Shown: in pieces, positions 1 to 64,000 of the stretch
How the letters are laid out: every line of letters begins with the position of its first letter
How positions within the stretch are numbered: position 1 is the stretch's first letter
NCBI GenBank assembly: GCA_947632345.1
Contig: CANROW010000001.1
Location: forward strand, 4,855-68,854
Direction of reading: 5' to 3'
Source: an uncultured Bacilli bacterium
GTDB taxonomy: Bacteria; Bacillota_I; Bacilli_A; RF39; UBA660
DNA: 64,000 nucleotides
Position numbers and translations under genes: made by a program
Notes under the pieces: model-generated
What the model was told of the DNA's origin: nothing
The model's database searches: none
The model's input: the letters and a program-made list of their open reading frames with translations, nothing else

Positions 1-150
1 AAAGGAGTTACTTAATTTGATGTCACCATCATGATATAAAATCTTGCCAAACACATCTAAAATTGAATAGAATTTCTGATTCCAGATATTAATGTCCTTT
101 GCACTATAGGCATAGAATCGTAATGTAAAAATAGATGTATTATCAAAACA

Positions 151-675
151 TCAATTATTATCATTACTTTGAATATTATTAGTATTTGCATTACTATTAT
201 TACTTAGATTATTATCAGGGGTTTCAAAGCTAACATTATTATTACTACTTAAGTTATTATCAGGACTTTCAAGGCTAGCATTGTTATTACTGCTTAGATT
301 ATTATCAGGATTTGTATTACTAGCATTATTATTGTTGTTATCATTATTATTGTTATTATTTTTACCCTTCAACTTTTTCATTGTTTCTTTAAAGGCAACA
401 ATGAAGCCCAAAGGGAAACCAGTAAAAAATGCAAGTCCCCAAAAACTAAAACCATCTGCACCACTACCCAATGGGATTCCTAAAAACTTTGCTAACAAAA
501 TTACTGCGAACGTAGATAAAATCGCTATACTATAAAATATAAAATAAAAATATATAGCTCCTGATAAAGCCATACCTAAATGATATATTATACCTTTATT
601 ACTATCATCTTGTACATTTAACAGACATATTAAAAAAACTATCACAAACATAACTATCACTCCTAAAACAACCAT
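151..675 (-). CDS. Multi-pass membrane protein with an Asn-rich low-complexity C-terminal tail built from 15-aa tandem repeats
   Basis: ORF of 174 aa. The N-terminal half has several hydrophobic helices; the C-terminal third is N/S/D-rich with repeats of the form PDNNLSSNNNxSxEx. Confidence 0.5.
   Translation of the reverse strand: MVVLGVIVMFVIVFLICLLNVQDDSNKGIIYHLGMALSGAIYFYFIFYSIAILSTFAVILLAKFLGIPLGSGADGFSFWGLAFFTGFPLGFIVAFKETMKKLKGKNNNNNNDNNNNNASNTNPDNNLSSNNNASLESPDNNLSSNNNVSFETPDNNLSNNSNANTNNIQSNDNN
204..338. repeat. Three tandem copies of a 45-bp unit (ttagattattatcagg...) inside the 151..675 CDS
   Basis: The 16-mer ttagattattatcagg (or ttaagttattatcagg) recurs at 204, 248 and 294 with a 45-bp period. 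It encodes 15-aa peptide repeats. Confidence 0.6.
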
Positions 676-822
676 TTTAATTAATCATACCATCTCTTAT
701 CCTATTTTTATTATATTTTAACAAAACTCAATATTCAATAATTATAAATTATCTATTTGTAAACAATTGTAAAAACCTAAGGATGAGTAGCATTCATATT
801 TTTTAATAAAAAACTCGTTGTA

Positions 823-1407
823 TTATGTCTGTATTAATTTAATAATATTAATTCGTCTTATAAGTATATTTATAATTAGCATTGTAAAAATAAAGATAAT
901 GATAAAACATAATAAACAATTAGTAATAGTTATTAAGTTAATTGACAAAAAATCTTTAAATAATATTTGAATTATACCAATAATAAACATACTTGGAACG
1001 CAAGCAAGAAGTAATAATTGAATTGAATAAGTAAAAATTAATATAGATATTTTCATATTTGAAAATCCAAAACTTTTCAAAAGAGCAATATCCATTTTAT
1101 TATCGTGAATTATTATACAATTAACAATTATTATTAATAATAATAGAAAAAAACTTATTACCTCAGTAAAAATATCGATATTATTAATCAGTTTATCATA
1201 TTGTTCTATACTACTACCATTTATTTCAATTATATTTGCATTATTCTCCTGCTTTAAATTATAATATTTTTCTTTTAAATCGTTTTTTATTCCCATAATA
1301 GAAATAAATAGAACAATAATAATACTAAATAATATAATTGAAAATCTACATAGTTTTCTCTTTTTGTATATATTAAAAATTAAGAATTTATATCTCTTCA
1401 TCAGCAA
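823..1407 (-). CDS. Small FtsX-like ABC-transporter permease-type membrane protein
   Basis: 194 aa. An N-terminal TM is followed by a short extracellular segment and three C-terminal TMs, as in the FtsX/MacB permease fold. It is adjacent to and overlaps the upstream permease gene. Confidence 0.4.
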   Translation of the reverse strand: MLMKRYKFLIFNIYKKRKLCRFSIILFSIIIVLFISIMGIKNDLKEKYYNLKQENNANIIEINGSSIEQYDKLINNIDIFTEVISFFLLLLIIIVNCIIIHDNKMDIALLKSFGFSNMKISILIFTYSIQLLLLACVPSMFIIGIIQILFKDFLSINLITITNCLLCFIIIFIFTMLIINILIRRINIIKLIQT

Positions 1408-2590
1408 AGTCCTCTATTATTGAATTATTATTTTTATTAATCGCAAAATAAATAGATAAAAATGAAATAATTAATGAAATTACAAAGCTTAAGATAAATG
1501 AAAAATATGATACATAAATTGGGTTGGCTATTTCTATATCTACAGCAAAAATATGGTTCAGAGCAACATATATGATACAACAAACTATAATACTTATAAT
1601 TGAACTGACTATAGATAAAATAATTGATTCTAGATAATTTATTCTTATTAATATATTATCATTATAACCGAGAGCTTTATAAATTAAATTATTCTTTTTA
1701 TTATACTGCATAGATTTTTTATTATATATAAACATAATAGTAAATGTCATTATGATGACCCCTACAATCATAACAGCAACAATAATGATAAAGAAATTTA
1801 TTTCCGTTTTGACAATGCTAGCTTTTGGAGTTACCACATATCCTTGTTGTTGAAGCAATCTCTTTGTCTCATCTATTCTATTTACATCCTTTAATACTAA
1901 TAATGCTGTGCCACCTGATGATGTTATATTATCACAATTTTGTTCATCATCGTTGCATTCTTGCTTCATATATTCTAATTCGGCATTAGCTATATCAATA
2001 ATATTACTTTGTCTTGTAAAACAGTTATGATATTCGCCATAGGTATATTTATTGACATCATATAAACCAATAATTTTATAATTTTCTTCATAATTATCCG
2101 ATTGTAAAACAAATGATTTATTGATATAATCTTTACCGTTATGTAAGCGATCTAAAAAATCTTGATCAAATTTTTCAGGATCCTTTCCAAGATAAAATCT
2201 AGTGGGACAAATCATAACATTCTTATCTTCAACTTCAAATAAATTTTGGCCAAAATTGACCTCTAAATAATTATCAGGAACACCAATTAATACTAAAGAG
2301 TCATTATTTTCAGTATTAACATACTTGGAAAAATGATCAAAACTTGTTTGAAAAGACACGTTGTCCATTTTCGATAAATCTAAATTATTGTCTACGTTAT
2401 GAACAAGAAGAATGCGATGATTTATATCATTATTCAATGAATTATCTATTATTGAATTAAAAGTCTTATAAAAACTTAAAACAAACACTATCATTATGGT
2501 CGATATTATTAATAATAAAGTATTAATAATGTTGATTTTTTTATTAAAGAAACTTTTTTTTGCTAGAAATAAATAATATTTAAATTCCAT
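1388..2590 (-). CDS. ABC transporter permease, FtsX/MacB-like, with 1+3 TM topology and a large extracytoplasmic domain
   Basis: 400 aa. An N-terminal TM is followed by a roughly 230-aa soluble domain and three C-terminal TMs. It overlaps the upstream ATPase gene by 11 nt. Confidence 0.6.
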   Translation of the reverse strand: MEFKYYLFLAKKSFFNKKINIINTLLLIISTIMIVFVLSFYKTFNSIIDNSLNNDINHRILLVHNVDNNLDLSKMDNVSFQTSFDHFSKYVNTENNDSLVLIGVPDNYLEVNFGQNLFEVEDKNVMICPTRFYLGKDPEKFDQDFLDRLHNGKDYINKSFVLQSDNYEENYKIIGLYDVNKYTYGEYHNCFTRQSNIIDIANAELEYMKQECNDDEQNCDNITSSGGTALLVLKDVNRIDETKRLLQQQGYVVTPKASIVKTEINFFIIIVAVMIVGVIIMTFTIMFIYNKKSMQYNKKNNLIYKALGYNDNILIRINYLESIILSIVSSIISIIVCCIIYVALNHIFAVDIEIANPIYVSYFSFILSFVISLIISFLSIYFAINKNNNSIIEDFADEEI

Positions 2591-3260
2591 AATCTATAAA
2601 TTTTCCTTTTTTCATATTAATGACCACATCAGCATATTCTTTTATATTTGAATTATGACTGACAATTATTACACATTTTCCTTCATTGGTCATATCTCTT
2701 AGTTTCTTTAAAATAAATAGTTCATTTTCTTCATCTAAATTACCAGTTGGCTCATCAGCTAAAATTATTTTGGGATCATTGGCAATTGCTCTCGCTATTG
2801 CTACTCGCTGTTGTTCTCCTCCTGATAATTGTTTTGGATAATGATTTAATCTATCATTTAAACCAATATCTCTTAATAATTTGCATGCCTGTTTTTGAAT
2901 ATCTAATTTTCTATATTTTTTGTTAATCAACATTGGTAACATAACGTTTTCATATGCTTTCATTGTATTATTTAAATTATAGTTTTGAAATATAAATCCA
3001 ATTTTTAAATTCCTAATCTCATTAATTTCCCATGAGGACATTTTAGCAACATCCTCGCCATCAATAAATATTTGACCAGATGTAGGTTTATCTAAAGTAC
3101 CAAGACATTGAACTAAAGTTGATTTACCTGATCCAGAATGGCCCATAATTACATACATTTTTCCATATTCAAAATTATAAGATATATCGTCTAATGCTGT
3201 AATTGTTTCATTTTTAAGGTAATAATATTTTCTTATATTTTTAACTCTTAAAGCGACCAT
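2580..3260 (-). CDS. ABC transporter ATP-binding protein, MacB/LolD-like
   Basis: Walker A motif [10 protein letters not shown]; ABC signature [14 protein letters not shown]; Walker [12 protein letters not shown]. The start was chosen at [13 protein letters not shown] (ATG 3260) because a GGAG ribosome-binding site lies upstream. Confidence 0.85.
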
Positions 3261-3420
3261 TTCATCACTCCTTAAATAAATTATATTAATAATAATGTTA
3301 CAAGTAAATGACATGATCAAGATAATTTTCATATCTTTTTAATTTTTATTACTAATTATTCAATATTAAAAGCATATAATAAAATTATATGCTTTATAAA
3401 ATTAACTATTATTTTATTTA

Positions 3421-4251
3421 TTATATTGAAAAACCACCATTATTAGATTCAAAATGATTTACATCATCAGAAAAATCTGTAGGAATGCCACTATCAAAAT
3501 TTGAAGGATATGGCATATTACTGCTAACATTATTTATTCCGTCATTATATGTTTGATATATTTGCTCTTTATTATCAAAATTAGAACTAATTACATCTTT
3601 AAGATCTAATTTCTGTTTAGACATATAAAAAAGTTCTTGAACAGTATCAGAATAATCTTCAAAAGGAAGCAACAACAACTTTGCAATATTAGGCTGTATT
3701 TGAGATGTTTCAACTATATATGAACTCAATTTATCCCAAACTTTATATGGTGAAAATTTTAAGTCAATACGTACCGCACCATCTGATGCTCTTTTTTGAT
3801 CTTCATCAGGGTTAACAAATTGTGCAATGGCACCAACAATAACTGTTGGATCAACAATTTTTGTCATTGTTCCAATGCCTTCTCCATCGCGCACCATTTC
3901 TCTTTGCCACACACCAAAATCGGTTCCTTGCTGTTCACTACGAGCTGCGGCCTCCATTCCCATAACAACAAATTCATCATCACCTAAACCATCAACATAT
4001 AAGACAACTCCCCGTTCATAACCATCAGCAAATAAATATACTCTGTTAGCAAGTTGTAATCGACTAGAATCATTCTCTTCAATAGATGGTTTAGCTTGTC
4101 GAGGTTCTTGTATTTGCACTTGATACCTTGGCTTCTCCTTTACGCCGGTTTGATTATTGGTCTCAAACTCAAATTCCTTATTTGAAGATCCAGGTGCAGG
4201 TTCAAGTATTTTAGGTTCTGGTTTATACACGCTAATTCTTTCCTTATCCAT
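3421..4251 (-). CDS. Hypothetical cytoplasmic protein with a GC-richer conserved core and low-complexity ends
   Basis: 276-aa ORF. The central region (VYLFADGYERGVVLYVDGLGDDEFVVMGMEAAARSEQQGTDFGV...) is visibly more GC-rich than the flanking DNA. No family was recognised. Confidence 0.45.
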   Translation of the reverse strand: MDKERISVYKPEPKILEPAPGSSNKEFEFETNNQTGVKEKPRYQVQIQEPRQAKPSIEENDSSRLQLANRVYLFADGYERGVVLYVDGLGDDEFVVMGMEAAARSEQQGTDFGVWQREMVRDGEGIGTMTKIVDPTVIVGAIAQFVNPDEDQKRASDGAVRIDLKFSPYKVWDKLSSYIVETSQIQPNIAKLLLLPFEDYSDTVQELFYMSKQKLDLKDVISSNFDNKEQIYQTYNDGINNVSSNMPYPSNFDSGIPTDFSDDVNHFESNNGGFSI

Positions 4252-4361
4252 AATTTTACTCCTTTATAACACTATAATTAAATAATACTGATACCTATTC
4301 TGTCTGTCAAGTTAACTAATTATATTTTTTTACACCTTGACAATAAAAAAATAATCTATTT

Positions 4362-5165
4362 TCATAGATTATTACATATTTTTATAAATACTTCTAAATC
4401 TAAATCTTCGGCTCTAATCGTCAAATCTTTATTGTACTGTTTCAACACTTCTAAAACTTTATTTAAATCATAGCCTTTTAAATTATTCCGCAAGTTTTTT
4501 CGCTTATATTGAAAACTATCTCTAATCAACTTAAAGAATAAATTCTCATCATTAACTTTAATAACTTCTTTTTTTCTTTCAAGAGATAGAACAACGCTAT
4601 CAACATTGGGCTTTGGTATAAAACAATTTCTACTGACAAGAAATAAAGTTTTAATATCATAGAAATAATTTAAGAATACGGTTATTGAACTATAATTCTT
4701 TGTTCCTGGTTTTGCACTAAATCGTTCTCCCACTTCTTTTTGAACCATAATTACTAATTTGCTAATATCAACACCACTATTAATAATTTTTTCAACAATA
4801 GGTGTAGTTATATAGTATGGGATATTCGCTATGACATATATATTTTTAAAATCGTATTCTTTTATATCATTTTGAATATTTCTCTCTAGAAAGTCACCCC
4901 AAATAAATTTAACATTATCAATATCTTTAAATTTTTCTAATAAAAGTGGTTGTAATTCATTATCTATCTCATAAGCTATAACCATTTTGGCAACATCTTT
5001 CAATTTTTCTGTCAATGCTCCAGCACCCGGACCTATTTCAATAATTAAAGTGTCTTCTGGTATTTGTGATTCAGTTACAATCTTATTTAAAATATTCTCA
5101 TCATTCAGAAAATTTTGACCATACTTCTTTTTAAAATGGTGTTCAGGTACCATTACCATCCCCAC
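4362..5165 (-). CDS. rsmA: 16S rRNA (adenine1518/1519-N6)-dimethyltransferase
   Basis: KKKYGQNFL motif, SAM-binding motif EIGPGAGALT, and Bacillus-like position next to tatD and the yabE-like gene. The exact start among the N-terminal Met codons is uncertain. Confidence 0.85.
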   Translation of the reverse strand: MGMVMVPEHHFKKKYGQNFLNDENILNKIVTESQIPEDTLIIEIGPGAGALTEKLKDVAKMVIAYEIDNELQPLLLEKFKDIDNVKFIWGDFLERNIQNDIKEYDFKNIYVIANIPYYITTPIVEKIINSGVDISKLVIMVQKEVGERFSAKPGTKNYSSITVFLNYFYDIKTLFLVSRNCFIPKPNVDSVVLSLERKKEVIKVNDENLFFKLIRDSFQYKRKNLRNNLKGYDLNKVLEVLKQYNKDLTIRAEDLDLEVFIKICNNL

Positions 5166-5740
5166 CTTACAATTTTGTAAGAAGCTTTTACTCTTCCAAA
5201 AGGAGAAGACTCTCTCTCAGAAGGAAACAATAGATCAAATAATGTACCTTTAATAACTCCTCCACGATCTAAGACAATACCATAAAAATTATCGTAGTTA
5301 TTTATACCTGAAACTTCAATTATCGTTCCGCATGGAATACTTTTATCTCCAGCTAAAATTCTTGTTTTACCATATTCGCTATCTTCAAAATAAATGTTTC
5401 CATTTCTAACATTTTGTCTTGGTGGACAAGAAACAAGACCTGTACATCCTTCACAATCTGGTCCATATCCCGTCATTGTTCCCATAAATTGAACAGGGTT
5501 ACTTTCGGCATATTGTAAAACTTCGCTAAATGTCGATGCAACCTTTACCTCTGTAACTTCTGGAACATATTTAGATACCAAGTGAACAGCTGGAACTGAT
5601 CGATTCTTACCAATATCATAAGTTAAATTAGTATATATTTTAAAACGATCAGACATAATCATAAAAAATCCAGCCATAAAAACCATAAAAAGTAGTAATT
5701 TTGAAATAAAAAATATTTTTCTTGCTTTTTTCTTTTTCAT
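5153..5740 (-). CDS. 3D-domain (MltA-like) protein, YabE-like, with N-terminal membrane anchor
   Basis: C-terminal 3D-domain motifs (GYGPDCEGCTG, IVLDRGGVIKG). An N-terminal TM is present. The start was set at MKKKKARK because of its ribosome-binding site. Confidence 0.6.
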   Translation of the reverse strand: MKKKKARKIFFISKLLLFMVFMAGFFMIMSDRFKIYTNLTYDIGKNRSVPAVHLVSKYVPEVTEVKVASTFSEVLQYAESNPVQFMGTMTGYGPDCEGCTGLVSCPPRQNVRNGNIYFEDSEYGKTRILAGDKSIPCGTIIEVSGINNYDNFYGIVLDRGGVIKGTLFDLLFPSERESSPFGRVKASYKIVRWGW

Positions 5741-5772
5741 TTTCAGAACCTCATTCTCTAAAATATACAATA

Positions 5773-6534
5773 TCACATATGACTTTTTAAGTCAAATAAA
5801 GTACATGCATTATTAGTAGTTATCAACCCAACCTCTTCAATTGTTTTTTCTTTTATTTCAGCAATCTTTTCCGCTATTAAAGGAATGTATTCTGGAGAAT
5901 TCTTTTCACCACGATGTGGTGTTGGAGCTAGATATGGACTATCAGTTTCGAGTGTAATACTTTCTAAAGGTATTTCTTTCACGACATCACATAAATTGCT
6001 ATTCTTGAAAGTTAGAACTCCACCTATTCCCAAATAATAACCTAATTTAATATATTCACGAGCCATTTCTTTAGAACCGCTATAACAATGAATTATTCCT
6101 TTTAAAGAATATTTTTTTAAAATATCAAATGTTTCTTGGGTCGCTTCTCTTGAATGAATAACAATTGGCATATTCAATTTTTCAGCTAGTTTTAATTGCT
6201 TTTCAAAAAGAAGTCGCTGCTTTTCTTTATTATCTTTAACCCAATAATAATCAAGACCAATCTCCCCTATTCCGACAATTTTTTTATGTTTCTTTATTAA
6301 CTCTTCTAACCAAATTAAATCTTCATCAGTAGTTGTATCAACTTCACTAGGATGGAAACCTATCGTCATATAAACGTTAGCGTACTTTTCTATTATTTCT
6401 AATCCTTCATTAATACCCTTTTTATCACAACCACTAATAATTAGAGTATCAACCCCATTATTCTTGCATTCATCTATTAATTTATCTATGTCATAATCGC
6501 CCTTTGATAAATGACAATGTGTATCTATAAACAT
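5773..6534 (-). CDS. tatD: TatD-family metal-dependent DNase/hydrolase
   Basis: MFIDTHCHL start and conserved TatD His/Asp/Glu motifs. Bacillus-like position downstream of metG. Confidence 0.85.
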   Translation of the reverse strand: MFIDTHCHLSKGDYDIDKLIDECKNNGVDTLIISGCDKKGINEGLEIIEKYANVYMTIGFHPSEVDTTTDEDLIWLEELIKKHKKIVGIGEIGLDYYWVKDNKEKQRLLFEKQLKLAEKLNMPIVIHSREATQETFDILKKYSLKGIIHCYSGSKEMAREYIKLGYYLGIGGVLTFKNSNLCDVVKEIPLESITLETDSPYLAPTPHRGEKNSPEYIPLIAEKIAEIKEKTIEEVGLITTNNACTLFDLKSHM

Positions 6535-6597
6535 AACTTGCCTCCAAAATCAATTATAACATATCTCTTAATTTTTCAATTTGTAAATAGTAACCAA

Positions 6598-7611
6598 TTA
6601 ATAACAGATTACAATAACCCGATATAAGCCACAATCGTGAACTTCATAAGTTTGAATGAACAAGTCACCTTTCATATAACCATAGGTTGAAGAATCCTTA
6701 AAATATTCAAAATCTTTCATATAGTTATCAATTTCTTCTTGAATATGTTTTTCACTCTTAAATGAATAAAATGTAGCAGCAGTCATACCAGATTCGCGAT
6801 AGAAGAAAGAATATTTAGGAATAAATATTTCTTGATTTTGCATACCGATATAAGTTGTTTTAAAAAAGGTTTTATTAGTCATTAAAACGAATGATATAAC
6901 AAGTATAAATATTAGTAAAACAGGTAGAATAATGACGAGCGTATTCTTAACTTTTTTCTTTTTATCTTGTTTTTTACTCTTACTAAATTTTGATCCTAGA
7001 AACTGTCCTAATAACATTATTAAGAAAATGACTATTAAAGCCAATAAACGATTGGAACTTGTCTCTAAAAAAACTATGGGTAATAATACTATGTACTGTG
7101 TTCCTAAGACAAAGATATTGATATCTCTATATTTTGATGAATATATAAAATTGAGTATAAATACAATTATTGGTAAACCAAACATTAAGTAATAGACTAA
7201 ATACATCGAATCAATATTTGGATTTTTATTTAAAAACCAATATATTATGTAGATCAAAATTAAACTGATAAAAAATAGGATAGCATATAAGTTATTTATT
7301 TTTTTATTACTTATTTGTAGTTCTTTTAAAGTCATCTTGATATTTTCATTAAATTGTTCTTCTTGTTTTTCTTTTTTGATTTTTTCTCCCTTTATCAATT
7401 CATTAATTGTAATGCCTAATTCTTCTGTCAATGGTTCTAAAAAGGATATATCAGGCATACATCTGCCATTTTCCCATTTACTAATAGCTTTATCAGTAAT
7501 TCCAAGTTTATCAGCTAATTCTTGTTGAGTCATTTTTTTTTGTTTTCGACATTCCGCAATAAACTTACCTATTTTTTCTTGATTCATAATATCCCACCTC
7601 GTTATCAACAT
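6598..7611 (-). CDS. Membrane-anchored XRE-family helix-turn-helix transcriptional regulator
   Basis: N-terminal Cro/C1-type helix-turn-helix (MTQQELADKLGITDKAISKWENG) followed by 4-5 hydrophobic helices and a C-terminal soluble domain. Confidence 0.6.
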   Translation of the reverse strand: MLITRWDIMNQEKIGKFIAECRKQKKMTQQELADKLGITDKAISKWENGRCMPDISFLEPLTEELGITINELIKGEKIKKEKQEEQFNENIKMTLKELQISNKKINNLYAILFFISLILIYIIYWFLNKNPNIDSMYLVYYLMFGLPIIVFILNFIYSSKYRDINIFVLGTQYIVLLPIVFLETSSNRLLALIVIFLIMLLGQFLGSKFSKSKKQDKKKKVKNTLVIILPVLLIFILVISFVLMTNKTFFKTTYIGMQNQEIFIPKYSFFYRESGMTAATFYSFKSEKHIQEEIDNYMKDFEYFKDSSTYGYMKGDLFIQTYEVHDCGLYRVIVICY

Positions 7612-7747
7612 TATACGATAAAATGTTTTAAAATTATCTATACTAGTGGTAGAATTGTATCTATCAGCATATATTATTAGAAAAAAATAAATATTGACGA
7701 ATAATTTTTTTTAAACTAAAATAAGACGCTATGGAGATGAAGAGACA

Positions 7748-8257
7748 TTGAAAACAATTTCTTATGAATTTAGTAAAGACTTCATTAATGGTAAGGGAGC
7801 CTTTTTTCTACCAAATGAAAAAATTGTATTAGTAAATGGTAATCATCAGTTAGTTGCTGAAAACTATTGTCAAACTCAATTGACAATAGATGAACTTAAA
7901 TTATATAAAAAATATTGTGAACAGATTAAAAATAGGTTTAATTTTATGGATGAATCTCTTGAATCTGATTTTCTTTGCCGCATATTGCGATGGGATAAGA
8001 TTACTATTAACGGTCTCAATACAATTTATACAACTAGTCCCAATGCTTATCAAAAATGGTGGAATTATTCTTTAAACAATTGGAATATTGCCATTGATAA
8101 ACCATTGATATATGATGAAGAAACGGGTCTATTTCATAAAAACAATCAGGATGATTGGCAGAGATGTCGCGATTTAGATGAAATTACGCATAATGATTTA
8201 CGATTAATTAAAGAAAGACATTTGTCTGTAAAAGAAAGACAATCATATTTAAAATAG
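7748..8257 (+). CDS. Hypothetical protein
   Basis: 169-aa ORF divergent from the HTH regulator gene. No recognised motif. Confidence 0.4.
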   Translation: MKTISYEFSKDFINGKGAFFLPNEKIVLVNGNHQLVAENYCQTQLTIDELKLYKKYCEQIKNRFNFMDESLESDFLCRILRWDKITINGLNTIYTTSPNAYQKWWNYSLNNWNIAIDKPLIYDEETGLFHKNNQDDWQRCRDLDEITHNDLRLIKERHLSVKERQSYLK

Positions 8258-8259
8258 TA

Positions 8260-9201
8260 TTATTTAACTATTTCTATACCACAATTAGTACTTATATCAG
8301 AGAATATGACAATATTCTCTTTTTTTAACGTTATCTTTATTTCCCCAGCTAGATTTTCATAAATAGCTTTAACCATTTTTCCTTTAACAGGAGCTGATAA
8401 TTTATGTCCTTGTTCAATATTAGCAACTATATTTAAAACGTATTTGCCACGTTTTAGGGTAATATATAATTTATTTCTTTCTTGTTTAATTTGCTTTATC
8501 AAAGTACCATTATAAGTAGCAAAACGATATTCTTGATTACCAATAATCAAAGCACATATTAAACCGTGAATGGTAAATATTTTGAAAGGAACTTTGGCTA
8601 TGGATAACATAAAAGAAGCTTCTTGATTATTAAAACAATTCCCTTGAAGCCAAATATATTTCTTTGGAAAAGATATGCCCCAATCCTTTTCGATATAGGA
8701 TTTTCCCTTTTTAAATTTAATTTTTTTATCATTTATCTTAATATACCCGTGACCCTTAGACTCCATACTGATTATGGCGTGATTGCATTCCATTGCTGGA
8801 AGATAGGAAAAAGGTCCCATAATATTGGGATTAACTAAATTTTTATTAATACTTTTTTTATTAACTAATTTTATATTCCCTGTTATTTTTAAATCATCTT
8901 CATCAATATTAATGTGTATGAAATCTTTTGAAAAATAATTATTGCCAATTTCGATGGAAAAAGGTTCTTCTTTATATGAAAAGGCAATTATATCATAATC
9001 TATAAAATAGGATTGATCATTCGTTATAACTTGAATAAAAGCTTTCTTTTGGCCATCATCAATATTGATACCAGGAATAAAAGCTATGGTGTTAGATCCA
9101 TTAGTTATCTTATAATACCAACCTTCAAAATAATTTTTATTGGATTTTAAAAACTTTTTTCCTTGAAAAGTTTCATAATCTTTTAATAATCTTTTTTTCA
9201 T
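8260..9201 (-). CDS. Hypothetical protein, possibly tocopherol-cyclase-like
   Basis: 313-aa ORF. The N-terminal FEGWYYKIT motif is reminiscent of the tocopherol-cyclase family. The assignment is tentative. Confidence 0.35.
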   Translation of the reverse strand: MKKRLLKDYETFQGKKFLKSNKNYFEGWYYKITNGSNTIAFIPGINIDDGQKKAFIQVITNDQSYFIDYDIIAFSYKEEPFSIEIGNNYFSKDFIHINIDEDDLKITGNIKLVNKKSINKNLVNPNIMGPFSYLPAMECNHAIISMESKGHGYIKINDKKIKFKKGKSYIEKDWGISFPKKYIWLQGNCFNNQEASFMLSIAKVPFKIFTIHGLICALIIGNQEYRFATYNGTLIKQIKQERNKLYITLKRGKYVLNIVANIEQGHKLSAPVKGKMVKAIYENLAGEIKITLKKENIVIFSDISTNCGIEIVK

Positions 9202-9299
9202 ATTACATTTTATTATAAATAAAAAGATTTATATTCAAAAATTATTAACTTATGAAAATATATCAAAAAAAGAAATGCATAAACATTTCTTTTTACCTA

Positions 9300-10856
9300 T
9301 TAATTATTTATTTTTTGTTCTATTTCTTCAAGCTTTTTCTCTTTATCAATTCTTTGAAATAATGGTGAAGGTGTTCCAACTTCATATGTATTATCATCAT
9401 CATATCTAGTATTAATATTTGTTGTATTCAATTGATTAAAGATATTATCTGAAGTATCAGGTAAGAATGGTTTTAAATAGATAGCTGCTACCCTAATTGA
9501 TTCTAATAAATTGAATAGTACTGTTTCTAAACGATCTTTTTTATCATCTTCTTTAGCAAGAGTCCATGGCGTTGTCTCATCAATATATTTATTGCTTCTT
9601 CTAAGTAAATCAAAGATGACATCTAAAGATGCTCCAATTTCTAACTTATCCATTTTTTCTTCTACTTTGGTATCAAGTTCATTGATCATATCAATCAATT
9701 CTTTATCCACAGCTTCTGTGGATTTTTTATTTTGAACTTTTCCCTCAAAATATTTATTGGCCATAGAGATTGTACGATTGACTAAATTACCTAAGACATT
9801 AGCTAAATCACTGTTGATTCGCTCAATCATTAATTCATAAGTTAAAGTACCATCATTAGCAAAAGGTATTTCGTGAAGTACATAATATCTGACAGCATCT
9901 ACCCCAAATTCATCTACTAAATCATCAGCATAAATAATGTTACCTTTCGATTTACTCATCTTATCATTACCACATAATAACCATGGATGACCAAAGACTT
10001 GTTTTGGTAAAGGTAAATCTAAAGCCATTAAGAAAATAGGCCAGTAAAGTGTATGAAATCTAATGATATCTTTACCAATCAAATGTAAGTCTGCAGGCCA
10101 ATACTTCTTGAATTCTTCTGTTTGATTATCGACGTCATAACCGATATTAGTAATGTAGTTAGTAAGTGCATCTAGCCAGACATAGACAACGTGTTTTGGA
10201 TCAAAATCAACAGGAATTCCCCAAGAGAAAGAAGTACGAGAAACACATAAATCTTGAAGCCCTGGTTTTAAGAAGTTATTGATCATTTCATTTTTTCTTG
10301 ACTCTGGTTGAATAAATTCAGGATGTTCTTCAATGTACTTCATTAAGCGATCTTGATATTTTGATAGTTTAAAGAAATAAGCTTCTTCACTCTTTTTGCT
10401 TACCTCTCTTCCACAATCAGGACATTTGCCATCAACTAATTGCGTTTCCGTAAAGAATGATTCACAAGGAGTGCAATACCATCCTTCGTATTTACCTAAG
10501 TAAATGTCGCCTTGATCATATAACTTTTTAAAAATATGTTGAACTTTTAATTCGTGATTTTTATCAGTTGTCCTAACAAAACGATCATATGTAGTATTCA
10601 TGCAATCCCAAATTCTTTTGATTTCAGTGGCAACTTCATCCACAAATTGTTGTGGTTCAACGCCTTTTTCTTCAGCTTTTAATTGAATCTTTTCTCCATG
10701 CTCATCAGTACCGGTTTGAAAATAGACATCATAACCTTTAAATCTTTTATATCTCGCGATTGCATCCGCTAAAACAATCTCATAAGTATTACCAATATGG
10801 GGTTTTCCTGACGTATAAGCAATCGCTGTTGTAATATAGTATTTTTCTTTATTCAT
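9300..10856 (-). CDS. metG: Methionine--tRNA ligase (short form)
   Basis: HIGN motif (KPHIGNTYE), KMSKS motif, and the zinc-knuckle CPDCG. Confidence 0.9.
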   Translation of the reverse strand: MNKEKYYITTAIAYTSGKPHIGNTYEIVLADAIARYKRFKGYDVYFQTGTDEHGEKIQLKAEEKGVEPQQFVDEVATEIKRIWDCMNTTYDRFVRTTDKNHELKVQHIFKKLYDQGDIYLGKYEGWYCTPCESFFTETQLVDGKCPDCGREVSKKSEEAYFFKLSKYQDRLMKYIEEHPEFIQPESRKNEMINNFLKPGLQDLCVSRTSFSWGIPVDFDPKHVVYVWLDALTNYITNIGYDVDNQTEEFKKYWPADLHLIGKDIIRFHTLYWPIFLMALDLPLPKQVFGHPWLLCGNDKMSKSKGNIIYADDLVDEFGVDAVRYYVLHEIPFANDGTLTYELMIERINSDLANVLGNLVNRTISMANKYFEGKVQNKKSTEAVDKELIDMINELDTKVEEKMDKLEIGASLDVIFDLLRRSNKYIDETTPWTLAKEDDKKDRLETVLFNLLESIRVAAIYLKPFLPDTSDNIFNQLNTTNINTRYDDDNTYEVGTPSPLFQRIDKEKKLEEIEQKINN

Positions 10857-10867
10857 ATTATCATCTC

Positions 10868-11635
10868 CTAATATCCACCATCTATTTTTATAATGGCATT
10901 ATTTATATAACTGGCATCAGGACTAGCTAAAAAATAAATTAAATTAGCTATTTCTTCTGGCTCAGCAAATCTTTTTAAATATATTTTTTCACTCTCTTTT
11001 TGAACTAATTCTTTTGGTAAATCCTTATTCATATCCGTATTGACCCAACCGGGTGCGATAGCATTCACTCTAATATAAGGAGCATACGCTAAGGCAAAGT
11101 TATGGGTTAAAGATATAATTCCTGCTTTGGATGCATCATAATCAATACTAGTTGGAAAATAAGAATTAATACCATTAGTTGAAGAGACATTTATAATGAC
11201 ACCATGCTTTTTATCCATCATCATTTTACCTATATGCTTACACATTATAAAGGTTCCTGTTAAATTATTATTAATTGTTTGATTAAAAATTTCAACAGTT
11301 CTTTCTTCTAATTCCATATCATAAACAATTCCGGCGTTATTGACTAAAACATCAATATTGCCAATCTTTTCTTTGATCTCGTTACACATTCGTATTACTT
11401 CATCTTCTTTAGAAATATCGGCAATAGCCGTAAAAACTTTAACTTTATATTTTTCTTCTATATTGTGTTTAATTTTTTCAAGTAAATCACTTTCTTCACG
11501 ATTATTTAAAACTATATCATACCCATTTTCAGCAAACTTTTTAGCTGTTGCAAGTCCAATACCTCTGCGTGAACCAGTTACTAACACAACTCTATTCATC
11601 TTTTTCACCACTTTTTTCAAGAGAAGACCAACCAA
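10868..11635 (-). CDS. Short-chain dehydrogenase/reductase family oxidoreductase
   Basis: Rossmann motif VLVTGSRRGIG, NNAG motif, and the catalytic Y..K (YDASKAG). Confidence 0.8.
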   Translation of the reverse strand: MVGLLLKKVVKKMNRVVLVTGSRRGIGLATAKKFAENGYDIVLNNREESDLLEKIKHNIEEKYKVKVFTAIADISKEDEVIRMCNEIKEKIGNIDVLVNNAGIVYDMELEERTVEIFNQTINNNLTGTFIMCKHIGKMMMDKKHGVIINVSSTNGINSYFPTSIDYDASKAGIISLTHNFALAYAPYIRVNAIAPGWVNTDMNKDLPKELVQKESEKIYLKRFAEPEEIANLIYFLASPDASYINNAIIKIDGGY

Positions 11636-12086
11636 CTCTTTCCGTCTCTATTTTCTCTTCATCATCAACGGTTAAGTATTTCATAAATATTCCTTGGCAG
11701 TAAGCTTCACCTTTTTTAACAACATAATCTTTATCACCATGGTTTTGAAGAGATACTAACATATGGCCATTATTCTGAATGCTGTTATAAAAGTCACTAT
11801 CAATTATTCCAACTTGATTAGTCATTCGCACATTATATTTGAATCCAGTGCTACTTCTTACCACTATTAATAGCACTTCATCCTCATTAAACTTAGCCCG
11901 ATATCCTGTTGGAATTCTCTTTATTTCTCCTGGCTTTATGACAAAATCTTCGACGGAATAGAAGTCATATCCCGCACTGTTTTTAGTCGATCTTTTAGGT
12001 AATTTATATTCTTCATATAACTCTTTATCATCTTTGATATCTTTCTTAAATTGTTCAAAAATGATTTTTTCAAAATATCTTCCCAT
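11592..12086 (-). CDS. dut: dUTP diphosphatase family protein
   Basis: dUTPase motif 1 (SAGYDFY), motif 2 (VRSSTG) and motif 3 (GIIDSDFY) are present. A canonical motif 5 is absent. A ribosome-binding site (AGAGGTGG) precedes the ATG. Confidence 0.65.
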   Translation of the reverse strand: MGRYFEKIIFEQFKKDIKDDKELYEEYKLPKRSTKNSAGYDFYSVEDFVIKPGEIKRIPTGYRAKFNEDEVLLIVVRSSTGFKYNVRMTNQVGIIDSDFYNSIQNNGHMLVSLQNHGDKDYVVKKGEAYCQGIFMKYLTVDDEEKIETERVGWSSLEKSGEKDE

Positions 12087-12089
12087 AAT

Positions 12090-12345
12090 CCACCTCTAAA
12101 ATAAAAACACGATAATCATCACAAAAGGACGAGTTACCGTGTTACCACCTTAATTTATAGAATAATCTATACACTTAAAGATTTAACGCAATCCTACGCA
12201 TTAGTTTAATTATTCGACTAATGAACTCCGGAACCATTCTCAATACTCGTTCTATGCTTTCTTTCACCTATCAAAGCTCTCTAATAATAGAACATCAGTA
12301 TATCTCTTTCCCTCTTTGTTTCTTTCCAATAACTTGAGTGTATTA
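12090..12345 (-). promoter_or_regulatory. T-box riboswitch leader, probable Met specifier, with promoter, preceding the dut-SDR-metG operon
   Basis: On the minus strand: an extended -10 (TGTTATAAT); an AGAGAG box; AUG in the candidate specifier loop; the T-box antiterminator sequence AATTAAGGTGGTAACACGG, in which UGGU would pair with NCCA; and a terminator hairpin ACACGGTAA...TTATCGTGT followed by TTTTTATTTT immediately before the dut ribosome-binding site. Confidence 0.6.
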
Positions 12346-12359
12346 TAACATCATTTAAT

Positions 12360-12860
12360 TTATTCTTCAATATTTTTAATTAAAATTGACTGAATCAATT
12401 CTAAAACCTTTTGATCAGTATCAGTTATTTCTCTTTCATAAGAATAACCAATTAATGAACCAATTACTTCTCCATATAAAATAATGGGTATAATTATCAT
12501 ATTTATGTTATATTCATTATTTAATAAAATATCTTTTTCATTATTCAATACAACTATTTTTCCATATTTAATTTTACTAATAATTTTTTCTGGTAATTCC
12601 TTTTTATTATTTATATCTTCTTCTAAATTAGTAATCATAATATTTAAATCGAGATATTTATTTAATATTTTTTGGTATTTCTCTAGATTGCTGAGATTAT
12701 CTTCTATATCTGAAAATTTTTCGATTCTGATGTAACCATCATCTAAAGCTATGCGCAACTTACTATCGTTACCTATTTTTAATTTTTTTCGATATTCTTT
12801 AGGAATGACTATTCTGCCCAATCCATCTAATTTTCTAATAAATTCATTCACAAGTATCAA
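12360..12860 (-). CDS. SpoVT/AbrB-family transcriptional regulator (SpoVT-like)
   Basis: N-terminal swapped-hairpin AbrB/MazE domain (GRIVIPKEYRKKLKIG) plus a roughly 110-aa C-terminal domain. It is located downstream of mfd as in Bacillus. Confidence 0.6.
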   Translation of the reverse strand: MILVNEFIRKLDGLGRIVIPKEYRKKLKIGNDSKLRIALDDGYIRIEKFSDIEDNLSNLEKYQKILNKYLDLNIMITNLEEDINNKKELPEKIISKIKYGKIVVLNNEKDILLNNEYNINMIIIPIILYGEVIGSLIGYSYEREITDTDQKVLELIQSILIKNIEE

Positions 12861-12914
12861 CTCTTTTCAAATATTAGTATTATCTAATTTCCGTTTTTGA
12901 TACAAAAAAAGAGA

Positions 12915-13592
12915 TTAAATCGTATCAACCGTCTTTTCGTTCATCGATTTAAATCTCTCAAATGCTTCTTTAGATAAATTTTTTAGAGTTGTATTTCGTA
13001 AATTTGCCTCACTTTTTATTTTTTCAATAAGACTATTAGCATAAGATCTATTGATATATTCAACTAATTTTTCGTGAGTAACTTCATCAGGCAATTCATA
13101 AATGGATATTATCAAACTCGAGAATTTTGTACATACTTCATCACGTACACTCACTTCAATATTATGTTCTAACTCTTCAGTTAAATCATCTATATGTTGA
13201 TGATATGATGTAATATATTCATCAGTAATTTTAGTAAAATCAATATCTTTATTAAAAAATTGAGCTATTTTTTCTTGTCTTTCTTTAATAAGCTTTAGAA
13301 AAATATCCTTTAAAACATCTGATTCATCAGTTATAACACTTTTAATCTTATCTTCTTCATATTTTATATTTACGTCATCATACATCTCTGTTACATATTT
13401 TATTAGTCCGATTGCTTTTAAATCAATATAATTGCTCATTGTATGATTTAAAGAATCAGCATTATTCTTTATATCTAAATCTAATTTATTTTTTAATATT
13501 TCATAGTTTTTTTCTTGGAACATTTTACTTATATCCATTATCTTCCACCTTATCCTACTTAAAATATTATCAAATAGATGTTTGATAGTCAA
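12915..13592 (-). CDS. Hypothetical acidic protein
   Basis: 225-aa ORF between mfd and the SpoVT-like gene. No recognised motif. Confidence 0.4.
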   Translation of the reverse strand: MTIKHLFDNILSRIRWKIMDISKMFQEKNYEILKNKLDLDIKNNADSLNHTMSNYIDLKAIGLIKYVTEMYDDVNIKYEEDKIKSVITDESDVLKDIFLKLIKERQEKIAQFFNKDIDFTKITDEYITSYHQHIDDLTEELEHNIEVSVRDEVCTKFSSLIISIYELPDEVTHEKLVEYINRSYANSLIEKIKSEANLRNTTLKNLSKEAFERFKSMNEKTVDTI

Positions 13593-13594
13593 GT

Positions 13595-16500
13595 TTATGC
13601 AGGTTGCTTTTGCTTTATTTTATTCAAGAGAGATAATAAATAGAATAAATAATGCTTCTCTAATTTTATCGTATCAAGAACAATAATTAAATTCTTATTT
13701 TTAAATTGAAACCTAAACATTCGGGATATTTGATAAGCATCTAAGAAGAGCTGCTCACCATCAATCTTAGCGGACATTTCTTCACTAAAGACTAAAGAGA
13801 TAGAATTTCTTGTTTGATTAACTTCTATTATATCCAATTGTTTTGCTAGTTTTTCAAACCATTCTTCGTGCATATATAATACTAAATCTTCATCCAATTT
13901 ACCAAAACGATCTTCTAACTCTGTTTTAATTTCAATTAATTTAGTATAAGAATCAATTTCATTAATTTTACGATGAATCTCAATTTTTAGATTTTCATCA
14001 TTAACAAATTCGTCTTTTATATGGGTAGAAACTTGAATAAATGGTTTTTCTTCCTTAGTTTCTTCTTCCTCTTCAACGACTTTTTCACCCTTTAATCTTC
14101 TAACTTCTTCATCTAATATTTTTAAATATAAATCAATACCAATACTATCAATGAAACCGGCTTGCTCGCTACCGAGGATATCACCAGCTCCTCTTATTGA
14201 TAAATCGCGAGTCGCAATAGCAAAACCGCTTCCTAATTCTGTAAATTCTTTAATTACATTTAAACGTTTAACAGCTGTTTCATTCAATTGTTTTTGACGC
14301 TCGTACATCAAATAAGCATAAGCAATCTTATCACTTCGACCAACTCGACCACGAATTTGATATAACTGACTTAAACCAAAGCGATCGGCATTCAAGATGA
14401 TTAAAGTATTAACATTAGGAATATCAATTCCTGTTTCAATAATCGTCGTACATAACATGATGTCATACTCATGATTGATGAAAGCTTCCATCCTCTCTTC
14501 AATCTCTGTTTTAGTTAGCTGTCCGTGAGCACAGACAATTTTTGCTTCAGGAACTAAACGTTGCAAGGCAAACATCATCTGTTCAATTTTTTCAACGCTA
14601 TTATACAATAGAAAGACTTGGCCATTGCGGGACATTTCTTTATATATAGCATCTTTAATCAATTGATCATTTTCTTCAATAACATATGTCTGAACGGGAT
14701 ACCTATTAGTTGGTGGCGTCTCAATCAACGATAAATTTCTAATACCAACCAATGACATCTGCAAGGTTCTAGGGATTGGCGTAGCCGTCAATGTCAAAAC
14801 ATCAATATTTTCTTTATACTGTTTTATTTTTTCTTTATGAACAACACCAAATCTTTGTTCCTCATCAATTACCAACAAGCCTAAATCTTTTGGTTTGATA
14901 TCATTGCTCAATAGACGATGGGTACCAAAAACGATATCTATTTTTCCCTCTTGTAATTCGGTTATAATTCTTTTTACTTCGCGTGGTGTTGTAAAGCGAT
15001 TTAACACCGCCATCTTTACTGGAAAATTTTTAAATCTAGCAACAGCATTATTGTATTGTTGCATTGAAAGAATTGTCGTTGGACATAAATATAAAACTTG
15101 CTTAGAATCAAGAACAGCTTTAAACATCGCACGAAAAGCAACTTCGGTCTTACCAAAACCGACATCACCACATAAAAGACGATCCATCGGTGTCGTTGAT
15201 TCCATATCTTGTTTAATCTGATTGATCGCTAATAATTGATCCGCTGTTTCATCATATTCAAACTCTTTTTCAAACAAGAGTTGTAATTCATTATCGGGAC
15301 TAAACTTAAATCCTTGCCGCATCTCTCTTGTGGCATAGAGTTTCAATAAATCGCCAGCTATATCTTGAACTTTCTTTTTTATGCGCAATTTAGTTTTTTG
15401 CCATTCTGTTCCACCAAGCTTATTAACTTTGGGAACAACGCCCTCTTTACCAGTAAATTTACTAATTAAATCAATCTTTTCCACAGGAATGTACAATTTA
15501 TCTTTACCGCTATAAATTATTTCTAGATAATCTTTCAATAAGCCGTTTTGGGTTAGTGATTTAATACCATTATAAATACCAATACCATGCACGTCATGAA
15601 CGACGTAATCTCCAACTTCAATATTAGATATATTCTTAATTTTACTTGAATACTTAAAACTCGTCTTATATTTTTTCTTGTTTTGAACGACTTTAAAAAG
15701 TTCATTTTCTGTCAAAACAATATAATTATTATATTCAAAACCTTCAGAAATATTTTTCTCAATCAAATTAACTGTATTATTAACGATCCCATTTTCATCA
15801 GTAATGACATATTGACATTTTAAATAATTAGCAAAGTTTTTAATTTGATATTTTTTTAGACATATGACCACTGTTTTATTTAGATATAATGATTTGCTCA
15901 AATAATCATTTATGGCATCGACATCCTCATTAAATTTCCTAATGCTTTTGACATCGTAATTAAAAATTTTATCTTTCTTGACAAAAGTGTCTAAATTATT
16001 AATAGTATTATAATGAATAAATTGACTATATGAGATGTCATCAAAATCAAACATATAATTGAATTGATATCCATCATCACGACTAGCTTTATATTCGAAA
16101 ATTTGATTTCGCAAAGAATCAACATTAATTAAAATCTGCGAATAATCTTTAAATACAACAATCGGATCATCTAAATAGTTTATAATGCTAACAACGTCAG
16201 AATTATATTTTGGTAAATTCTTTTGATTATCTTCTTCAACCTCTACTTCAGTTAAAAATTCAGTATATGGTTTTATTTCAACAGCATCTATTTCATCAAT
16301 GGTCTTTTGATTATCTTCATTAAAATATCTAATTGAATCAATTGTATCACCAAAATATTCAATTCTGATTGGATGGGTCTCACCGATTGGAAAAACATCT
16401 ATTACAAAACCACGAATTCCTATTTCACCTGTTTTATTAACTATGGTTTCACGCTTGTATCCCAAAGCACTTAAATCTTTAATCAATTGATCACGGCTAT

Positions 16501-16903
16501 AATCTTCATCTTTTTGAAGCGTAACTTTTTTCTCTTGAAATAATTTTTTAGTAGGTAAATATCGTAGTAAACCATTCAAATGTGTCACAACAATGTGTCT
16601 TTTATCATCTAATAATTGATTTAATGTATCTAATCTAGTTATTTTTAAATCAGGACTGATCGCAATTGATTCACTAGTTAAAAAATCATCCATCGGAAAT
16701 AATAAATTCTGATCATTATAACCATTTAAAGAATTTAAAATTTTATTAGCTTCATATAAAGTTGAAGTAACAACCAGAATATCTTTATTTCGTTCTTTAA
16801 ATAATTTTGATAAATAAACACAAAAAAACTCATCTGTCATTCCCGTTAAACAGATGTTATTTTCTTCTCTGATATCAACTAATTTATCAAAAAAACTTTG
16901 CAT
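13595..16903 (-). CDS. mfd: Transcription-repair coupling factor
   Basis: 1102 aa. UvrB-homology N-terminal region; superfamily 2 helicase motifs (GDVGFGKTEVA, DEEQRFG); C-terminal TRCF domain. Confidence 0.9.
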   Translation of the reverse strand: MQSFFDKLVDIREENNICLTGMTDEFFCVYLSKLFKERNKDILVVTSTLYEANKILNSLNGYNDQNLLFPMDDFLTSESIAISPDLKITRLDTLNQLLDDKRHIVVTHLNGLLRYLPTKKLFQEKKVTLQKDEDYSRDQLIKDLSALGYKRETIVNKTGEIGIRGFVIDVFPIGETHPIRIEYFGDTIDSIRYFNEDNQKTIDEIDAVEIKPYTEFLTEVEVEEDNQKNLPKYNSDVVSIINYLDDPIVVFKDYSQILINVDSLRNQIFEYKASRDDGYQFNYMFDFDDISYSQFIHYNTINNLDTFVKKDKIFNYDVKSIRKFNEDVDAINDYLSKSLYLNKTVVICLKKYQIKNFANYLKCQYVITDENGIVNNTVNLIEKNISEGFEYNNYIVLTENELFKVVQNKKKYKTSFKYSSKIKNISNIEVGDYVVHDVHGIGIYNGIKSLTQNGLLKDYLEIIYSGKDKLYIPVEKIDLISKFTGKEGVVPKVNKLGGTEWQKTKLRIKKKVQDIAGDLLKLYATREMRQGFKFSPDNELQLLFEKEFEYDETADQLLAINQIKQDMESTTPMDRLLCGDVGFGKTEVAFRAMFKAVLDSKQVLYLCPTTILSMQQYNNAVARFKNFPVKMAVLNRFTTPREVKRIITELQEGKIDIVFGTHRLLSNDIKPKDLGLLVIDEEQRFGVVHKEKIKQYKENIDVLTLTATPIPRTLQMSLVGIRNLSLIETPPTNRYPVQTYVIEENDQLIKDAIYKEMSRNGQVFLLYNSVEKIEQMMFALQRLVPEAKIVCAHGQLTKTEIEERMEAFINHEYDIMLCTTIIETGIDIPNVNTLIILNADRFGLSQLYQIRGRVGRSDKIAYAYLMYERQKQLNETAVKRLNVIKEFTELGSGFAIATRDLSIRGAGDILGSEQAGFIDSIGIDLYLKILDEEVRRLKGEKVVEEEEETKEEKPFIQVSTHIKDEFVNDENLKIEIHRKINEIDSYTKLIEIKTELEDRFGKLDEDLVLYMHEEWFEKLAKQLDIIEVNQTRNSISLVFSEEMSAKIDGEQLFLDAYQISRMFRFQFKNKNLIIVLDTIKLEKHYLFYLLSLLNKIKQKQPA

Positions 16904-16911
16904 ATTCGCCC

Positions 16912-17472
16912 CTATTTATGATTATATTTTGCCATCAAAGCTTCAAAATCTAATGTATAAAAATCATCAATAATATTATTGACAGTTTTAGTTAATTCAT
17001 CAATAATTTGCTTGTTTTCTTTAGATATATTACCTAAAACATAGTCTTTTGTATCTAAATCTTTATTATTAGAAATTCCTATTTTTATTCGTTTATAATC
17101 TTGAGTTTTCAAATGTAACTCAATATTCTTAAGACCATTATGACCACCACTAGAACCAGTTGGTCGCAACTTATACTTGCCAATCGGTAAATCTAAATCA
17201 TCATTGATAATAAGAATATCGTTAAGATTTATTTTATAAAAATCAACAAAGGCTTTGACAACTTCACCTGATAGATTTATATAAGATTGTGGTTTTAAAA
17301 GAATGGTCTTTTCCCCATTGTTTAAAAATTCACAATATAGACCATTGAATTTGCTTTTAGAAATTACTTTGCCCTTTGCTTGAGCATAAGCATCAATAAA
17401 CATAAATCCCATATTATGTCTTGTATTCTCATATTCTTTTCCTGGATTTCCAAGACCAACAATTAATTTCAT
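16912..17472 (-). CDS. pth: Peptidyl-tRNA hydrolase
   Basis: MKLIVGLGNPG start and the conserved HNG motif (TRHNMGF). Confidence 0.9.
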   Translation of the reverse strand: MKLIVGLGNPGKEYENTRHNMGFMFIDAYAQAKGKVISKSKFNGLYCEFLNNGEKTILLKPQSYINLSGEVVKAFVDFYKINLNDILIINDDLDLPIGKYKLRPTGSSGGHNGLKNIELHLKTQDYKRIKIGISNNKDLDTKDYVLGNISKENKQIIDELTKTVNNIIDDFYTLDFEALMAKYNHK

Positions 17473-17476
17473 AAAA

Positions 17477-18322
17477 TCACTTCCCTATATGATACATTTT
17501 ATAAATTTCGGATTTCGAGGTCTGTCGATCATTGGCAACTTTTTTTAAGGCTTCTTTTTCACTTAAGCCTTCTTCAAGATACATCGAAACGTGTTCTTGA
17601 ATAGTTAAATCATCAAAATTAACTTCTTGTTTATTGCCTTCGACAACGACGACAAACTCCCCTTTTATTTCTTGCTTCTCTAATTCTTCAAGTACATCAT
17701 GCACACTACCACGATAAATCTCTTCATGAATTTTGGATATTTCCCTAGCTATCGCAATACGTCTTTCTCCAAAAATTTTTTCTACTGACATCAACATCTC
17801 AATAATGCGATGTGGTGCCTCATAAAAAATAATAGTTACAGGATAGTTCTTTAAGTTTTCTAATTCTTTTTCCCTTTTTGACTTTTTCGCATTTAAGAAT
17901 CCATAAAACATAAATGGTAATGGATTGACACCAGACGCAATCAAAGCTGGAATTAACGCATTCGCACCGGGTAACGGTATTACATTATAACCCTTTTTTA
18001 TGACTTCTTCAACTATTTTATAACCAGGATCACTAATTATTGGTGTACCACGGTCTGTAACTATCCCAACATTCTTACCATCTTCTAGATATTTGATAGC
18101 TAAATTCTTAGTACTCTCCTCATTATGATCATTCGAACTGATGAGTTTCTTATTTATATCCAATCTGGTAAGCATCTGCTTCGTTATTCTTGTATCTTCA
18201 CAAAATAAGACATCAACCAATTTCAATGTCTCAATAGATCGTAAAGTCATATCGTCAAAATTGCCGATAGGCGTCGGTATCAAATATAATGAAGTGCTAC
18301 CATCATAACTCTTTTGGCTCAT
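17477..18322 (-). CDS. rsmI: 16S rRNA (cytidine1402-2'-O)-methyltransferase
   Basis: Tetrapyrrole-methylase fold motifs (LYLIPTPIGN, LFCEDTR). Bacillus yabC position. Confidence 0.8.
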   Translation of the reverse strand: MSQKSYDGSTSLYLIPTPIGNFDDMTLRSIETLKLVDVLFCEDTRITKQMLTRLDINKKLISSNDHNEESTKNLAIKYLEDGKNVGIVTDRGTPIISDPGYKIVEEVIKKGYNVIPLPGANALIPALIASGVNPLPFMFYGFLNAKKSKREKELENLKNYPVTIIFYEAPHRIIEMLMSVEKIFGERRIAIAREISKIHEEIYRGSVHDVLEELEKQEIKGEFVVVVEGNKQEVNFDDLTIQEHVSMYLEEGLSEKEALKKVANDRQTSKSEIYKMYHIGK

Positions 18323-18324
18323 AA

Positions 18325-19050
18325 TTACCTCCTAAAGAAAAGCTTGTTTATCTCATCTAAATATTCACCATTTTCATTATGAATGATTAATGGTTCTTTA
18401 ATGATTAACCCAGGCTTTCCATTTTTTCTTCCCTCAATTAAAACCATATTAGAATTGGTGTTTTTTTTGGGATATATCAATTGAATCTTTTTTGGTTCAA
18501 TATTATTTTTACGCATTTCTTCAATTATTTCAATCAAGCGATCACTTCTATGGATCATTGCAAAAACACCATTATTATCTAAATATTTTTTAGCAATTGC
18601 AACAATTTCAGATAACGTTATCTTTTCTTCGTGACGAGCAATAGTCTTATGTTCATCATCATTCTTTTTAGAAAGTTCCTCTAATTTAAAATATGGAGGA
18701 TTACAGACAATAACGTCAAAAAAATTAGCCTCAAAATATTTGTCTAATTTCTTCATATCATCATTTATCAATTGTATTTGTGAAGTTAGATCATTTATGT
18801 CTATGGATTCTTTTCCCATTTCATAAACATCTTTTTGAATTTCAATTCCATATATATGAGCGTGAGTCAAAGTTGATAATATCATCGGTATAGGAGCATT
18901 TCCTGTTCCTAAATCTAATATATTTTTTACATCCTTATTTAAAGTTACAAAGTTAGGCAAGAGAACAGAGTCTAATGAAAAACTAAACCAATCGGAATTC
19001 TGCACAATCTTTAAATTGTCATACCCCAACAAATCATTTACGACCTTCAT
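18325..19050 (-). CDS. SAM-dependent methyltransferase of the tRNA m6A37 (YabB/TrmN6) type
   Basis: DLGTGNA SAM motif and NPPY catalytic motif (VCNPPYF). Confidence 0.7.
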   Translation of the reverse strand: MKVVNDLLGYDNLKIVQNSDWFSFSLDSVLLPNFVTLNKDVKNILDLGTGNAPIPMILSTLTHAHIYGIEIQKDVYEMGKESIDINDLTSQIQLINDDMKKLDKYFEANFFDVIVCNPPYFKLEELSKKNDDEHKTIARHEEKITLSEIVAIAKKYLDNNGVFAMIHRSDRLIEIIEEMRKNNIEPKKIQLIYPKKNTNSNMVLIEGRKNGKPGLIIKEPLIIHNENGEYLDEINKLFFRR

Positions 19051-19828
19051 CTAATTGTACTTCCTCTAAAATCTTATTACTTTTTTCAACTGTATAAGTT
19101 CCTTTTAATAAATTGTGACTGACAACTTTTTCTGATTCATTACCATTTTTGATAATAGTTCCAATCGGCGGATAAGCCTTTTTCATCTCTTTATACTGAT
19201 CATCTTCATAACTCAAACAACATAATAATCGTCCACAAATGCCATTTATTTTCGTAGGATTTAACGCAATATATTGATTCTTAGCCATATTGATAGAAAC
19301 ACTATTAAAGTCATTTAAAAAAGTACTACAGCATAAGAACCGCCCACACGGACCAATTCCACCAATTTCTTTAGCTTTATCTCTGACACCGATTTGTCGC
19401 AATTCAATTCGTGTCTTATATATTGCCGCAAGTTTTTTGGCCAATTCTCTAAAATCAATTCTCTCATCAGCTATAAAATTGAAAATCAACTGTTTACGAT
19501 CAAAGGTAAATGTTGCATCAACAAAATTCATATCTAATCCAAGTTTTTCAGCAATGCTCTTAGCGTCTTTTAATGCTTTTTCACATTTATCCTCATTTAT
19601 TTTTTCTTGCTTTAAATCTTCAGCATTAGCAATGCGCAAAATATTCTTTAATGGAAAAACTAATTTATCAGCAGGCATTTCAGCTGGATCAGCTACAGCA
19701 ATTCCAAACTGCATACCTTTTTCTGTTTCAACAATAACTTTATCTTTTGCTTTAATTGCTAATTTATTAGTCGCAAAATAATAAATTCGATTAGAATTGA
19801 TAAATTTAATACCAACTACTTCATACAT
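19034..19828 (-). CDS. ricT: PSP1-domain protein RicT/YaaT
   Basis: PSP1 C-terminal domain with cysteine clusters (GRFLCC, GRLLCCLSYE). The start was set at MYEVVGIKF by comparison with the YaaT N-terminus. Confidence 0.7.
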   Translation of the reverse strand: MYEVVGIKFINSNRIYYFATNKLAIKAKDKVIVETEKGMQFGIAVADPAEMPADKLVFPLKNILRIANAEDLKQEKINEDKCEKALKDAKSIAEKLGLDMNFVDATFTFDRKQLIFNFIADERIDFRELAKKLAAIYKTRIELRQIGVRDKAKEIGGIGPCGRFLCCSTFLNDFNSVSINMAKNQYIALNPTKINGICGRLLCCLSYEDDQYKEMKKAYPPIGTIIKNGNESEKVVSHNLLKGTYTVEKSNKILEEVQLDEGRK

Positions 19829-19829
19829 C

Positions 19830-20684
19830 TCAATCACCACCATATACATCAATGACAATTTTATCTAAAACTGTTTTTATATTAACATTATACTTTAAAT
19901 ATTCCATATTACGGCAAATTGCATCAACTTTTTTCATCAATAAACTGTTGTTTTTTTCAAAATTAATATCAGCTAAATCATTATGTTCATAATAATTGTA
20001 TCTATCATCAATACCATTATTAAAATGCAATAAATCGCTATATATCTTTTCTACATTTTCTAAAATACTCATTAATTTCATACGATCATAATTATCTTCT
20101 AGAATTAAATTATATAGATATGGTAACGCTTTTTCTTTATATTTTTCAATTATATCAACTATTCTATAACTGATATCATCTTTTTGTATTTCTTCGTACT
20201 TCTTCTTTTTTAAAGTTATGTTAATACAACGCGATACAATAGTTTTTATGACAGAATACTTGTTTTTTGTAAGTAACAAAGCTATTATACCACTCTCTGG
20301 CTCCTCTAAAAACTTTAAAAGAGTATTAGCTGATTCCTTATTTAATTTTGAAGCATCCTCTATTATATATATTTTTAATTTATTATCAAAAGATTCTTTA
20401 CGAAAATCCTCTTGAATATCAAGTATTTGTTCTTTTTTTATCCAAAGACCATCATTTCTAATTCTTTTAATATTGGGATACGTTTCATTATCTATTAATT
20501 CTGAAAGATAATTATCAGATTCTTTTCTTATTAATAAAGCTTTACAAATTCTTTTTATAAACTGATCAACATCTAAATTATCATCTATTTCAAACATATA
20601 AGCATGGCTAATCTTATCTTCTACAATAGCATTATTAAATATTGAATAGAATTCTTTGTATTCATCTTTATAAACTTCTAACAT
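19830..20684 (-). CDS. holB: DNA polymerase III delta-prime subunit
   Basis: Clamp-loader-like domain (HAYMFE, SANTLLKFLEEP) of delta-prime length. Position upstream of ricT as in Bacillus. Confidence 0.7.
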   Translation of the reverse strand: MLEVYKDEYKEFYSIFNNAIVEDKISHAYMFEIDDNLDVDQFIKRICKALLIRKESDNYLSELIDNETYPNIKRIRNDGLWIKKEQILDIQEDFRKESFDNKLKIYIIEDASKLNKESANTLLKFLEEPESGIIALLLTKNKYSVIKTIVSRCINITLKKKKYEEIQKDDISYRIVDIIEKYKEKALPYLYNLILEDNYDRMKLMSILENVEKIYSDLLHFNNGIDDRYNYYEHNDLADINFEKNNSLLMKKVDAICRNMEYLKYNVNIKTVLDKIVIDVYGGD

Positions 20685-20692
20685 AATACCTC

Positions 20693-20872
20693 CTAAAACA
20701 ATATTATTAAAGATAGGATTAACATTGCTAAACCAGGCAAATCCAATAAATAAACCACTATTAAAGTAACAATATTTATTGGTATTATCAAATTAAAATT
20801 AATTCCAATTTTATTAAACCAATATAGTAAAAAAAAGCTTAAAATTATTTTCTGCAAGAATTTTTTAACCAT
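20693..20872 (-). CDS. Small membrane protein, BofA-like (pro-sigmaK processing inhibitor family); it is below the 60-aa cutoff of the ORF track
   Basis: 59 aa: MVKKFLQKIILSFFLLYWFNKIGINFNLIIPINIVTLIVVYLLDLPGLAMLILSLIILF. It has two TMs. The C-terminal PIN.VT...L.LPG.A pattern resembles BofA. It occupies the recR-downstream position where Bacillus has bofA. A TAGGTG ribosome-binding site lies upstream. Confidence 0.4.
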   Translation of the reverse strand: MVKKFLQKIILSFFLLYWFNKIGINFNLIIPINIVTLIVVYLLDLPGLAMLILSLIILF

Positions 20873-20909
20873 AAAAACACCTAATAAAATTTATGATTAT
20901 GATTATCTA

Positions 20910-21506
20910 TTATTCTATTTCTTTTCTATCATTTAAAGCTCTTTCCAATGTAATAGCATCAATATACTCGATATCTGCGCCAATAGGAATACCACTAGCA
21001 ATCCTAGTAACCTTAATATTAAGTCCCTCTAATATTTTCTTTATATAAAGGCTAGTCGTCTCTCCTTCAATACTAGGTTTAACTGCAATTATTACCTCTT
21101 TAAAATTATTTTCTTTAATTCTTTTTAGTAATTTTTCTAAACCAATATCTTCCGGATTAATACCATCTAGTGGTGAAATTAAATTATCAATTATGTGATA
21201 ATAACCATTATAACTACCTAGTTTCTCAAACAAAAAAATACTTTTCTTGTCTTCAACCACACACAATAAATCTTTATTTCTACTTTCACTAGCACATATT
21301 GAACATATCTCATCTTCAGTAATATTTGAACAAATTGGGCATTTTTTAATTTTACTTTTGGCTTCTTTTATACTATTAGTAAAAAAATCTGCTTTTTCAT
21401 CATCTAAATCTAACACAAAAAAGGCCATTCTTTCAGCTGTTTTTTCTCCTATACCAGGCAACAACTTAAAACTTTCAATTAAATTTCTTAAACTATTTGG
21501 ATACAT
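20910..21506 (-). CDS. recR: Recombination protein RecR
   Basis: Helix-hairpin-helix motif (LPGIGEKTAERMAF), C4 zinc finger (CPICSN...CSIC) and Toprim domain. Confidence 0.9.
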   Translation of the reverse strand: MYPNSLRNLIESFKLLPGIGEKTAERMAFFVLDLDDEKADFFTNSIKEAKSKIKKCPICSNITEDEICSICASESRNKDLLCVVEDKKSIFLFEKLGSYNGYYHIIDNLISPLDGINPEDIGLEKLLKRIKENNFKEVIIAVKPSIEGETTSLYIKKILEGLNIKVTRIASGIPIGADIEYIDAITLERALNDRKEIE

Positions 21507-21805
21507 TAAAACAATCCTGGCATTCCATTTGCAAATTTACCCATTTTTTCTTCAGTCATCTTATCAACTTTTTTCATAGCGTCATTAACAGCTATCATAA
21601 TCATATCCTGCAATGCTTCAATATCATCACTTTCTAAAGATGAAGATTTATCTATTATTACTTCAAGTATTTGTTTCTTACCATTCATCTTTACTTTTAC
21701 TAGTGAATTTTCACCCTCAAATATTGTTGAATTAATCTTTTCTTGTTCCTTCAACATGTCCTTTTGTAAACTTTGAGCTTGTTTTAAAAGCGCCTGCATA
21801 TTCAT
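21506..21805 (-). CDS. ebfC: Nucleoid-associated protein YbaB/EbfC
   Basis: 99 aa with the YbaB family pattern (MNMQALLKQAQ...GMPGLF). It lies between dnaX and recR. Confidence 0.85.
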   Translation of the reverse strand: MNMQALLKQAQSLQKDMLKEQEKINSTIFEGENSLVKVKMNGKKQILEVIIDKSSSLESDDIEALQDMIMIAVNDAMKKVDKMTEEKMGKFANGMPGLF

Positions 21806-21806
21806 A

Positions 21807-23444
21807 TTATAAATTCTCCTTTATCTCAATTTTACTCATATCAAATAATTCATTTGCTCTTTTTAATAAATTGCTATGAACTATTTGGCTCGAAGAATCA
21901 GCTTCATCATCTTTCTTTACCAATTCCTCAATATACTTATATTGTACATTATTTTTTATATTTTCTACATATTCTTTTTTAATTTTTAACCATTCATTGC
22001 TGGTTACAAAAATTAATTTTAATTCATAGTTCAAAATTTTACTTAAAGTTCTCTCATATTTGTCAATATACATATTTCCTTTTTCAACAAAAGAATCATA
22101 ACTATAACCCAATATTAAGTACTTAGGACTAGCTGCTAGAGGAATAGCATCTAAAAGCTCACAAACCAAAGCACCAAATTCTTTGTCAAAGGTATAATCA
22201 TTAAGTTTTTTCCAATTATTCTTAATATCAACTAAAATCTGCTTATTAACTTCAACAAACGTATTATTAATCCTAATATTTTTAAAATTATCGTCATTTT
22301 TCCAAGAAACTACTTTATTTTCAGATTCTTGTTGCAAAGTTTCATGTTCATTATTCAATATTATATTAGTTGCTTTATTTGATTCCGATATTTCTTCAGA
22401 TTTATTATTAATATTTATTTCCTGCTTCAAGACTTCTTGGCCTTCACAAATTTTATATATAGATATTTCGAAATATATTTTTCCTAAAGAAGCATCATGC
22501 ATATGATCAGCCGTTTCAAGCAGCGTCTCAACAATCGAACAAATGTTTTTGTTTTTGCTTTTTAACATTTTCTCCCTTAAGTTGCAAATAATCTTTTCAC
22601 AAATCTTCACTAGATCTTTTCCAGAATCATAATATTCATTAATTAATTGCAATACTGTATCCCTTTTCTTTTCAACAATTAGATCTGCTAAAAAATCAAT
22701 TTCATTATTTGATATAATACCGTTTATTGCAAAAATATCTTCATCAGTTATTTTATTATTAGTGTAAGAAGTTGCCATATCTAATAGGCTAATTGCGTCT
22801 CTTAAACCACCATCAGAGACATTAACTATCTCTTGAATGGCATCATCAGTTATGTCTATTTTTTCTAAATTGCTAATTTCTTTTAAACGTGCAAACATAT
22901 CTTTATTATTAATCTTTTTAAATTCAATAGTTTGACATCTTGAAACAATCGTACTAGGCACTTTATATAATTCCGTAGTAGCTAAAATAAAAATAATATG
23001 TTCTGGAGGCTCTTCAAGTGTTTTTAATAAAGCATTAAAAGCCGCATTTGATAACATATGAACTTCATCAATAATATATACTTTATATTTTAATACAGAA
23101 GGAATTAAATTAACTTTGCTTTTTAGTTCTCTTATTTCATCAACACCATTATTAGAAGCTGCATCTATTTCTAAAATATCAACACAATTATTATCAAAAG
23201 AGTTCTTACAAGCTAAACATTCACCACATGGTACACCATCTTTAATATTTTCACAATTGACCATTCTCGCAAATATTTTAGCAGTACTAGTTTTTCCGCA
23301 GCCTCTCGATCCAGTAAATAAGTAAGCATGACCAAACTTTTTATTTTCAACAGCATTTTTTAAAATATTAACAGCAACTGGTTGTCCATATATTTCATTC
23401 AAATTTTTAGGGCGATATTTTCTATATAACGCTTGATAGCCCAT
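21807..23444 (-). CDS. dnaX: DNA polymerase III subunit tau/gamma
   Basis: AAA+ Walker A (GSRGCGKTS), a zinc module (CGECLAC), and Walker B (IIDEVHML). The start was set at MGYQALYRKYRP because a GAAGGAGG ribosome-binding site precedes it. Confidence 0.9.
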   Translation of the reverse strand: MGYQALYRKYRPKNLNEIYGQPVAVNILKNAVENKKFGHAYLFTGSRGCGKTSTAKIFARMVNCENIKDGVPCGECLACKNSFDNNCVDILEIDAASNNGVDEIRELKSKVNLIPSVLKYKVYIIDEVHMLSNAAFNALLKTLEEPPEHIIFILATTELYKVPSTIVSRCQTIEFKKINNKDMFARLKEISNLEKIDITDDAIQEIVNVSDGGLRDAISLLDMATSYTNNKITDEDIFAINGIISNNEIDFLADLIVEKKRDTVLQLINEYYDSGKDLVKICEKIICNLREKMLKSKNKNICSIVETLLETADHMHDASLGKIYFEISIYKICEGQEVLKQEININNKSEEISESNKATNIILNNEHETLQQESENKVVSWKNDDNFKNIRINNTFVEVNKQILVDIKNNWKKLNDYTFDKEFGALVCELLDAIPLAASPKYLILGYSYDSFVEKGNMYIDKYERTLSKILNYELKLIFVTSNEWLKIKKEYVENIKNNVQYKYIEELVKKDDEADSSSQIVHSNLLKRANELFDMSKIEIKENL

Positions 23445-23549
23445 ATTTCCAAACCTCCTTCTTATCAATTATTATAACATTATCTTTTATTAAAAAAAAT
23501 TAATTTATTAATCATTTAGAGTAAATATTTTATTATTAACGCCAAAAAT

Positions 23550-23563
23550 ATTTCCCGGGAAAT
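23550..23563. promoter_or_regulatory. Noc-binding site, perfect ATTTCCCGGGAAAT
   Basis: Exact 14-bp palindrome. Confidence 0.75.
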
Positions 23564-23588
23564 AATTTTTATCAAATTAAAAATATAA

Positions 23589-23604
23589 TGTTTCACGTGA
23601 AACA
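23589..23604. promoter_or_regulatory. parS site, perfect TGTTTCACGTGAAACA
   Basis: Exact 16-bp palindrome matching the Firmicute parS consensus tGTTNCACGTGAAAca. Confidence 0.8.
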
Positions 23605-23739
23605 TAAAAATATAAAATAAAATATTTCAAGCAAATTATAATAATAATATTTATAAATATTTTTATATAATTAAAAAAGCATAATTACATAAATAACTCA
23701 AATGGCTTTCATATCATTAAATAAATGAGACTTAAAATT

Positions 23740-23752
23740 ATTTCCGGGAAAT
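23740..23752. promoter_or_regulatory. Noc-binding-site variant ATTTCCGGGAAAT, with one C deleted
   Basis: 13-bp version of the NBS palindrome. Confidence 0.5.
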
Positions 23753-23778
23753 AATTTAGCACTAGATCAATAATTAAA

Positions 23779-23794
23779 TGTTTCACGTGAAACA
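23779..23794. promoter_or_regulatory. parS site, perfect
   Basis: TGTTTCACGTGAAACA exact. Confidence 0.8.
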
Positions 23795-23801
23795 AAAAAA
23801 T

Positions 23802-23815
23802 ATTTCCTGGGAAAT
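23802..23815. promoter_or_regulatory. Noc-binding-site variant ATTTCCTGGGAAAT, with one mismatch
   Basis: One substitution relative to the NBS palindrome. It lies 8 bp downstream of the adjacent parS. Confidence 0.55.
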
Positions 23816-24029
23816 ATTTTTTGTACATTTTTAGACACGTTAATTTACAAATTATTTATAAAAATTTACATATAATTATTTTTAGGTTTTATAAATTTTT
23901 AGTATTTAAAAATGAGAATTATATGTTTTTTGCAAAAAAATGTTTTACATATTAATTTGTAAAAAATATCTTTTATATTAAGAAAAAAACGTAAAATATT
24001 GTATATTTTATATCAAAATGCATAATTAA

Positions 24030-24045
24030 TGTTTCACGTGAAACA
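24030..24045. promoter_or_regulatory. parS site, perfect
   Basis: TGTTTCACGTGAAACA exact. Confidence 0.8.
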
Positions 24046-24129
24046 TTATATAAAAATTTTTTTTATTTAAATTAACATTTTAAATATACAAATTTTTATA
24101 ACATTTTAAAAGTTTTGATCAACAAAATT

Positions 24130-24143
24130 ATTTCCCGGGAAAT
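24130..24143. promoter_or_regulatory. Noc-binding site, perfect
   Basis: ATTTCCCGGGAAAT exact. Confidence 0.75.
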
Positions 24144-24170
24144 AATTTAGAATTAGATTAATAATTATAA

Positions 24171-24186
24171 TGTTTCACGTGAAACA
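24171..24186. promoter_or_regulatory. parS site, perfect
   Basis: TGTTTCACGTGAAACA exact. Confidence 0.8.
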
Positions 24187-24194
24187 TAAAAAAT

Positions 24195-24208
24195 ATTTCC
24201 CGGGAAAT
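24195..24208. promoter_or_regulatory. Noc-binding site, perfect
   Basis: ATTTCCCGGGAAAT exact. It lies 8 bp downstream of the parS and immediately 3' of the tadA stop codon. Confidence 0.75.
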
Positions 24209-24212
24209 ATTT

Positions 24213-24659
24213 TTATTTATTTCTTTTGTTATAAAAAAAGATATTTATGAGATTTGAACATTCTTCTGAACAACAATTTTTAACCCAATTAATTTTTTTT
24301 AAAATATCAAAGCTAATATTTCTAGTTTCTAAATTATTATTAACGGCTCCTGTAATAATTCTTTTTATTCGCGATTGCTCAATAGCGCTTGCACACATAG
24401 GACATGGTTCTAATGTTATATATATTTCACAATCTTCTAATCGCCAATTGTTCAATTTTTTGTTTGCTTTATTAATGGCAATAATTTCAGCATGATCAAC
24501 TACTCTGTTGCTCATATTGCGAGTATTATAGGCTTTCGCTATTATTTTATTATCTTTTACGATAACAGCTCCTACAGGTATTTCATCTTTGTCCAATGCT
24601 TTTTTTGCTTCTTTTAAAGCAATCTTCATATATTTCTCATCATTCATAATTAACTCCAT
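24213..24659 (-). CDS. tadA: tRNA-specific adenosine deaminase
   Basis: CMP/dCMP deaminase zinc motifs (HAEIIAI, PCPMCASA). Confidence 0.85.
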   Translation of the reverse strand: MELIMNDEKYMKIALKEAKKALDKDEIPVGAVIVKDNKIIAKAYNTRNMSNRVVDHAEIIAINKANKKLNNWRLEDCEIYITLEPCPMCASAIEQSRIKRIITGAVNNNLETRNISFDILKKINWVKNCCSEECSNLINIFFYNKRNK

Positions 24660-24666
24660 AAAAAAT

Positions 24667-24740
24667 GATGCACATATATATAATTAGTTAAGGCTGCTAC
24701 CTTCCGATCCTGACCTGGTTCCCAACATATACATTGCATC
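24667..24740 (-). ncRNA. ffs: Small (4.5S-type) signal recognition particle RNA
   Basis: The minus-strand sequence GATGCAATGTATATGTTGGGAACCAGGTCAGGATCGGAAGGTAGCAGCCTTAACTAATTATATATATGTGCATC contains the SRP domain-IV consensus (CCAGGUCAGG..CGGAAGG.AGCAGCC). The two ends pair (GATGCA with TGCATC). A TTTTT run follows. Upstream are a TTGAAA -35, a 17-bp spacer and a TATATT -10. Confidence 0.65.
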
Positions 24741-24789
24741 GTTATTAATATATACTATTTATTCTTTTTTTTCAAGAAAAAGAGGAACT

Positions 24790-27285
24790 TTATTCTTCCT
24801 CTTCAATAAATTCATTATTATCAGAATCATCAAGGCTTGATTCATTACTTGTTTCATCATCAGCAGTTTTGATTAAGGTTGTTACTGTAGAAACTTTTTG
24901 ATTATCTTTTAAATGAATTAATCTTACTCCTTGTGTATTTCTACCTAATGTTGAAACTTGCTCCATAGCGATTCTTATAATAATACCATTATCAGTTATT
25001 ATAACTAAATCTTCGTTTCCTTCAACACATCTCAATGAAACCATTGATCCTGTTTTCTCTGTTGTATTTAGTGCTTTAACACCTTTGCTGCCACGATGAG
25101 TTAATCGATACTCACCAGCATTTGTTCTCTTACCATATCCATTTTCCGTAACAATGAGAATATGTTTATCTTCAGTAACAACTTCTGCTCCGACAACGGA
25201 ATATTGATTTTCAAATTCAATAGCTTTGACTCCTGAACTGCTGCGTCCCATAACTCTAACTTCATTTTCATCAAATCTTACCATTCGACCATTATTAGCA
25301 CCAACAGCTATCTGTTTTGTACCATCAGACTTACGAACAGAAATCAATTCATCATTTTCTTTCAACACAATAGCTTTTTTACCATTATTCCTAATATTAT
25401 CAAATTCCTCTAAAGCAGTACGTTTAATTACACCTTTTTTCGTAACAAATACTAAATATTTATTCTCTTCATTTTCAGCTTTAACCATAACCATTGATGT
25501 AATCTTTTCATCCTTTTCTAATGGTAATAAATTAACTATTGGTAGTCCTTTTGATTGTCGACTAAATTCTGGGACTTCATATCCTTTCATTCGGTATACT
25601 TTACCCAAATTACTAAACATCAATATATAATCATGTGTCTTCATAGAAATTAATTTTTCTGGGAAGTCTTCTTCATTAGTTCCCATACCTTTAATTCCTA
25701 CGCCACCACGGTTTTGCACTTTAAATGTGTCATTTTGTACACGTTTGATGTACCCCTTATTTGTCAACGTAATAATTATATCTTCAACCGGTATTAATGA
25801 TTCATCTTCTATATAGTCAATTGCGGTCATATCAATGCTTGTCCGTCTCTCATCAGCATATTTGCTCTTTATATCAAGAAGTTCATCCTTAATTACAGCT
25901 AAAATATTCTTTTCACTTGATAAGATTAATCTTAAGCGATCAATTTCTTTTAATAAATCAGCAAGTTCACTTTCAATCTTAGCTCTTTCTAATCCAGTTA
26001 AACGTCGTAACTTCATTTCTAGGATAGCATCGGCTTGAAGTTCATCTAAATTAAAGTTACTTTGTAAACTTGCCTTAGCAATTTCATCACTTTCTGAATC
26101 TCTAATAATCTTAATAACACGATCCAAATTATCTAGGGCTATTTTAAATCCCTCTAATATATGAACTCTTGCTTCAGCTTTTTTCAATTCAAATTGCGTT
26201 CTTCTAATTATTACTTCTTTTTGATATTCAATATATTTAGAAATAATATCTTTTAATCCTAAAGTTTTTGGTGTTCCATTATCAAGCATTAAGAAGATGA
26301 TTCCGAAGCTTGTTTGAAAGGCCGTATGCTTAAACAAATTATTTAAAACAACTTGTGGATTTGCATCTTTTTTCAAAGTAATTGTTATTTTTATACCATC
26401 TTTTAGATCAGTATGGTAATCAGATATACCTTCAATTACTTTATTATGAACTAAATCAGCCACTTTTTTCTTAAGTTCTGAAGTATTAACGCCATATGGT
26501 ACTTCATCAATTATAATAGCGTTATGACCATTTGTCTCTTCAATACGCGCTCTACTTCTTATGGTAATTGTACCTTTACCAGTTTCATACGCTTGCCTAA
26601 TACCAGAATTTCCTAAAATGATACCACCAGTTGGGAAATCTGGACCTTTTATGTATTGCATCAATCCTAAAGTATCAATTTCAGGATTATCAATATAAGC
26701 AACACATCCATCAATTACTTCACCTAAATTATGTGGAGGAATATTAGTCGCCATTCCAACAGCGATTCCCATCGTTCCATTGACCAAAATATTTGGGAAT
26801 CTTGAAGGCAATATTTCCGGTTCCCTTTCACTTTCATCAAAGTTAGGAACAAAATTTACTGTATCTTTATTAATATCTCTTAACAATTCCAATGAAATCT
26901 TTGATAATTTTGACTCGGTATAACGCATAGCTGCGGCTCCATAACCTTCAATGTTACCAAAATTACCATGACCATCAACTAACATATAACGGTAGCTGAA
27001 ATCTTGGGCCATCCGCACCATTGCTTCATAGATTGAACTATCACCGTGTGGATGATATTTTCCCATAACCTCACCCACAATTCTTGCACTTTTGCGGTGT
27101 GGCTTATCAGGGGTATAACCTGTATCATACATTGAATATAAAATTCTTCTGTGAACTGGCTTTAAACCATCTCTTAAGTCTGGTAGAGCCCGTTGAACAA
27201 TTACACTCATTGAATATTCAAGAAAGGATGTTTCAACTTCACTTACTATGTTATTCTCTTCTAATCTATCTCTATTATGATCCAT
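24790..27285 (-). CDS. gyrA: DNA gyrase subunit A
   Basis: 831 aa. Active-site region AAMRYTE, the QRDR-like segment [17 protein letters not shown], and C-terminal beta-pinwheel repeats. Confidence 0.95.
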
Positions 27286-27298
27286 ATCCTAAAACCTC

Positions 27299-29236
27299 CT
27301 AAACATCCAAATTTTCAACATATACAGCATTTTCTTCGATAAATTTTCTTCTAGGTTCAACTTCTTCACCCATCAATTTTTCAAAGACTGTATCAGCTGC
27401 CATTGTATCCTCTACTGTAATTTTTCTTAAAATTCTTTTATTAATATCCATTGTTGTTTCATTTAATTCTTCAGCATCCATCTCTCCTAAACCTTTCATA
27501 CGCATGATATCATACTTTGTATTAGGTGAAAGACTAGCTAAATACTCATCTCGTTCTTGTTCATTTAATACATATTTTATTGTCTTACCGTGTTTAATGC
27601 AAAATAATGGTGGTTGGGCAGCATAGACATGTCCTGCTTCAACAATTGGTCTAAAGAATCGATAGAACAACGTTAACAACAATACTCTTATGTGTGAACC
27701 ATCAACATCGGCATCAGTCATAATAATAATTTTGTGATAACGCAATTTTGATAGATCAAAATCTTCACCAATTCCAGTACCAAACGCTGTTATTATGGTT
27801 CTTATTTCTTCATTGCTAAGAGCCTTATCAAGCCTTGCTTTCTCAACATTTAAGATTTTTCCACGCAATGGCAAAATGGCCTGTGTCATCGAATTTCTTC
27901 CTTTAATGGCACTTCCACCAGCCGAATCTCCCTCGACTAAGAATATTTCACAAACATCTGGATTTTTATCCTTACAATCAACAAGTTTTCCACCAAAGTT
28001 AACAACATCTAAATCACTTTTACGTCTAGTCAATTCTCTTGCTCTTTTAGCAGCTATTCTAGCTCTTGATGCTGTCATCGATTTATCGATGATAATTCTT
28101 GCTTCTTCCGGATTTTCTAATAGAAATCTCTCTAAGGCATCTGCAAAAATTTTATCAGCAATACTACGAACTTCAGCATTTCCTAATTTTGTCTTAGTTT
28201 GTCCTTCAAATTGGGGATTTGGATGTTTACAAGAAATTATCATCGTAATTCCTTCTCTTACATCCTCACCAGATAGCGGTTCATCCTTTTCCTTTAACAT
28301 ATTACTTGCTATTGCATACTTATTTAACACCCTCGTCAAAGCCCGTCTTACACCATCTTCGTGGGTTCCACCTTCAGGAGTTGTTATATTGTTAACAAAT
28401 GAATAAATACTTGAATTATAACTTTCATTGTATTGTAGCGCCACTTCAATTGAAATATCATTCTCTTCACCAGAAACATCAATAATAGTTTCATGAATTG
28501 GTGTCTTGTTTTCATTCAACATTTTAACATATTCTACGATACCACCCTCATACATGAATGAATCTTTTCTATCGGTTTCTCTTTCATCAAATAAGTTAAT
28601 TTTCAATCCCTTATTTAAAAATGATAATTCACGCAACCTATTTCTTAATGTATCGTAATTAAAGACTGTCGTTTCTGTAAAAATCTCTTTATCCGGCTTA
28701 AATCTTACAGATGTACCAGTTCTCTCTTCAGGACATTCATCAATAATTTTTAAGTCTTCAACAGGATGACCACCATTGACAAATTTTTGGTAATAAACTT
28801 TTCCATCACGATAAACTTTTACCTCTAACCATTCACTTAACGCATTTACGACACTAGCTCCAACTCCGTGAAGTCCTCCTGATACTTTGTATCCTCCTCC
28901 ACCAAATTTTCCACCAGCGTGCAATACTGTATAAATAGTCTCTACTGTTGATTTACCAGTTTTTGGATGAATTCCAACAGGTACTCCCCTACCATTATCA
29001 ATAACTGTTATTGTATTTTCTTTTCCTACTATGACATCAATATTATTGGCATAGCCTGCTAAAGCTTCATCAATTGAGTTATCAACTATTTCCCAAACTA
29101 AATGGTGAAGTCCTCTTTCACTAGTAGTACCAATGTACATACCTGGTCTTTTTCTTACTGCTTCCAATCCTTCTAGTACTTGTATTGATGACGAATCATA
29201 TACATTATCTTTCTTGTCTTCCATTACTCTCTCCAC
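27299..29236 (-). CDS. gyrB: DNA gyrase subunit B
   Basis: GHKL ATPase motifs, Toprim EGDSAGG, and [12 protein letters not shown]. Confidence 0.95.
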
Positions 29237-30344
29237 CTTTTTCTACTATTTTTCCTTCTTTTATCATATAGATATTAGCATTTTTTAATAATTTTTTACT
29301 AATATCTTTTGTATCGTTAGAGGTTATAATTACTTGGTAACCATTATCTACATAATGAATCAATTTATTTTTCTTTTTCTTATCTAATTCGCTAAAAATG
29401 TCATCCAACAATATTATCGGTTTAGTATTAGTTTTTTCCTCAAATATTGGTATCTCTGATAATTTTAAGGCAATAAAGGCTAACTTTTGTTGACCTTGTG
29501 AACCAAATATTTTTATATCATTACCAGAAATTGTAAACATAATATCATCACGATGTGGTCCATATAGAGTCATTCCCATTGCTATTTCTCTTTGTTGATT
29601 ACGTCTATACTTTTCCTTTAAAGCACTTATAATATTTTGCTCTGTAAAATCTTTAAATTCTACATTAGTTTGATAAATGATATTCAAATCCTCTATACCA
29701 GTAATATCTTTATAAATTGTTGTGATATTATCATCAATTCTCTTTAAAAAGTTTTGTCTTTCAATATAAATATCAACTTCTCTTTGAATGAGATTGTTAG
29801 TTAAAATATCTAAATAACTGTAATCTCCCAAACTATTTGTCAATAATAATTTTAAATAGTCATTACGCATCTTTAATATTTTATTGAATTCATTATATTT
29901 CTTTATGTAATTACTAGATAATTGACTTATTTCAACATTTAAAAAGTTTCTTCTATCTTGAGGAGATCCTTTTATCATTTGTAAATCATCTGGCGACGAT
30001 AAAATGACATATAAATTTCCAATATAATTAGATATTTTATTTATATTGTTATCGTTTATCTTAGCTAATTTATTATTTTTAGACATTTCTAGAGACAATT
30101 TTTTAAAAACTTTATCATCTTTTACTTCTCCAGTAATGATAAATTTTTCTTGATCAAATCTTATTAGATTATAATCATTTGTCGTACGATAAGATTTTGT
30201 TAGAGCTAAAGTATAAATACTTTCAAGTATATTTGTCTTTCCTTGAGCATTATCTCCTATGATTATATTTATATCTTTTGAAAAATTTACTGATAAATTT
30301 CTATAATTTCTAAAATTTACTAACTTTATTTTTCTTAAAATCAA
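29205..30344 (-). CDS. recF: DNA replication and repair protein RecF
   Basis: Walker [10 protein letters not shown], an SMC-like signature, and Walker [11 protein letters not shown]. The 3' end overlaps the gyrB start. Confidence 0.9.
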
Positions 30345-30484
30345 TTAAAACCACCATAAATGCCCATATTTTCACCTTAACCCTACTATACTAGTCCTCT
30401 ACATACATTAATATTATACCATATATACCCCTTTAAATAAAGAAAAAAGGTCTTTTTTATTACCTTTTTTAGCTGTTTTTTTTA

Positions 30485-30937
30485 TTAGTTTTTATTTATT
30501 TTTCTTTTTCGCGAAATCAATTCTAACATTGACGATCTACTGATTTGATTTTCTATTGATAATTTTGACATATCAATGCTCATTTCTTCATTATTTTTAA
30601 AAGTTACACGTACTCTTTGACCTTCTTTTTCATATTTTTTTATATAATTATAATTTATCCAACAACAGTCATCTAATAGACTTGACTTAGTTGGGAAAAA
30701 TATAATATTTTCACTCTCTTCAATTATGATTGGCAATTTGTAACAACTATTTAACATTTTTTTTGCTGCGGATAATCTTCCTTTGTAGGTACTTCCATAA
30801 TATTCACAACTATCTTCCATTATTTCATAGGCATTTTTATCAACAACCCATTCTTTTTCTAATTCCTTTACTAACGTTTTGTTGTAACCAATAGGTATTA
30901 TTGCCATTGTTTCCTCATTAATTTCATATTCAATCAT
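30485..30937 (-). CDS. ComK-family protein (competence transcription factor family)
   Basis: 150 aa. Colinear similarity to B. subtilis ComK: IMEDSCEYYGSTYKGR against IVDRSCRFFGSSYAGR; NIIFFPTKSSLLDDCCWINYNYIKKYEK against QIFLFPTLSSTRPQCGWISHVHVKEFKA; RVRVTFKNNEEMSIDMSKLSIENQISRSSML against EVTFSNGKTMELPISYNSFENQVYRTAWL. It occupies the dnaN-recF gap. Confidence 0.6.
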   Translation of the reverse strand: MIEYEINEETMAIIPIGYNKTLVKELEKEWVVDKNAYEIMEDSCEYYGSTYKGRLSAAKKMLNSCYKLPIIIEESENIIFFPTKSSLLDDCCWINYNYIKKYEKEGQRVRVTFKNNEEMSIDMSKLSIENQISRSSMLELISRKRKINKN

Positions 30938-31039
30938 ATAAATTCCCCCTTAAACTTAAAAAAGTTATGATCAATATATATCATAACCTTTTGTCGTATT
31001 TATTCCTATTTTGTCGTGTAATTCGAATTTTGTCAATTT

Positions 31040-32164
31040 TTAGTATGTTCTTATTGGGAGAACTAGTTGTGTTAATTCATCATTGTCTTTATCTTTTAAA
31101 ATTATTGGCTTTATTTCCCCAACAAAGCTCAACTCTACTTTATCACCTGTAAATGATTTTAAAGCTTCCATCATGTATCTAGCACTAAAAGAAATCTTTA
31201 TTTCTTCATCATTATCTTTTTCAATCCCCATCTTTTCTTCAACACGTCCTATTTCAGCTGATGATGATCGCATAATCAAAGTATTTTTAGATGTTTCAAG
31301 CGTAACTATATTCTTATCTTTATCAGAGGTTAAGATACTAGCACGATCAATGACATCATACAATGCATTCAAATCAACAGTAATTTTTAATAAAGATTCA
31401 TTTGGGAATAGATTTGCTGTATTTGGATAACTTCCGCTTATTAATCTAGATTGGAAAATGATGTTATCATATTTAAATAATATTTTATTATTGAAGATAT
31501 GAATCTCTATATCATTATCGTTGTCATTCAATATTCTAGAAAATTCAATGACATTTTTACTAGGTATGACTACATTATAAGATTCTTGTGAGAAATCTTT
31601 TAATGTTATAAGTTTTCTTGCTAAACGATATGAATCAGTGGCATTACATTCCATTATATTGCCATTAATTTTAAAATTAATTCCTGTTAAAATCTGTCTT
31701 GATTCATCATTAGAAGTTGCAAAAGAAGTCTGATTAATAATAGATTTAAACACTTTATTGTTGATAAGAACAAAATTTTCTTTTAATTCTAAATTTATTT
31801 TTGGATATTCATTTTGACTAATACCATTTAAATTAAATTCACTATTTTCTGTTGAAATAAGTATTTTTAAATCATCAATAACTTCGATATTTATATATTC
31901 ATCTGGTAATTTTCTAACAATATCTAATATGTATTTACCTTGAATTATGATGATACCTTCTTTTTCAATAGTCATATCTTCTTTATTACTTTCAATAAAA
32001 GTCTGGATAGTTATATCATTATCAGAAGCTGTTAAAGTTAAGCCTTTATCATTTAACTCAAACTTAATCCCAGATAAGATAGGTATTAAGTTTTTAGTTG
32101 ATATTGCTTTTGATACCTTATTTAAATTGTCTAATAATAAATCTTTCTTAATTTTTAATTTCAT
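31040..32164 (-). CDS. dnaN: DNA polymerase III beta sliding clamp
   Basis: 374 aa with the three-domain beta-clamp pattern. Position between dnaA and recF. Confidence 0.9.
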   Translation of the reverse strand: MKLKIKKDLLLDNLNKVSKAISTKNLIPILSGIKFELNDKGLTLTASDNDITIQTFIESNKEDMTIEKEGIIIIQGKYILDIVRKLPDEYINIEVIDDLKILISTENSEFNLNGISQNEYPKINLELKENFVLINNKVFKSIINQTSFATSNDESRQILTGINFKINGNIMECNATDSYRLARKLITLKDFSQESYNVVIPSKNVIEFSRILNDNDNDIEIHIFNNKILFKYDNIIFQSRLISGSYPNTANLFPNESLLKITVDLNALYDVIDRASILTSDKDKNIVTLETSKNTLIMRSSSAEIGRVEEKMGIEKDNDEEIKISFSARYMMEALKSFTGDKVELSFVGEIKPIILKDKDNDELTQLVLPIRTY

Positions 32165-32313
32165 TTTGATTCCTTCTTTCTTTATTATTTAATTATTGTT
32201 TTTTTTATTATTACAGTTGAAACTGTTGATAAGTAATTTTTTTCTATTATTATAAGGTTTTTTATAATTTTTTACTTGTCGATAATTTGTGGAAAAAATT
32301 ATTTAATTAACAA
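32165..32313. promoter_or_regulatory. oriC segment in the dnaA-dnaN gap: DnaA boxes plus an AT-rich unwinding element
   Basis: Reverse-strand TTATCAACA at about 32224..32232 and TTTTCCACA at about 32287..32295. An extreme AT tract lies at 32185..32215 (tttattatttaattattgttttttttattatta). Confidence 0.6.
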
Positions 32314-33687
32314 CTAATGGATTTCTTTTTCAAGAATATCAATTGTTTTCGCTAGTTCTTTATTGGTTTTACTCTCTTTCTCTATTTTATCACACGAGAA
32401 CATTACAGTTGAATGATCTTTTCCACCAAAAGCCATACCAATTTTAGGAAATGATTCATCAGTGAGTTTTCGACATAAATACATAGCTATTTGTCTTGGG
32501 AAAGCGATATTAGCACTTCTCTTTTTACCAACTAAGTCCTCTACTTGTATTTTAAAATAATCAGCAACGACTTTTTGAATTTTTGCAACGTCATTCTTTT
32601 CGGTAATGACTGTTGTAGTTGCATAATCCTTTAAAGCATCTTTGGCAAGTTCAAGCGTTATTTCATCACTCTTTCCAGTATTTGCGAAATAAGAATAAGC
32701 AATCAATCTCGTTAGAGCACCTTCTAATTTTCGGACATCACCACTTATAGTTGCGGCAATGTATTGAATGACATCTTCAGGGATTTTTTTTGTTATGTTC
32801 TCCCCTACTATTTTTCTTCGTAAGATGGCGGCTCGTAACTCTAAATCTGGTGGATAGATATCAACTGCTAATCCCCACCCAAAACGTGTTTTTAAACGAT
32901 CTTCTAACTTTTTTAGGTCATTTGGGGAGGAATCTGATGATATAATTATCTGTTTATTTCCCTCGTATAAAGTATTAAAGGTGTGAAAAAATTCTTTTTG
33001 TGATTCGGTTGCCCCACCTAAGAATTGAATATCGTCAATGATGAGTACATCGATATCCCGATATTTTTGTTTAAAGAATTCGACGTAGTTAAAGTTAGTA
33101 CCACTATCGTCTTTGCGATTCATTGAAACAAAATCAGTAACAAATTGTTCACTCGTTATATAAAGTACCCGTTTATTACTATGACTGACGATATAATTTC
33201 CAATTGCATGCATCAAATGCGTTTTTCCCAGTCCACTATTACCATATATAAATAAAGGATTGTAGATACGTCCAGGATCTTCAGCAACAGCCAAGGACGC
33301 GGCGTGAGCAAAGCGATTACTATTACCAACAGCAAAATTGTCAAAAGTGTATTTTGGGGATAAATTGTTGCTGATTTGATAGGGTTCTCTCCCCTCTTCT
33401 TTTATTGATTCGTCAACAATTGAATGTTGTTCCTCTTCTATTTCCTCTTTTAGTAATAATTCGATTTCATAATTGTTGCCCGTTTCTTCAAAAAAACACC
33501 GATCAATTAAATCCTTATAATTATTGATAATGTGTTGCCTAAGCATTGCGTAAGGAACAATTATTTTCGCAACCCCATTATCTATACAGTATAATTCCAT
33601 TTCCGAAAACCAAGTGTTATAAGCTAATGAACTGAGCTCTTTTTTTATTTTGTCTAAAATATTAGACCATAAAACGTCTTTATCCAT
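32314..33687 (-). CDS. dnaA: Chromosomal replication initiator protein DnaA
   Basis: AAA+ Walker A GNSGLGKTHL, Walker B LIIDDIQF, and a C-terminal DNA-binding domain. The start was set at MDKDVLWSNI because a GGGGGAG ribosome-binding site precedes it. Confidence 0.95.
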   Translation of the reverse strand: MDKDVLWSNILDKIKKELSSLAYNTWFSEMELYCIDNGVAKIIVPYAMLRQHIINNYKDLIDRCFFEETGNNYEIELLLKEEIEEEQHSIVDESIKEEGREPYQISNNLSPKYTFDNFAVGNSNRFAHAASLAVAEDPGRIYNPLFIYGNSGLGKTHLMHAIGNYIVSHSNKRVLYITSEQFVTDFVSMNRKDDSGTNFNYVEFFKQKYRDIDVLIIDDIQFLGGATESQKEFFHTFNTLYEGNKQIIISSDSSPNDLKKLEDRLKTRFGWGLAVDIYPPDLELRAAILRRKIVGENITKKIPEDVIQYIAATISGDVRKLEGALTRLIAYSYFANTGKSDEITLELAKDALKDYATTTVITEKNDVAKIQKVVADYFKIQVEDLVGKKRSANIAFPRQIAMYLCRKLTDESFPKIGMAFGGKDHSTVMFSCDKIEKESKTNKELAKTIDILEKEIH

Positions 33688-33779
33688 TCTACCACTCCCC
33701 CCGGAATATCCAAGAATTAATTTCAAAAATATTGTAACTTAAAATGTGTAAAAAGAAAACATAAAAATTATAAAAAAAA

Positions 33780-33900
33780 ATATCAACAGCTTTTCCACAA
33801 AGTTATACACAATTTTTTAGTATATTTTGTATGGTTTTTATGATTTTTCCACATTTTCCACAAATTTTTCTTAACAAGAAAATTTTGAGTTATCAACATA
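33780..33900. promoter_or_regulatory. oriC segment upstream of dnaA: a cluster of at least five DnaA boxes
   Basis: Same-orientation 9-mers within one mismatch of TTATCCACA: TTTTCCACA at 33791, TTATACACA at 33803, TTTTCCACA at 33845 and 33854, and TTATCAACA at 33889. Confidence 0.65.
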
Positions 33901-33980
33901 TTGTTAATAATGTTAAAAATTATTGCTTTTTCATATGAAATAGTTATAATAAATGCATATGAAATTTTAAGGAGTATCTT

Positions 33981-36290
33981 ATGTGTGATTGTGTGAAATT
34001 TGACTTATTAACTTATAACGAATTGAAAGCGTTAAACATCTTTAAACATCATCCGTGTTATGCTTATCCTACCAATTATGCATTATTATTGGGAGCATAT
34101 GTTTCAGAAGTTAGTACTCTTAATGCTTTGAGTTATGATCATCTCGATTATTTTCCAACGAATGGAGTAACATTTAAAAATGGAGTCACCAATTATCCAC
34201 TTCCAGGAATGTATTTTGATAAAGAATCTCTTAATTTTATAAAATTTGATGAAAAGAGTCCCATTCTTGATTTAGATGAACAGATTGTTTCAGGAAGTAA
34301 TTTCTTTTTAGATTCTGCGGTTTGTCCTAGACCAGTTGTGAAGTATTCTCAGATATCTCAGAATATGAAAAACATTAGAATAGGGGATAATGGTATTTTT
34401 GAAGGGGATTTTGGTGAAATGCCAACATCTTTTGTGGATAAAGATTTAGAAAAACGATTAGAAAGAGAGTATCAATCAAAACAATTAAAGATTACTGGCC
34501 GAAAATATTCATATAATTCTAGACCACCTGTTGATGCTTCATATATTGTTGATTTAGATGAAAATGTCGAGTATGAGTATAATGGCAAATATTATGTTCG
34601 CTTTGTCTCTTATAATAGTGAGGAATATGGAAATGATAATAGAGTAGGATTATATGTCAATCCTAGCTATTATGTTGAAAGTGAACACCCATATTGGCTA
34701 GAAGTAAAACCAATAAAATGGCTAATTGATAAAGAAGCTGATCTTGCTGTTATGAAATATCTTCCTTTTGCTGGGATTCCTTTTTATGGAATAGAGAATG
34801 GTAAGAATGGCGAGAGAAATGCACTAGATGATTTTTTATTAGTAAATGGATTAGAAGACTTAAAAGAACAGATTATCTCATATTTTAATAAGATGTTTGG
34901 TTTTGAGGAGGAAGAAAAAGAAGTAGAAGCTTCTGAAAATTGTTATATGTATTCCTTCTTAAATAACATTTTTGCCAAAGAGATTGTTGCACCTCGTCAA
35001 ATTCAAGATTATCGAAGTGACTTTTTTATAGTTGATCAACAGGAACTTTTTCCTGTCTTTTATCAAGATAATAAAAATAAAGATGAATTTGCTGACGAAT
35101 GTATAAGATATTTACTTTCTGTTACTAAAAAAACTCTTGAACTTCTTGAACAAATTAAAGAAATTGATCAACCAAGTACCGATCCAAATGTCTTTGCTGA
35201 AAAGATTAATGAGTATCGAAAACAAGTAGAGAAAGAAAATTATGCCTATGAGACGATAAAAGAAAAAGATATTTTTGATCGATTATTATCATGTATAGTA
35301 GAAGATGAAAACGTATGCGATCTCAATAGGGAATTAAGAATAATGAATAGTTCAAATAAAACCGCACTAGCAATGCAGAGAATTATTTCAAAATTACAAA
35401 AGATTACTGAAGATTACATTCTTCAGGATATACAAACTATTTTAAATGATAAAATAAAAGATTTACTTTTTGATAAAGATTCTTTGATTCAAGAAATTGA
35501 AAACGCAGTTGCGACTAATGATGAAATTCCTGAAGAAATAAAAGATTTTTTTAAGGAGTGGAAAGATTATCCAGATGAAATAAAAGGAGATATGGTTGAA
35601 CATCTAGTTGAAGACTTTAATAACAACATAAAAAGAGATTTGTTTGATAATGCCAAAATAGAAGAAGTAATGAAAAAAGCTTTTGAAGATCAAAAGCGCT
35701 TTGAATTTGCTAATCAAGTAAATAAAGATTGGCTTGAAGCGGTTATAGGATTTATTGAAAAATACGTTGATGGTGATTATTCTCAATACTATGACGAATT
35801 TAAAAATTTAAAATATAATATGATTTTCATATATCCAGAATTGGAAGAGAGAGCTTTAAAAGATGGTTTAAAATTACATTCAGATGTTTTGTTCCTCAAT
35901 CAAATTATTGCTGACAAATATAATTTTGATAGTAAGTTAGTAGATGACGTAAAGAATTCTTTTGGATATGAAATTATGAGTATCTGTTATCAACAATTGA
36001 AAGACTTGAAACATATTCATAGCTCTGATAACTATTATGGACAAGTATTAATTAACCATTTACTAATAAGAGCTGCATTATTATTTACTGATCGTGATTT
36101 TGTTTCTGATCTTGAGAAATGTTGTGAGTATAATCAATCTAGTGGTATTGTTTCTCCGAAAATTGGAGGAAAAGAGGGGACTCTTTCTGGAACGGGAAAC
36201 GATATATTTGAAGATGCTGTAAAGAGGCATAAAAGTGAAAAGGATGAAGAATTACCAAAAATTTTAAGTCTTAGAGCTAAAAATAATTAA
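33981..36290 (+). CDS. Hypothetical 769-aa cytoplasmic protein: an N-terminal roughly 270-aa domain paralogous to the next ORF, plus a long acidic alpha-helical C-terminal region
   Basis: Ribosome-binding site AAGGAG upstream. No TM or signal peptide. Shares motifs with the ORF at 36303..37478: PRPVVKYSQ against LRPVVAYSD; YEYNGKYYVRFV against YYYNGERYVRYV; VKPIKWLIDKE against VMPIKWLVDKE. Confidence 0.5.
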   Translation: MCDCVKFDLLTYNELKALNIFKHHPCYAYPTNYALLLGAYVSEVSTLNALSYDHLDYFPTNGVTFKNGVTNYPLPGMYFDKESLNFIKFDEKSPILDLDEQIVSGSNFFLDSAVCPRPVVKYSQISQNMKNIRIGDNGIFEGDFGEMPTSFVDKDLEKRLEREYQSKQLKITGRKYSYNSRPPVDASYIVDLDENVEYEYNGKYYVRFVSYNSEEYGNDNRVGLYVNPSYYVESEHPYWLEVKPIKWLIDKEADLAVMKYLPFAGIPFYGIENGKNGERNALDDFLLVNGLEDLKEQIISYFNKMFGFEEEEKEVEASENCYMYSFLNNIFAKEIVAPRQIQDYRSDFFIVDQQELFPVFYQDNKNKDEFADECIRYLLSVTKKTLELLEQIKEIDQPSTDPNVFAEKINEYRKQVEKENYAYETIKEKDIFDRLLSCIVEDENVCDLNRELRIMNSSNKTALAMQRIISKLQKITEDYILQDIQTILNDKIKDLLFDKDSLIQEIENAVATNDEIPEEIKDFFKEWKDYPDEIKGDMVEHLVEDFNNNIKRDLFDNAKIEEVMKKAFEDQKRFEFANQVNKDWLEAVIGFIEKYVDGDYSQYYDEFKNLKYNMIFIYPELEERALKDGLKLHSDVLFLNQIIADKYNFDSKLVDDVKNSFGYEIMSICYQQLKDLKHIHSSDNYYGQVLINHLLIRAALLFTDRDFVSDLEKCCEYNQSSGIVSPKIGGKEGTLSGTGNDIFEDAVKRHKSEKDEELPKILSLRAKNN

Positions 36291-36302
36291 TAGGGGGAAA
36301 AT

Positions 36303-37478
36303 ATGCTAAAAATAAACCTAGATTTATTAAAATATGAAGATGTATATAAATTAGATATATTAGCAAAGAGCGGTTATACTTGCAGTGCAACAAATTTTGC
36401 GCGAATCTTAGGAGCAAAAGTAAGTCCTAATAAAACTAGGGAAGGGGAGTTTTTAGAAGGAACTTATTTAGAACATGATCCGTGGGATGAATATTACGAA
36501 ACGGAATGGGAAACTAAAAGTTCTGTTGTTGATAAAAGGGGAATTAAACCTTATCTAATAAGGATTATCAGTCCTGCATATGATGAAAATTCAAAATATT
36601 TTTTTGAGCGAATTAATCTTCGACCAGTAGTCGCTTATTCTGATATAGCTGATCAAGTGCGCAATGAAAAAATCAATGTTTTAGGGATAAATGAAGTTGA
36701 ATTTGGTGAATATCCACAAAGAGGGACTTCTAATCTTGGAGAGATGATGCTTACTCGTGAATTAAATGCTGGAAATCTTGTTTCTAGTGGTAAGACATAT
36801 ACTGTTGATGAGACTTATGGTAAAGCTTATAATATATCAGTTACAGAAAAGAAACTTAACGAGTATTATTATAATGGCGAAAGATACGTTAGATATGTCG
36901 TTGAAGATCCGCGTAATAGTGCTGATGCTTTTTATAAATTGAAAAAGGGAAGTATTCATTTCTTTAAAGTAATGCCAATTAAATGGTTAGTAGATAAGGA
37001 AAAAAATATTGCCATTGCTAAAAATGTTTTCTTCTGTGGATGCAAATTTGCACCATATAAAATGAATTATCATGATATGTTAAGCTATCCAAATGAATGT
37101 GGAGGATATCAACGTTACTATGATGGTGATTTTGATAAGTCAGTCATAAACCAGTTTATGAATGAACACATTGCCAATGATATAATTGTGAGTGATAGTC
37201 AAGTTAGAAAATCACTTGATGTTAGTGCTGATTTTATAGATCTATGTCAAAAGGCATTTGTTTTACCAGAAGATGTGTTGAGTGGAAATAGTGCAAAGTA
37301 TGAACAAATTGATATTCCAGGTATACAATCTGCTATTGCTAAACAGTTGGCAGCAGTTGATGATGAATACTTTGATGTCACTAAAAAATTTGTCACAGGA
37401 TTTGGTGAAAAATTAAAATGTCCATTTGATTTTATGGTTAAAGAAGAAAGAATCCGCAGAAAATCAAAACAATTTTAA
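36303..37478 (+). CDS. Hypothetical 391-aa protein, paralogous to the N-terminal domain of the upstream ORF
   Basis: Ribosome-binding site GGGGGAAAATATG. Colinear similarity to residues 1..270 of the 769-aa protein. No recognised catalytic motif. Confidence 0.5.
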   Translation: MLKINLDLLKYEDVYKLDILAKSGYTCSATNFARILGAKVSPNKTREGEFLEGTYLEHDPWDEYYETEWETKSSVVDKRGIKPYLIRIISPAYDENSKYFFERINLRPVVAYSDIADQVRNEKINVLGINEVEFGEYPQRGTSNLGEMMLTRELNAGNLVSSGKTYTVDETYGKAYNISVTEKKLNEYYYNGERYVRYVVEDPRNSADAFYKLKKGSIHFFKVMPIKWLVDKEKNIAIAKNVFFCGCKFAPYKMNYHDMLSYPNECGGYQRYYDGDFDKSVINQFMNEHIANDIIVSDSQVRKSLDVSADFIDLCQKAFVLPEDVLSGNSAKYEQIDIPGIQSAIAKQLAAVDDEYFDVTKKFVTGFGEKLKCPFDFMVKEERIRRKSKQF

Positions 37479-37596
37479 AGCATTAAATAATGTTGTGATA
37501 AAATGCTAAGTATACAAAAAATGAAGGCTTTGATAATAATGAAAAAATAAGATAATCCTCAAAAACTTTAAATAAAATAGGAGCATATTGATGTTG

Positions 37597-37632
37597 ACAA
37601 ATAATCTATTTTTTTATTATAATAATGTAGAT
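37597..37632 (+). promoter_or_regulatory. Sigma-A type promoter for rpmH
   Basis: TTGACA, a 17-18-bp spacer, then TATAAT (ttgacaaataatctatttttttattataat), about 25 bp before the rpmH ribosome-binding site GGAGGTGG. Confidence 0.45.
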
Positions 37633-37654
37633 TTTAGTTTGGAGGTGGAATTAG

Positions 37655-37777
37655 ATGAAGCGTACATATCAACCAAATAATAGAAAAAAAGCTAAAAAAC
37701 ATGGATTTTTTGCTCGTGTAGAAACAAACATTTTAAATAAACGTAGAAAAAAAGGTCGTAAAGAATTAGTTAAATAA
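37655..37777 (+). CDS. rpmH: 50S ribosomal protein L34
   Basis: 40 aa: [40 protein letters not shown]. Ribosome-binding site GGAGGTGG. This small ORF is not in the supplied track. Confidence 0.8.
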
Positions 37778-37829
37778 ACTACTGGTAACAGTGGTTTTTT
37801 TAATATATAATATGTTCATGAGGTGTTTT

Positions 37830-38195
37830 ATGAAAAAAAAGTACATAGTCAAAGAACACAAAGATTTCAGTAAAGCAATTGATAAAGGAAAATACTATAA
37901 AGATAAAGCTTTTGTACTTTATTGTGGAAGCAACGGATTAACTCATTATCGTTTTGGTATCTCAATAGGAAAAAAGGTTGGCAACGCTGTAACTAGAAAT
38001 AAAATTAAGAGACAAATGCGTATGATTATTGATGATTATAAAAAAAACTATCAAAATGGTTTAGATTATATTATAATAATTAAGTGTAGTTATATTTCTG
38101 AAACTTTTAGTGAAATAAAAAGCTCATTTGAAAATATAATAGATAAGATTAATAAAAGTATGAATAATGAGGAGAAGAAGAATGAAAATAAATAA
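37830..38195 (+). CDS. rnpA: Ribonuclease P protein component
   Basis: Basic 122-aa protein containing the RNR-like motif NKIKRQMR. The start was set at MKKKYIVKEHKDF. Confidence 0.8.
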   Translation: MKKKYIVKEHKDFSKAIDKGKYYKDKAFVLYCGSNGLTHYRFGISIGKKVGNAVTRNKIKRQMRMIIDDYKKNYQNGLDYIIIIKCSYISETFSEIKSSFENIIDKINKSMNNEEKKNENK

Positions 38196-39111
38196 AAAGG
38201 TAAAAATATTGACGATATTACTAGTAATGGTGCTGGTTTTATCAGGATGTACGAAGACTTTGCAGGATAAAGATGGCAAAGCAGTTCAAAATCCTGAAAC
38301 AAAGCAAAGTTTAACCCAAAATATTCTTTGTAAACCAACGGATCCTGATACTATTAAAGTTTATGAACAACACGCTGATAAAGTAGATATTAATTCTTTA
38401 CCTGAATGTTCAGAGTTTAAAATCAATTCTGGTAAAGATGAAGGCTTGTGGACAAATGTGTTTGTTAAACCTCTTGCTTGGGTAATAGTTAAGATTGGTA
38501 AATGGGTAAAAAATTATGGATTATCTTTGATTATTACCAGTTTATTAATCAGATTGATTGCTTTCCCAATTACTAAAAAGACAGCTATGCAATCTGAGTT
38601 GATAGCTAAGGCTAAACCGGAACTTGATAAGATAGAAAAAAAATATGAAAATAAAACTGATCAAGAATCTATGTTTAAGAAAACGCAAGAGATAAGTATG
38701 ATTTATAAGAAATACAATATTTCTCCTGCCTCTGGTTGTTTGTATGCATTTTTACAATTGCCGCTATTTATAGCATTTTTAGAGGCAATAAATAGAATGC
38801 CAGCTATTTTTGAAGACGAACTCTTATTCTTTAAATTAGGAACATCACCAATGACAGCTATGCAAAATGGTAATTTCCTATACTTGATATTAGTTGTTAT
38901 TTTAGGATTAGTAACATATTTTTCATTTAAGCTCAATGTTTCAACTGTCCAAAACGATCAAACTAAAATGATGAATAGAACAATGGTAATAATGATTGTT
39001 GTCATGTCTCTATTTATGACAGCAGCATTAGATATATATTGGTTGACTAGTAACTTGTTTACAATTGGTCAAAATTTATTGATTAAAAGGAGTAAGATAG
39101 CACATGAATAA
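38182..39111 (+). CDS. yidC: Membrane protein insertase YidC/SpoIIIJ/OxaA family (lipoprotein type)
   Basis: Lipoprotein signal with lipobox LSGC, and the conserved YidC core with 5 TMs. Confidence 0.85.
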   Translation: MKINKKVKILTILLVMVLVLSGCTKTLQDKDGKAVQNPETKQSLTQNILCKPTDPDTIKVYEQHADKVDINSLPECSEFKINSGKDEGLWTNVFVKPLAWVIVKIGKWVKNYGLSLIITSLLIRLIAFPITKKTAMQSELIAKAKPELDKIEKKYENKTDQESMFKKTQEISMIYKKYNISPASGCLYAFLQLPLFIAFLEAINRMPAIFEDELLFFKLGTSPMTAMQNGNFLYLILVVILGLVTYFSFKLNVSTVQNDQTKMMNRTMVIMIVVMSLFMTAALDIYWLTSNLFTIGQNLLIKRSKIAHE

Positions 39112-39718
39112 ACATGAATTTGTTGGAAAAACTAGAGAAGAAGCAATTGCTCTAGCACTTGACGAGTTAAAAGCACAAGAAAAAGATTTGATTATTCAAG
39201 AAGAAGAACAAAAGGGTGGTCTATTTAAGAGTAAAAAAGTTATTCTTGAAGTAGTAAAGCGCAGTGAGGTTATTGATTTTATTAAAGAGTCAGTTCTAAA
39301 TCTTACAAAAGCAATGGGCGTTAATGCAAATATTGAGGTTAAAGTACGTGATGACGTCTTAAATATTGTTTTGTATAGTGATAATAACAATATTTTGATA
39401 GGAAAGAATGGTCGCACTATTGATGCTCTTTCTTTGATAATTAAGCAAATGATTCAAAATGAAGTAGGGGAGTCATTCAGATTTAATTTAGATGTTGCTG
39501 AATATAAATTAAAACAACAGAAGAGGTTAGAAAATTTAGTTAAGAGAACTGCTCGTGAAGTTGCAAAAACAAAAATTGATGCTAAACTAGATCCAATGAA
39601 TTCATATGAAAGACGTATTGTGCACAATATCTTGAACGATGACAAATACGTTTATACTGAGAGTGAAGGCGAGGAACCAAATCGTTACGTCGTCATCAAA
39701 TGCCGTGAAAATAAATAA
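39104..39718 (+). CDS. jag: RNA-binding protein Jag/KhpB (KH and R3H domains)
   Basis: Jag N-terminal domain, KH (IGKNGRTIDAL) and a C-terminal R3H domain (NSYERRIVH). Confidence 0.8.
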   Translation: MNKHEFVGKTREEAIALALDELKAQEKDLIIQEEEQKGGLFKSKKVILEVVKRSEVIDFIKESVLNLTKAMGVNANIEVKVRDDVLNIVLYSDNNNILIGKNGRTIDALSLIIKQMIQNEVGESFRFNLDVAEYKLKQQKRLENLVKRTAREVAKTKIDAKLDPMNSYERRIVHNILNDDKYVYTESEGEEPNRYVVIKCRENK

Positions 39719-39725
39719 AATTAAA

Positions 39726-39758
39726 GACTATTACTAATCGTAATAGCCTTTTTTTGTG
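39726..39758 (+). terminator. Rho-independent terminator after jag
   Basis: AGACTATTAC-TAATC-GTAATAGCCT hairpin (one mismatch) followed by TTTTTTTG. Confidence 0.5.
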
Positions 39759-39767
39759 ATATAAAAA

Positions 39768-41621
39768 TTATTCTTTATAAGTTTTTTGTTTAACTTTATA
39801 TAGACACCTTTTAATGTTATCTAATTGTTGATGAGAAAGAATCGTATGATAAATCATAGATTGGTATAATAAATCTTTATCGTCTTCAGCTGGTAATTCA
39901 AGTTTTAATGCGCTATAATTACGAAGAATTTTATTGCGGGAAATGTAAGTTCCATTAAAATTATAGATTTCTCCTTCCTCATCTAAATATAAGTTATCAA
40001 TATCTGGTAGTAATAGAGGACAACGTTTAATACTTATACGTGGTTTATCCCCAAGAATTCTTTCCATCTGTGTATCTATAAAATGTGGTGTGGCATTCTC
40101 AATGACCTCATCTAAACAACGTTGTGGTATGAGAAAAGAATTAGGAGTGAGAATGTTATGAGAAAATTCATCATCTTGAGTTAATATATCTAATCCAAAA
40201 TTTTCAGCAATGATTAAGCGTTTCATCATATTGCTAATATCTTCTCTATTTCCTTCAAATTTGATAATTTCGTTGACTGGTAGTTGGTGCTCTAAAGAAA
40301 AATCGACAAGGTCAAATAAATCAGTGTTTTTTAATAAATTTAAAACATTGTTATTAGTTAAGCTAAAGCCATATTCTTTTATGAGAGCTATTCTTTCTTT
40401 TAACTCATCCGTAGGTAATAATAAAATAGAAGGATCATAGTTCTTACTGCTAAATGAAACATTTTCTTCTTTTAACAATTGATAATTTTCATCGACAAGC
40501 TCTTTTAATCCATTAGGATTATCCTCTGTTTGCACTTCCAAAATATGAGGATGCGCGTCTAAAAATTCCCTTGTAACAGCAGATGTTTTGTAATAAGAAA
40601 TAATAGTCTCAGCAGCATTTTTATTTAGTTTTAACAAATTATATAGGCATTCTTTATTAGTAATAGTTTGAATAGGAAATCTATTTTGTTGAAATAAGGT
40701 TAAAAGTTCAGTTAAATGTTCAAGCTTTAAATCTAAACTCTCAATATCCATAATTAAACTGGGATGAATACCAAATTTTGTCAATAATTTATGTGGTTCA
40801 CTTTCTTTATTTAAATTGTTTTCTTCTTCCGTTAATTGTTCATATTTTTTTAACTGTTCTTGCAATATTTTTTCCATTAAACAACACTGAACTTCTAAAG
40901 GAAGATTTTTCCAACTTGAATCATAATCCTTAATACCATCACCACTTTTAATTTTTTTATCTATTTCTTCGTAAATGGCAATGGTTTTTAATTTTTTATG
41001 GATATTTTTATTTGTTTCGCCTGAATATTTTTGCAATTTCTCTAAAGTTTCGGAATAATTAGATACATTTTTAATTCTTTCGAAAAAATAATTCAAAAAT
41101 TTGTTTTTGTCTTTTGGCTTCATCTCTTTGATTTTTTCTTTTACTCGACGTTGACTTTCTTTTAGAAAAACTAAATTGATCCAATCGATAACTATTTGTT
41201 TATCAAATTTTATGTATTTCAATAATATATCAATAAATGGTTTATGTTTATTAATAGAGCCAATACCATTATGATCTAAGGGGATAGCTTGGATATTGAT
41301 ATCACTTACATCATCTATTGCTTTTAACTTAGTAAAGGCTGGAAATATACTATTTAAAAAACTACTTAAGTCATTATTAACACAATCATTACAATACTTA
41401 TTTAATTCATTAATAATATTTTTGACCTCTTCAACAGAAGTATCATTAGAATTTACCAATAAAACCAATCCAAATAATTCCCCAAAATTTAAATTGATGA
41501 GACTATCATAGGGAGAAGGATTATACTTACTATATAAGAAATTAAAGTACTTTAATCGTTTTTGAATATTTTCGACATCGGTTCTATCTTTCCCGCTTTC
41601 TATTAATTTTTCTAAATTCAT
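39768..41621 (-). CDS. Hypothetical 617-aa cytoplasmic protein (helical, repeat-like)
   Basis: Long ORF antisense to the surrounding plus-strand housekeeping block. No TM or signal peptide and no NTPase motifs. The C-terminal half has reiterated roughly 30-aa leucine-patterned helical segments. Confidence 0.45.
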   Translation of the reverse strand: MNLEKLIESGKDRTDVENIQKRLKYFNFLYSKYNPSPYDSLINLNFGELFGLVLLVNSNDTSVEEVKNIINELNKYCNDCVNNDLSSFLNSIFPAFTKLKAIDDVSDINIQAIPLDHNGIGSINKHKPFIDILLKYIKFDKQIVIDWINLVFLKESQRRVKEKIKEMKPKDKNKFLNYFFERIKNVSNYSETLEKLQKYSGETNKNIHKKLKTIAIYEEIDKKIKSGDGIKDYDSSWKNLPLEVQCCLMEKILQEQLKKYEQLTEEENNLNKESEPHKLLTKFGIHPSLIMDIESLDLKLEHLTELLTLFQQNRFPIQTITNKECLYNLLKLNKNAAETIISYYKTSAVTREFLDAHPHILEVQTEDNPNGLKELVDENYQLLKEENVSFSSKNYDPSILLLPTDELKERIALIKEYGFSLTNNNVLNLLKNTDLFDLVDFSLEHQLPVNEIIKFEGNREDISNMMKRLIIAENFGLDILTQDDEFSHNILTPNSFLIPQRCLDEVIENATPHFIDTQMERILGDKPRISIKRCPLLLPDIDNLYLDEEGEIYNFNGTYISRNKILRNYSALKLELPAEDDKDLLYQSMIYHTILSHQQLDNIKRCLYKVKQKTYKE

Positions 41622-41623
41622 AA

Positions 41624-42622
41624 TTACTGACCCCTTTTTAAAAGTTGTAATACTTTGGCACTCAACTCTTTTTGTTCTTCAATATAGTTCTGATCACTTA
41701 ATTTTTGGACGATATCATCGCGTTCTTTAATCCAAATTCCATACCTATTCGAGATAAATTTCCTTTGGGTTGTCGTCCATGATGTCTTTTTGTTCATAGC
41801 GCCCAATATAGCATAAATATTAGAAGAAATATGTGTCATATAAATACGCGCTTGATGGATTTTATTTTTGGCATAGACTACTTCTCTTGGACAAGATAAC
41901 CTGTTTAAAACCATTGATTCACCAGTAATTAATGGTTCAAAGATTTTTAAAAAATGTTTGTGCAAATCCGGTGGTAATTCTTGAAGATCTTGATAGAGAT
42001 ATGAGTTATTTGCTGAATTAGTCAAATGAATTAAAAGAGGATGATTTTTAGCTTCAATTATCTCATCATCTTCGGTGATATTGACGCGACAATTTTTCAA
42101 AACATTGAAAATCTCTTTTTTATGTTGAATCTGTTTTTTGATTTCGTCAAATTCTGTACCATCCATTGTTTCTTTAAATTCTAATAAGTAATCACTTGTG
42201 AAGACAATATCTTTTTGACATTCAATCATCAAATCATTAATAGTCGAATAAAAATTAGGATCGTTTATATTTGGTAATAGTGAAGCAATCGATTCAATTG
42301 GACTTGATTCAATCGTTCGCCATAATTTTTGTATTTTGGCATTAACTTTAATTTCTGAAACTGGTGATTGGTCTTCAGCAACGTTCTTTTCAGGAATGGA
42401 CGGAGGAGGTGTTGGTAAAATATATTTACTTCTCTGTTCAGCCTCTTTCAAATTTTTAATATTCTGTTCTTTCTCTTTAATAATACTTGCATTATACGTT
42501 TGGACAAGCTTTAAAAAATCCAATAAATCAGGTAAATCTGTAATATTGCTATCACTAGCTAATTGAATTGGATCAGATATATAATTTCCCTTGGCTAGGG
42601 TTTTAATTTCATCTAAACGCAT
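41624..42622 (-). CDS. Hypothetical 332-aa protein, immediately upstream of and co-oriented with the 617-aa ORF
   Basis: A 2-nt gap to the downstream ORF implies an operon. No recognised motif. Confidence 0.45.
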   Translation of the reverse strand: MRLDEIKTLAKGNYISDPIQLASDSNITDLPDLLDFLKLVQTYNASIIKEKEQNIKNLKEAEQRSKYILPTPPPSIPEKNVAEDQSPVSEIKVNAKIQKLWRTIESSPIESIASLLPNINDPNFYSTINDLMIECQKDIVFTSDYLLEFKETMDGTEFDEIKKQIQHKKEIFNVLKNCRVNITEDDEIIEAKNHPLLIHLTNSANNSYLYQDLQELPPDLHKHFLKIFEPLITGESMVLNRLSCPREVVYAKNKIHQARIYMTHISSNIYAILGAMNKKTSWTTTQRKFISNRYGIWIKERDDIVQKLSDQNYIEEQKELSAKVLQLLKRGQ

Positions 42623-42774
42623 AGTATTTTCACCTCATTAATAAAAACGTTTCATATTATACTATAAAAACCTCTTTTTTTCAAGAATATATAGTTTTAA
42701 TATTTTTGTTTTCTTTTCTTCTTCAGGTGTGTTATAATATGCTCGATTTAAGTATTTATTAGGTGGTGGTGCTA

Positions 42775-44130
42775 ATGGATGATACAATTGCTAGTATATC
42801 GACGACTTTGGGAGTAGGAGCTATTTCAATAATTAGGGTTAGTGGTAGTGAAGCAATCGAAATAGTTAATAAGATTTATAAAGGAAAAGATTTGTCTAGA
42901 GTAGATAGTCATACTATCAATTATGGCCATATTGTCGATAGAGATGAAATCATAGACGAAGTGTTAGTCTCTGTCATGAGATCACCAAAAACATTTACTA
43001 CCGAGGATGTCGTTGAAATCAATTGTCACGGTGGAATCGCAACAACTAATAAAGTAATGGAATTATTACTATTAAATGGAGCGCGATTAGCGGAACCAGG
43101 AGAATTTACTAAGAGGGCCTTTTTAAATGGGCGAATTGATTTAATTGAGGCTGAATCAGTGATGAATGTTATCAATGCCAAAACTGATAAAGCTAGAAAA
43201 CTATCAATCAATCAACTCGAGGGGCGAGTAAGCCAAATCATAAGAAATTTTCGGAAAGAATTATTAGAACTTCTTGCTAATATTGAGGTAAATATCGATT
43301 ATCCAGAATATGAGGATATTGAAGTCATGACGGTTGAAAATATTCGTAAAGAAATGGTTAATATAAGAGAAAAATTAACTAAAATTGTCAAAGAAAGTGA
43401 AAATGGTAAAATCATTTGTGATGGAATAAAAACGGTTATTGTCGGAAGACCTAACGTTGGAAAAAGCAGTATTTTAAATCGTCTATTAGACTATGATAAA
43501 GCTATTGTTACGGATGTTGCGGGGACGACTAGAGACATTGTTGAAGGAGAAATCAATTTAGATGGAATTCTTTTGAAGTTGGTTGATACAGCAGGTATTC
43601 GTCAAACGGAAGATGTCGTTGAAAAAATTGGTGTTGACCGCAGTTTGGAACAAATAGATAGTGCCGATTTAATTATCATGGTTTTGAACAATAATGAGAA
43701 ATTGACGGATTATGACTTTGATCTATTGGAAAAAATAAAAAATAAAAAAGCCATTATTGCTATTAATAAATGTGATTTAAAAAGAAAGATTAATTTAGAT
43801 GAAATATCTAATTCTAATGTAATTGAGATTAATACTATTGATGAGGATAAGATCGATATATTAAAAAATAAGATAAAAGAAATGTTTAATTTAGATGAAA
43901 TTGACCAAAGTGATTACAATTTTTTAAGTAATGTTAGACAGATATCTTTAGCTAAAGAGAGTTTGGCTATTTTAGATGAAGTGGAAAGAGAAGTAGATAG
44001 AGAAGACCCTGTTGATTTGATTGAAATTGATATAAAACGTATTTGGACCAAATTAGGAGAAATAATTGGTGAAAATTATTCTGATGAATTAATAGATCAA
44101 CTCTTCAGTCAGTTTTGTCTAGGAAAATAG
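42775..44130 (+). CDS. mnmE: tRNA modification GTPase MnmE
   Basis: G1 motif GRPNVGKSS, G3 motif DTAGIR, G4 motif NKCD, and the C-terminal CxGK motif (CLGK). An extended -10 (TGTTATAAT) lies at 42731 and a ribosome-binding site AGGTGGTGG precedes the ATG at 42775. Confidence 0.9.
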   Translation: MDDTIASISTTLGVGAISIIRVSGSEAIEIVNKIYKGKDLSRVDSHTINYGHIVDRDEIIDEVLVSVMRSPKTFTTEDVVEINCHGGIATTNKVMELLLLNGARLAEPGEFTKRAFLNGRIDLIEAESVMNVINAKTDKARKLSINQLEGRVSQIIRNFRKELLELLANIEVNIDYPEYEDIEVMTVENIRKEMVNIREKLTKIVKESENGKIICDGIKTVIVGRPNVGKSSILNRLLDYDKAIVTDVAGTTRDIVEGEINLDGILLKLVDTAGIRQTEDVVEKIGVDRSLEQIDSADLIIMVLNNNEKLTDYDFDLLEKIKNKKAIIAINKCDLKRKINLDEISNSNVIEINTIDEDKIDILKNKIKEMFNLDEIDQSDYNFLSNVRQISLAKESLAILDEVEREVDREDPVDLIEIDIKRIWTKLGEIIGENYSDELIDQLFSQFCLGK

Positions 44131-44141
44131 GAAGTGTTAAT

Positions 44142-46004
44142 ATGAATTATGATGTGATAGTAGTAGGAGGAGGACATGCTGGTTGTGAAGCGTGTTTAGC
44201 TAGTAGTAGATTGGGTAAGAATACTCTTTTGGTTACTGGACGAATTGAAAATATTGCCGATATGCCTTGTAATCCATCAATAGGTGGGCCAGCTAAGGGG
44301 ATAGTCGTTAGAGAAATAGATGCCCTTGGTGGTGAAATGGGGAAAAATACCGATAAAAGTTTTTTACAGATGAAAATGTTGAATTTTAAAAAGGGACCAG
44401 CTGTTCGGGCTCTTCGAGCACAAGCTGATAAAATAACTTATAAACAAGAAATGTTGAAAACTTTAAGAAATCAAGAAAACCTTTCTATTCTAGAAGCGAT
44501 GGTTGAAGATTTAATTGTCAATAATAATAAAATAGGTGGAATAATTCTTGAAGACGGAACCAAAATTAAAGCTAAAGCTGTTATTTTAACAACGGGAACT
44601 TATTTAAAAGGAGCTGTTTTATATGGATCGACGAAGTTCAGTAGTGGACCGCATGATGAAAAGCCATCCCTTCATCTAAGTGATAAATTACGAACTTTGG
44701 GTTTCAATATCAAAAGATTGAAAACGGGTACTCCTCCACGAATTGAGAAGAGTAGTATTGATTTTACGAAGGCTTCTCTAGAACCAGGCGATGATGTCTG
44801 TCACCAATTTTCTTTTTCTAAAAAAATAGAATACAACCCTGATGATCAGATTCCTTGTCACTTGATATATACGACGCCTGAGACGCACGAGATAATTCGC
44901 AATAATTTAAATAAATCAAGTATGTATGGTGGTTATGTTGAAGGAGTTGGACCAAGATATTGCCCATCAATTGAAGATAAGATTGTTCGTTTTGCTGACA
45001 AAGAACGTCATCAACTCTTTTTAGAGCCAGAAAGCATCTATTATGATGATATTTATATTCAAGGATTTTCAACCAGTATGCCTCACGACGTCCAAGAAGA
45101 AATGGTTCACAGTTTGCCTGGCTTAGAACATGCTGTTATCAAGAAATACGCCTATGCTATTGAATATGATGCCATTGATTCTCTCCAATTGCGCCCGAGT
45201 CTTGAGACAAAAGTTGTTGAAAATTTATTTACAGCTGGGCAAATTAATGGTACGAGTGGATATGAGGAAGCTGCTGGTCAAGGTTTGATAGCGGGAATCA
45301 ATGCTGTTCGAAAAATAGATGAAAAAGAACCTTTAGTTTTAAAAAGAAATGAAGCATATATTGGTGTTTTGATAGATGATTTAGTTGTTAAAGGAGTTAT
45401 TGATCCATATCGATTGCTAACGTCACGGGCTGAGTATCGTCTTTTACTTCGCCACGATAATGCCGATATCCGTCTAAGAGAATATGGTCACGAAATAGGA
45501 TTAGTTAGTGATGCAGAATATCAAGCATTTCAAACTAAAATAAATGATATTGCCCAACTTGAAAACGACTTAATAAAGACAAAGATCACTCCTAAAAAAG
45601 AGATAAATGATTATTTGCACAGTTTAGATTCAGCTGAAATATATGATAGTATGACTTTGTACAACTTGTTAAAACGGCCAGAAATATCTATTGACAATAT
45701 TATGAGATTTTTAGACAAAGATTATGACGCTAATGTCAAAGAACAAGTTGAAATCAATATAAAATATGAGGGATACATCAAAAAAGCTAATAAAGATGCA
45801 GAAAAGATGCTTGAGTATGAAAATATTAAGATTCCTGATGATATCGATTATTCCAAAGTTATTAATCTTGCCAGTGAAGCTTGTCAAAAATTGACGGAAA
45901 TTAGGCCTGTCTCAATTGGTCAAGCAATGCGAATAAGTGGTGTAAATCCAAGCGATATAACGATGTTGCTGATGCATTTGCGAAAGGAATCTAGAAATGA
46001 ATAG
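44142..46004 (+). CDS. mnmG: tRNA uridine 5-carboxymethylaminomethyl modification enzyme MnmG
   Basis: FAD-binding motif YDVIVVGGGHAGCEA and high overall conservation with GidA. Confidence 0.9.
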   Translation: MNYDVIVVGGGHAGCEACLASSRLGKNTLLVTGRIENIADMPCNPSIGGPAKGIVVREIDALGGEMGKNTDKSFLQMKMLNFKKGPAVRALRAQADKITYKQEMLKTLRNQENLSILEAMVEDLIVNNNKIGGIILEDGTKIKAKAVILTTGTYLKGAVLYGSTKFSSGPHDEKPSLHLSDKLRTLGFNIKRLKTGTPPRIEKSSIDFTKASLEPGDDVCHQFSFSKKIEYNPDDQIPCHLIYTTPETHEIIRNNLNKSSMYGGYVEGVGPRYCPSIEDKIVRFADKERHQLFLEPESIYYDDIYIQGFSTSMPHDVQEEMVHSLPGLEHAVIKKYAYAIEYDAIDSLQLRPSLETKVVENLFTAGQINGTSGYEEAAGQGLIAGINAVRKIDEKEPLVLKRNEAYIGVLIDDLVVKGVIDPYRLLTSRAEYRLLLRHDNADIRLREYGHEIGLVSDAEYQAFQTKINDIAQLENDLIKTKITPKKEINDYLHSLDSAEIYDSMTLYNLLKRPEISIDNIMRFLDKDYDANVKEQVEINIKYEGYIKKANKDAEKMLEYENIKIPDDIDYSKVINLASEACQKLTEIRPVSIGQAMRISGVNPSDITMLLMHLRKESRNE

Positions 46005-46701
46005 AGAGTTATTTGTTGAAGAAGTAAAGAAATTAGGTATTGATGTTGACGAAGATAAGTTAAGTAAATTAAACATTTTCTACGAATTGCTGCTTGAATG
46101 GAATGAAAAAATAAATTTGACGACGATTGTTGAAGAAGAGAGTGTCTATTTAAAACATTTTTACGATAGTTTAACTCTTTATCGAGATGTTGATCTCACC
46201 AAAAAAATTAAGCTTTGTGATGTCGGAAGTGGAGCTGGCTTTCCAGGGATCGTTTTAAAAATATTTTTTCCAAATTTAGACATTACCCTCATCGATTCAT
46301 TGAATAAGAGAGTCATATATTTAAATGATGTGATAAAAAAGTTAGATCTTTCAGACATAAGAGCTATTCATGCCCGTATGGAGGATTATAGTCGTCTCCA
46401 CGAAGAGGAGTTTGATGTTATCACAGCCCGTGCTGTAGCTTCCTTACCAATCCTTTGTGAAATCTGTGTTCGAGCATCAAAAATGAATGGTAATCTCGTC
46501 TTCATGAAAGCAAATTGTGATGATGAGATGGTCAATATTGATAAAAAAATCACAAAATTATCTTTAAAATTGAACAGTGTTGATAAATTTGTTTTGCCAA
46601 TCGAAAATAGTAACCGAACAATTATCAAAATTGATAGAGTGGATAAATTAAATAAAATTTATCCTCGCACTATAGATAAAATTAAAAAAAATCCATTGTA
46701 A
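45997..46701 (+). CDS. rsmG: 16S rRNA (guanine527-N7)-methyltransferase
   Basis: GidB family with SAM motif DVGSGAGFPG. A terminator hairpin follows at about 46688..46715. Confidence 0.85.
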   Translation: MNRELFVEEVKKLGIDVDEDKLSKLNIFYELLLEWNEKINLTTIVEEESVYLKHFYDSLTLYRDVDLTKKIKLCDVGSGAGFPGIVLKIFFPNLDITLIDSLNKRVIYLNDVIKKLDLSDIRAIHARMEDYSRLHEEEFDVITARAVASLPILCEICVRASKMNGNLVFMKANCDDEMVNIDKKITKLSLKLNSVDKFVLPIENSNRTIIKIDRVDKLNKIYPRTIDKIKKNPL

Positions 46702-46758
46702 AATGGATTTTATTATTATATAATTTAAGATAGAATAAGAATAGATGGAGGGTTGATT

Positions 46759-48297
46759 ATGGAAAATGAAGTTGTTCAATTGTATCTTGATGATATAATT
46801 CCTAATAGATTTCAACCAAGAGAGGTTTTTAATGATCAAGCATTAAAAGAATTAGCTATTTCAATTAGAGAACATGGAGTCATTCAGCCAATTATTGTAA
46901 GAAAGTTTGGAGATAAATACGAAATAATAGCTGGTGAAAGAAGATATAAAGCATCGACGATGGCAGGTCTTACCAAAATACCAGCAATTGTTAGAAATTT
47001 AGATGATAAGGAATCTTCAAAAGTTGCATTAATAGAGAATCTTCAAAGAAGAGATTTAACGCCAATCGAGGAAGCTCGTACATATCAAAAGATCTTGGAC
47101 TTAGATGAAATGACACAAGAAGATTTAGCCAAGACAATGGGAAAGAGTCAATCATCTGTATCTAATAAATTGCGTTTATTGTCATTACCAGATGAAGTGC
47201 AGGAAGCATTGTTAAAAGAAGAAATATCTGAAAGACATGCGCGCAGTCTATTGAATTTAAATGATAAAAATATGCAAGTTGAATTGTTGAAAGAAGTCAT
47301 CAGTACCAAGATGACCGTTCGTGATTTAGATGCAAAAATAAAAAAACTAACCGAGGGAGCTTCTAGTGAGTCCAGCGAGACAAGTGGTGGTAGTATGATG
47401 AATGTCGTAGAACAACCTGATCAAGAAAAAGCAAATGATTTGATAACCCCACCAGAACCTATGAGTGCAAATCAACCTTTAGAGAATTCTAATAATATAG
47501 AATCTCTCTTCACTAGTGCCAATTCAAGAACCACTGATAATTTATTTAGTGATAATGTTCAACCGACAAATGAAACAAATACAAATGATAATTTAGGAGC
47601 TGAAAATAAAATGAATAACGATAGTTTGTTTGGAAATAGCTCAAATCAAAATGATATCAATACAGTTCCAGATATACTTAATAATACCAATATTTTTGGA
47701 CCTCGTGATGTAACGAATGATCCGACGACCGTTGATATTAACAAAATTCGCGAGCAGTCAGCTGACATTGCACCAAAACCAACTGAACCATCTAAGAGTA
47801 TCTTTGATGTCAATGGTTTGGTTAATAAGAATGTTGATGTCAACTCTTCAACTAATAATGCTAGCAGTTTCATTCCAAAATTTAATGATGAACAAGAAGC
47901 TAAACCTGAAACTACTAATATAAATGGTAATGGATTACTTTCTGGTATGCCTAGCTTAAAACCAGTTGAAAATACACCAACGCCAAATAGCTCTAATACA
48001 TCTAGTCTATTCGGTTCTTCCATTGAACAAAATACTTCTAGTGTGAATAATAATAGTTTATTCACTACACCAACCGTAGATACAATAAAGACAAATAATG
48101 AAAGCTTATTCGGTTCAAATCCTAATAACTCTTCAATGATTGCTGATAGTATGGTATCATCTAATAGTGTTACTAAAGCAGTTCAAGATGTTAAAGATGT
48201 TATTAAGGCATGTCAAGATAAAGGATATAAAGTATCTGTAGAAGAGTTAAATTTAGATAATGAAATTCAATTAATAGTAAAATTTAATAAGGACTAA
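46759..48297 (+). CDS. noc: Nucleoid occlusion protein Noc (ParB paralogue) carrying a roughly 230-aa Asn/Ser/Thr-rich disordered insertion and lacking the N-terminal amphipathic helix
   Basis: ParB N-terminal domain (IPNRFQPR, GERR). The helix-turn-helix region carries Noc-type residues (GKSQSSVSNKLRLL, ITERHAR-like EISERHARSL). A conserved C-terminal dimerisation-like segment (KGYKVSVEELNLDNEIQLIVKF) follows the low-complexity region. A GGAGGG ribosome-binding site precedes ATG 46759. Confidence 0.75.
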   Translation: MENEVVQLYLDDIIPNRFQPREVFNDQALKELAISIREHGVIQPIIVRKFGDKYEIIAGERRYKASTMAGLTKIPAIVRNLDDKESSKVALIENLQRRDLTPIEEARTYQKILDLDEMTQEDLAKTMGKSQSSVSNKLRLLSLPDEVQEALLKEEISERHARSLLNLNDKNMQVELLKEVISTKMTVRDLDAKIKKLTEGASSESSETSGGSMMNVVEQPDQEKANDLITPPEPMSANQPLENSNNIESLFTSANSRTTDNLFSDNVQPTNETNTNDNLGAENKMNNDSLFGNSSNQNDINTVPDILNNTNIFGPRDVTNDPTTVDINKIREQSADIAPKPTEPSKSIFDVNGLVNKNVDVNSSTNNASSFIPKFNDEQEAKPETTNINGNGLLSGMPSLKPVENTPTPNSSNTSSLFGSSIEQNTSSVNNNSLFTTPTVDTIKTNNESLFGSNPNNSSMIADSMVSSNSVTKAVQDVKDVIKACQDKGYKVSVEELNLDNEIQLIVKFNKD

Positions 48298-48322
48298 GAC
48301 AGTTTACTGTCTTTTTTCTTTC
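48296..48322 (+). terminator. Rho-independent terminator after noc
   Basis: AGACAGT-TTA-CTGTCT hairpin followed by TTTTTTC. Confidence 0.5.
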
Positions 48323-48413
48323 AAAAGCAAATTATTTTTTTGTTTTCAAAAACTATTTTCTTATATTTCTTTTTTTGTTATTATATATATAGTTATATTT
48401 AGAAGGTGATGAG

Positions 48414-49202
48414 ATGGGAAAGGTAATATCTTTGGTTAATCAAAAGGGTGGAGTAGGAAAGACAACAACTAGTATAAATCTTTCGGCGTCTCTAGCTGTG
48501 TTAGGGAAAAAAGTTTTATTAATTGATTTAGATCCTCAAGGTAATGCAACGACGGGAATTGGAATAAATAAAGGTGAGATAGAAAATAGTATATATGATG
48601 TATTGACGGATACCTGTGATATTGAAGAAGCAATTATCACTAGTAAATATAAAAGATTATATGTCATCCCATCAACAATTAGATTAGCTGGTATTAATAC
48701 AGAGTTAGTTGAAAGAGGAATAGATGATGCGAGTTTTGTGCGTGGGGCGCAACTAAAGAATAAATTAGATGGTGTCAAAGATAATTTTGATTTTGTCATT
48801 ATCGATTGCCCACCAGCATTAGATTGGATTACGACAAATGCCTTGACAGCCTCTGATTCAGTTATTATTCCTGTACAATGTGAATTCTTTGCGTTAGAAG
48901 GAATAATGCAATTATTGAACAGCATTGTCAAAGCTCAAGAGAAATTGAACCCTAAACTTGATATAGAAGGCGTATTACTAACAATGTTGGATTCAAGGAC
49001 AAATTTGGGATTTGACGTCGTAGAAGATATCAGAAAGTTTTTCAAAGAGAGGGTTTACAACACAATTATTCCAAGATTGATAAGACTTACAGAAGCACCA
49101 TCTCATGGGAAACCAATAGTAGCTTATGATCCTAAAAGTAAAGGAACAGAAGCATATTTAAATTTAGCTAAGGAAGTGATTGAGAGAAATGGACACAACT
49201 AG
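48414..49202 (+). CDS. soj: Chromosome partitioning ATPase ParA/Soj
   Basis: Deviant Walker A motif NQKGGVGKTTT and ParA family length. Confidence 0.9.
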   Translation: MGKVISLVNQKGGVGKTTTSINLSASLAVLGKKVLLIDLDPQGNATTGIGINKGEIENSIYDVLTDTCDIEEAIITSKYKRLYVIPSTIRLAGINTELVERGIDDASFVRGAQLKNKLDGVKDNFDFVIIDCPPALDWITTNALTASDSVIIPVQCEFFALEGIMQLLNSIVKAQEKLNPKLDIEGVLLTMLDSRTNLGFDVVEDIRKFFKERVYNTIIPRLIRLTEAPSHGKPIVAYDPKSKGTEAYLNLAKEVIERNGHN

Positions 49203-50067
49203 AAGAAGAGCATTAGGTAAAGGACTTGAAGAATTGTTTAGTAATGAACAATTAGATTTTAATAAAATGGAAGAAAAAATAGTCAATTCAACTCCTAAAG
49301 AAGAAATTGTGGAAATTAAATTGGCTGATTTACGAAGCAATCCGTATCAACCAAGAAAGATATTTGATGAAGAAAAATTAAAAGAATTAGCCGATTCAAT
49401 CAAAGAACACGGTGTCTTTCAACCTATAATTGTTAAGAGAAGCATTAAAGGATACGACATTATTGCTGGTGAGCGAAGAGTAAAAGCTTGTCAAATGGCT
49501 GGTCTTGAGACAATTCCAGCTATCATTAGAGATTTCTCTGATTCTGATATGATGGAAATTGCTCTTTTAGAAAATCTTCAAAGGGAAAATTTAAATCCTA
49601 TTGAAGAAGCTGATGCATACAGAAAACTATTAGATTCATTGAGCTTGACACAAGATGAGTTGGCCAAAAGACTCGGAAAGAGTAGAAGTCATATTACTAA
49701 TATGTTGGGATTATTAAATTTACCAGATGAAGTTAAAAGTTTGATAAATGAAAATAAAATCTCAATGAGTCATGCTCGTGTTTTGAGTAAAATGGAGGAT
49801 AAAGAAAAAATTGATGATTTCGTCAATATGATTTTGAATGATAATCTCAATGTTCGTGAAATGGAAGAATTATCTAGAACTGCGGATGTTTCAAAGACTC
49901 ATAAAATAAATCGCAAACCACAAGAGAATGAATATAGTTATTTAGAGGATGAATTGTCTGACAAATTGGGAACGAGAGTTAAGATAAAGAAGAATAAGAT
50001 AGAGATAGTGTTTACTAATAATAGTGATTTAAATCGTATTTTAGAAATTATGAATTTAAACGATTAG
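49189..50067 (+). CDS. spo0J: Chromosome partitioning protein ParB/Spo0J
   Basis: ParB boxes (GERR, ENLQREN). The helix-turn-helix region has ParB-type residues (GKSRSHITNMLGLL). The ATG at 49189 overlaps the soj stop codon. Confidence 0.85.
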   Translation: MDTTRRRALGKGLEELFSNEQLDFNKMEEKIVNSTPKEEIVEIKLADLRSNPYQPRKIFDEEKLKELADSIKEHGVFQPIIVKRSIKGYDIIAGERRVKACQMAGLETIPAIIRDFSDSDMMEIALLENLQRENLNPIEEADAYRKLLDSLSLTQDELAKRLGKSRSHITNMLGLLNLPDEVKSLINENKISMSHARVLSKMEDKEKIDDFVNMILNDNLNVREMEELSRTADVSKTHKINRKPQENEYSYLEDELSDKLGTRVKIKKNKIEIVFTNNSDLNRILEIMNLND

Positions 50068-50077
50068 GAGTAAAAAT

Positions 50078-50884
50078 ATGAATATTCTTGGTATGATTCT
50101 AAATAAAAAGATATATTTGCCTATTTTTTACATAGTTATTGGTATTACTTTTTATGTATTATTAAAAAAGATAATAGTTACGCTTTTTAGCAAGAGAAAA
50201 AAATTAAGTCCTAAAAATGTTAAAAAGTATAAGACGTTGTTACAAATAATAACGGATTGTATAAAAATAATTATTATTATTTTAGTCCTTTTATCAATAT
50301 TGGCCGTTTATGGCGTTAATGTCAAAGCAGCTTTAGCGGGATTAGGAATTGCTTCAGTATTGATAGGTTTAGCTTTTCAAGATTTATTTAAAGATGTAAT
50401 TGTCGGTTTCTCTATCATTGTTGAAGATTATTTCTCTGTTGGTGATATCGTTGAAGTTGCTGATTTCAAAGGAGAAGTATTACATATTGGTATTAAGAGC
50501 ACAAAGATTAAAAGATTAGATGGTCCAATTATGGTAATTGCCAATCGTAACATTGATAAAGTGATCAATTATTCTAATACTAATTCTTTAGCTATTGTCG
50601 ATATACCTGTTGCTTATGAAGAAAACATTGACAATATAGAAAAAGTTTTAAATGAATTATTTTCTAAATTATCAAAAAAATTACCACATTTACGAAAAGA
50701 TATAACAATATGGGGAGTAGAGGAATTAGCTGATTCAAGTGTTATTATTAGAGCGGTTGCTGAAACAGATCCAATGGAACATTTCAACGTCCAAAGAGAG
50801 ATAAGAAAAGCTGTTAAGCAAGAATTTGATAAGAAGGGAATAAAGATTCCTTATCCACAAATAGAGGTTCATAATGGAAAATAA
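50078..50884 (+). CDS. Small-conductance mechanosensitive channel (MscS family)
   Basis: Three N-terminal TMs, and an MscS beta-domain motif (IVGFSIIVEDYFSVGDIVEV...IGIKSTKIKRLDG). Confidence 0.75.
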   Translation: MNILGMILNKKIYLPIFYIVIGITFYVLLKKIIVTLFSKRKKLSPKNVKKYKTLLQIITDCIKIIIIILVLLSILAVYGVNVKAALAGLGIASVLIGLAFQDLFKDVIVGFSIIVEDYFSVGDIVEVADFKGEVLHIGIKSTKIKRLDGPIMVIANRNIDKVINYSNTNSLAIVDIPVAYEENIDNIEKVLNELFSKLSKKLPHLRKDITIWGVEELADSSVIIRAVAETDPMEHFNVQREIRKAVKQEFDKKGIKIPYPQIEVHNGK

Positions 50885-51059
50885 AGAATATGTTTTGGGA
50901 AGTATTGTCGAAATGAAAAAAGGGCATCCGTGTGGTGCTAATGAATGGGAAATTATTCGTCTCGGTGCTGATATAAAAGTTAGATGTGTCAATTGTAATA
51001 GAATTGTTATGATTCCAAGAATAGAATTTAATAAAAAAATAAAAAAAGTATTAAAGTAG
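50874..51059 (+). CDS. DUF951/YyzM-like small protein
   Basis: 61 aa containing the motif VEMKKGHPCGANEWEIIRLGADIKVRCVNC. It occupies the same position as Bacillus yyzM. Confidence 0.5.
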   Translation: MENKEYVLGSIVEMKKGHPCGANEWEIIRLGADIKVRCVNCNRIVMIPRIEFNKKIKKVLK

Positions 51060-51067
51060 GAGTAATT

Positions 51068-52657
51068 ATGAGAGAAAAAAGAAAAAAAAGATTGAAAAAA
51101 TTTAGGTTTCATCCGACTACGACATTTATTATCTTAACAATTTTTGTAGTTATACTCAGTTGGGTATTATCTCATCTCAATGTTCAGTCATCTTATAGTG
51201 TGATAGATCCAGATACTTTAGAATTACAGACAGTCGTTGTAAAAGTTCAAAATTTATTGACAGCTGATGGCTTTAAGTTGTTGATAAGTGATGCGGCTAG
51301 CAATTTTGCTTCATTCTCACCATTTATCAATTTAATGGTTGCTCTAATTGGGTTATCCGTTGCCCATGCATCTGGTTTTATAAAAGCTTTTATTCGTAAT
51401 AAAACTTTAAAATTGAACAATAAAGTAATTACTTTCATAATCATTCTATTAGGAATTTTTTCAAGCTTAGTTAATGATGTGGGATATGTTGTATTAATTC
51501 CTTTAGCAGCCTTGATTTTTGTGGCCAATAAGCGTAGTCCACTACTTGGTATAGCAACAGCTTTCTGTGGAGTTTCTTTTGGAAATGCCATATCATTATT
51601 CACTGGTAGTTTGGATGTATCGCTAGTAAGACAGACGACTTTAGCGGCTCATCTAGTTGATGCAACTTATCATGTACCATTGCTTTCAAATATATTTATT
51701 ATGATTACTACGGCGATTATTTTAGCAATTGTTGGTACGATTGCAATTGAGACGATTGTTGTCAAAAGAATTGGTAAGTATAAGAACGCTGAAGAATTAG
51801 AAAATACGATGGAAGTATCTGATCTTGCTGTTTTAGATGACAAAGAAAAAATTGAAAGAGATTATTTGACCAAAAAAGGATTGAGAAATGCTTACATCGT
51901 TGGAATATTTATGATTCTTGTATTTATGTATATGATCATTCCTGGGTTACCACATTCTGGTCTACTTCTAGATATGAAACAAAGTGTTTATGTAAAACAA
52001 CTATTTGGAGATACATCATATTTTCAATTAGGCTTTACCTATTTGACATCTATTTGGTTCTTAGTTGTTGGTATTGCTTATGCTATTGGAGCTAAAACGA
52101 TTAAAAATGATAAGGAATTATTAGAAAAAGTGTCTGTTTTCTTTACCGATATCGGTGGACTGATAGTTACAATCTTCTTTTTTGTTCAATTCATATCTAT
52201 CTTTAAAAAGAGTAATATTGGTGTCGTTTTAGCAAGTATGGGAGCAAACTTTATCAGCAGTTTGTCACTAAGTGGTATTGTCCTTGTTGTTGTTTCATTA
52301 ATCGTAATGAGCCTTTCTGGATTGTTCCTCACATCAGCTGTTAATAAGTGGTTAATTTTTTCTCCAGTAGTAGTTCCATTGATGATGCAATCTAATATTT
52401 CACCAGAATTTGCACAATTCATTTTGCGAGCTGCTGATTCAATCACTAAAGGAATAACACCTTTACTAGGTTATTTCATAATATATTTAGGATATTTAAA
52501 TATTTATAATAATACACACGAACCAATCACTATTAGAAAAGCTTTATCGTTTATAATGCCTTATTTTATGCTAATTGCGATAACATGGTTTGTCATTGTT
52601 GTCGGTTGGTATATTATTGGTTTACCAATTGGTCCACATACTTTCCCCACAATATAG
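51068..52657 (+). CDS. Polytopic membrane protein, putative transporter (possibly AbgT/YfcC-like)
   Basis: 529 aa with at least 10 predicted TMs. The family assignment is tentative. A terminator hairpin follows at 52669..52700 (GAGATAAATC...GATTTATCTC then TTTTTC). Confidence 0.45.
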   Translation: MREKRKKRLKKFRFHPTTTFIILTIFVVILSWVLSHLNVQSSYSVIDPDTLELQTVVVKVQNLLTADGFKLLISDAASNFASFSPFINLMVALIGLSVAHASGFIKAFIRNKTLKLNNKVITFIIILLGIFSSLVNDVGYVVLIPLAALIFVANKRSPLLGIATAFCGVSFGNAISLFTGSLDVSLVRQTTLAAHLVDATYHVPLLSNIFIMITTAIILAIVGTIAIETIVVKRIGKYKNAEELENTMEVSDLAVLDDKEKIERDYLTKKGLRNAYIVGIFMILVFMYMIIPGLPHSGLLLDMKQSVYVKQLFGDTSYFQLGFTYLTSIWFLVVGIAYAIGAKTIKNDKELLEKVSVFFTDIGGLIVTIFFFVQFISIFKKSNIGVVLASMGANFISSLSLSGIVLVVVSLIVMSLSGLFLTSAVNKWLIFSPVVVPLMMQSNISPEFAQFILRAADSITKGITPLLGYFIIYLGYLNIYNNTHEPITIRKALSFIMPYFMLIAITWFVIVVGWYIIGLPIGPHTFPTI

Positions 52658-52752
52658 GATATGAGGAGATAAATCATCAAGATTTATCTCTTTTTCTTTG
52701 AAACCAATTTTAGCTGTGTTATAATACTTTTGAAAAAGAAGGAGGTTTTTTT

Positions 52753-53850
52753 ATGAGCTTAAAAGCTGGTATTGTCGGATTGCCTAATGTTGGTAAATCG
52801 ACATTGTTTAATGCCATAACTAAACAAAATATTTTGGCGGCAAATTATCCGTTCGCAACAATTGATCCTAATGTTGGTGTGGTAGTAGTACCTGATAAAA
52901 GATTGGATAATTTGAATGAGATGTATAAACCAAATAGATTAATTCCTACGAGTTTTGAATTTACCGATATTGCTGGATTAGTCAAAGGAGCTAGTCAAGG
53001 TGAAGGACTAGGAAATAAATTCTTGTCCCACATTAGAGAAGTAGACGCTATTTGTGAAGTAGTTAGATGTTTTGAGGATAGTAACATCATTCATGTTGAA
53101 AATGGTATAGATCCGATAAGAGATATTGAAATAATCAATTTAGAGTTGGCCATTGCTGATCTAGAAATCATTAATAATCGAATAGATAAAATAAAGAAGA
53201 AAGCTGAAACAAATCGTGACAAAGAGGCCTTAGTCGAATTAGAAGTTTTAAGAAAAGCTAAGGATAATTTAGAGAGAAGTATCCCACTTAGAATGGTTTC
53301 TTTCACGGATGAAGAGATGATTTATTTAAAAAATTTCAGTCTCTTGACGATTAAACCTATTATCTATTTAGCTAATGTTAGTGAAGATGATTTAGTCAAC
53401 GGCAATAAATATGTTGAAGAAGTAGAAAAATATGCGTTGAAGGAAAAAGCTAAAACTATTAAGATGTGTGCAAAACTTGAATGTGAATTGTGTGATGTTG
53501 ATGAAGAAGAGAAACTTGAGATGTTAAATGCTGTTGGGATTGAAGCTAGTGGACTAGATCAATTGATTAAGGCGACATATGATTTGTTAGGTTTAGAAAC
53601 GTTTTTCACGGTTGGAAAAGACGAAGTCAGGGCTTGGACATATAAAAAAGGTACTAATGCCAAAAAATGTGCCGGAATCATTCATTCGGATTTTGAAAAA
53701 GGATTTATTAAAGCTGAAGTAATGTCTTATGATGACTTAATTAAATATGGTGATGAGTTAAAGGTAAAAGAAGCAGGAAGAGCTAGACTAGAAGGAAAAG
53801 ATTATATTATGCAAGATGGCGATATTTGTTTATTCCGCTTTAATGTGTAA
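52753..53850 (+). CDS. ychF: Ribosome-binding ATPase YchF
   Basis: G1 motif GLPNVGKST and a TGS domain at the C-terminus. An extended -10 (TGTTATAAT) lies upstream at 52716. Confidence 0.9.
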   Translation: MSLKAGIVGLPNVGKSTLFNAITKQNILAANYPFATIDPNVGVVVVPDKRLDNLNEMYKPNRLIPTSFEFTDIAGLVKGASQGEGLGNKFLSHIREVDAICEVVRCFEDSNIIHVENGIDPIRDIEIINLELAIADLEIINNRIDKIKKKAETNRDKEALVELEVLRKAKDNLERSIPLRMVSFTDEEMIYLKNFSLLTIKPIIYLANVSEDDLVNGNKYVEEVEKYALKEKAKTIKMCAKLECELCDVDEEEKLEMLNAVGIEASGLDQLIKATYDLLGLETFFTVGKDEVRAWTYKKGTNAKKCAGIIHSDFEKGFIKAEVMSYDDLIKYGDELKVKEAGRARLEGKDYIMQDGDICLFRFNV

Positions 53851-53944
53851 AACTTAGAAATAAAAAGTGAGAATCTTGCTTTTTATTTTTTCGTGACAAT
53901 ATAAATTATGTGTGCTATAATACAAGGCCTATGGGGGTAATGCT

Positions 53945-54481
53945 ATGAAAATTTGTAAAATTGCGATTGTGACAACTGGTCAAGAAAATTTTGATGGTGA
54001 ATATGATTTAGAACATAAAGATATTTTTAGTCCATTAAAAGAGACTGGTGAAAGTTTAATTGTTAAAGTTAGAGAAAGCTATTTTGGTGATGACGTTCGA
54101 GAAGTTGTAACAGATGTAAAGATTCCAATGCTTCGTGTCAGATTTTATACTTGTGATGGATTTATTGAGGGATATCAAAATATTGGTTTGCGAACAGGAG
54201 TTCATCGTTATGGAGTTATCTATCAACAATGTGAAAATAATAAAAAATACAAATGGGGATACGAAACGGTTGGCTATGACGAAACAAGCAAATATTTGAC
54301 TAGCCATAGAGATGATCCAAACTGGAAAAGACAACTTTTAAATGAATTTCATCCAGAAATAATTGAAAAAGAAGCTATGGATGCAGAAAATAGACAAACG
54401 AACTATGAGAGCGATCGTGTCAAAAATTTGATAAAGAGATTTCAAAATAGTCGTAGAAGAAGGGAAAAGCAGGAAAAATAA
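53945..54481 (+). CDS. Hypothetical protein
   Basis: 178-aa ORF with a basic C-terminal tail. An extended -10 (TGTGCTATAAT) lies upstream at 53911. Confidence 0.4.
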   Translation: MKICKIAIVTTGQENFDGEYDLEHKDIFSPLKETGESLIVKVRESYFGDDVREVVTDVKIPMLRVRFYTCDGFIEGYQNIGLRTGVHRYGVIYQQCENNKKYKWGYETVGYDETSKYLTSHRDDPNWKRQLLNEFHPEIIEKEAMDAENRQTNYESDRVKNLIKRFQNSRRRREKQEK

Positions 54482-54586
54482 AAAAATTTTCATTTACAAA
54501 GATAAATCTTTTTGTTATACTACTAACGAGTATTTAGGTACTCCTTGCCTAGTAATAGGCCAAAAGTCCAAAAGGAGGTGTAGATA

Positions 54587-54877
54587 ATGTTTAAATATGA
54601 AATGATGTTTATCGTTAGACCTGATTTAGAAGAAGCTAATATTAAAAAAGTTGGTGAATCTATGAAAGCTTTAGCTGAAGAAAAAGGAGCTAAAGTGGTT
54701 GATTATAAAGAAATGGGTCAAAGAGAACTAGCATATACTATCAAGAACTATAAAAATGGATATTATTTTCTAATAGTTATTGAAACACCTAACGATGAAT
54801 CTGTTAAAGAATTAGATCGTGTTGCATTAATTAATGAAGATATTATTCGTCATTTAATTGTTAAAGTTGAAGATTAA
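54587..54877 (+). CDS. rpsF: 30S ribosomal protein S6
   Basis: 96 aa beginning MFKYEMMFIVRPDLEE. Confidence 0.9.
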   Translation: MFKYEMMFIVRPDLEEANIKKVGESMKALAEEKGAKVVDYKEMGQRELAYTIKNYKNGYYFLIVIETPNDESVKELDRVALINEDIIRHLIVKVED

Positions 54878-54894
54878 GAAAAGAGGAATAGTGT

Positions 54895-55362
54895 ATGAAT
54901 AAAGTTTTTTTAATAGGAAGACTAACTCGTGATCCTGAATTGCGATACACTGATAGCAATGTTCCTGTTGCGTCATTTAGTATTGCTGTAAATAGAAATT
55001 ATACTAGTCAATCTGGCGAGAGAGAAGCTGACTTTATTAATATTATTGTTTGGAGAAAACAAGCTGAAAATATTAAGAATTATATAAAAAAGGGTAGTCA
55101 AGTAGCTATTGACGGAAGAATTCAAACAAGAAATTATGAAAAAGATGGTGTTAAGAGATACGTTACTGAAGTCGTTGCTGATAATGTTCAATTCTTAGAT
55201 ACAAAGAATAGTAATGTCGGTGGCGGTGATAGTGTTGGCGCATTCAACGACGTAACACCTAACGATTTTTCTAGTCAAATGCCTACAACAGATGTTAAAA
55301 ATGATCCTTTTGCAGATTTTGGAGCTAGTATTGAAATTAATGATGACGAGTTACCATTTTAA
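54895..55362 (+). CDS. ssb: Single-stranded DNA-binding protein
   Basis: OB fold ([19 protein letters not shown]) and the acidic C-terminal tail DDELPF. Confidence 0.9.
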
Positions 55363-55379
55363 GAAAAGGAGGATTAATT

Positions 55380-55595
55380 ATGGCAGAGTTTTTTAGAAAA
55401 AAGAAAAAAGTTTGTTATATGTGCACAGGTAGAGATATAAATTATAAAGATGTTGAAACATTAAAGAGATATGTAAATGAAAGAGGTAAGATATTACCTA
55501 GAAGAATTACTGGAGCTTGTGCTGAACATCAAAGACATATAGCAAGACAAGTTAAAAGAGCAAGAGCTATTGCTTTATTACCATATACAAAATAA
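55380..55595 (+). CDS. rpsR: 30S ribosomal protein S18
   Basis: 71 aa containing the motif [24 protein letters not shown]. Confidence 0.9.
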
Positions 55596-55617
55596 GATAC
55601 ATTTGTATCTTTTTTTT
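55594..55617 (+). terminator. Rho-independent terminator after rpsR
   Basis: AGATACA-TTT-GTATCT hairpin followed by TTTTTTTT. Confidence 0.55.
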
Positions 55618-55708
55618 ACAATTTTTTACATATAGAAAAAAATTATTTTTACTTTAACTAGAATTATTTTGTAAATGGATATATCTTAAAATAAAAGGGT
55701 GTGATAGT

Positions 55709-56794
55709 ATGGATACCTTTATTGTACTATCGGATCTCCACGGCAATTATGAAGCACTAAAAAGTGTAGTGAACGATTCGATAAGAAAATTTGGTCCTTC
55801 TATAAAAGGCTTTTTATTTCTAGGAGATTATTGTTGTGATTTCTTAGAAGGGGAAGAATGTATCCAAATGATGCTAGCGTTAAAACACTTTTATCCAGTA
55901 TATGCCATTAGTGGTAATCGTGAAACAGGAATGGTTATGCCATATGAGAAGAAAATAGAAAATGGTGAAGCAGTAGAATGGGATATTGAGAGTACAATGG
56001 GTGCTCCTCTTCTTGCTTGCCAACGTTTCAGTAAACAATCATTAAAATTCATAATGAACTTGCCAGAGAGTTTTTTATTGAAATTTGGAAATGCGCCATC
56101 ACTTTATTTACAGCATAAAATGCCACTATCGCCGGAGAAACAAAAGTGGCTAGAAAGTAAAGGAGTACGTTATGTATTAACTGCTCATACCCATGAACCA
56201 CATACTAATACATATGGGAATTTTACGATGTTCAATCCAGGATCTGTTGGCTTAACAGATACGGGAATTCCCGGGGCGGATTATGGAGTTTTAACTTTAA
56301 AAGACGGCGATTGGCATATGAAACAAATACATATCCCATATAACTATCAGGCGCAAATTAAAGCAGTTACTCGAAACAACGATTTAATGAAGAAATGCAA
56401 ATGCTGGGGAGTTGCCTTAAATAAATCAATTGAAATAGGAGTAAATGTTACAGCCTTATATATGTTTGAAGTCAATAGAATGGCCGATGCACTTGCTAGA
56501 AATGAACCAATGGATAGTCATATTTCATTTTGTTCTGGACGTTATGGAAATGTCAGTCCAATTAATACTCTTTTAGAAGAACGTATCTTGGATGGTAATC
56601 GAATTGTGACTGTCTATCATAAAACAGATGAATTTAATCCTAAGAATCCAACACATACTCCAGTTCAAAAACCAGATTGGCTCTATCCTTTAGCCTTGGA
56701 TAAAGTTATAAGAGAATTAGATTCTATTACCAATATAAGAGAAGCATTGACTTGTGAAAGATTAGAGAGAGTTTTTATCAAGAAATATAATTAG
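55709..56794 (+). CDS. Calcineurin-like metallophosphoesterase
   Basis: Metallophosphoesterase motifs (VLSDLHGN, GDY, GNRE, TAHTHEPH). Confidence 0.6.
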   Translation: MDTFIVLSDLHGNYEALKSVVNDSIRKFGPSIKGFLFLGDYCCDFLEGEECIQMMLALKHFYPVYAISGNRETGMVMPYEKKIENGEAVEWDIESTMGAPLLACQRFSKQSLKFIMNLPESFLLKFGNAPSLYLQHKMPLSPEKQKWLESKGVRYVLTAHTHEPHTNTYGNFTMFNPGSVGLTDTGIPGADYGVLTLKDGDWHMKQIHIPYNYQAQIKAVTRNNDLMKKCKCWGVALNKSIEIGVNVTALYMFEVNRMADALARNEPMDSHISFCSGRYGNVSPINTLLEERILDGNRIVTVYHKTDEFNPKNPTHTPVQKPDWLYPLALDKVIRELDSITNIREALTCERLERVFIKKYN

Positions 56795-56900
56795 GTAGTT
56801 ATGTTTACATATTTTATGTAAAAAGACATAAATACTTTTTATTTTTTGAGAAAAAATCCTCTCTAAATGTTATAATTATAGTGCGAAAGTGGGTGAGAAT

Positions 56901-57218
56901 ATGGCTAAAAAAGTAATAAGAAAACCAAAGACATTTGCCTTTAGATTTTTATTCTTTGGTGTTTTTTCAATTGTTATCATAGCCACTATTTTAGGATCGC
57001 TCAGTCGTGTTTGGATAAGTATATTAGATAAATATAGAGAAAAAGATAAATTAGAAGAAAAATTGACATTGTTACAAGAAGAGGGAGATTCATTATCAAT
57101 TGATGTGGAGAAACTACAAGACCCAGAATATCAAGCTAGATGGTTAAAAGAAAAATTTTTTTATTCTAGTGATGGAGAATATATTATAAGATTACCGCAT
57201 GTTGATTCTGAAAAATAA
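56901..57218 (+). CDS. Septum formation initiator family protein (FtsL/DivIC-like)
   Basis: One N-terminal TM followed by a coiled-coil segment (KLEEKLTLLQEEGDSLSIDVEKLQ). It lies upstream of tilS and ftsH as divIC does in Bacillus. Confidence 0.5.
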   Translation: MAKKVIRKPKTFAFRFLFFGVFSIVIIATILGSLSRVWISILDKYREKDKLEEKLTLLQEEGDSLSIDVEKLQDPEYQARWLKEKFFYSSDGEYIIRLPHVDSEK

Positions 57219-57228
57219 TGGTGATGGG

Positions 57229-58554
57229 ATGCAGAAAGTATTTGATTTTTTAGAAAAAGATTTAAAATTAAAGGATGGAGATGTCATTGTTTTAGGCAAT
57301 TCTTATGGTCCTGATTCGATGGCATTACTAGATATACTTATAAGAATTAGAAAAAAAATTGACATTTCGATTATTGTTGCCCATGTCAATCATAATGTTA
57401 GAAAAGAAAGCGCTAAGGAAAAAGAAGACTTAGAGGCTTTTTGTAGTGAAAAAAAATTGATTTTTGAATCAATGATAATTGAACGTTATGGCGATGACAA
57501 TTTTGAAAATGAAGCTCGCAATATTCGATATAATTTCTTTGAAGATTTAATTAGAAAGTATAATGCCAATTATTTATTTACTGCTCATCATGGTGACGAT
57601 TTAATTGAAACCGTTATTATGCGCATTGTTAGAGGATCAACCCTAAAGGGGTATAGTGGCTTCTCACGGGTGGTAAATATGGGAAATTATCAAATTGTTA
57701 GACCTCTTATTGAAGTGACTAAGGAAGAAATATTACAATATGATGAGAGCCATAAAATACCTTATGCTCTTGATAAGACTAATTATGAAGATAAACATAC
57801 TCGGAATAGATATCGTCATGTCGTTTTACCTTTTTTAAAGAAAGAAGATTCTAAAGTTCACGAGAAATTTTTAAAATTTAGTACGACTTTATTGGAATAT
57901 GATGAATATATAAATAAAGAGATTGATAAAAGTATTAGTAAAGTTTATCAAAATAGGAAGATAGATTTAAATAAGTATTTTGAACTTGATCCATTAATAC
58001 AAAAGAAAGTTATTTATCGCATTCTAGAGGACATATACAAAGATGATTTAATGCTCATTAATGATAATCACGTAAAATTGATGAAGATGCTCATCAAATC
58101 TAAGAAGGCCAATGCCTATGTCTATTTGCCACACAATATTAAAGCTGTTAAGACCTATGATAAGATAAGTATATCAGATACGGTTAAAGAACCTATCAAT
58201 TATGAAATAGAATTATTTGATTATGCTGAATTACCAAATGGACATACAATAACCAAGACCGATCAAGCAGAAACTAATGATAATAATATTTGTCGCATAT
58301 CTAATAGTGATATCGTTTATCCACTATATGTCAGAACGAGAAAATATGGCGATAGAATGAAATTGAAAAAGATAAATGGTAGCCGTAAAATCAATGATAT
58401 TTTTATTGATGCAAAGATTCCTATTGATGAAAGAGATACTTGGCCAATCGTCGTTGATTCGTGCGATGAAATCATTTGGATTCCTGGTATAAAAAAATCG
58501 AAATTTACTAAACAAAAAAGTGAATCTTATGATATAATATTGAGATATGATTAA
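57229..58554 (+). CDS. tilS: tRNA(Ile)-lysidine synthetase
   Basis: PP-loop ATP pyrophosphatase motif (VLGNSYGPDS), TilS substrate-binding domains and a C-terminal domain. The start was set at MQKVFDFL, which has a GGTGATGGG ribosome-binding site. Confidence 0.8.
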   Translation: MQKVFDFLEKDLKLKDGDVIVLGNSYGPDSMALLDILIRIRKKIDISIIVAHVNHNVRKESAKEKEDLEAFCSEKKLIFESMIIERYGDDNFENEARNIRYNFFEDLIRKYNANYLFTAHHGDDLIETVIMRIVRGSTLKGYSGFSRVVNMGNYQIVRPLIEVTKEEILQYDESHKIPYALDKTNYEDKHTRNRYRHVVLPFLKKEDSKVHEKFLKFSTTLLEYDEYINKEIDKSISKVYQNRKIDLNKYFELDPLIQKKVIYRILEDIYKDDLMLINDNHVKLMKMLIKSKKANAYVYLPHNIKAVKTYDKISISDTVKEPINYEIELFDYAELPNGHTITKTDQAETNDNNICRISNSDIVYPLYVRTRKYGDRMKLKKINGSRKINDIFIDAKIPIDERDTWPIVVDSCDEIIWIPGIKKSKFTKQKSESYDIILRYD

Positions 58555-58568
58555 CAAGGAGGAATTTT

Positions 58569-60572
58569 ATGAACAAAAGAAATGTAAAACGTGGTATAGC
58601 GCCATATGTATTTTTATTAGCTTTTATATTAATTATTTATTTCATATTCAGTTCAACTAGTCAAAAGGTTAATAAAATGACCTATGATAAATTTGTTAAT
58701 GAATTGAATAAAGGAAACGTTACTGAACTTGAAATTACACCAAGAAAGAGATCAAGTGTATATCAATTAACAGGTAAATTGAAGAGCTATGATGAAAACG
58801 AAAGTTTTGCTTTAAATGTTCCTTTGTCTGATGAAATAATTGCAGAGATAGTTAAGACCAGTGATGAAGGAAAGTTAGGATTTGAGCTCGTTACGAATGC
58901 AGATCCAGAGTCTAGTACTTTACTTTATATCATAGTTAATTTCTTACCAATTGCGTTGTTGATTGGTGTTGCTATTTGGTTCTTTTCAAAACAGATCAGC
59001 ACTAATTCAAAATCTATTGACTTCGGTCGTAGTAAAGCAAGACTTAGCAATGGTGATAGTGGTGTAACATTTAAAGATGTTGCGGGATTGAAAGAGGAAA
59101 AGGAAGAAGTCAGTGAATTAATTGATTTCTTGAAAGATCCAAAGAGATTTCAAAAACTTGGAGCTAGAATTCCAAAAGGTGTTTTATTAGTTGGGCCTCC
59201 AGGTACTGGTAAAACATTACTTGCTAAAGCGGTTGCTGGTGAAGCTAATGTACCTTTCTATTACATCAGTGGTTCTGATTTTGTAGAGCTATTTGTTGGT
59301 ATTGGTGCTAGCCGTGTTAGAGATATGTTTAAACAAGCTAAACAAAATGCCCCATGTTTAATATTCATTGATGAAATTGATGCCGTTGGTCGTCAAAGAG
59401 GAACTGGTTTAGGTGGAGGGCATGATGAACGTGAACAAACTCTAAACCAATTGCTAACTGAAATGGATGGTTTTGGAACTAATGAAGGTATCATTATTAT
59501 CGCTGCAACTAACCGCGCTGATGTTCTTGATCCAGCCTTATTAAGACCGGGACGTTTTGATAGACAAGTAACCGTTAATTTGCCAGATATTAAAGCTCGT
59601 GAAGAAATATTAAAAGTACACGCTCGTAATAAGATTTTAGGTGAAGGTGTAACTCTTAAGAATTTAGCAAAGCGGACACCAGGATTTAGTGGAGCTGATC
59701 TTGAAAACTTACTTAATGAAGCTGCTTTATTAGCCGTTAGACGTAATAAAGAAAGTATTACGATGAGCGAAATTGATGAGGCAACTGATAGGGTATTGAT
59801 GGGACCAGCTAAGAAGAGTAAGAAATATACGGAATCTGAAAGAAAGATTGTCGCTTACCACGAAGCAGGACACGTTGTTTTAGGACTTAAATTATCACAC
59901 GCTAACGATGTACAAAAAGTAACTATTATACCGAGAAGTTATGCCGGTGGTTATGCGATGATGGTACCAAAAGAAGAACGATATACTTCAACTAAAAGTG
60001 AATTACTTGAAGAGATTACGGGACTACTTGGTGGTCGTGTATCAGAAGAGTTAAACTTTGGTGAAATTACAACCGGCGCTCATAACGATTTTGAAAAGGC
60101 AACTAAAATTGCTCGTGCTATGGTTACAGAGTATGGTATGAGTGACCTAGGACCAGTTCAATTAGAACAACAAGAAGGCGGAGTCTTCTTAGGAAGAGAC
60201 TATAACAAGAGTCGTAACTTCTCTAACGAAATTGCTCACGAAATAGATCTTGAAATGCGTAAGATAATGGATGAATGTTATAAAAAAGCTAAAGAGATCT
60301 TAAATAAAGAAAAAGATTTAGTTAAATTGATAGCAGAAGCACTATTAGAATACGAAACGCTTACTAAAGAACAAATTGATTATTTAGTAGAACAAGGACA
60401 TATGCCTGAGATTGAATCTTTGAATGATTTCAATATCACTGAACTTAAATCAAGAGCAAAAGCTGCTGGTGTTAAAGGATATGCTAAAATGAGCAAAGAA
60501 GAGCTAGTAGATGCTTTAGACAACTTAGATAAACAAGATGATGTCGAGGAAAAAGAAGAAAAAGAAGATTAA
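58569..60572 (+). CDS. ftsH: ATP-dependent zinc metalloprotease FtsH
   Basis: Two TMs, AAA motifs ([15 protein letters not shown]), the second region of homology, and the zinc motif HEAGH. A terminator hairpin GAAGATT...AATCTTC followed by TTTTTTT lies at about 60560..60590. Confidence 0.95.
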
Positions 60573-60706
60573 TTAAAATCTTCTTTTTTTAATACATTAA
60601 TATTTTATCCTATCAAAAAGTTAAAATACATAGCTTGGATGCTAACATTATTTTGGTCAATTTGTATAAAAAAATTTTTATGTTATAATATCTCTAGGTG
60701 ATTCCC

Positions 60707-61689
60707 ATGTGGAAAATAGGAAATGTTGAAATAGAAAACAGATTGGTTTTAGCACCTATGGCCGGCATTGGTAATTCTAGTTTTAGGAGAATTGTTAAAG
60801 AGATGGGCTGTGGTTTAATATATGCAGAAATGGTTAGTGATAAAGCGATATTTTATAAAAATGATAAAACACTTGAAATGCTTAAAATGACTGATTTTGA
60901 GAGACCTTTAGCGCAACAGATTTTTGGTAGTGATAAAGAATCTTTTGTTGCAGCTGCCAAGTACGTATATGAGAATATGAATCCAGATATCATTGATATA
61001 AATATGGGATGTCCTGTGCCTAAGGTTGCTGTTCATGCTCAAGCGGGATCAGCTCTTTTGAAGAACCCACAAAAGATTAAAGACATTGTTGAAAGCGTAG
61101 TTGCTGCTGTACCTATACCTGTTACGGTGAAAATTAGAAGTGGTTGGGATCAAAACAGTATTAATGCAGTCGAAGTAGCTAAAATATGTGAACAGGCAGG
61201 TGCCAGTGCTATTTGTATTCATGGTCGAACGCGAAGTCAGGGATATAGTGGACACGCCGATTGGAATATTATAAAAAAGGTTAAAGAGAGTGTTTCGATT
61301 CCTGTTATAGGAAATGGTGATGTTGTCGACTGTTATAGTGCTAAGAAAATGTTAGATGAGACGGGAGTGGATGCTGTTATGATTGGAAGAGCAGCTCTAG
61401 GTAATCCGTGGATATTTAAGGAAATAAATGAATATTTGCAAAATGGTACTATTATTGATAAACCATCACCAATTGAAAAAATAGATATGTGTTTAAAGCA
61501 TATTCAGTATTTATCTGAGATAAAAAAAGAAAAATTAGTGTGTTTAGAGATAAGAAATCATATTGCTTGGTATTTAAAAGGATTGAAAAATTCTAATGAA
61601 ATTAAAAATAAGGTATATCTTACTACATCAATAAATGATATAATTTCTATATTACAAAATTATAAAAAAGAATTATTGGAGGATTTATA

Positions 61690-61690
<1 letters not shown>
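60707..61690 (+). CDS. dusB: tRNA-dihydrouridine synthase (DusB-like)
   Basis: TIM-barrel Dus motifs (LAPMAG, MGCP, HGRTR). The ATG at 60707 has an AGGTGA ribosome-binding site. An extended -10 (TGTTATAAT) lies at 60679. Confidence 0.85.
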
Positions 61691-63878
<2,188 letters not shown>

Positions 63879-64000
63879 TTCTTGTTCTTTTTATTTGTAT
63901 TGCTACTTTGCGGCAATTATGTTATAATAGTGGCGTTTTATTTAATTAGGGGGAAAGTATTCTATGGATGAGTATGAATTTGATGAACGACAAAAGCGCC

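Follow-up and report, generated by a model that had tools for sequence, protein, structure and literature searches.

The intergenic array beside tadA

The stretch of DNA analysed here, 64 kb in length and hereafter called the window, carries a non-coding gap (23445–24212) between dnaX, encoding DNA polymerase III gamma/tau (21807–23468, minus strand, the coordinates being those of the longest open reading frame), and tadA, encoding a tRNA adenosine deaminase (24213–24659, minus strand). The probable true start of dnaX is the ATG at 23444, which has an AGGAGG ribosome-binding site. The gap holds an entire array of parS sites and Noc-binding sites (NBS), which forms the upstream region of dnaX and at which tadA ends, and we propose it as the centromere of the chromosome.

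Four exact parS and five NBS are contained in about 660 bp. The parS copies are exact occurrences of the 16-mer TGTTTCACGTGAAACA (starting at 23589, 23779, 24030 and 24171), all four fitting the 16-bp consensus palindrome TGTTNCACGTGAAACA, and they are the only matches with up to two mismatches in the window, where 0.01 would be expected by chance. The NBS sequence ATTTCCCGGGAAAT is found exact at 23550, 24130 and 24195 and as a one-mismatch copy, ATTTCCTGGGAAAT, at 23802; these four, all in the array, are likewise the only matches with up to two mismatches in the window (0.41 expected). The fifth NBS, ATTTCCGGGAAAT, is a copy with a 1-bp deletion. All three exact NBS can be extended to the 16-mer TATTTCCCGGGAAATA, the core of the NBS oligonucleotide used experimentally, and the parS 16-mer also matches the experimental parS oligonucleotide.

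Starting from dnaX, the array opens with NBS-1 (23549–23564, an exact 16-bp TATTTCCCGGGAAATA) and parS-1 (23589–23604, an exact TGTTTCACGTGAAACA), followed by NBS-2 (23740–23752), a 13-bp copy lacking one base at its centre and probably weakened or dead, by parS-2 (23779–23794, exact) and by NBS-3 (23802–23815, one mismatch), 7 bp from parS-2. parS-3 (24030–24045, exact) has no adjoining NBS. Towards tadA come NBS-4 (24129–24144, exact over 16 bp), parS-4 (24171–24186, exact) and NBS-5 (24194–24209, exact over 16 bp), the latter 8 bp from parS-4 and a few base pairs past the tadA stop codon, a position kept in six of seven relatives picked regardless of their sites. With N for NBS and P for parS, the centre-to-centre spacing reads N-40-P, Ndel-40.5-P-22-N, P alone and N-42-P-23-N, and the gaps between site edges are 7–8 bp and 25–27 bp. 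Two modules, at about 23725–23835 and 24114–24225, align with few differences, flanks included. The first-pass annotation had counted four perfect parS and five NBS, of which three were exact while the other two had a single mismatch and a 1-bp deletion, respectively, had given their spacing and had recognized one near-identical module present twice; motif search and alignment returned the same picture, and in the window both site types were found clustered in the array, with none scattered elsewhere.

Two independent ENA assemblies of the same species matched positions 23167–25454 of the window at 100% and 99.95% identity, the sole difference lying in gyrA, and the array, the deleted NBS-2 included, is therefore not an assembly artefact. 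An RNA or small-protein gene in the gap was considered and rejected, since the sole Rfam match was to a microRNA model (score 21 bits, threshold 59 bits, E = 0.87) and no open reading frame longer than 44 aa was found there. Promoter-like sites in the gap numbered 11, against 15 expected from shuffles, and no terminators were found, both scans being uninformative in DNA of 24% GC. No DnaA boxes were found in the array of the window. The oriC region (32224–33898), recognized from DnaA-box clusters on either side of dnaA (32224–32296 and 33791–33898) and from a sign change of the GC skew, lies 8–9.5 kb from the array, which therefore occupies the origin-proximal position of a chromosomal parS centromere.

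ParA, ParB and the Noc orthologue

Genes for Noc and ParB had been annotated at first pass about 23 kb from the array. Their position holds (22.5–25 kb, across oriC), but the protein called Noc is not canonical: it should read a Noc orthologue without membrane anchor, because the membrane-targeting helix by which Noc function is defined is missing and a long disordered linker is present. The gene parA/soj (48414–49202, plus strand) encodes a ParA-type ATPase and parB/spo0J (49180–50067, plus strand) the predicted parS binder of 295 aa, so that the window encodes a cognate ParA and ParB with the motifs expected of a ParABS system. The ParB has the domains ParB_N, HTH_ParB and ParB_C, an N-terminal ParA-activating LGKGL motif, the CTP motifs GERR and ENLQR, and the parS-type recognition residues R-M-N-S, position 173 being arginine and position 201 a small residue.

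The Noc orthologue (46753–48297, plus strand), the predicted NBS binder, is 54% identical (229 bits) to the Noc of G. thermoleovorans as against 48% (179 bits) to the ParB of its own genome, its best PDB matches are Noc (223 bits vs. 185 for Spo0J), and the gene order rsmG–noc-like–parA–parB places it in the Noc position. The NCBIfam model for Noc, TIGR04285, gives 288 bits, below its cut-off of 315, and is covered over positions 1–202 of 255; the C-terminal 44 aa match model positions 212–255 weakly (E = 0.049). Residues 1–202 constitute the CTP-binding N-terminal domain and the helix-turn-helix with the recognition residues Q-K-S-R, residues 203–467 a disordered linker of about 265 aa, rich in N, S, T and P and with seven [SN][LI]F[GTS] motifs, and residues 468–512 a small C-terminal domain; an AF2 model has 203–467 disordered and the C-terminal domain ordered. 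The linker is common to the best 150 representatives of 50%-identity clusters, with a length of 100–340 aa across the family, and its conserved motifs include DPTxVDINKIRE and NGxGLLxGMP.

Published work attributes NBS specificity to Q173, K179, K184 and R201 and parS specificity to R173 and G201, one lysine at 179 or 184 being sufficient for NBS. The Noc orthologue has the glutamine, the first lysine and the arginine, with serine at 184 (Caulobacter ParB numbering), a set that is of NBS type despite S184 because one of the two lysines is enough. The same pattern was found in 140 new cluster representatives: all 140 have Q173, 138 have K179, 139 have R201 and none has K184. Given that position 184 is never lysine in the family, these proteins could bind NBS with an affinity or specificity other than that of canonical Noc.

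Only five residues precede the conserved domain of the Noc orthologue, and its reading frame cannot be extended upstream. Alignment to Noc structures begins at residue 5–6, equivalent to Noc residue 27–28, and the start of the protein coincides with that of the engineered truncation NocNΔ26; both the membrane-targeting helix α1 and the conserved α2, characteristic of Noc, are missing. The amphipathic helix, necessary for nucleoid occlusion in B. subtilis, was absent in all 270 family members compared (120 close homologues and the best 150 representatives of 50%-identity clusters), whose N-termini are short and acidic.

The arrangement in related genomes

When 185,579 species genomes were scanned for parS no more than 30 nt from an NBS core, at least 120 loci were returned. 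At least 118 of those listed belong to low-GC uncultured Bacilli and have their sites in the same gyrA–tadA–dnaX neighbourhood, although the nucleotide identity of their gyrA/B is only 72–80%. Judging from the GTDB names CAG-710, CAG-417 and CAG-1000 and from the labels of the metagenome-assembled genomes, we take this clade to be RF39/RFN20-type Bacilli; the NCBI placement of 'Candidatus Scybalousia' in Bacteroidales is at odds with gene content. Two matches of the genome scan (L032 and L095), both from high-GC Clostridia and each consisting of a single parS adjoining a TTTCCCGGGAAA word, were set aside as unrelated or due to chance. Among the matches listed, most relatives have the array in the gyrA–tadA gap and not upstream of dnaX, and one contig holds the array together with the noc-like–parA–parB operon. 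When relatives were picked regardless of their sites, both site types were found beside tadA in seven out of seven, and exact NBS were present in non-tandem gaps of all seven as well.

Between species, conservation is confined to the two palindromes: spacers and unit lengths vary, information content drops to zero beyond about 22 bp for NBS and about 18 bp for parS, and the 16-bp NBS with its flanks is kept although the search did not impose it. Among the matches listed, an NBS lies no more than 60 bp away from 271 of 514 parS, an NBS at 22–49 bp from parS recurs in more than 100 species, and NBS density within arrays is about 40-fold above that of the flanks. The distribution of parS–NBS distances is broad, with peaks at 26, 35–36 and 49 bp, and no 10.5-bp periodicity indicative of helical phasing was found in it. 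Many relatives have many parS yet only one or two NBS, so that an NBS is not required at every parS.

The NBS of the relatives are not confined to the arrays but recur at fixed codon positions of origin-proximal genes, and exact 14-mers numbered 52 in 852 kb of flanks, against about 0.002 expected (an estimate from base composition). A metagenome scan by NBS alone found 50 of 56 low-GC contigs to be syntenic with the origin-proximal 64-kb window, which points to a concentration of NBS around oriC, rather than chromosome-wide, in this clade.

The relatives offer a view of how arrays evolve. Regular tandem arrays consist of units of 64–84 bp in up to 9–11 copies; that of one relative (L063) comprises 8.8 copies of a 75-bp unit with one parS and one NBS, at 92% identity. 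Unit length differs by species (64–334 bp) and spacers are unrelated, with both palindromes still exact. Arrays grow by tandem duplication of a unit of parS plus NBS, and strict alternation alone is therefore no proof of selection. Variable columns within arrays amounted to 28/224 in sites and 99/567 in spacers, a difference that was not significant (p = 0.11), the arrays being recently homogenised. A TTTTCCAC word was observed in the array units of two relatives.

Two points of the first-pass annotation bear on these data. Its fixed module of sites is real within the window but not clade-wide, where spacing and unit length differ by species. It had also named, as a result that would count against its proposal, a module belonging to a mobile or repeat element unrelated to partition proteins. 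The mobile-element reading is rejected: the arrays are flanked by housekeeping genes whose synteny is conserved, species have nothing but the palindromes in common, and the pairing has been kept at this locus in at least 118 species, which is evidence of a function and speaks against mobility.

Proposed function and its alternatives

The sites are real, clustered and far above chance, and the window encodes cognate proteins with matching recognition residues. From sequence, we consider it fairly probable that the tadA–dnaX gap is the centromere of the chromosome and serves two paralogous CTP-dependent DNA clamps as a composite loading zone. ParB dimers would nucleate on parS, bind CTP, close as clamps and slide to flanking DNA, there to engage ParA and probably SMC, segregating the origin region; the Noc orthologue would load likewise from the interleaved NBS, so that two clamp populations would enter the same few kilobases and be able to spread over the origin region. 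Starting at the NocNΔ26 point, without α1 and α2, the orthologue should not tether DNA to the membrane as B. subtilis Noc does. More speculatively, the short conserved motifs of its linker may give it an accessory part in the partition complex instead of the role of a genome-wide nucleoid-occlusion factor, the linker acting in self-association or condensation, or in the recruitment of partners. Points that count against the composite reading are the two imperfect copies among the five NBS of the window and the relatives with few NBS; closely spaced nucleation sites of two clamps could also lead to mutual obstruction of sliding instead of help. A more tentative extension, which we regard as possible, is that a large branch of uncultured Bacilli uses a two-clamp centromere in which a membrane-free Noc with an FG-like linker is a structural or recruiting part of the ParB complex, representing either the ancestral state of Noc, i.e., a duplicated ParB at the centromere before the anchor was acquired, or a re-purposing after genome reduction.

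The arrangement is a variant of two known systems, ParABS and Noc–NBS. With the Noc–NBS system of B. subtilis and S. aureus it shares the same 16-bp NBS TATTTCCCGGGAAATA, an orthologous ParB-family protein in the same rsmG–noc–parA–parB position, the GERR and ENLQR CTP motifs, the recognition residues Q…NK…ERHAR and a small C-terminal domain that aligns in order with the last part of the Noc model. It differs in that the orthologue lacks the helices α1 and α2 needed for membrane recruitment and occlusion, falls under the NCBIfam cut-off for Noc (288 vs. 315 bits) and belongs to a family in which K184 is replaced by N, S, T or A and a disordered linker of 100–340 aa precedes the C-terminal domain; moreover, the sites of the clade appear concentrated within tens of kilobases of oriC, interleaved with parS, whereas in the model organisms about 40–70 NBS are distributed over that half to two-thirds of the chromosome, itself of Mb scale, which is nearest the origin. 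Clustered chromosomal parS of Caulobacter, Myxococcus and Pseudomonas aeruginosa (in the latter a four-site cluster) resemble the array in having several perfect consensus parS per origin-proximal cluster and ParA and ParB encoded nearby, and CTP-dependent loading and spreading are to be expected here as well; however, in the present case the array also includes, in alternation with parS, a second palindrome belonging to a ParB paralogue, the location is intergenic beside tadA and not near parAB, and relatives often have a regular tandem array of two-site units.

The centromere sopC of plasmid F consists of 12 tandem 43-bp units with one SopB site each. The tandem units of the relatives likewise each contain a binding palindrome for a ParB-family protein, but the clade arrays are chromosomal, their unit has two distinct palindromes for two paralogous proteins, and the array of the window itself is irregular, with four parS over 600 bp. 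KorB and other orphan ParB-CTPase clamps are comparable as ParB-fold CTP clamps without a ParA-activating peptide, with a palindrome of their own and a function other than direct ParA-driven segregation; KorB is a plasmid-borne repressor acting with KorA on its own operator sequence, whereas the protein of the window is an orthologue of Noc, encoded on the chromosome, with sites that form part of the proposed centromere.

Noc orthology, together with a shared gene position and an identical NBS, would also suit an origin-focused nucleoid occlusion, in which the orthologue still blocks division over DNA, reaching the membrane or the divisome through its linker or C-terminal domain, its sites being concentrated near the origin in small genomes and their proximity to parS being a by-product of selection of both near oriC. 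Even in canonical Noc systems the sites favour the half or two-thirds of the chromosome nearest the origin, the conserved short motifs and hydrophobic LF-type repeats of the linker could mediate such contacts, and NBS of the relatives occur also outside arrays, within origin-proximal genes. We nevertheless hold this explanation to be unlikely, since the helix needed in B. subtilis is absent in 270 of 270 family members, the apparent concentration within a few tens of kilobases of oriC is much narrower than the spread over Mb distances known from B. subtilis and S. aureus, and 22–49 bp from parS in more than 100 species is closer than a common location near the origin demands.

The location of the array invites a regulatory explanation, according to which a clamp loaded at NBS spreads about 8–10 kb to oriC and dnaA and restrains replication initiation, or the two proteins, when occupying the gap, govern either dnaX–ybaB–recR transcription or read-through out of tadA, the interleaving with parS serving in either version regulation and not segregation. 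The distance of 8–9.5 kb to the DnaA-box clusters compares well with S. aureus Noc, which spreads 8–10 kb and limits initiation, but the mechanism of that control is not established in S. aureus and did not transfer between species. Similarly, the array lies in the upstream region of dnaX, an NBS stands just past the tadA stop codon in the window and in six of seven relatives, and KorB is a case of a ParB-family clamp in long-range repression; against this, most relatives have the array between gyrA and tadA, no one promoter being consistently covered, and the promoter scan of the AT-rich gap (11 found vs. 15 expected) was uninformative. We regard a regulatory role as quite unlikely.

There is little to commend the view that the NBS palindromes are bound by another protein, with the orthologue uninvolved, be it a ParB tolerating the two-base difference per half-site or an unrelated factor recognizing a CCCGGG-centred palindrome. 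parS and NBS indeed differ at only two positions per half-site and the orthologue lacks K184, but the 17 ParB and four Noc proteins of published tests told the two sites apart, Q173, R201 and one permissive lysine suffice for NBS preference, the ParB of the window has R173 and, at position 201, a small residue, and the 16-bp NBS, an exact match to the Noc site, is conserved with its flanks across species. That NBS are neutral passengers, chanced into an amplified parS unit and maintained by concerted evolution with no function of their own, agrees with the single-unit repeats of L063, with the close alignment of the two full modules of the window, flanks included, and with the non-significant site-versus-spacer test, but is very improbable given palindromes that stay exact across unit lengths of 64–334 bp and unrelated spacers, exact NBS in the non-tandem gaps of seven out of seven unbiased relatives, NBS at fixed codon positions of origin-proximal genes, and 52 exact 14-mers in 852 kb of flanks vs. 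about 0.002 by chance.

The reading of the gap as a shared loading zone for ParB and the Noc orthologue bears on a textbook case of a duplicated DNA-binding protein with switched site specificity and a new function. In the known picture the two proteins act apart, with parS marking the origin and NBS spread across the chromosome and linked to the membrane; what differs here is that both site types are interleaved in a conserved, probable centromere and that the partner Noc is missing the very part by which nucleoid occlusion is defined. The literature searched contained no description of such an interleaving of parS and NBS, consistent with the initial impression that the arrangement was undescribed. 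Its recurrence at one place in well over a hundred uncultured gut Bacilli, whose Noc is without the usual membrane anchor, suggests a two-protein centromere not previously described. Because the sites are identical to oligonucleotides already used, the arrangement is immediately testable in vitro. If the proposal is true, the clade would display a natural intermediate, or an alternative outcome, of the divergence of Noc from ParB, and two different CTP clamps would share one track, making cooperation, roadblocking and co-condensation directly testable; it would also give the centromere architecture of a large, uncultured and medically relevant group of gut bacteria.

Sites in the tadA–dnaX gap

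The gap between tadA (24213-24659, minus strand) and dnaX (21807-23468 as longest ORF, minus strand) spans 23445-24212, has 24% GC and is non-coding, without any ORF longer than 44 aa; its sole Rfam match, a microRNA model (E = 0.87), is not credible. The probable dnaX start is the ATG at 23444, preceded by AGGAGG at 23454-23459, and beyond tadA lie the SRP RNA gene (ffs, 24653-24750) and gyrA (24790-27285). The first-pass annotation had reported four exact parS and five Noc-binding sites (NBS; three exact, one with a mismatch, one with a 1-bp deletion), and every detail was re-found: parS, TGTTTCACGTGAAACA, at 23589, 23779, 24030 and 24171, and NBS, ATTTCCCGGGAAAT, exactly at 23550, 24130 and 24195, with one mismatch at 23802 and with one central base missing at 23740-23752 (2 of 5 imperfect). 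Allowing up to two mismatches, the 64-kb window held no further parS (expected 0.01) and no further NBS (expected 0.41). All three exact NBS extend to TATTTCCCGGGAAATA, and since the sites match the duplexes of crystallography and biochemistry (GGATATTTCCCGGGAAATATCC for NBS, GGATGTTTCACGTGAAACATCC for parS) they are the experimentally validated 16-mers.

From centre to centre the sites run NBS-40-parS, deleted NBS-40.5-parS-22-NBS, a lone parS, and NBS-42-parS-23-NBS (distances in bp). The recurring NBS–parS–NBS module described earlier was likewise recovered in two near-identical copies (~23725-23835 and ~24114-24225), which show few differences when aligned, flanks included. Window 23167-25454 recurs at 100% and 99.95% identity in two independent assemblies of this species in ENA, whose single difference falls in gyrA; as the sites were re-found, the gap is non-coding and these assemblies agree, the original observation is confirmed.

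Origin proximity and distribution in related genomes

The switch in GC skew sign at ~33-34 kb, dnaA (32314-33726) and the DnaA-box clusters on either side of it (32224-32296 and 33791-33898) place the array 8-9.5 kb from oriC, in the order mfd–pth–rsmI–methyltransferase–ricT–holB–recR–ybaB–dnaX–[array]–tadA–ffs–gyrA–gyrB–recF–comK-like–dnaN–dnaA–oriC. Across oriC, mnmE–mnmG–rsmG are followed by a ParB-family gene, that of the Noc orthologue (46753-48297, 514 aa), then parA (48414-49202) and parB (49180-50067, 295 aa).

Two ORFs of 769 and 391 aa (33981-37478, plus strand), lacking Pfam or NCBIfam matches, fill the space from the oriC/dnaA region to rnpA, where one relative has rpmH–rnpA. Two others of 617 and 332 aa (39768-42622, minus strand), located between jag and mnmE and without family match, run against the replication direction in a local GC-skew dip and look like an insertion. 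The ComK-family gene (30485-30937, minus strand), unexpected for small-genome uncultured Bacilli, lies between recF and dnaN, likewise in at least two relatives, and a T-box leader (12122-12325, minus strand, 103 bits) stands upstream of an ORF at 11592-12086. In 6/7 sampled relatives (loci L244-L250) a BofA-family gene (59-61 aa) between recR and holB hints that sporulation genes are retained in part of the clade.

A scan of 185,579 species, one genome each, for the NBS core TTTCCCGGGAAA no further than 30 nt from parS TGTTNCACGTGNAACA returned at least 120 loci, a lower bound like the metagenome count below, against a chance expectation that we estimate at ~0.01. Paired sites do therefore occur in other genomes, and the idea that pairing is special to this one did not hold: 118 of these loci are low-GC (23-31%) MAGs sharing parS and NBS, and two unrelated high-GC Clostridia were set aside. 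The 118 carry the labels Bacilli, Erysipelotrichaceae, Tenericutes/Mollicutes, Clostridium sp. CAG:710, CAG:417 and CAG:1000; inconsistent as these labels are, GTDB names would place the clade among RF39/RFN20-type Bacilli. Among the loci listed, the surrounding 8-kb stretches contain gyrA in 93, tadA in 86 and dnaX in 78, with only 72-80% gyrA/gyrB nucleotide identity to the window.

In relatives, the sites occupy the gyrA–tadA gap, the tadA–dnaX gap (as in the window) or both. Some arrays alternate strictly (11+11 sites in locus L045, 9+9 in L063; L010, L035 and L093 are similar), and others hold many parS with one or two NBS. These arrays are tandem repeats of species-specific units (periods 64, 75, 76, 82, 84 and 172/334 bp) with parS–NBS distances of ~22 to 49 bp; a DnaA-box-like word, TTTTCCAC(A/T), lies between parS and NBS in the units of two relatives (L044 ~4670-4870; L007 ~970-1510), and the window array has no DnaA box at up to one mismatch. 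With the sites as anchor for aligning the relatives, information content stays high across ~22 bp at NBS (AAATTATTTCCCGGGAAATAATTT) and ~18 bp at parS, and is zero outside. It is the palindromes, then, that are conserved and not the module; a mobile element as the conserved entity was rejected, since nothing beyond the palindromes carries information.

Comparison of the gap in relatives, proposed in the first-pass annotation, was extended with seven TadA homologues (58-72% identity) picked solely for long contigs. In 7/7, 2-3 parS-like sites and 1-2 exact NBS stand beside tadA and none elsewhere in the surrounding 10-12 kb; in 6/7, as in the window, an NBS lies a few bp past the tadA stop codon. 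Contig CASFOW010000035.1 bears both an array and a noc-like–parA–parB operon in a window-like layout. Metagenomic contigs with close TadA homologues are mostly ~0.5-3 kb, which suggests that assembly from short reads regularly breaks off at tadA-flanking repeat arrays, and such centromeres are probably under-represented in MAGs.

The 119 sequences analysed (the 118 low-GC loci and the window) contain 240 exact 14-bp NBS within arrays (100 kb in all) vs 52 in flanks (852 kb), a ~40-fold enrichment, with a flank density itself far above chance (our estimate, ~0.002); for 271 of the 514 parS, an NBS is no more than 60 bp away. A metagenome scan with the 16-bp NBS alone as query gave at least 120 stretches. 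Among the matches listed, 50 of the 56 with GC below 0.32 are syntenic with the window, their NBS mostly beside gyrA or tadA and the remainder in the genes dnaX, rsmI and recF or in a few gaps near the origin; the high-GC ones bear a single NBS without parS, as many as chance or other Firmicutes would be expected to supply. Intragenic exact 14-bp NBS, none of which occurs in the window, recur in relatives (L001-L250) at constant codon positions, namely dnaX residues ~340-385 (37 loci), rsmI 194-195 (9; window gene 17477-18322), methyltransferase ~107 (8; window gene 18325-19050), ybaB 31 (6), recF 369 (4) and pth 31 (2). Given that clade genomes measure some 1-1.5 Mb (1.53 Mb in one complete MAG), the contigs and loci suggest a clustering of NBS no farther than some tens of kb from oriC.

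ParB and a Noc orthologue without membrane anchor

That both ParB and Noc are encoded in the window was upheld for ParB and, for Noc, except in its membrane-targeting helix. ParB has an N-terminal LGKGL ParA-activating motif, the CTP motifs GERR and ENLQR, and ParB_N, HTH_ParB and ParB_C domains. At the four specificity positions, R173/T179/A184/G201 in parS binders vs Q173/K179/K184/R201 in Noc (Jalal et al., 2020), it reads R-M-N-S and the 514-aa protein Q-K-S-R. The latter matches Noc best among solved structures (223 bits; Spo0J/ParB 185 and 175), shares 54% identity with Noc of G. thermoleovorans vs 48% with its own ParB, and is encoded at the rsmG–noc–parA–parB position, and is therefore a Noc orthologue. 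Its alignment with Noc begins at residue 5-6 (Noc residue 27-28), with no possible upstream extension of the ORF, so that amphipathic helix α1 and helix α2 are absent, the start coinciding with that of the engineered NocNΔ26 construct. As the amphipathic helix is required for membrane binding and nucleoid occlusion, the protein lacks a defining feature of Noc; it also scores below the curated Noc cut-off (288 vs 315 bits).

A ~265-aa N/S/T/P-rich segment separates the DNA-binding domain from a small C-terminal domain, whose final 44 residues show a weak colinear match to the end of the Noc model. AF2 pLDDT is ~60-94 at residues 1-202 (~90 in the DNA-binding domain), ~90 at 468-512 and below 50 at 203-467, except for a short helix (327-333) within the semi-conserved motif DPTxVDINKIRE. 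This motif and a second, NGxGLLxGMP (residues ~325-345 and ~385-400), are candidate interaction motifs; the linker also contains seven [SN][LI]F[GTS] motifs and matches Pfam Nucleoporin_FG below threshold. The closest 120 homologues (356-593 aa) all have a short acidic N-terminus and Q-K-x-R. When 1.84 billion cluster representatives were searched exhaustively, the match in the best 150 (59-89% identity, 221-821 aa) starts within 8 residues of the N-terminus in nearly all and within 20 in all but one, and the 140 new representatives have Q in 140/140, K179 in 138/140, R201 in 139/140 and K at 184 in 0/140. The helix-less N-terminus and long linker are thus a family trait.

Two proposed clamps on one array

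The array is predicted, as the favoured though not secure reading, to be a composite centromere loading two clamps; within that reading, ParB and the Noc orthologue probably both occupy it, a prediction held with greater confidence than any on the orthologue's role there. By analogy with ParB/Noc biochemistry, ParB would nucleate at parS and the orthologue at NBS, and both would bind CTP, close to clamps and slide; because the two kinds of nucleation site take turns at distances of 22-42 bp, both clamp species would be fed onto the same DNA and could reach oriC, ~9 kb away. Lacking the amphipathic helix, the orthologue cannot tether DNA to the membrane as Noc is known to do, and its long disordered linker and conserved short motifs suggest self-association or partner recruitment in the partition complex.

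Origin-focused nucleoid occlusion through another membrane or divisome contact is unlikely, if the strongest of the alternatives. A role in controlling dnaX/tadA transcription or the start of replication has somewhat poorer prospects. That NBS serves another binder is quite improbable: NBS recognition comes from Q173 and R201, given lysine at 179 or 184 (Jalal et al., 2020), a combination that the orthologue has. Neutral co-amplification of NBS with parS is least credible of all, even if a site-vs-spacer selection test within arrays was not significant.

Noc was treated as keeping canonical architecture in a survey of the ParB-CTPase fold from 2025, and the open-access literature searched gives no description of interleaved parS/NBS arrays, origin-confined NBS or Noc orthologues without the membrane-targeting helix, an absence that is not proof. 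ParS, NBS and ParB-family CTP clamps are already known as kinds; new are the interleaved arrangement of the sites and the anchor-less, long-linker form of Noc.

Follow-up and report, generated by a model that had tools for sequence, protein, structure and literature searches.

We identify the open reading frame of 512 codons that lies between rsmG and soj, in the window of 64,000 nucleotides that comprises the whole stretch of DNA analysed here, as an orthologue of noc which, as judged from its sequence, keeps those parts of Noc from which a site-specific, CTP-gated DNA clamp is built. The canonical N-terminal membrane helix is absent from this protein, and the short, basic connector that joins the DNA-binding domain (DBD) to the C-terminal domain (CTD) in canonical Noc is replaced by an acidic tether of 268 amino acids that is predicted to be disordered. 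Our preferred interpretation, put forward tentatively, is that of a helix-less Noc clamp with a functional acidic tether, one major site of action of which may be an origin-proximal array of NBS and parS sites. The architecture is not peculiar to one genome: a very large group of uncultured, AT-rich Bacilli has Noc in this form throughout the lineage.

The gene order of the locus is rsmG-noc-soj-spo0J and the 512-aa reading frame occupies the noc position, between rsmG (gidB) and soj-spo0J. The gene, described initially as a Noc paralogue, is thus the positional orthologue of noc and there is no extra copy. The reading frame is real and starts with the ATG at 46759, and a protein beginning MENEVV, or similarly, is found in all close homologues; the TTG at 46753, which adjoins the ribosome-binding site, was considered as a start and rejected. 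An in-frame stop codon lies 10 codons before the ATG, that is, 8 codons before the TTG and not 2 as first reported. The accompanying statement that no in-frame upstream extension is possible nevertheless stands, because this stop is close by and the gap from rsmG to noc is just 57 nt. This segment of the window is AT-rich (29% GC) and origin-proximal. The notion that the protein is an artefact of annotation or assembly, through a wrong start codon, a frameshift or the fusion of two genes, is effectively refuted and its probability negligible: we found no evidence in its support, beyond noting that a 100% identical protein is known from one NCBI contig only, and against it stand the well-placed ribosome-binding site and ATG, the nearby stop, the narrow intergenic gap and the recurrence of the same architecture in 75 complete loci from different species, as well as in the best 120 and the best 150 matches of two database searches. 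The features of the locus are collected in Table 1.

Table 1. Features of the noc locus and of the NBS/parS array, in coordinates of the window.
Feature	Position	Strand	Basis
Interleaved array of 4 NBS (ATTTCCCGGGAAAT) and 4 perfect parS (TGTTTCACGTGAAACA) sites, between dnaX and tadA	23550..24208	.	Site search
Ribosome-binding site GGAGGG, 6 nt 5' of the ATG	46747..46752	+	Read directly from the sequence
noc orthologue, 512 aa, without N-terminal membrane helix and with long linker	46759..48297	+	ORF call, Pfam, NCBIfam, homologues, structure alignment
ParB N-terminal (CTP-binding) domain, residues 4-96	46768..47046	+	Pfam ParB_N (E 1e-34), structure alignment, relatives
Helix-turn-helix (HTH) DNA-binding domain, residues 99-198	47053..47352	+	Pfam HTH_ParB; NBS-type Q131, K137 and R159, fourth position S142
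Disordered acidic Asn/Ser/Thr-rich linker, residues 200-467 (~268 aa)	47356..48159	+	Composition, AF2, relatives
Span with eight [SN][LI]F[GSTD] motifs	47497..48117	+	Shuffles, conserved context, sub-threshold Pfam match
Conserved linker motif A, DPTTVDINKIREQSADI, residues 321-337	47719..47769	+	Predicted short helix at 327-333
Linker motif C, degenerate copy, SSFIPKFNDEQE, residues 369-380	47863..47898	+	Family consensus comparison
Conserved linker motif D, GNGLLSGMPSLKP, residues 390-402	47926..47964	+	Relatives
Noc-type C-terminal dimerisation domain, residues 468-512 (about 44 aa), one helix and two strands	48160..48294	+	AF2, hhalign
soj (parA)	48414..49202	+	Pfam, NCBIfam
spo0J (parB), 295 aa, canonical length	49180..50067	+	ALGKGLEELF N-terminal motif, ParB_C domain

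The identity of the protein as a Noc rests on synteny, on its best sequence and structure matches, on the residues Q131, K137 and R159, on the NBS sites in the window and on the homology of its CTD. Against the NCBIfam model nucleoid_noc (TIGR04285) it scores 288.1 bits, compared with 248 for the window's own Spo0J. This falls short of the curated whole-protein cut-off of 315 bits, and just positions 1-202 of the 255 in the model are aligned because the linker interrupts the match. The closest solved structures for residues 1-199 are those of the Geobacillus and Bacillus subtilis Noc proteins (7NG0 and 7NFU are matched at E 5e-65), and Foldseek superposition on Noc structures gives TM-scores of 0.80-0.84 with an rmsd of 2.2 Å. 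The CTP-binding motifs are intact, GERR (59-62) within the ParB N-terminal domain and ENLQR (93-97) at its C-terminal edge, and all nine of these residues (G59, E60, R61, R62, E93, N94, L95, Q96 and R97) are invariant in 65 relatives, in agreement with the alignment to the Noc structures.

The NBS specificity residues of the HTH domain, found in the segments GKSQSS (Q131), NKLRLL (K137) and SERHAR (R159), are likewise invariant in the 65 relatives. They fit the published code for NBS recognition, Q173/K179/K184/R201 in the numbering of the Caulobacter ParB, in which a single permissive Lys at either of two positions is enough (PMC7383237); by the same report the Ser at position 142, where Lys is the usual Noc residue, would be tolerated, so that the Noc-type specificity residues recognised in the initial annotation are borne out. 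The parS-type residues (R173 and G201) and the N-terminal ParA-activating peptide LG(K/R)GL are absent from the protein, which has Q131, R159 and the N-terminus MENEVV in their place. The window's Spo0J has both ParB features, with R, the parS-type residue, at the Q/R specificity position and ALGKGLEELF at its N-terminus. At the other end of the protein, the segment first described as dimerisation-like is a homologue of the Noc CTD: hhalign matches the CTDs of the 349 family members to those of 118 canonical Nocs with a probability of 98.4% (E 9.5e-15). AF2 models this segment with a pLDDT of ~90.

The N-terminal amphipathic membrane-targeting helix of Noc (aa 1-10/15) has been reported to be extremely conserved across all homologues examined (PMC4331003), and to be switched by CTP (PMC8429893). 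The N-terminus of the present protein, MENEVVQLYLDD, leaves 13 residues before the IPNRFQPR box, compared with 38 in B. subtilis Noc. The shortness remarked upon in the initial annotation is therefore real, though the count of 9 residues given there is too low and its figure of roughly 40 for B. subtilis is to be read as 38; from the resulting deficit of 25 residues it follows that the amphipathic membrane-targeting helix is missing. The N-terminus reaches a HeliQuest-type D of 0.45 at best, where the B. subtilis helix has 1.13, and nowhere else in the protein, for which the best value is 0.77, is a strong amphipathic, positively charged helix predicted. The same holds across the family, with a median N-terminal D of -0.29 and a net charge of -2, compared with a median D of 1.16 for canonical N-termini; when 349 relatives were searched with a profile (HMM) of the N-termini of 110 canonical Nocs, nothing rose above the reversed-sequence control. 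Across 75 related loci that are complete, the room between an in-frame stop and the box never exceeds 55 codons, 20-35 being usual, and no Noc-type helix is encoded there. An alternative or frameshifted start that would restore the helix is rejected on the strength of these loci and of the stop upstream of the gene. From the sequence we infer that direct lipid binding through the amphipathic helix has been lost; that the protein is not membrane-tethered is a statement we would make only conditionally, because indirect tethering, via a partner or via weak motifs in the linker, may occur.

In our sample the helix is missing wherever the linker is present, and nowhere else. All of the ~349 relatives, which range from 313 to 821 aa, lack the helix and have a long linker, whereas the 118 canonical Nocs that we examined (251-294 aa) have the helix and leave no room for such a linker. 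The linker is at least ~90 aa long in 349/349 relatives and spans ~90-500 aa family-wide, a 5-fold variation in length. The low-complexity segment is therefore common to the lineage, as the initial annotation had allowed it might be, but no protein was seen to combine it with a membrane helix. Linkers of the 349 relatives are net negative in 99.7% of cases, with a median charge of -24, and in those of the family Trp and Cys are absent and Arg and His very nearly so. The expansion is Noc-specific, because Spo0J in the same genomes stays at ~298 aa: the same-locus median lengths are 298 aa for Spo0J and 464 aa for Noc, with a single Spo0J exception of 404 aa. The clade amounts to at least 150 clusters at 50% identity. 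These are fast-evolving Bacilli, whose metagenome-assembled genomes are deposited as 'Bacilli', 'Tenericutes', 'Mycoplasma sp.' or 'Erysipelotrichaceae'.

In the protein studied here the linker is 42% Asn, Ser and Thr, with 35 acidic and 13 basic residues, and is predicted to be disordered. Its position between the DNA-binding and C-terminal segments is as initially described; its size, put at 230 aa, is in fact ~268 aa. Eight [SN][LI]F[GSTD] motifs, with Phe at residues 251, 263, 291, 313, 349, 418, 435 and 451, compare with 0.12 expected in shuffled sequences, and 0/20,000 shuffles reach eight (p<5e-5). The context of these motifs is conserved among the 50 closest relatives and is limited to the target's subclade rather than being family-wide. 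Two explanations of the peptide repeats were rejected. Recent tandem duplication at the DNA level is not borne out by Tandem Repeats Finder, which gave no match in the linker, and a beta-clamp-binding motif (QL[SD]LF), considered for the SLF repeats, is contradicted by the lack of a preference for Gln at position -4: among 650 Phe contexts in the 50 close relatives this position holds N, S, T, F or E, with Gln outside the five commonest residues, and 0/8 of the motifs in the target have a Gln four residues before the Phe. Motif A stands above the reversed-sequence control in 196/349 relatives and is the sole linker helix that AF2 predicts with raised confidence. Motif C, with the family consensus [KR]F[IVF][PN]x[FL] followed by acidic residues, exceeds the reversed-sequence threshold in 91/349 relatives, and the target's own copy falls below it. 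Both A and C are conserved, and keep the same order along the linker, in relatives with 58-100% identity in the N-terminal domain (NTD), and outside the short motifs the linker is unalignable. A database search with the conserved segment (residues 320-407) for other protein contexts returned no candidate with enough shared words.

The parS/NBS array noted initially, and with it the NBS sites in the window, proves to be real and conserved in the lineage. The NBS sites in the window, 3 of them exact and 1 with one mismatch, against 0.41 expected by chance, all fall within the array, and the cluster is ~9 kb from dnaA. In a survey that covered origin-proximal DNA only, exact NBS sites occur in 8/80 related loci and paired NBS-parS sites in at least 120 metagenomic loci, ~115 of 120 of which share the gyrA-tadA-dnaX synteny. 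Both this Noc and Spo0J are likely to load at the sites of the array, and a redirection of Noc function towards the array, as the initial annotation suggested, is plausible. Isolated NBS sites are also seen outside the arrays, which suggests that Noc is not confined to them.

In the reading that we tentatively favour, Noc would load at NBS sites and then close and slide as a CTP clamp, and the tether would be functional rather than junk, a flexible arm whose conserved short motifs (helix A, motif C, motif D and, in the target's subclade, the repeated SLFG-type motifs) dock one or more protein partners. The tether would also greatly enlarge the lumen of the clamp. The conserved origin-proximal array would be a major site of action, with Noc and Spo0J clamps loaded side by side, and, purely by inference from the architecture of ParB clamps, a wide, DNA-repelling lumen might allow Noc clamps past parS-bound Spo0J. 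We argue that the linker is probably under selection and not drift, on account of its universal presence, its constant acidity, the collinear motifs A and C, the placement of Phe and the unexpanded Spo0J. Several observations count against the favoured reading: the unalignable linker and its 5-fold range of length are as expected under weak constraint, AT-biased drift could account for the richness in Asn, Ser and Thr, motif C of the target is a degenerate copy that does not reach the control threshold, and there are the isolated NBS sites outside arrays. A bolder version, which we regard as rather improbable, is that in this lineage the occlusion of the nucleoid, or the handling of the origin, was rebuilt so as to need no direct contact with the membrane: the interleaved NBS/parS sites would form a composite 'double centromere' next to gyrA on which Noc and Spo0J are loaded together, and the linker would widen the clamp, so that it could slide past Spo0J, and capture a division or anchoring protein, so that Noc acted by sequestering a partner rather than by bridging DNA and membrane. 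One candidate for such a capture motif is motif C, in which the core, [IV]-P-x-F, is similar to the C-terminal peptide of FtsZ, which is IPxF.

Membrane binding may alternatively have been relocated, one or more linker motifs inserting into the membrane so that Noc would still bridge it to DNA, and the perfect pairing of helix loss with linker gain speaks for this. The candidates are motif C, which in some subclades reads GKFINYGEIEQE or NKFFNFLEDE, near the canonical SRFFGLGEKEQE, and the repeated SLFG motifs. In ungapped comparisons of windows by BLOSUM, z for motif C rises to 5-6 and 17% of members are at p<=0.05 versus shuffles, although the enrichment is weak, and the best amphipathic score of the target's linker is at motif C. 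That score, a D of 0.77, is marginal beside the 1.13-1.16 of true Noc helices; Pro is usual in motif C, the target's copy has no basic residue and is below threshold, and the linkers are strongly acidic and almost Arg-free, and hence unfavourable on anionic membranes. After the empty profile search of the 349 relatives we set a relocated membrane helix aside as the main reading and keep it as an unlikely rival.

It is similarly improbable that this is a degenerate Noc, which has lost membrane-tethered nucleoid occlusion and survives only as an NBS-bound DNA organiser or replication regulator (S. aureus Noc, for instance, restrains initiation), its linker being largely a neutral expansion of the kind typical of AT-rich, reduced genomes. 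Asn, Ser and Thr match AT-rich codons, the length varies from 313 to 821 aa, alignability is poor with no tandem repeat at the DNA level, the NBS cluster is near dnaA and a role for Noc in replication has been described (PMC5540599). Neutral expansion sits poorly, however, with a same-locus Spo0J that is, bar one, unexpanded, with a linker that no relative has lost, that is acidic across the family and in which Arg, Trp, His and Cys are avoided, with motifs that remain conserved and collinear, and with a Phe pattern so far from that of shuffled sequences. This same Phe pattern, set in polar spacers and conserved in context in the close relatives, would also suit a sticker-and-spacer linker like that of the FG-nucleoporins, which might form Noc-DNA condensates or a steric brush round NBS-marked DNA and exclude the division machinery without membrane contact. 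ParB proteins do form condensates, and Pfam Nucleoporin_FG matches residues 244-320 at 27.3 bits, with the same family precomputed on several relatives. This match is below the Pfam gathering cut-off of 32.2 bits, the SLFG context does not extend beyond the target's subclade, and Asp and Glu make up 19% of the spacers, an acidity that in nucleoporins goes with non-cohesive domains; we consider this reading very unlikely.

The current model of Noc rests on the N-terminal amphipathic helix, and here a large natural clade keeps the NBS-specific CTP clamp without it, always pairing its loss with a long acidic disordered tether between DBD and CTD and with NBS interleaved with parS near the origin. 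Were our reading to hold, membrane tethering would not be universal to Noc function, the clade would be a natural experiment in which to see what a larger or differently charged DNA chamber does to the sliding of a ParB clamp, and the array would be a composite Noc/ParB loading locus, of which we know of no earlier description. The NCBIfam Noc model under-calls the proteins of the clade, which are annotated only as 'ParB/RepB/Spo0J family'.

Compared with canonical Noc (B. subtilis YyaA/Noc and G. thermoleovorans Noc; PDB 7OL9, 7NFU, 7NG0 and 6Y93), the protein has the same chromosomal position, 48-55% identity over residues 1-199, the same fold of NTD and DBD, the CTP-binding motifs, the NBS-type Q/K/R, palindromic NBS sites and a homologous CTD. 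It differs in lacking the amphipathic helix and its acidic spacer, in the long acidic linker that stands where canonical Noc has a basic connector of ~20 aa (KRKPKPRRK), in the Ser at the fourth specificity position and in the interleaving of NBS with parS. Its natural N-terminus starts almost exactly where that of the engineered NocNdelta26deltaCTD does (PDB 7NG0, PMC8429893), residue 4 of the query corresponding to residue 3 of the chain. In B. subtilis the truncation NocNdelta10 abolishes membrane binding and function (PMC4331003); the truncated form seen here is, unlike such engineered deletions, what a large lineage conserves as its wild type, and it always has the long linker. With chromosomal ParB/Spo0J it shares the architecture of ParB/Srx NTD, HTH and CTD together with the CTP-clamp motifs, but it has Q for R at the position that discriminates parS from NBS, R159 for Gly (Ser in its own Spo0J) and no N-terminal LG(K/R)GL peptide, and a canonical Spo0J, 295 aa long, is encoded separately in the genome. 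The likeness to FG-nucleoporin repeat domains (PF13634), hydrophobic-Phe-Gly repeats in polar, disordered, aromatic-poor sequence, is one of analogy only: the match is sub-threshold, the protein is bacterial, its spacers are acidic, the repeats belong to one subclade and there is no sign of common descent. RicO of S. aureus (bioRxiv 10.64898/2026.03.06.710092) offers a functional analogy, as a site-specific DNA-binding protein at origin-proximal sites, but it is unrelated and bridges DNA to the membrane by a C-terminal amphipathic helix, of which none is predicted here.

The product of the noc gene in the window descends from Noc and is, almost certainly, a Noc orthologue without the N-terminal helix. 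Pfam places ParB_N at residues 4-96 and HTH_ParB at residues 99-198, and a search of solved structures returned Geobacillus Noc 7NG0/7NFU (E 5e-65) and B. subtilis Noc 7OL9 as the top relatives, Noc structures ranking above every Spo0J/ParB chain. Over residues 1-199 the AF2 model fits apo-Noc 7NFU with a TM-score of 0.80-0.84 and an rmsd of 2.2 Å, and neither CTP-binding motif, GERR (59-62) or ENLQR (93-97), varies among 65 relatives. Jalal et al. (PMC7383237) identified Q173, K179, K184 and R201 as the four specificity residues and found that a single Lys, at 179 or 184, is enough; the protein carries Q131, K137, S142 and R159 at these positions, where the neighbouring Spo0J of the window has R, M, N and S. 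The C-terminal 44 residues, confidently modelled by AF2 as one helix and two strands, are homologous to the C-terminal domain of canonical Noc (CTD; profile-profile probability 98.4%, E 9.5e-15). The protein is an NBS-type (Noc binding site), CTP-motif-bearing, CTD-dimerising Noc orthologue. It scores 288 bits against the NCBIfam Noc model, compared with 248 for the window's own Spo0J, and stays below the 315-bit cut-off, since the linker between the DNA-binding domain and the CTD (residues 200-467) interrupts the match, leaving model positions 1-202 of 255 aligned. The model overlooks the whole clade in this manner, and public records therefore label such proteins only as 'ParB/RepB/Spo0J family' partition proteins.

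The genes run mnmE, mnmG, rsmG, noc, soj, spo0J, with dnaA, dnaN, recF, gyrB and gyrA across the origin region. Because the slot between rsmG and soj-spo0J is the one that noc fills in B. subtilis, the gene is the positional orthologue of noc; the initial annotation had called it a paralogue, but it is not an additional copy. Between dnaA and mnmE lie four ORFs without a Pfam match, which appear to be an insertion adjoining the origin, since at least one contig among the related ones (L191) has mnmG and dnaA only ~3.8 kb apart.

Features of the window and motifs of the Noc protein (window coordinates unless residues are stated)
Feature	Position	Strand	Remarks
noc ORF	ATG 46759 to stop 48295-48297	+	512 aa
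ORF	33981-36290	+	769 aa, no Pfam match at E<=1e-5
ORF	36303-37478	+	391 aa, no Pfam match at E<=1e-5
ORF	39768-41621	-	617 aa, no Pfam match at E<=1e-5
ORF	41624-42622	-	332 aa, no Pfam match at E<=1e-5
T-box leader	12122-12325	-	ordinary feature
dnaX	21807-23468		one flank of array
NBS/parS array	23550-24208		4 NBS and 4 perfect parS, interleaved; dnaX-tadA intergenic region
Array unit, decayed	23733-23818		left NBS with 1-bp deletion (ATTTCCGGGAAAT, ~23740); right NBS with one mismatch (23802)
Array unit, intact	24127-24210		
tadA	24213-24659		other flank of array
Bacterial small SRP RNA	24653-24750	-	7-nt overlap with tadA start; ordinary feature
Motif A	residues 321-337		[ND]Pxx[VLM]D[IV][DN]xIxxxAxDI; contains AF2 helix
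D[LIV]xxLL island	after motif A		
Motif C			[KR]F[IVF][PN]x[FL], then acidic residues; copy SSFIPKFNDEQE, degenerate
Motif D			GNGLLAGMPVIKP

The Noc proteins of B. subtilis and Geobacillus begin with MKHSFSRFFGLGEKEQEPEIAEHDTNKEE and MKHPFSRLFSFGEKEQEE, respectively. In the alignment, residue 3-4 of the present protein falls opposite residue 28-29 in B. subtilis Noc and opposite residue 3 in the engineered NocNdelta26 chain, so that 25 residues, the helix and its acidic spacer, are gone. In the AF2 model residues 4-9 already lie in beta-strand 1 of the ParB fold, and the HeliQuest-type amphipathicity score D reaches at best 0.45 within residues 1-25, where the B. subtilis N-terminus scores 1.13. 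The ATG is preceded at 6 nt by a GGAGGG, and close homologues begin with MENEVV, MENSEVV and similar; the TTG at 46753 abuts the GGAGGG site and is not the start. The gap to rsmG is only 57 nt, with an in-frame stop 10 codons 5' of the ATG. The absence of the membrane helix, as first annotated, is borne out. Two counts needed correction, the stop lying eight codons and not two before the TTG, and the IPNRFQPR box being preceded by 13 residues and not nine; the conclusions drawn from them, that no upstream extension is possible and that the N-terminus is short, stand.

Neither the missing helix nor the linker is an oddity of one genome: both are lineage-wide. The best 120 database hits (356-593 aa) all start M-x(1-6)-EVVxLYLDDIIPNRFQPRE and, except for P0047 and P0052, which are C-terminally divergent or truncated, end in a Noc CTD. 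In 75 complete loci, taken from representatives of GTDB species, an in-frame stop excludes a canonical N-terminal extension; their proteins (~320-690 aa) have N-terminal domains 58-100% identical to that of the window protein. An exhaustive phmmer search of 1.84 billion cluster representatives, queried with residues 1-200, gave, among the best 150 hits, 147 of 313-821 aa and 145 beginning no more than 8 residues from the query start; the odd ones were a chimeric fragment (P0189), entries of 245 and 221 aa and four apparent mis-called starts. That the finding is an artefact has next to no chance of being correct. The median length of the 349 distinct pooled relatives (the family) is 464 aa; a query with B. 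subtilis Noc retrieved 118 canonical ones, which span 251-294 aa, and almost all of the 110 with a complete N-terminus start MKH[PS]FSRFFGLGEKE. The N-terminal D has a median of 1.16 in canonical Noc and of -0.29 in the family, which has a net N-terminal charge of -2. Helix loss and linker gain co-occur without exception in the sample. Adams et al. (PMC4331003) described the Noc N-terminus as extremely conserved and predicted the helix in every homologue they examined, a statement to which this clade is an exception.

The cognate sites of the protein cluster with parS, the Spo0J (ParB) site, near the origin. The NBS palindrome ATTTCCCGGGAAAT has three exact copies and one single-mismatch copy in the window (0.41 expected), and perfect parS, TGTTTCACGTGAAACA, has four copies (0.04 expected), in an array adjoined by the SRP RNA and gyrA. 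The array holds two copies of a ~85-bp unit, NBS-27 bp-parS-8 bp-NBS. When metagenome contigs were scanned for NBS-N(4-34)-parS, at least 120 loci matched. Among the matches listed, median GC is 26.5%, each locus has 1-9 NBS and 1-10 parS, the order gyrB-gyrA-[array]-tadA-[array]-dnaX-recR-holB recurs in ~115 of 120, and GyrA and DnaX are 47-78% and 36-69% identical to the window proteins. The composite array is conserved across this AT-rich lineage, where it looks to be a composite locus for the loading of Noc and Spo0J; as none of the listed loci contains noc, its link to this type of Noc rests on the window and on synteny. Gaps between adjacent NBS and parS in loci L081-L200 peak at 11-14 and 20-22 bp, with a small rise at ~30-32 bp, and hence hint at phasing to the ~10-bp helical repeat. 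In the NBS/parS comparison, which covered origin-proximal DNA, exact NBS were found in 8 of 80 related loci (608 kb, ~30% GC), and NBS also occur as isolated sites outside arrays. Six different species (L010, L012, L013, L015, L030, L051) have an exact NBS at a similar position ~2.7 kb 5' of noc (~1050-1366), probably within mnmG or at its start; no site occupies the corresponding place in the window.

The linker is a long, acidic, disordered tether with conserved motifs. Nearly all of residues 200-467 have pLDDT <50 (AF2, 65-sequence alignment), the exception being a short helix at 327-333 (pLDDT ~68). Residues 199-468 hold 47 Asn, 40 Ser and 26 Thr; acidic residues number 35 and basic ones 13, and Trp, Tyr, His and Cys are absent. 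Family linkers (median 218 aa) are net negative in 99.7% of cases (median charge -24), with Arg below 1%, almost no His and neither Trp nor Cys. That the linker is degenerate or neutral, the protein having a role on DNA only, such as replication control, would suit sequences that are otherwise unalignable, yet we think it improbable, for short conserved islands stand within them. Motif A is found in 196 and motif C in 91 of the 349 members (HMMs, reversed-sequence threshold), A preceding C in all 62 that hold both; the window protein's own motif C copy falls under this threshold. Spo0J, whose gene lies directly 3' of noc, served as an internal control in 36 of the same loci: it measures 291-305 aa apart from a single 404-aa protein, and keeps its usual N-terminal ALG[KR]GLEELF peptide, where Noc has a median of 464 aa. 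AT-driven drift alone would not single out Noc, and the Noc linker looks to be under selection.

An FG-like condensation or steric brush is less probable still. Eight of the ten Phe in the linker lie in [SN][LI]F[GSTD] motifs (8 observed, shuffle mean 0.12; none of 20,000 shuffles reached 8), with no DNA tandem repeat beneath them, and these account for a Pfam Nucleoporin_FG match of 27.3 bits, under the 32.2 threshold. The S-L-F-G context is peculiar to the 50 closest relatives, in which the Phe is preceded by Leu at -1 in 60% and by Ser at -2 in 44%, and followed by Gly at +1 in 29%. The Spo0J N-terminus ALG[KR]GLEELF[NS]NE (window 49180-50067; loci L001-L080) ends in an ELF[NS] resembling the SLF[GST] repeats of Noc, a likeness of three residues that may be due to chance. 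It is also unlikely, about as much so as a neutral linker, that the linker provides an alternative membrane contact. Motif C takes the form GKFINYGEIEQE or NKFFNFLEDE in some subclades, near the canonical SRFFGLGEKEQE, and such members reach z-scores of up to 6 in an ungapped BLOSUM window test; however, the family-wide enrichment is weak (p<=0.05 in 17% and 9% of members for two reference peptides) and the window protein itself gives p=0.1. A profile HMM of 110 canonical N-termini found nothing in the family above the reversed-sequence control, the top amphipathic D in the linker is a marginal 0.77, and the linkers are acidic, which makes this a rival rather than the main reading.

The reading we prefer on this computational evidence, at a little under an even chance for the whole, is that this Noc would load and slide as a CTP clamp, would not bind lipid through an amphipathic helix and would display on its tether docking motifs for one or more partners. 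The DNA chamber of ParB-type clamps is walled by the connector between the DNA-binding domain and the CTD; a long tether would therefore give a very wide, DNA-repelling lumen, which might let Noc pass over Spo0J at interleaved sites.

Full-text literature searches turned up no account of a helix-less Noc, a long-linker Noc or paired NBS/parS arrays, and the clade-wide helix loss and composite array, both directly testable, should surprise a ParB/Noc specialist. Compared with known systems, the protein probably works in the same way as the ParB/Noc clamp; it falls below the cut-off of the curated NCBIfam Noc model, and it departs from Noc in one respect that publications regard as defining for Noc function: the membrane-targeting helix is missing.
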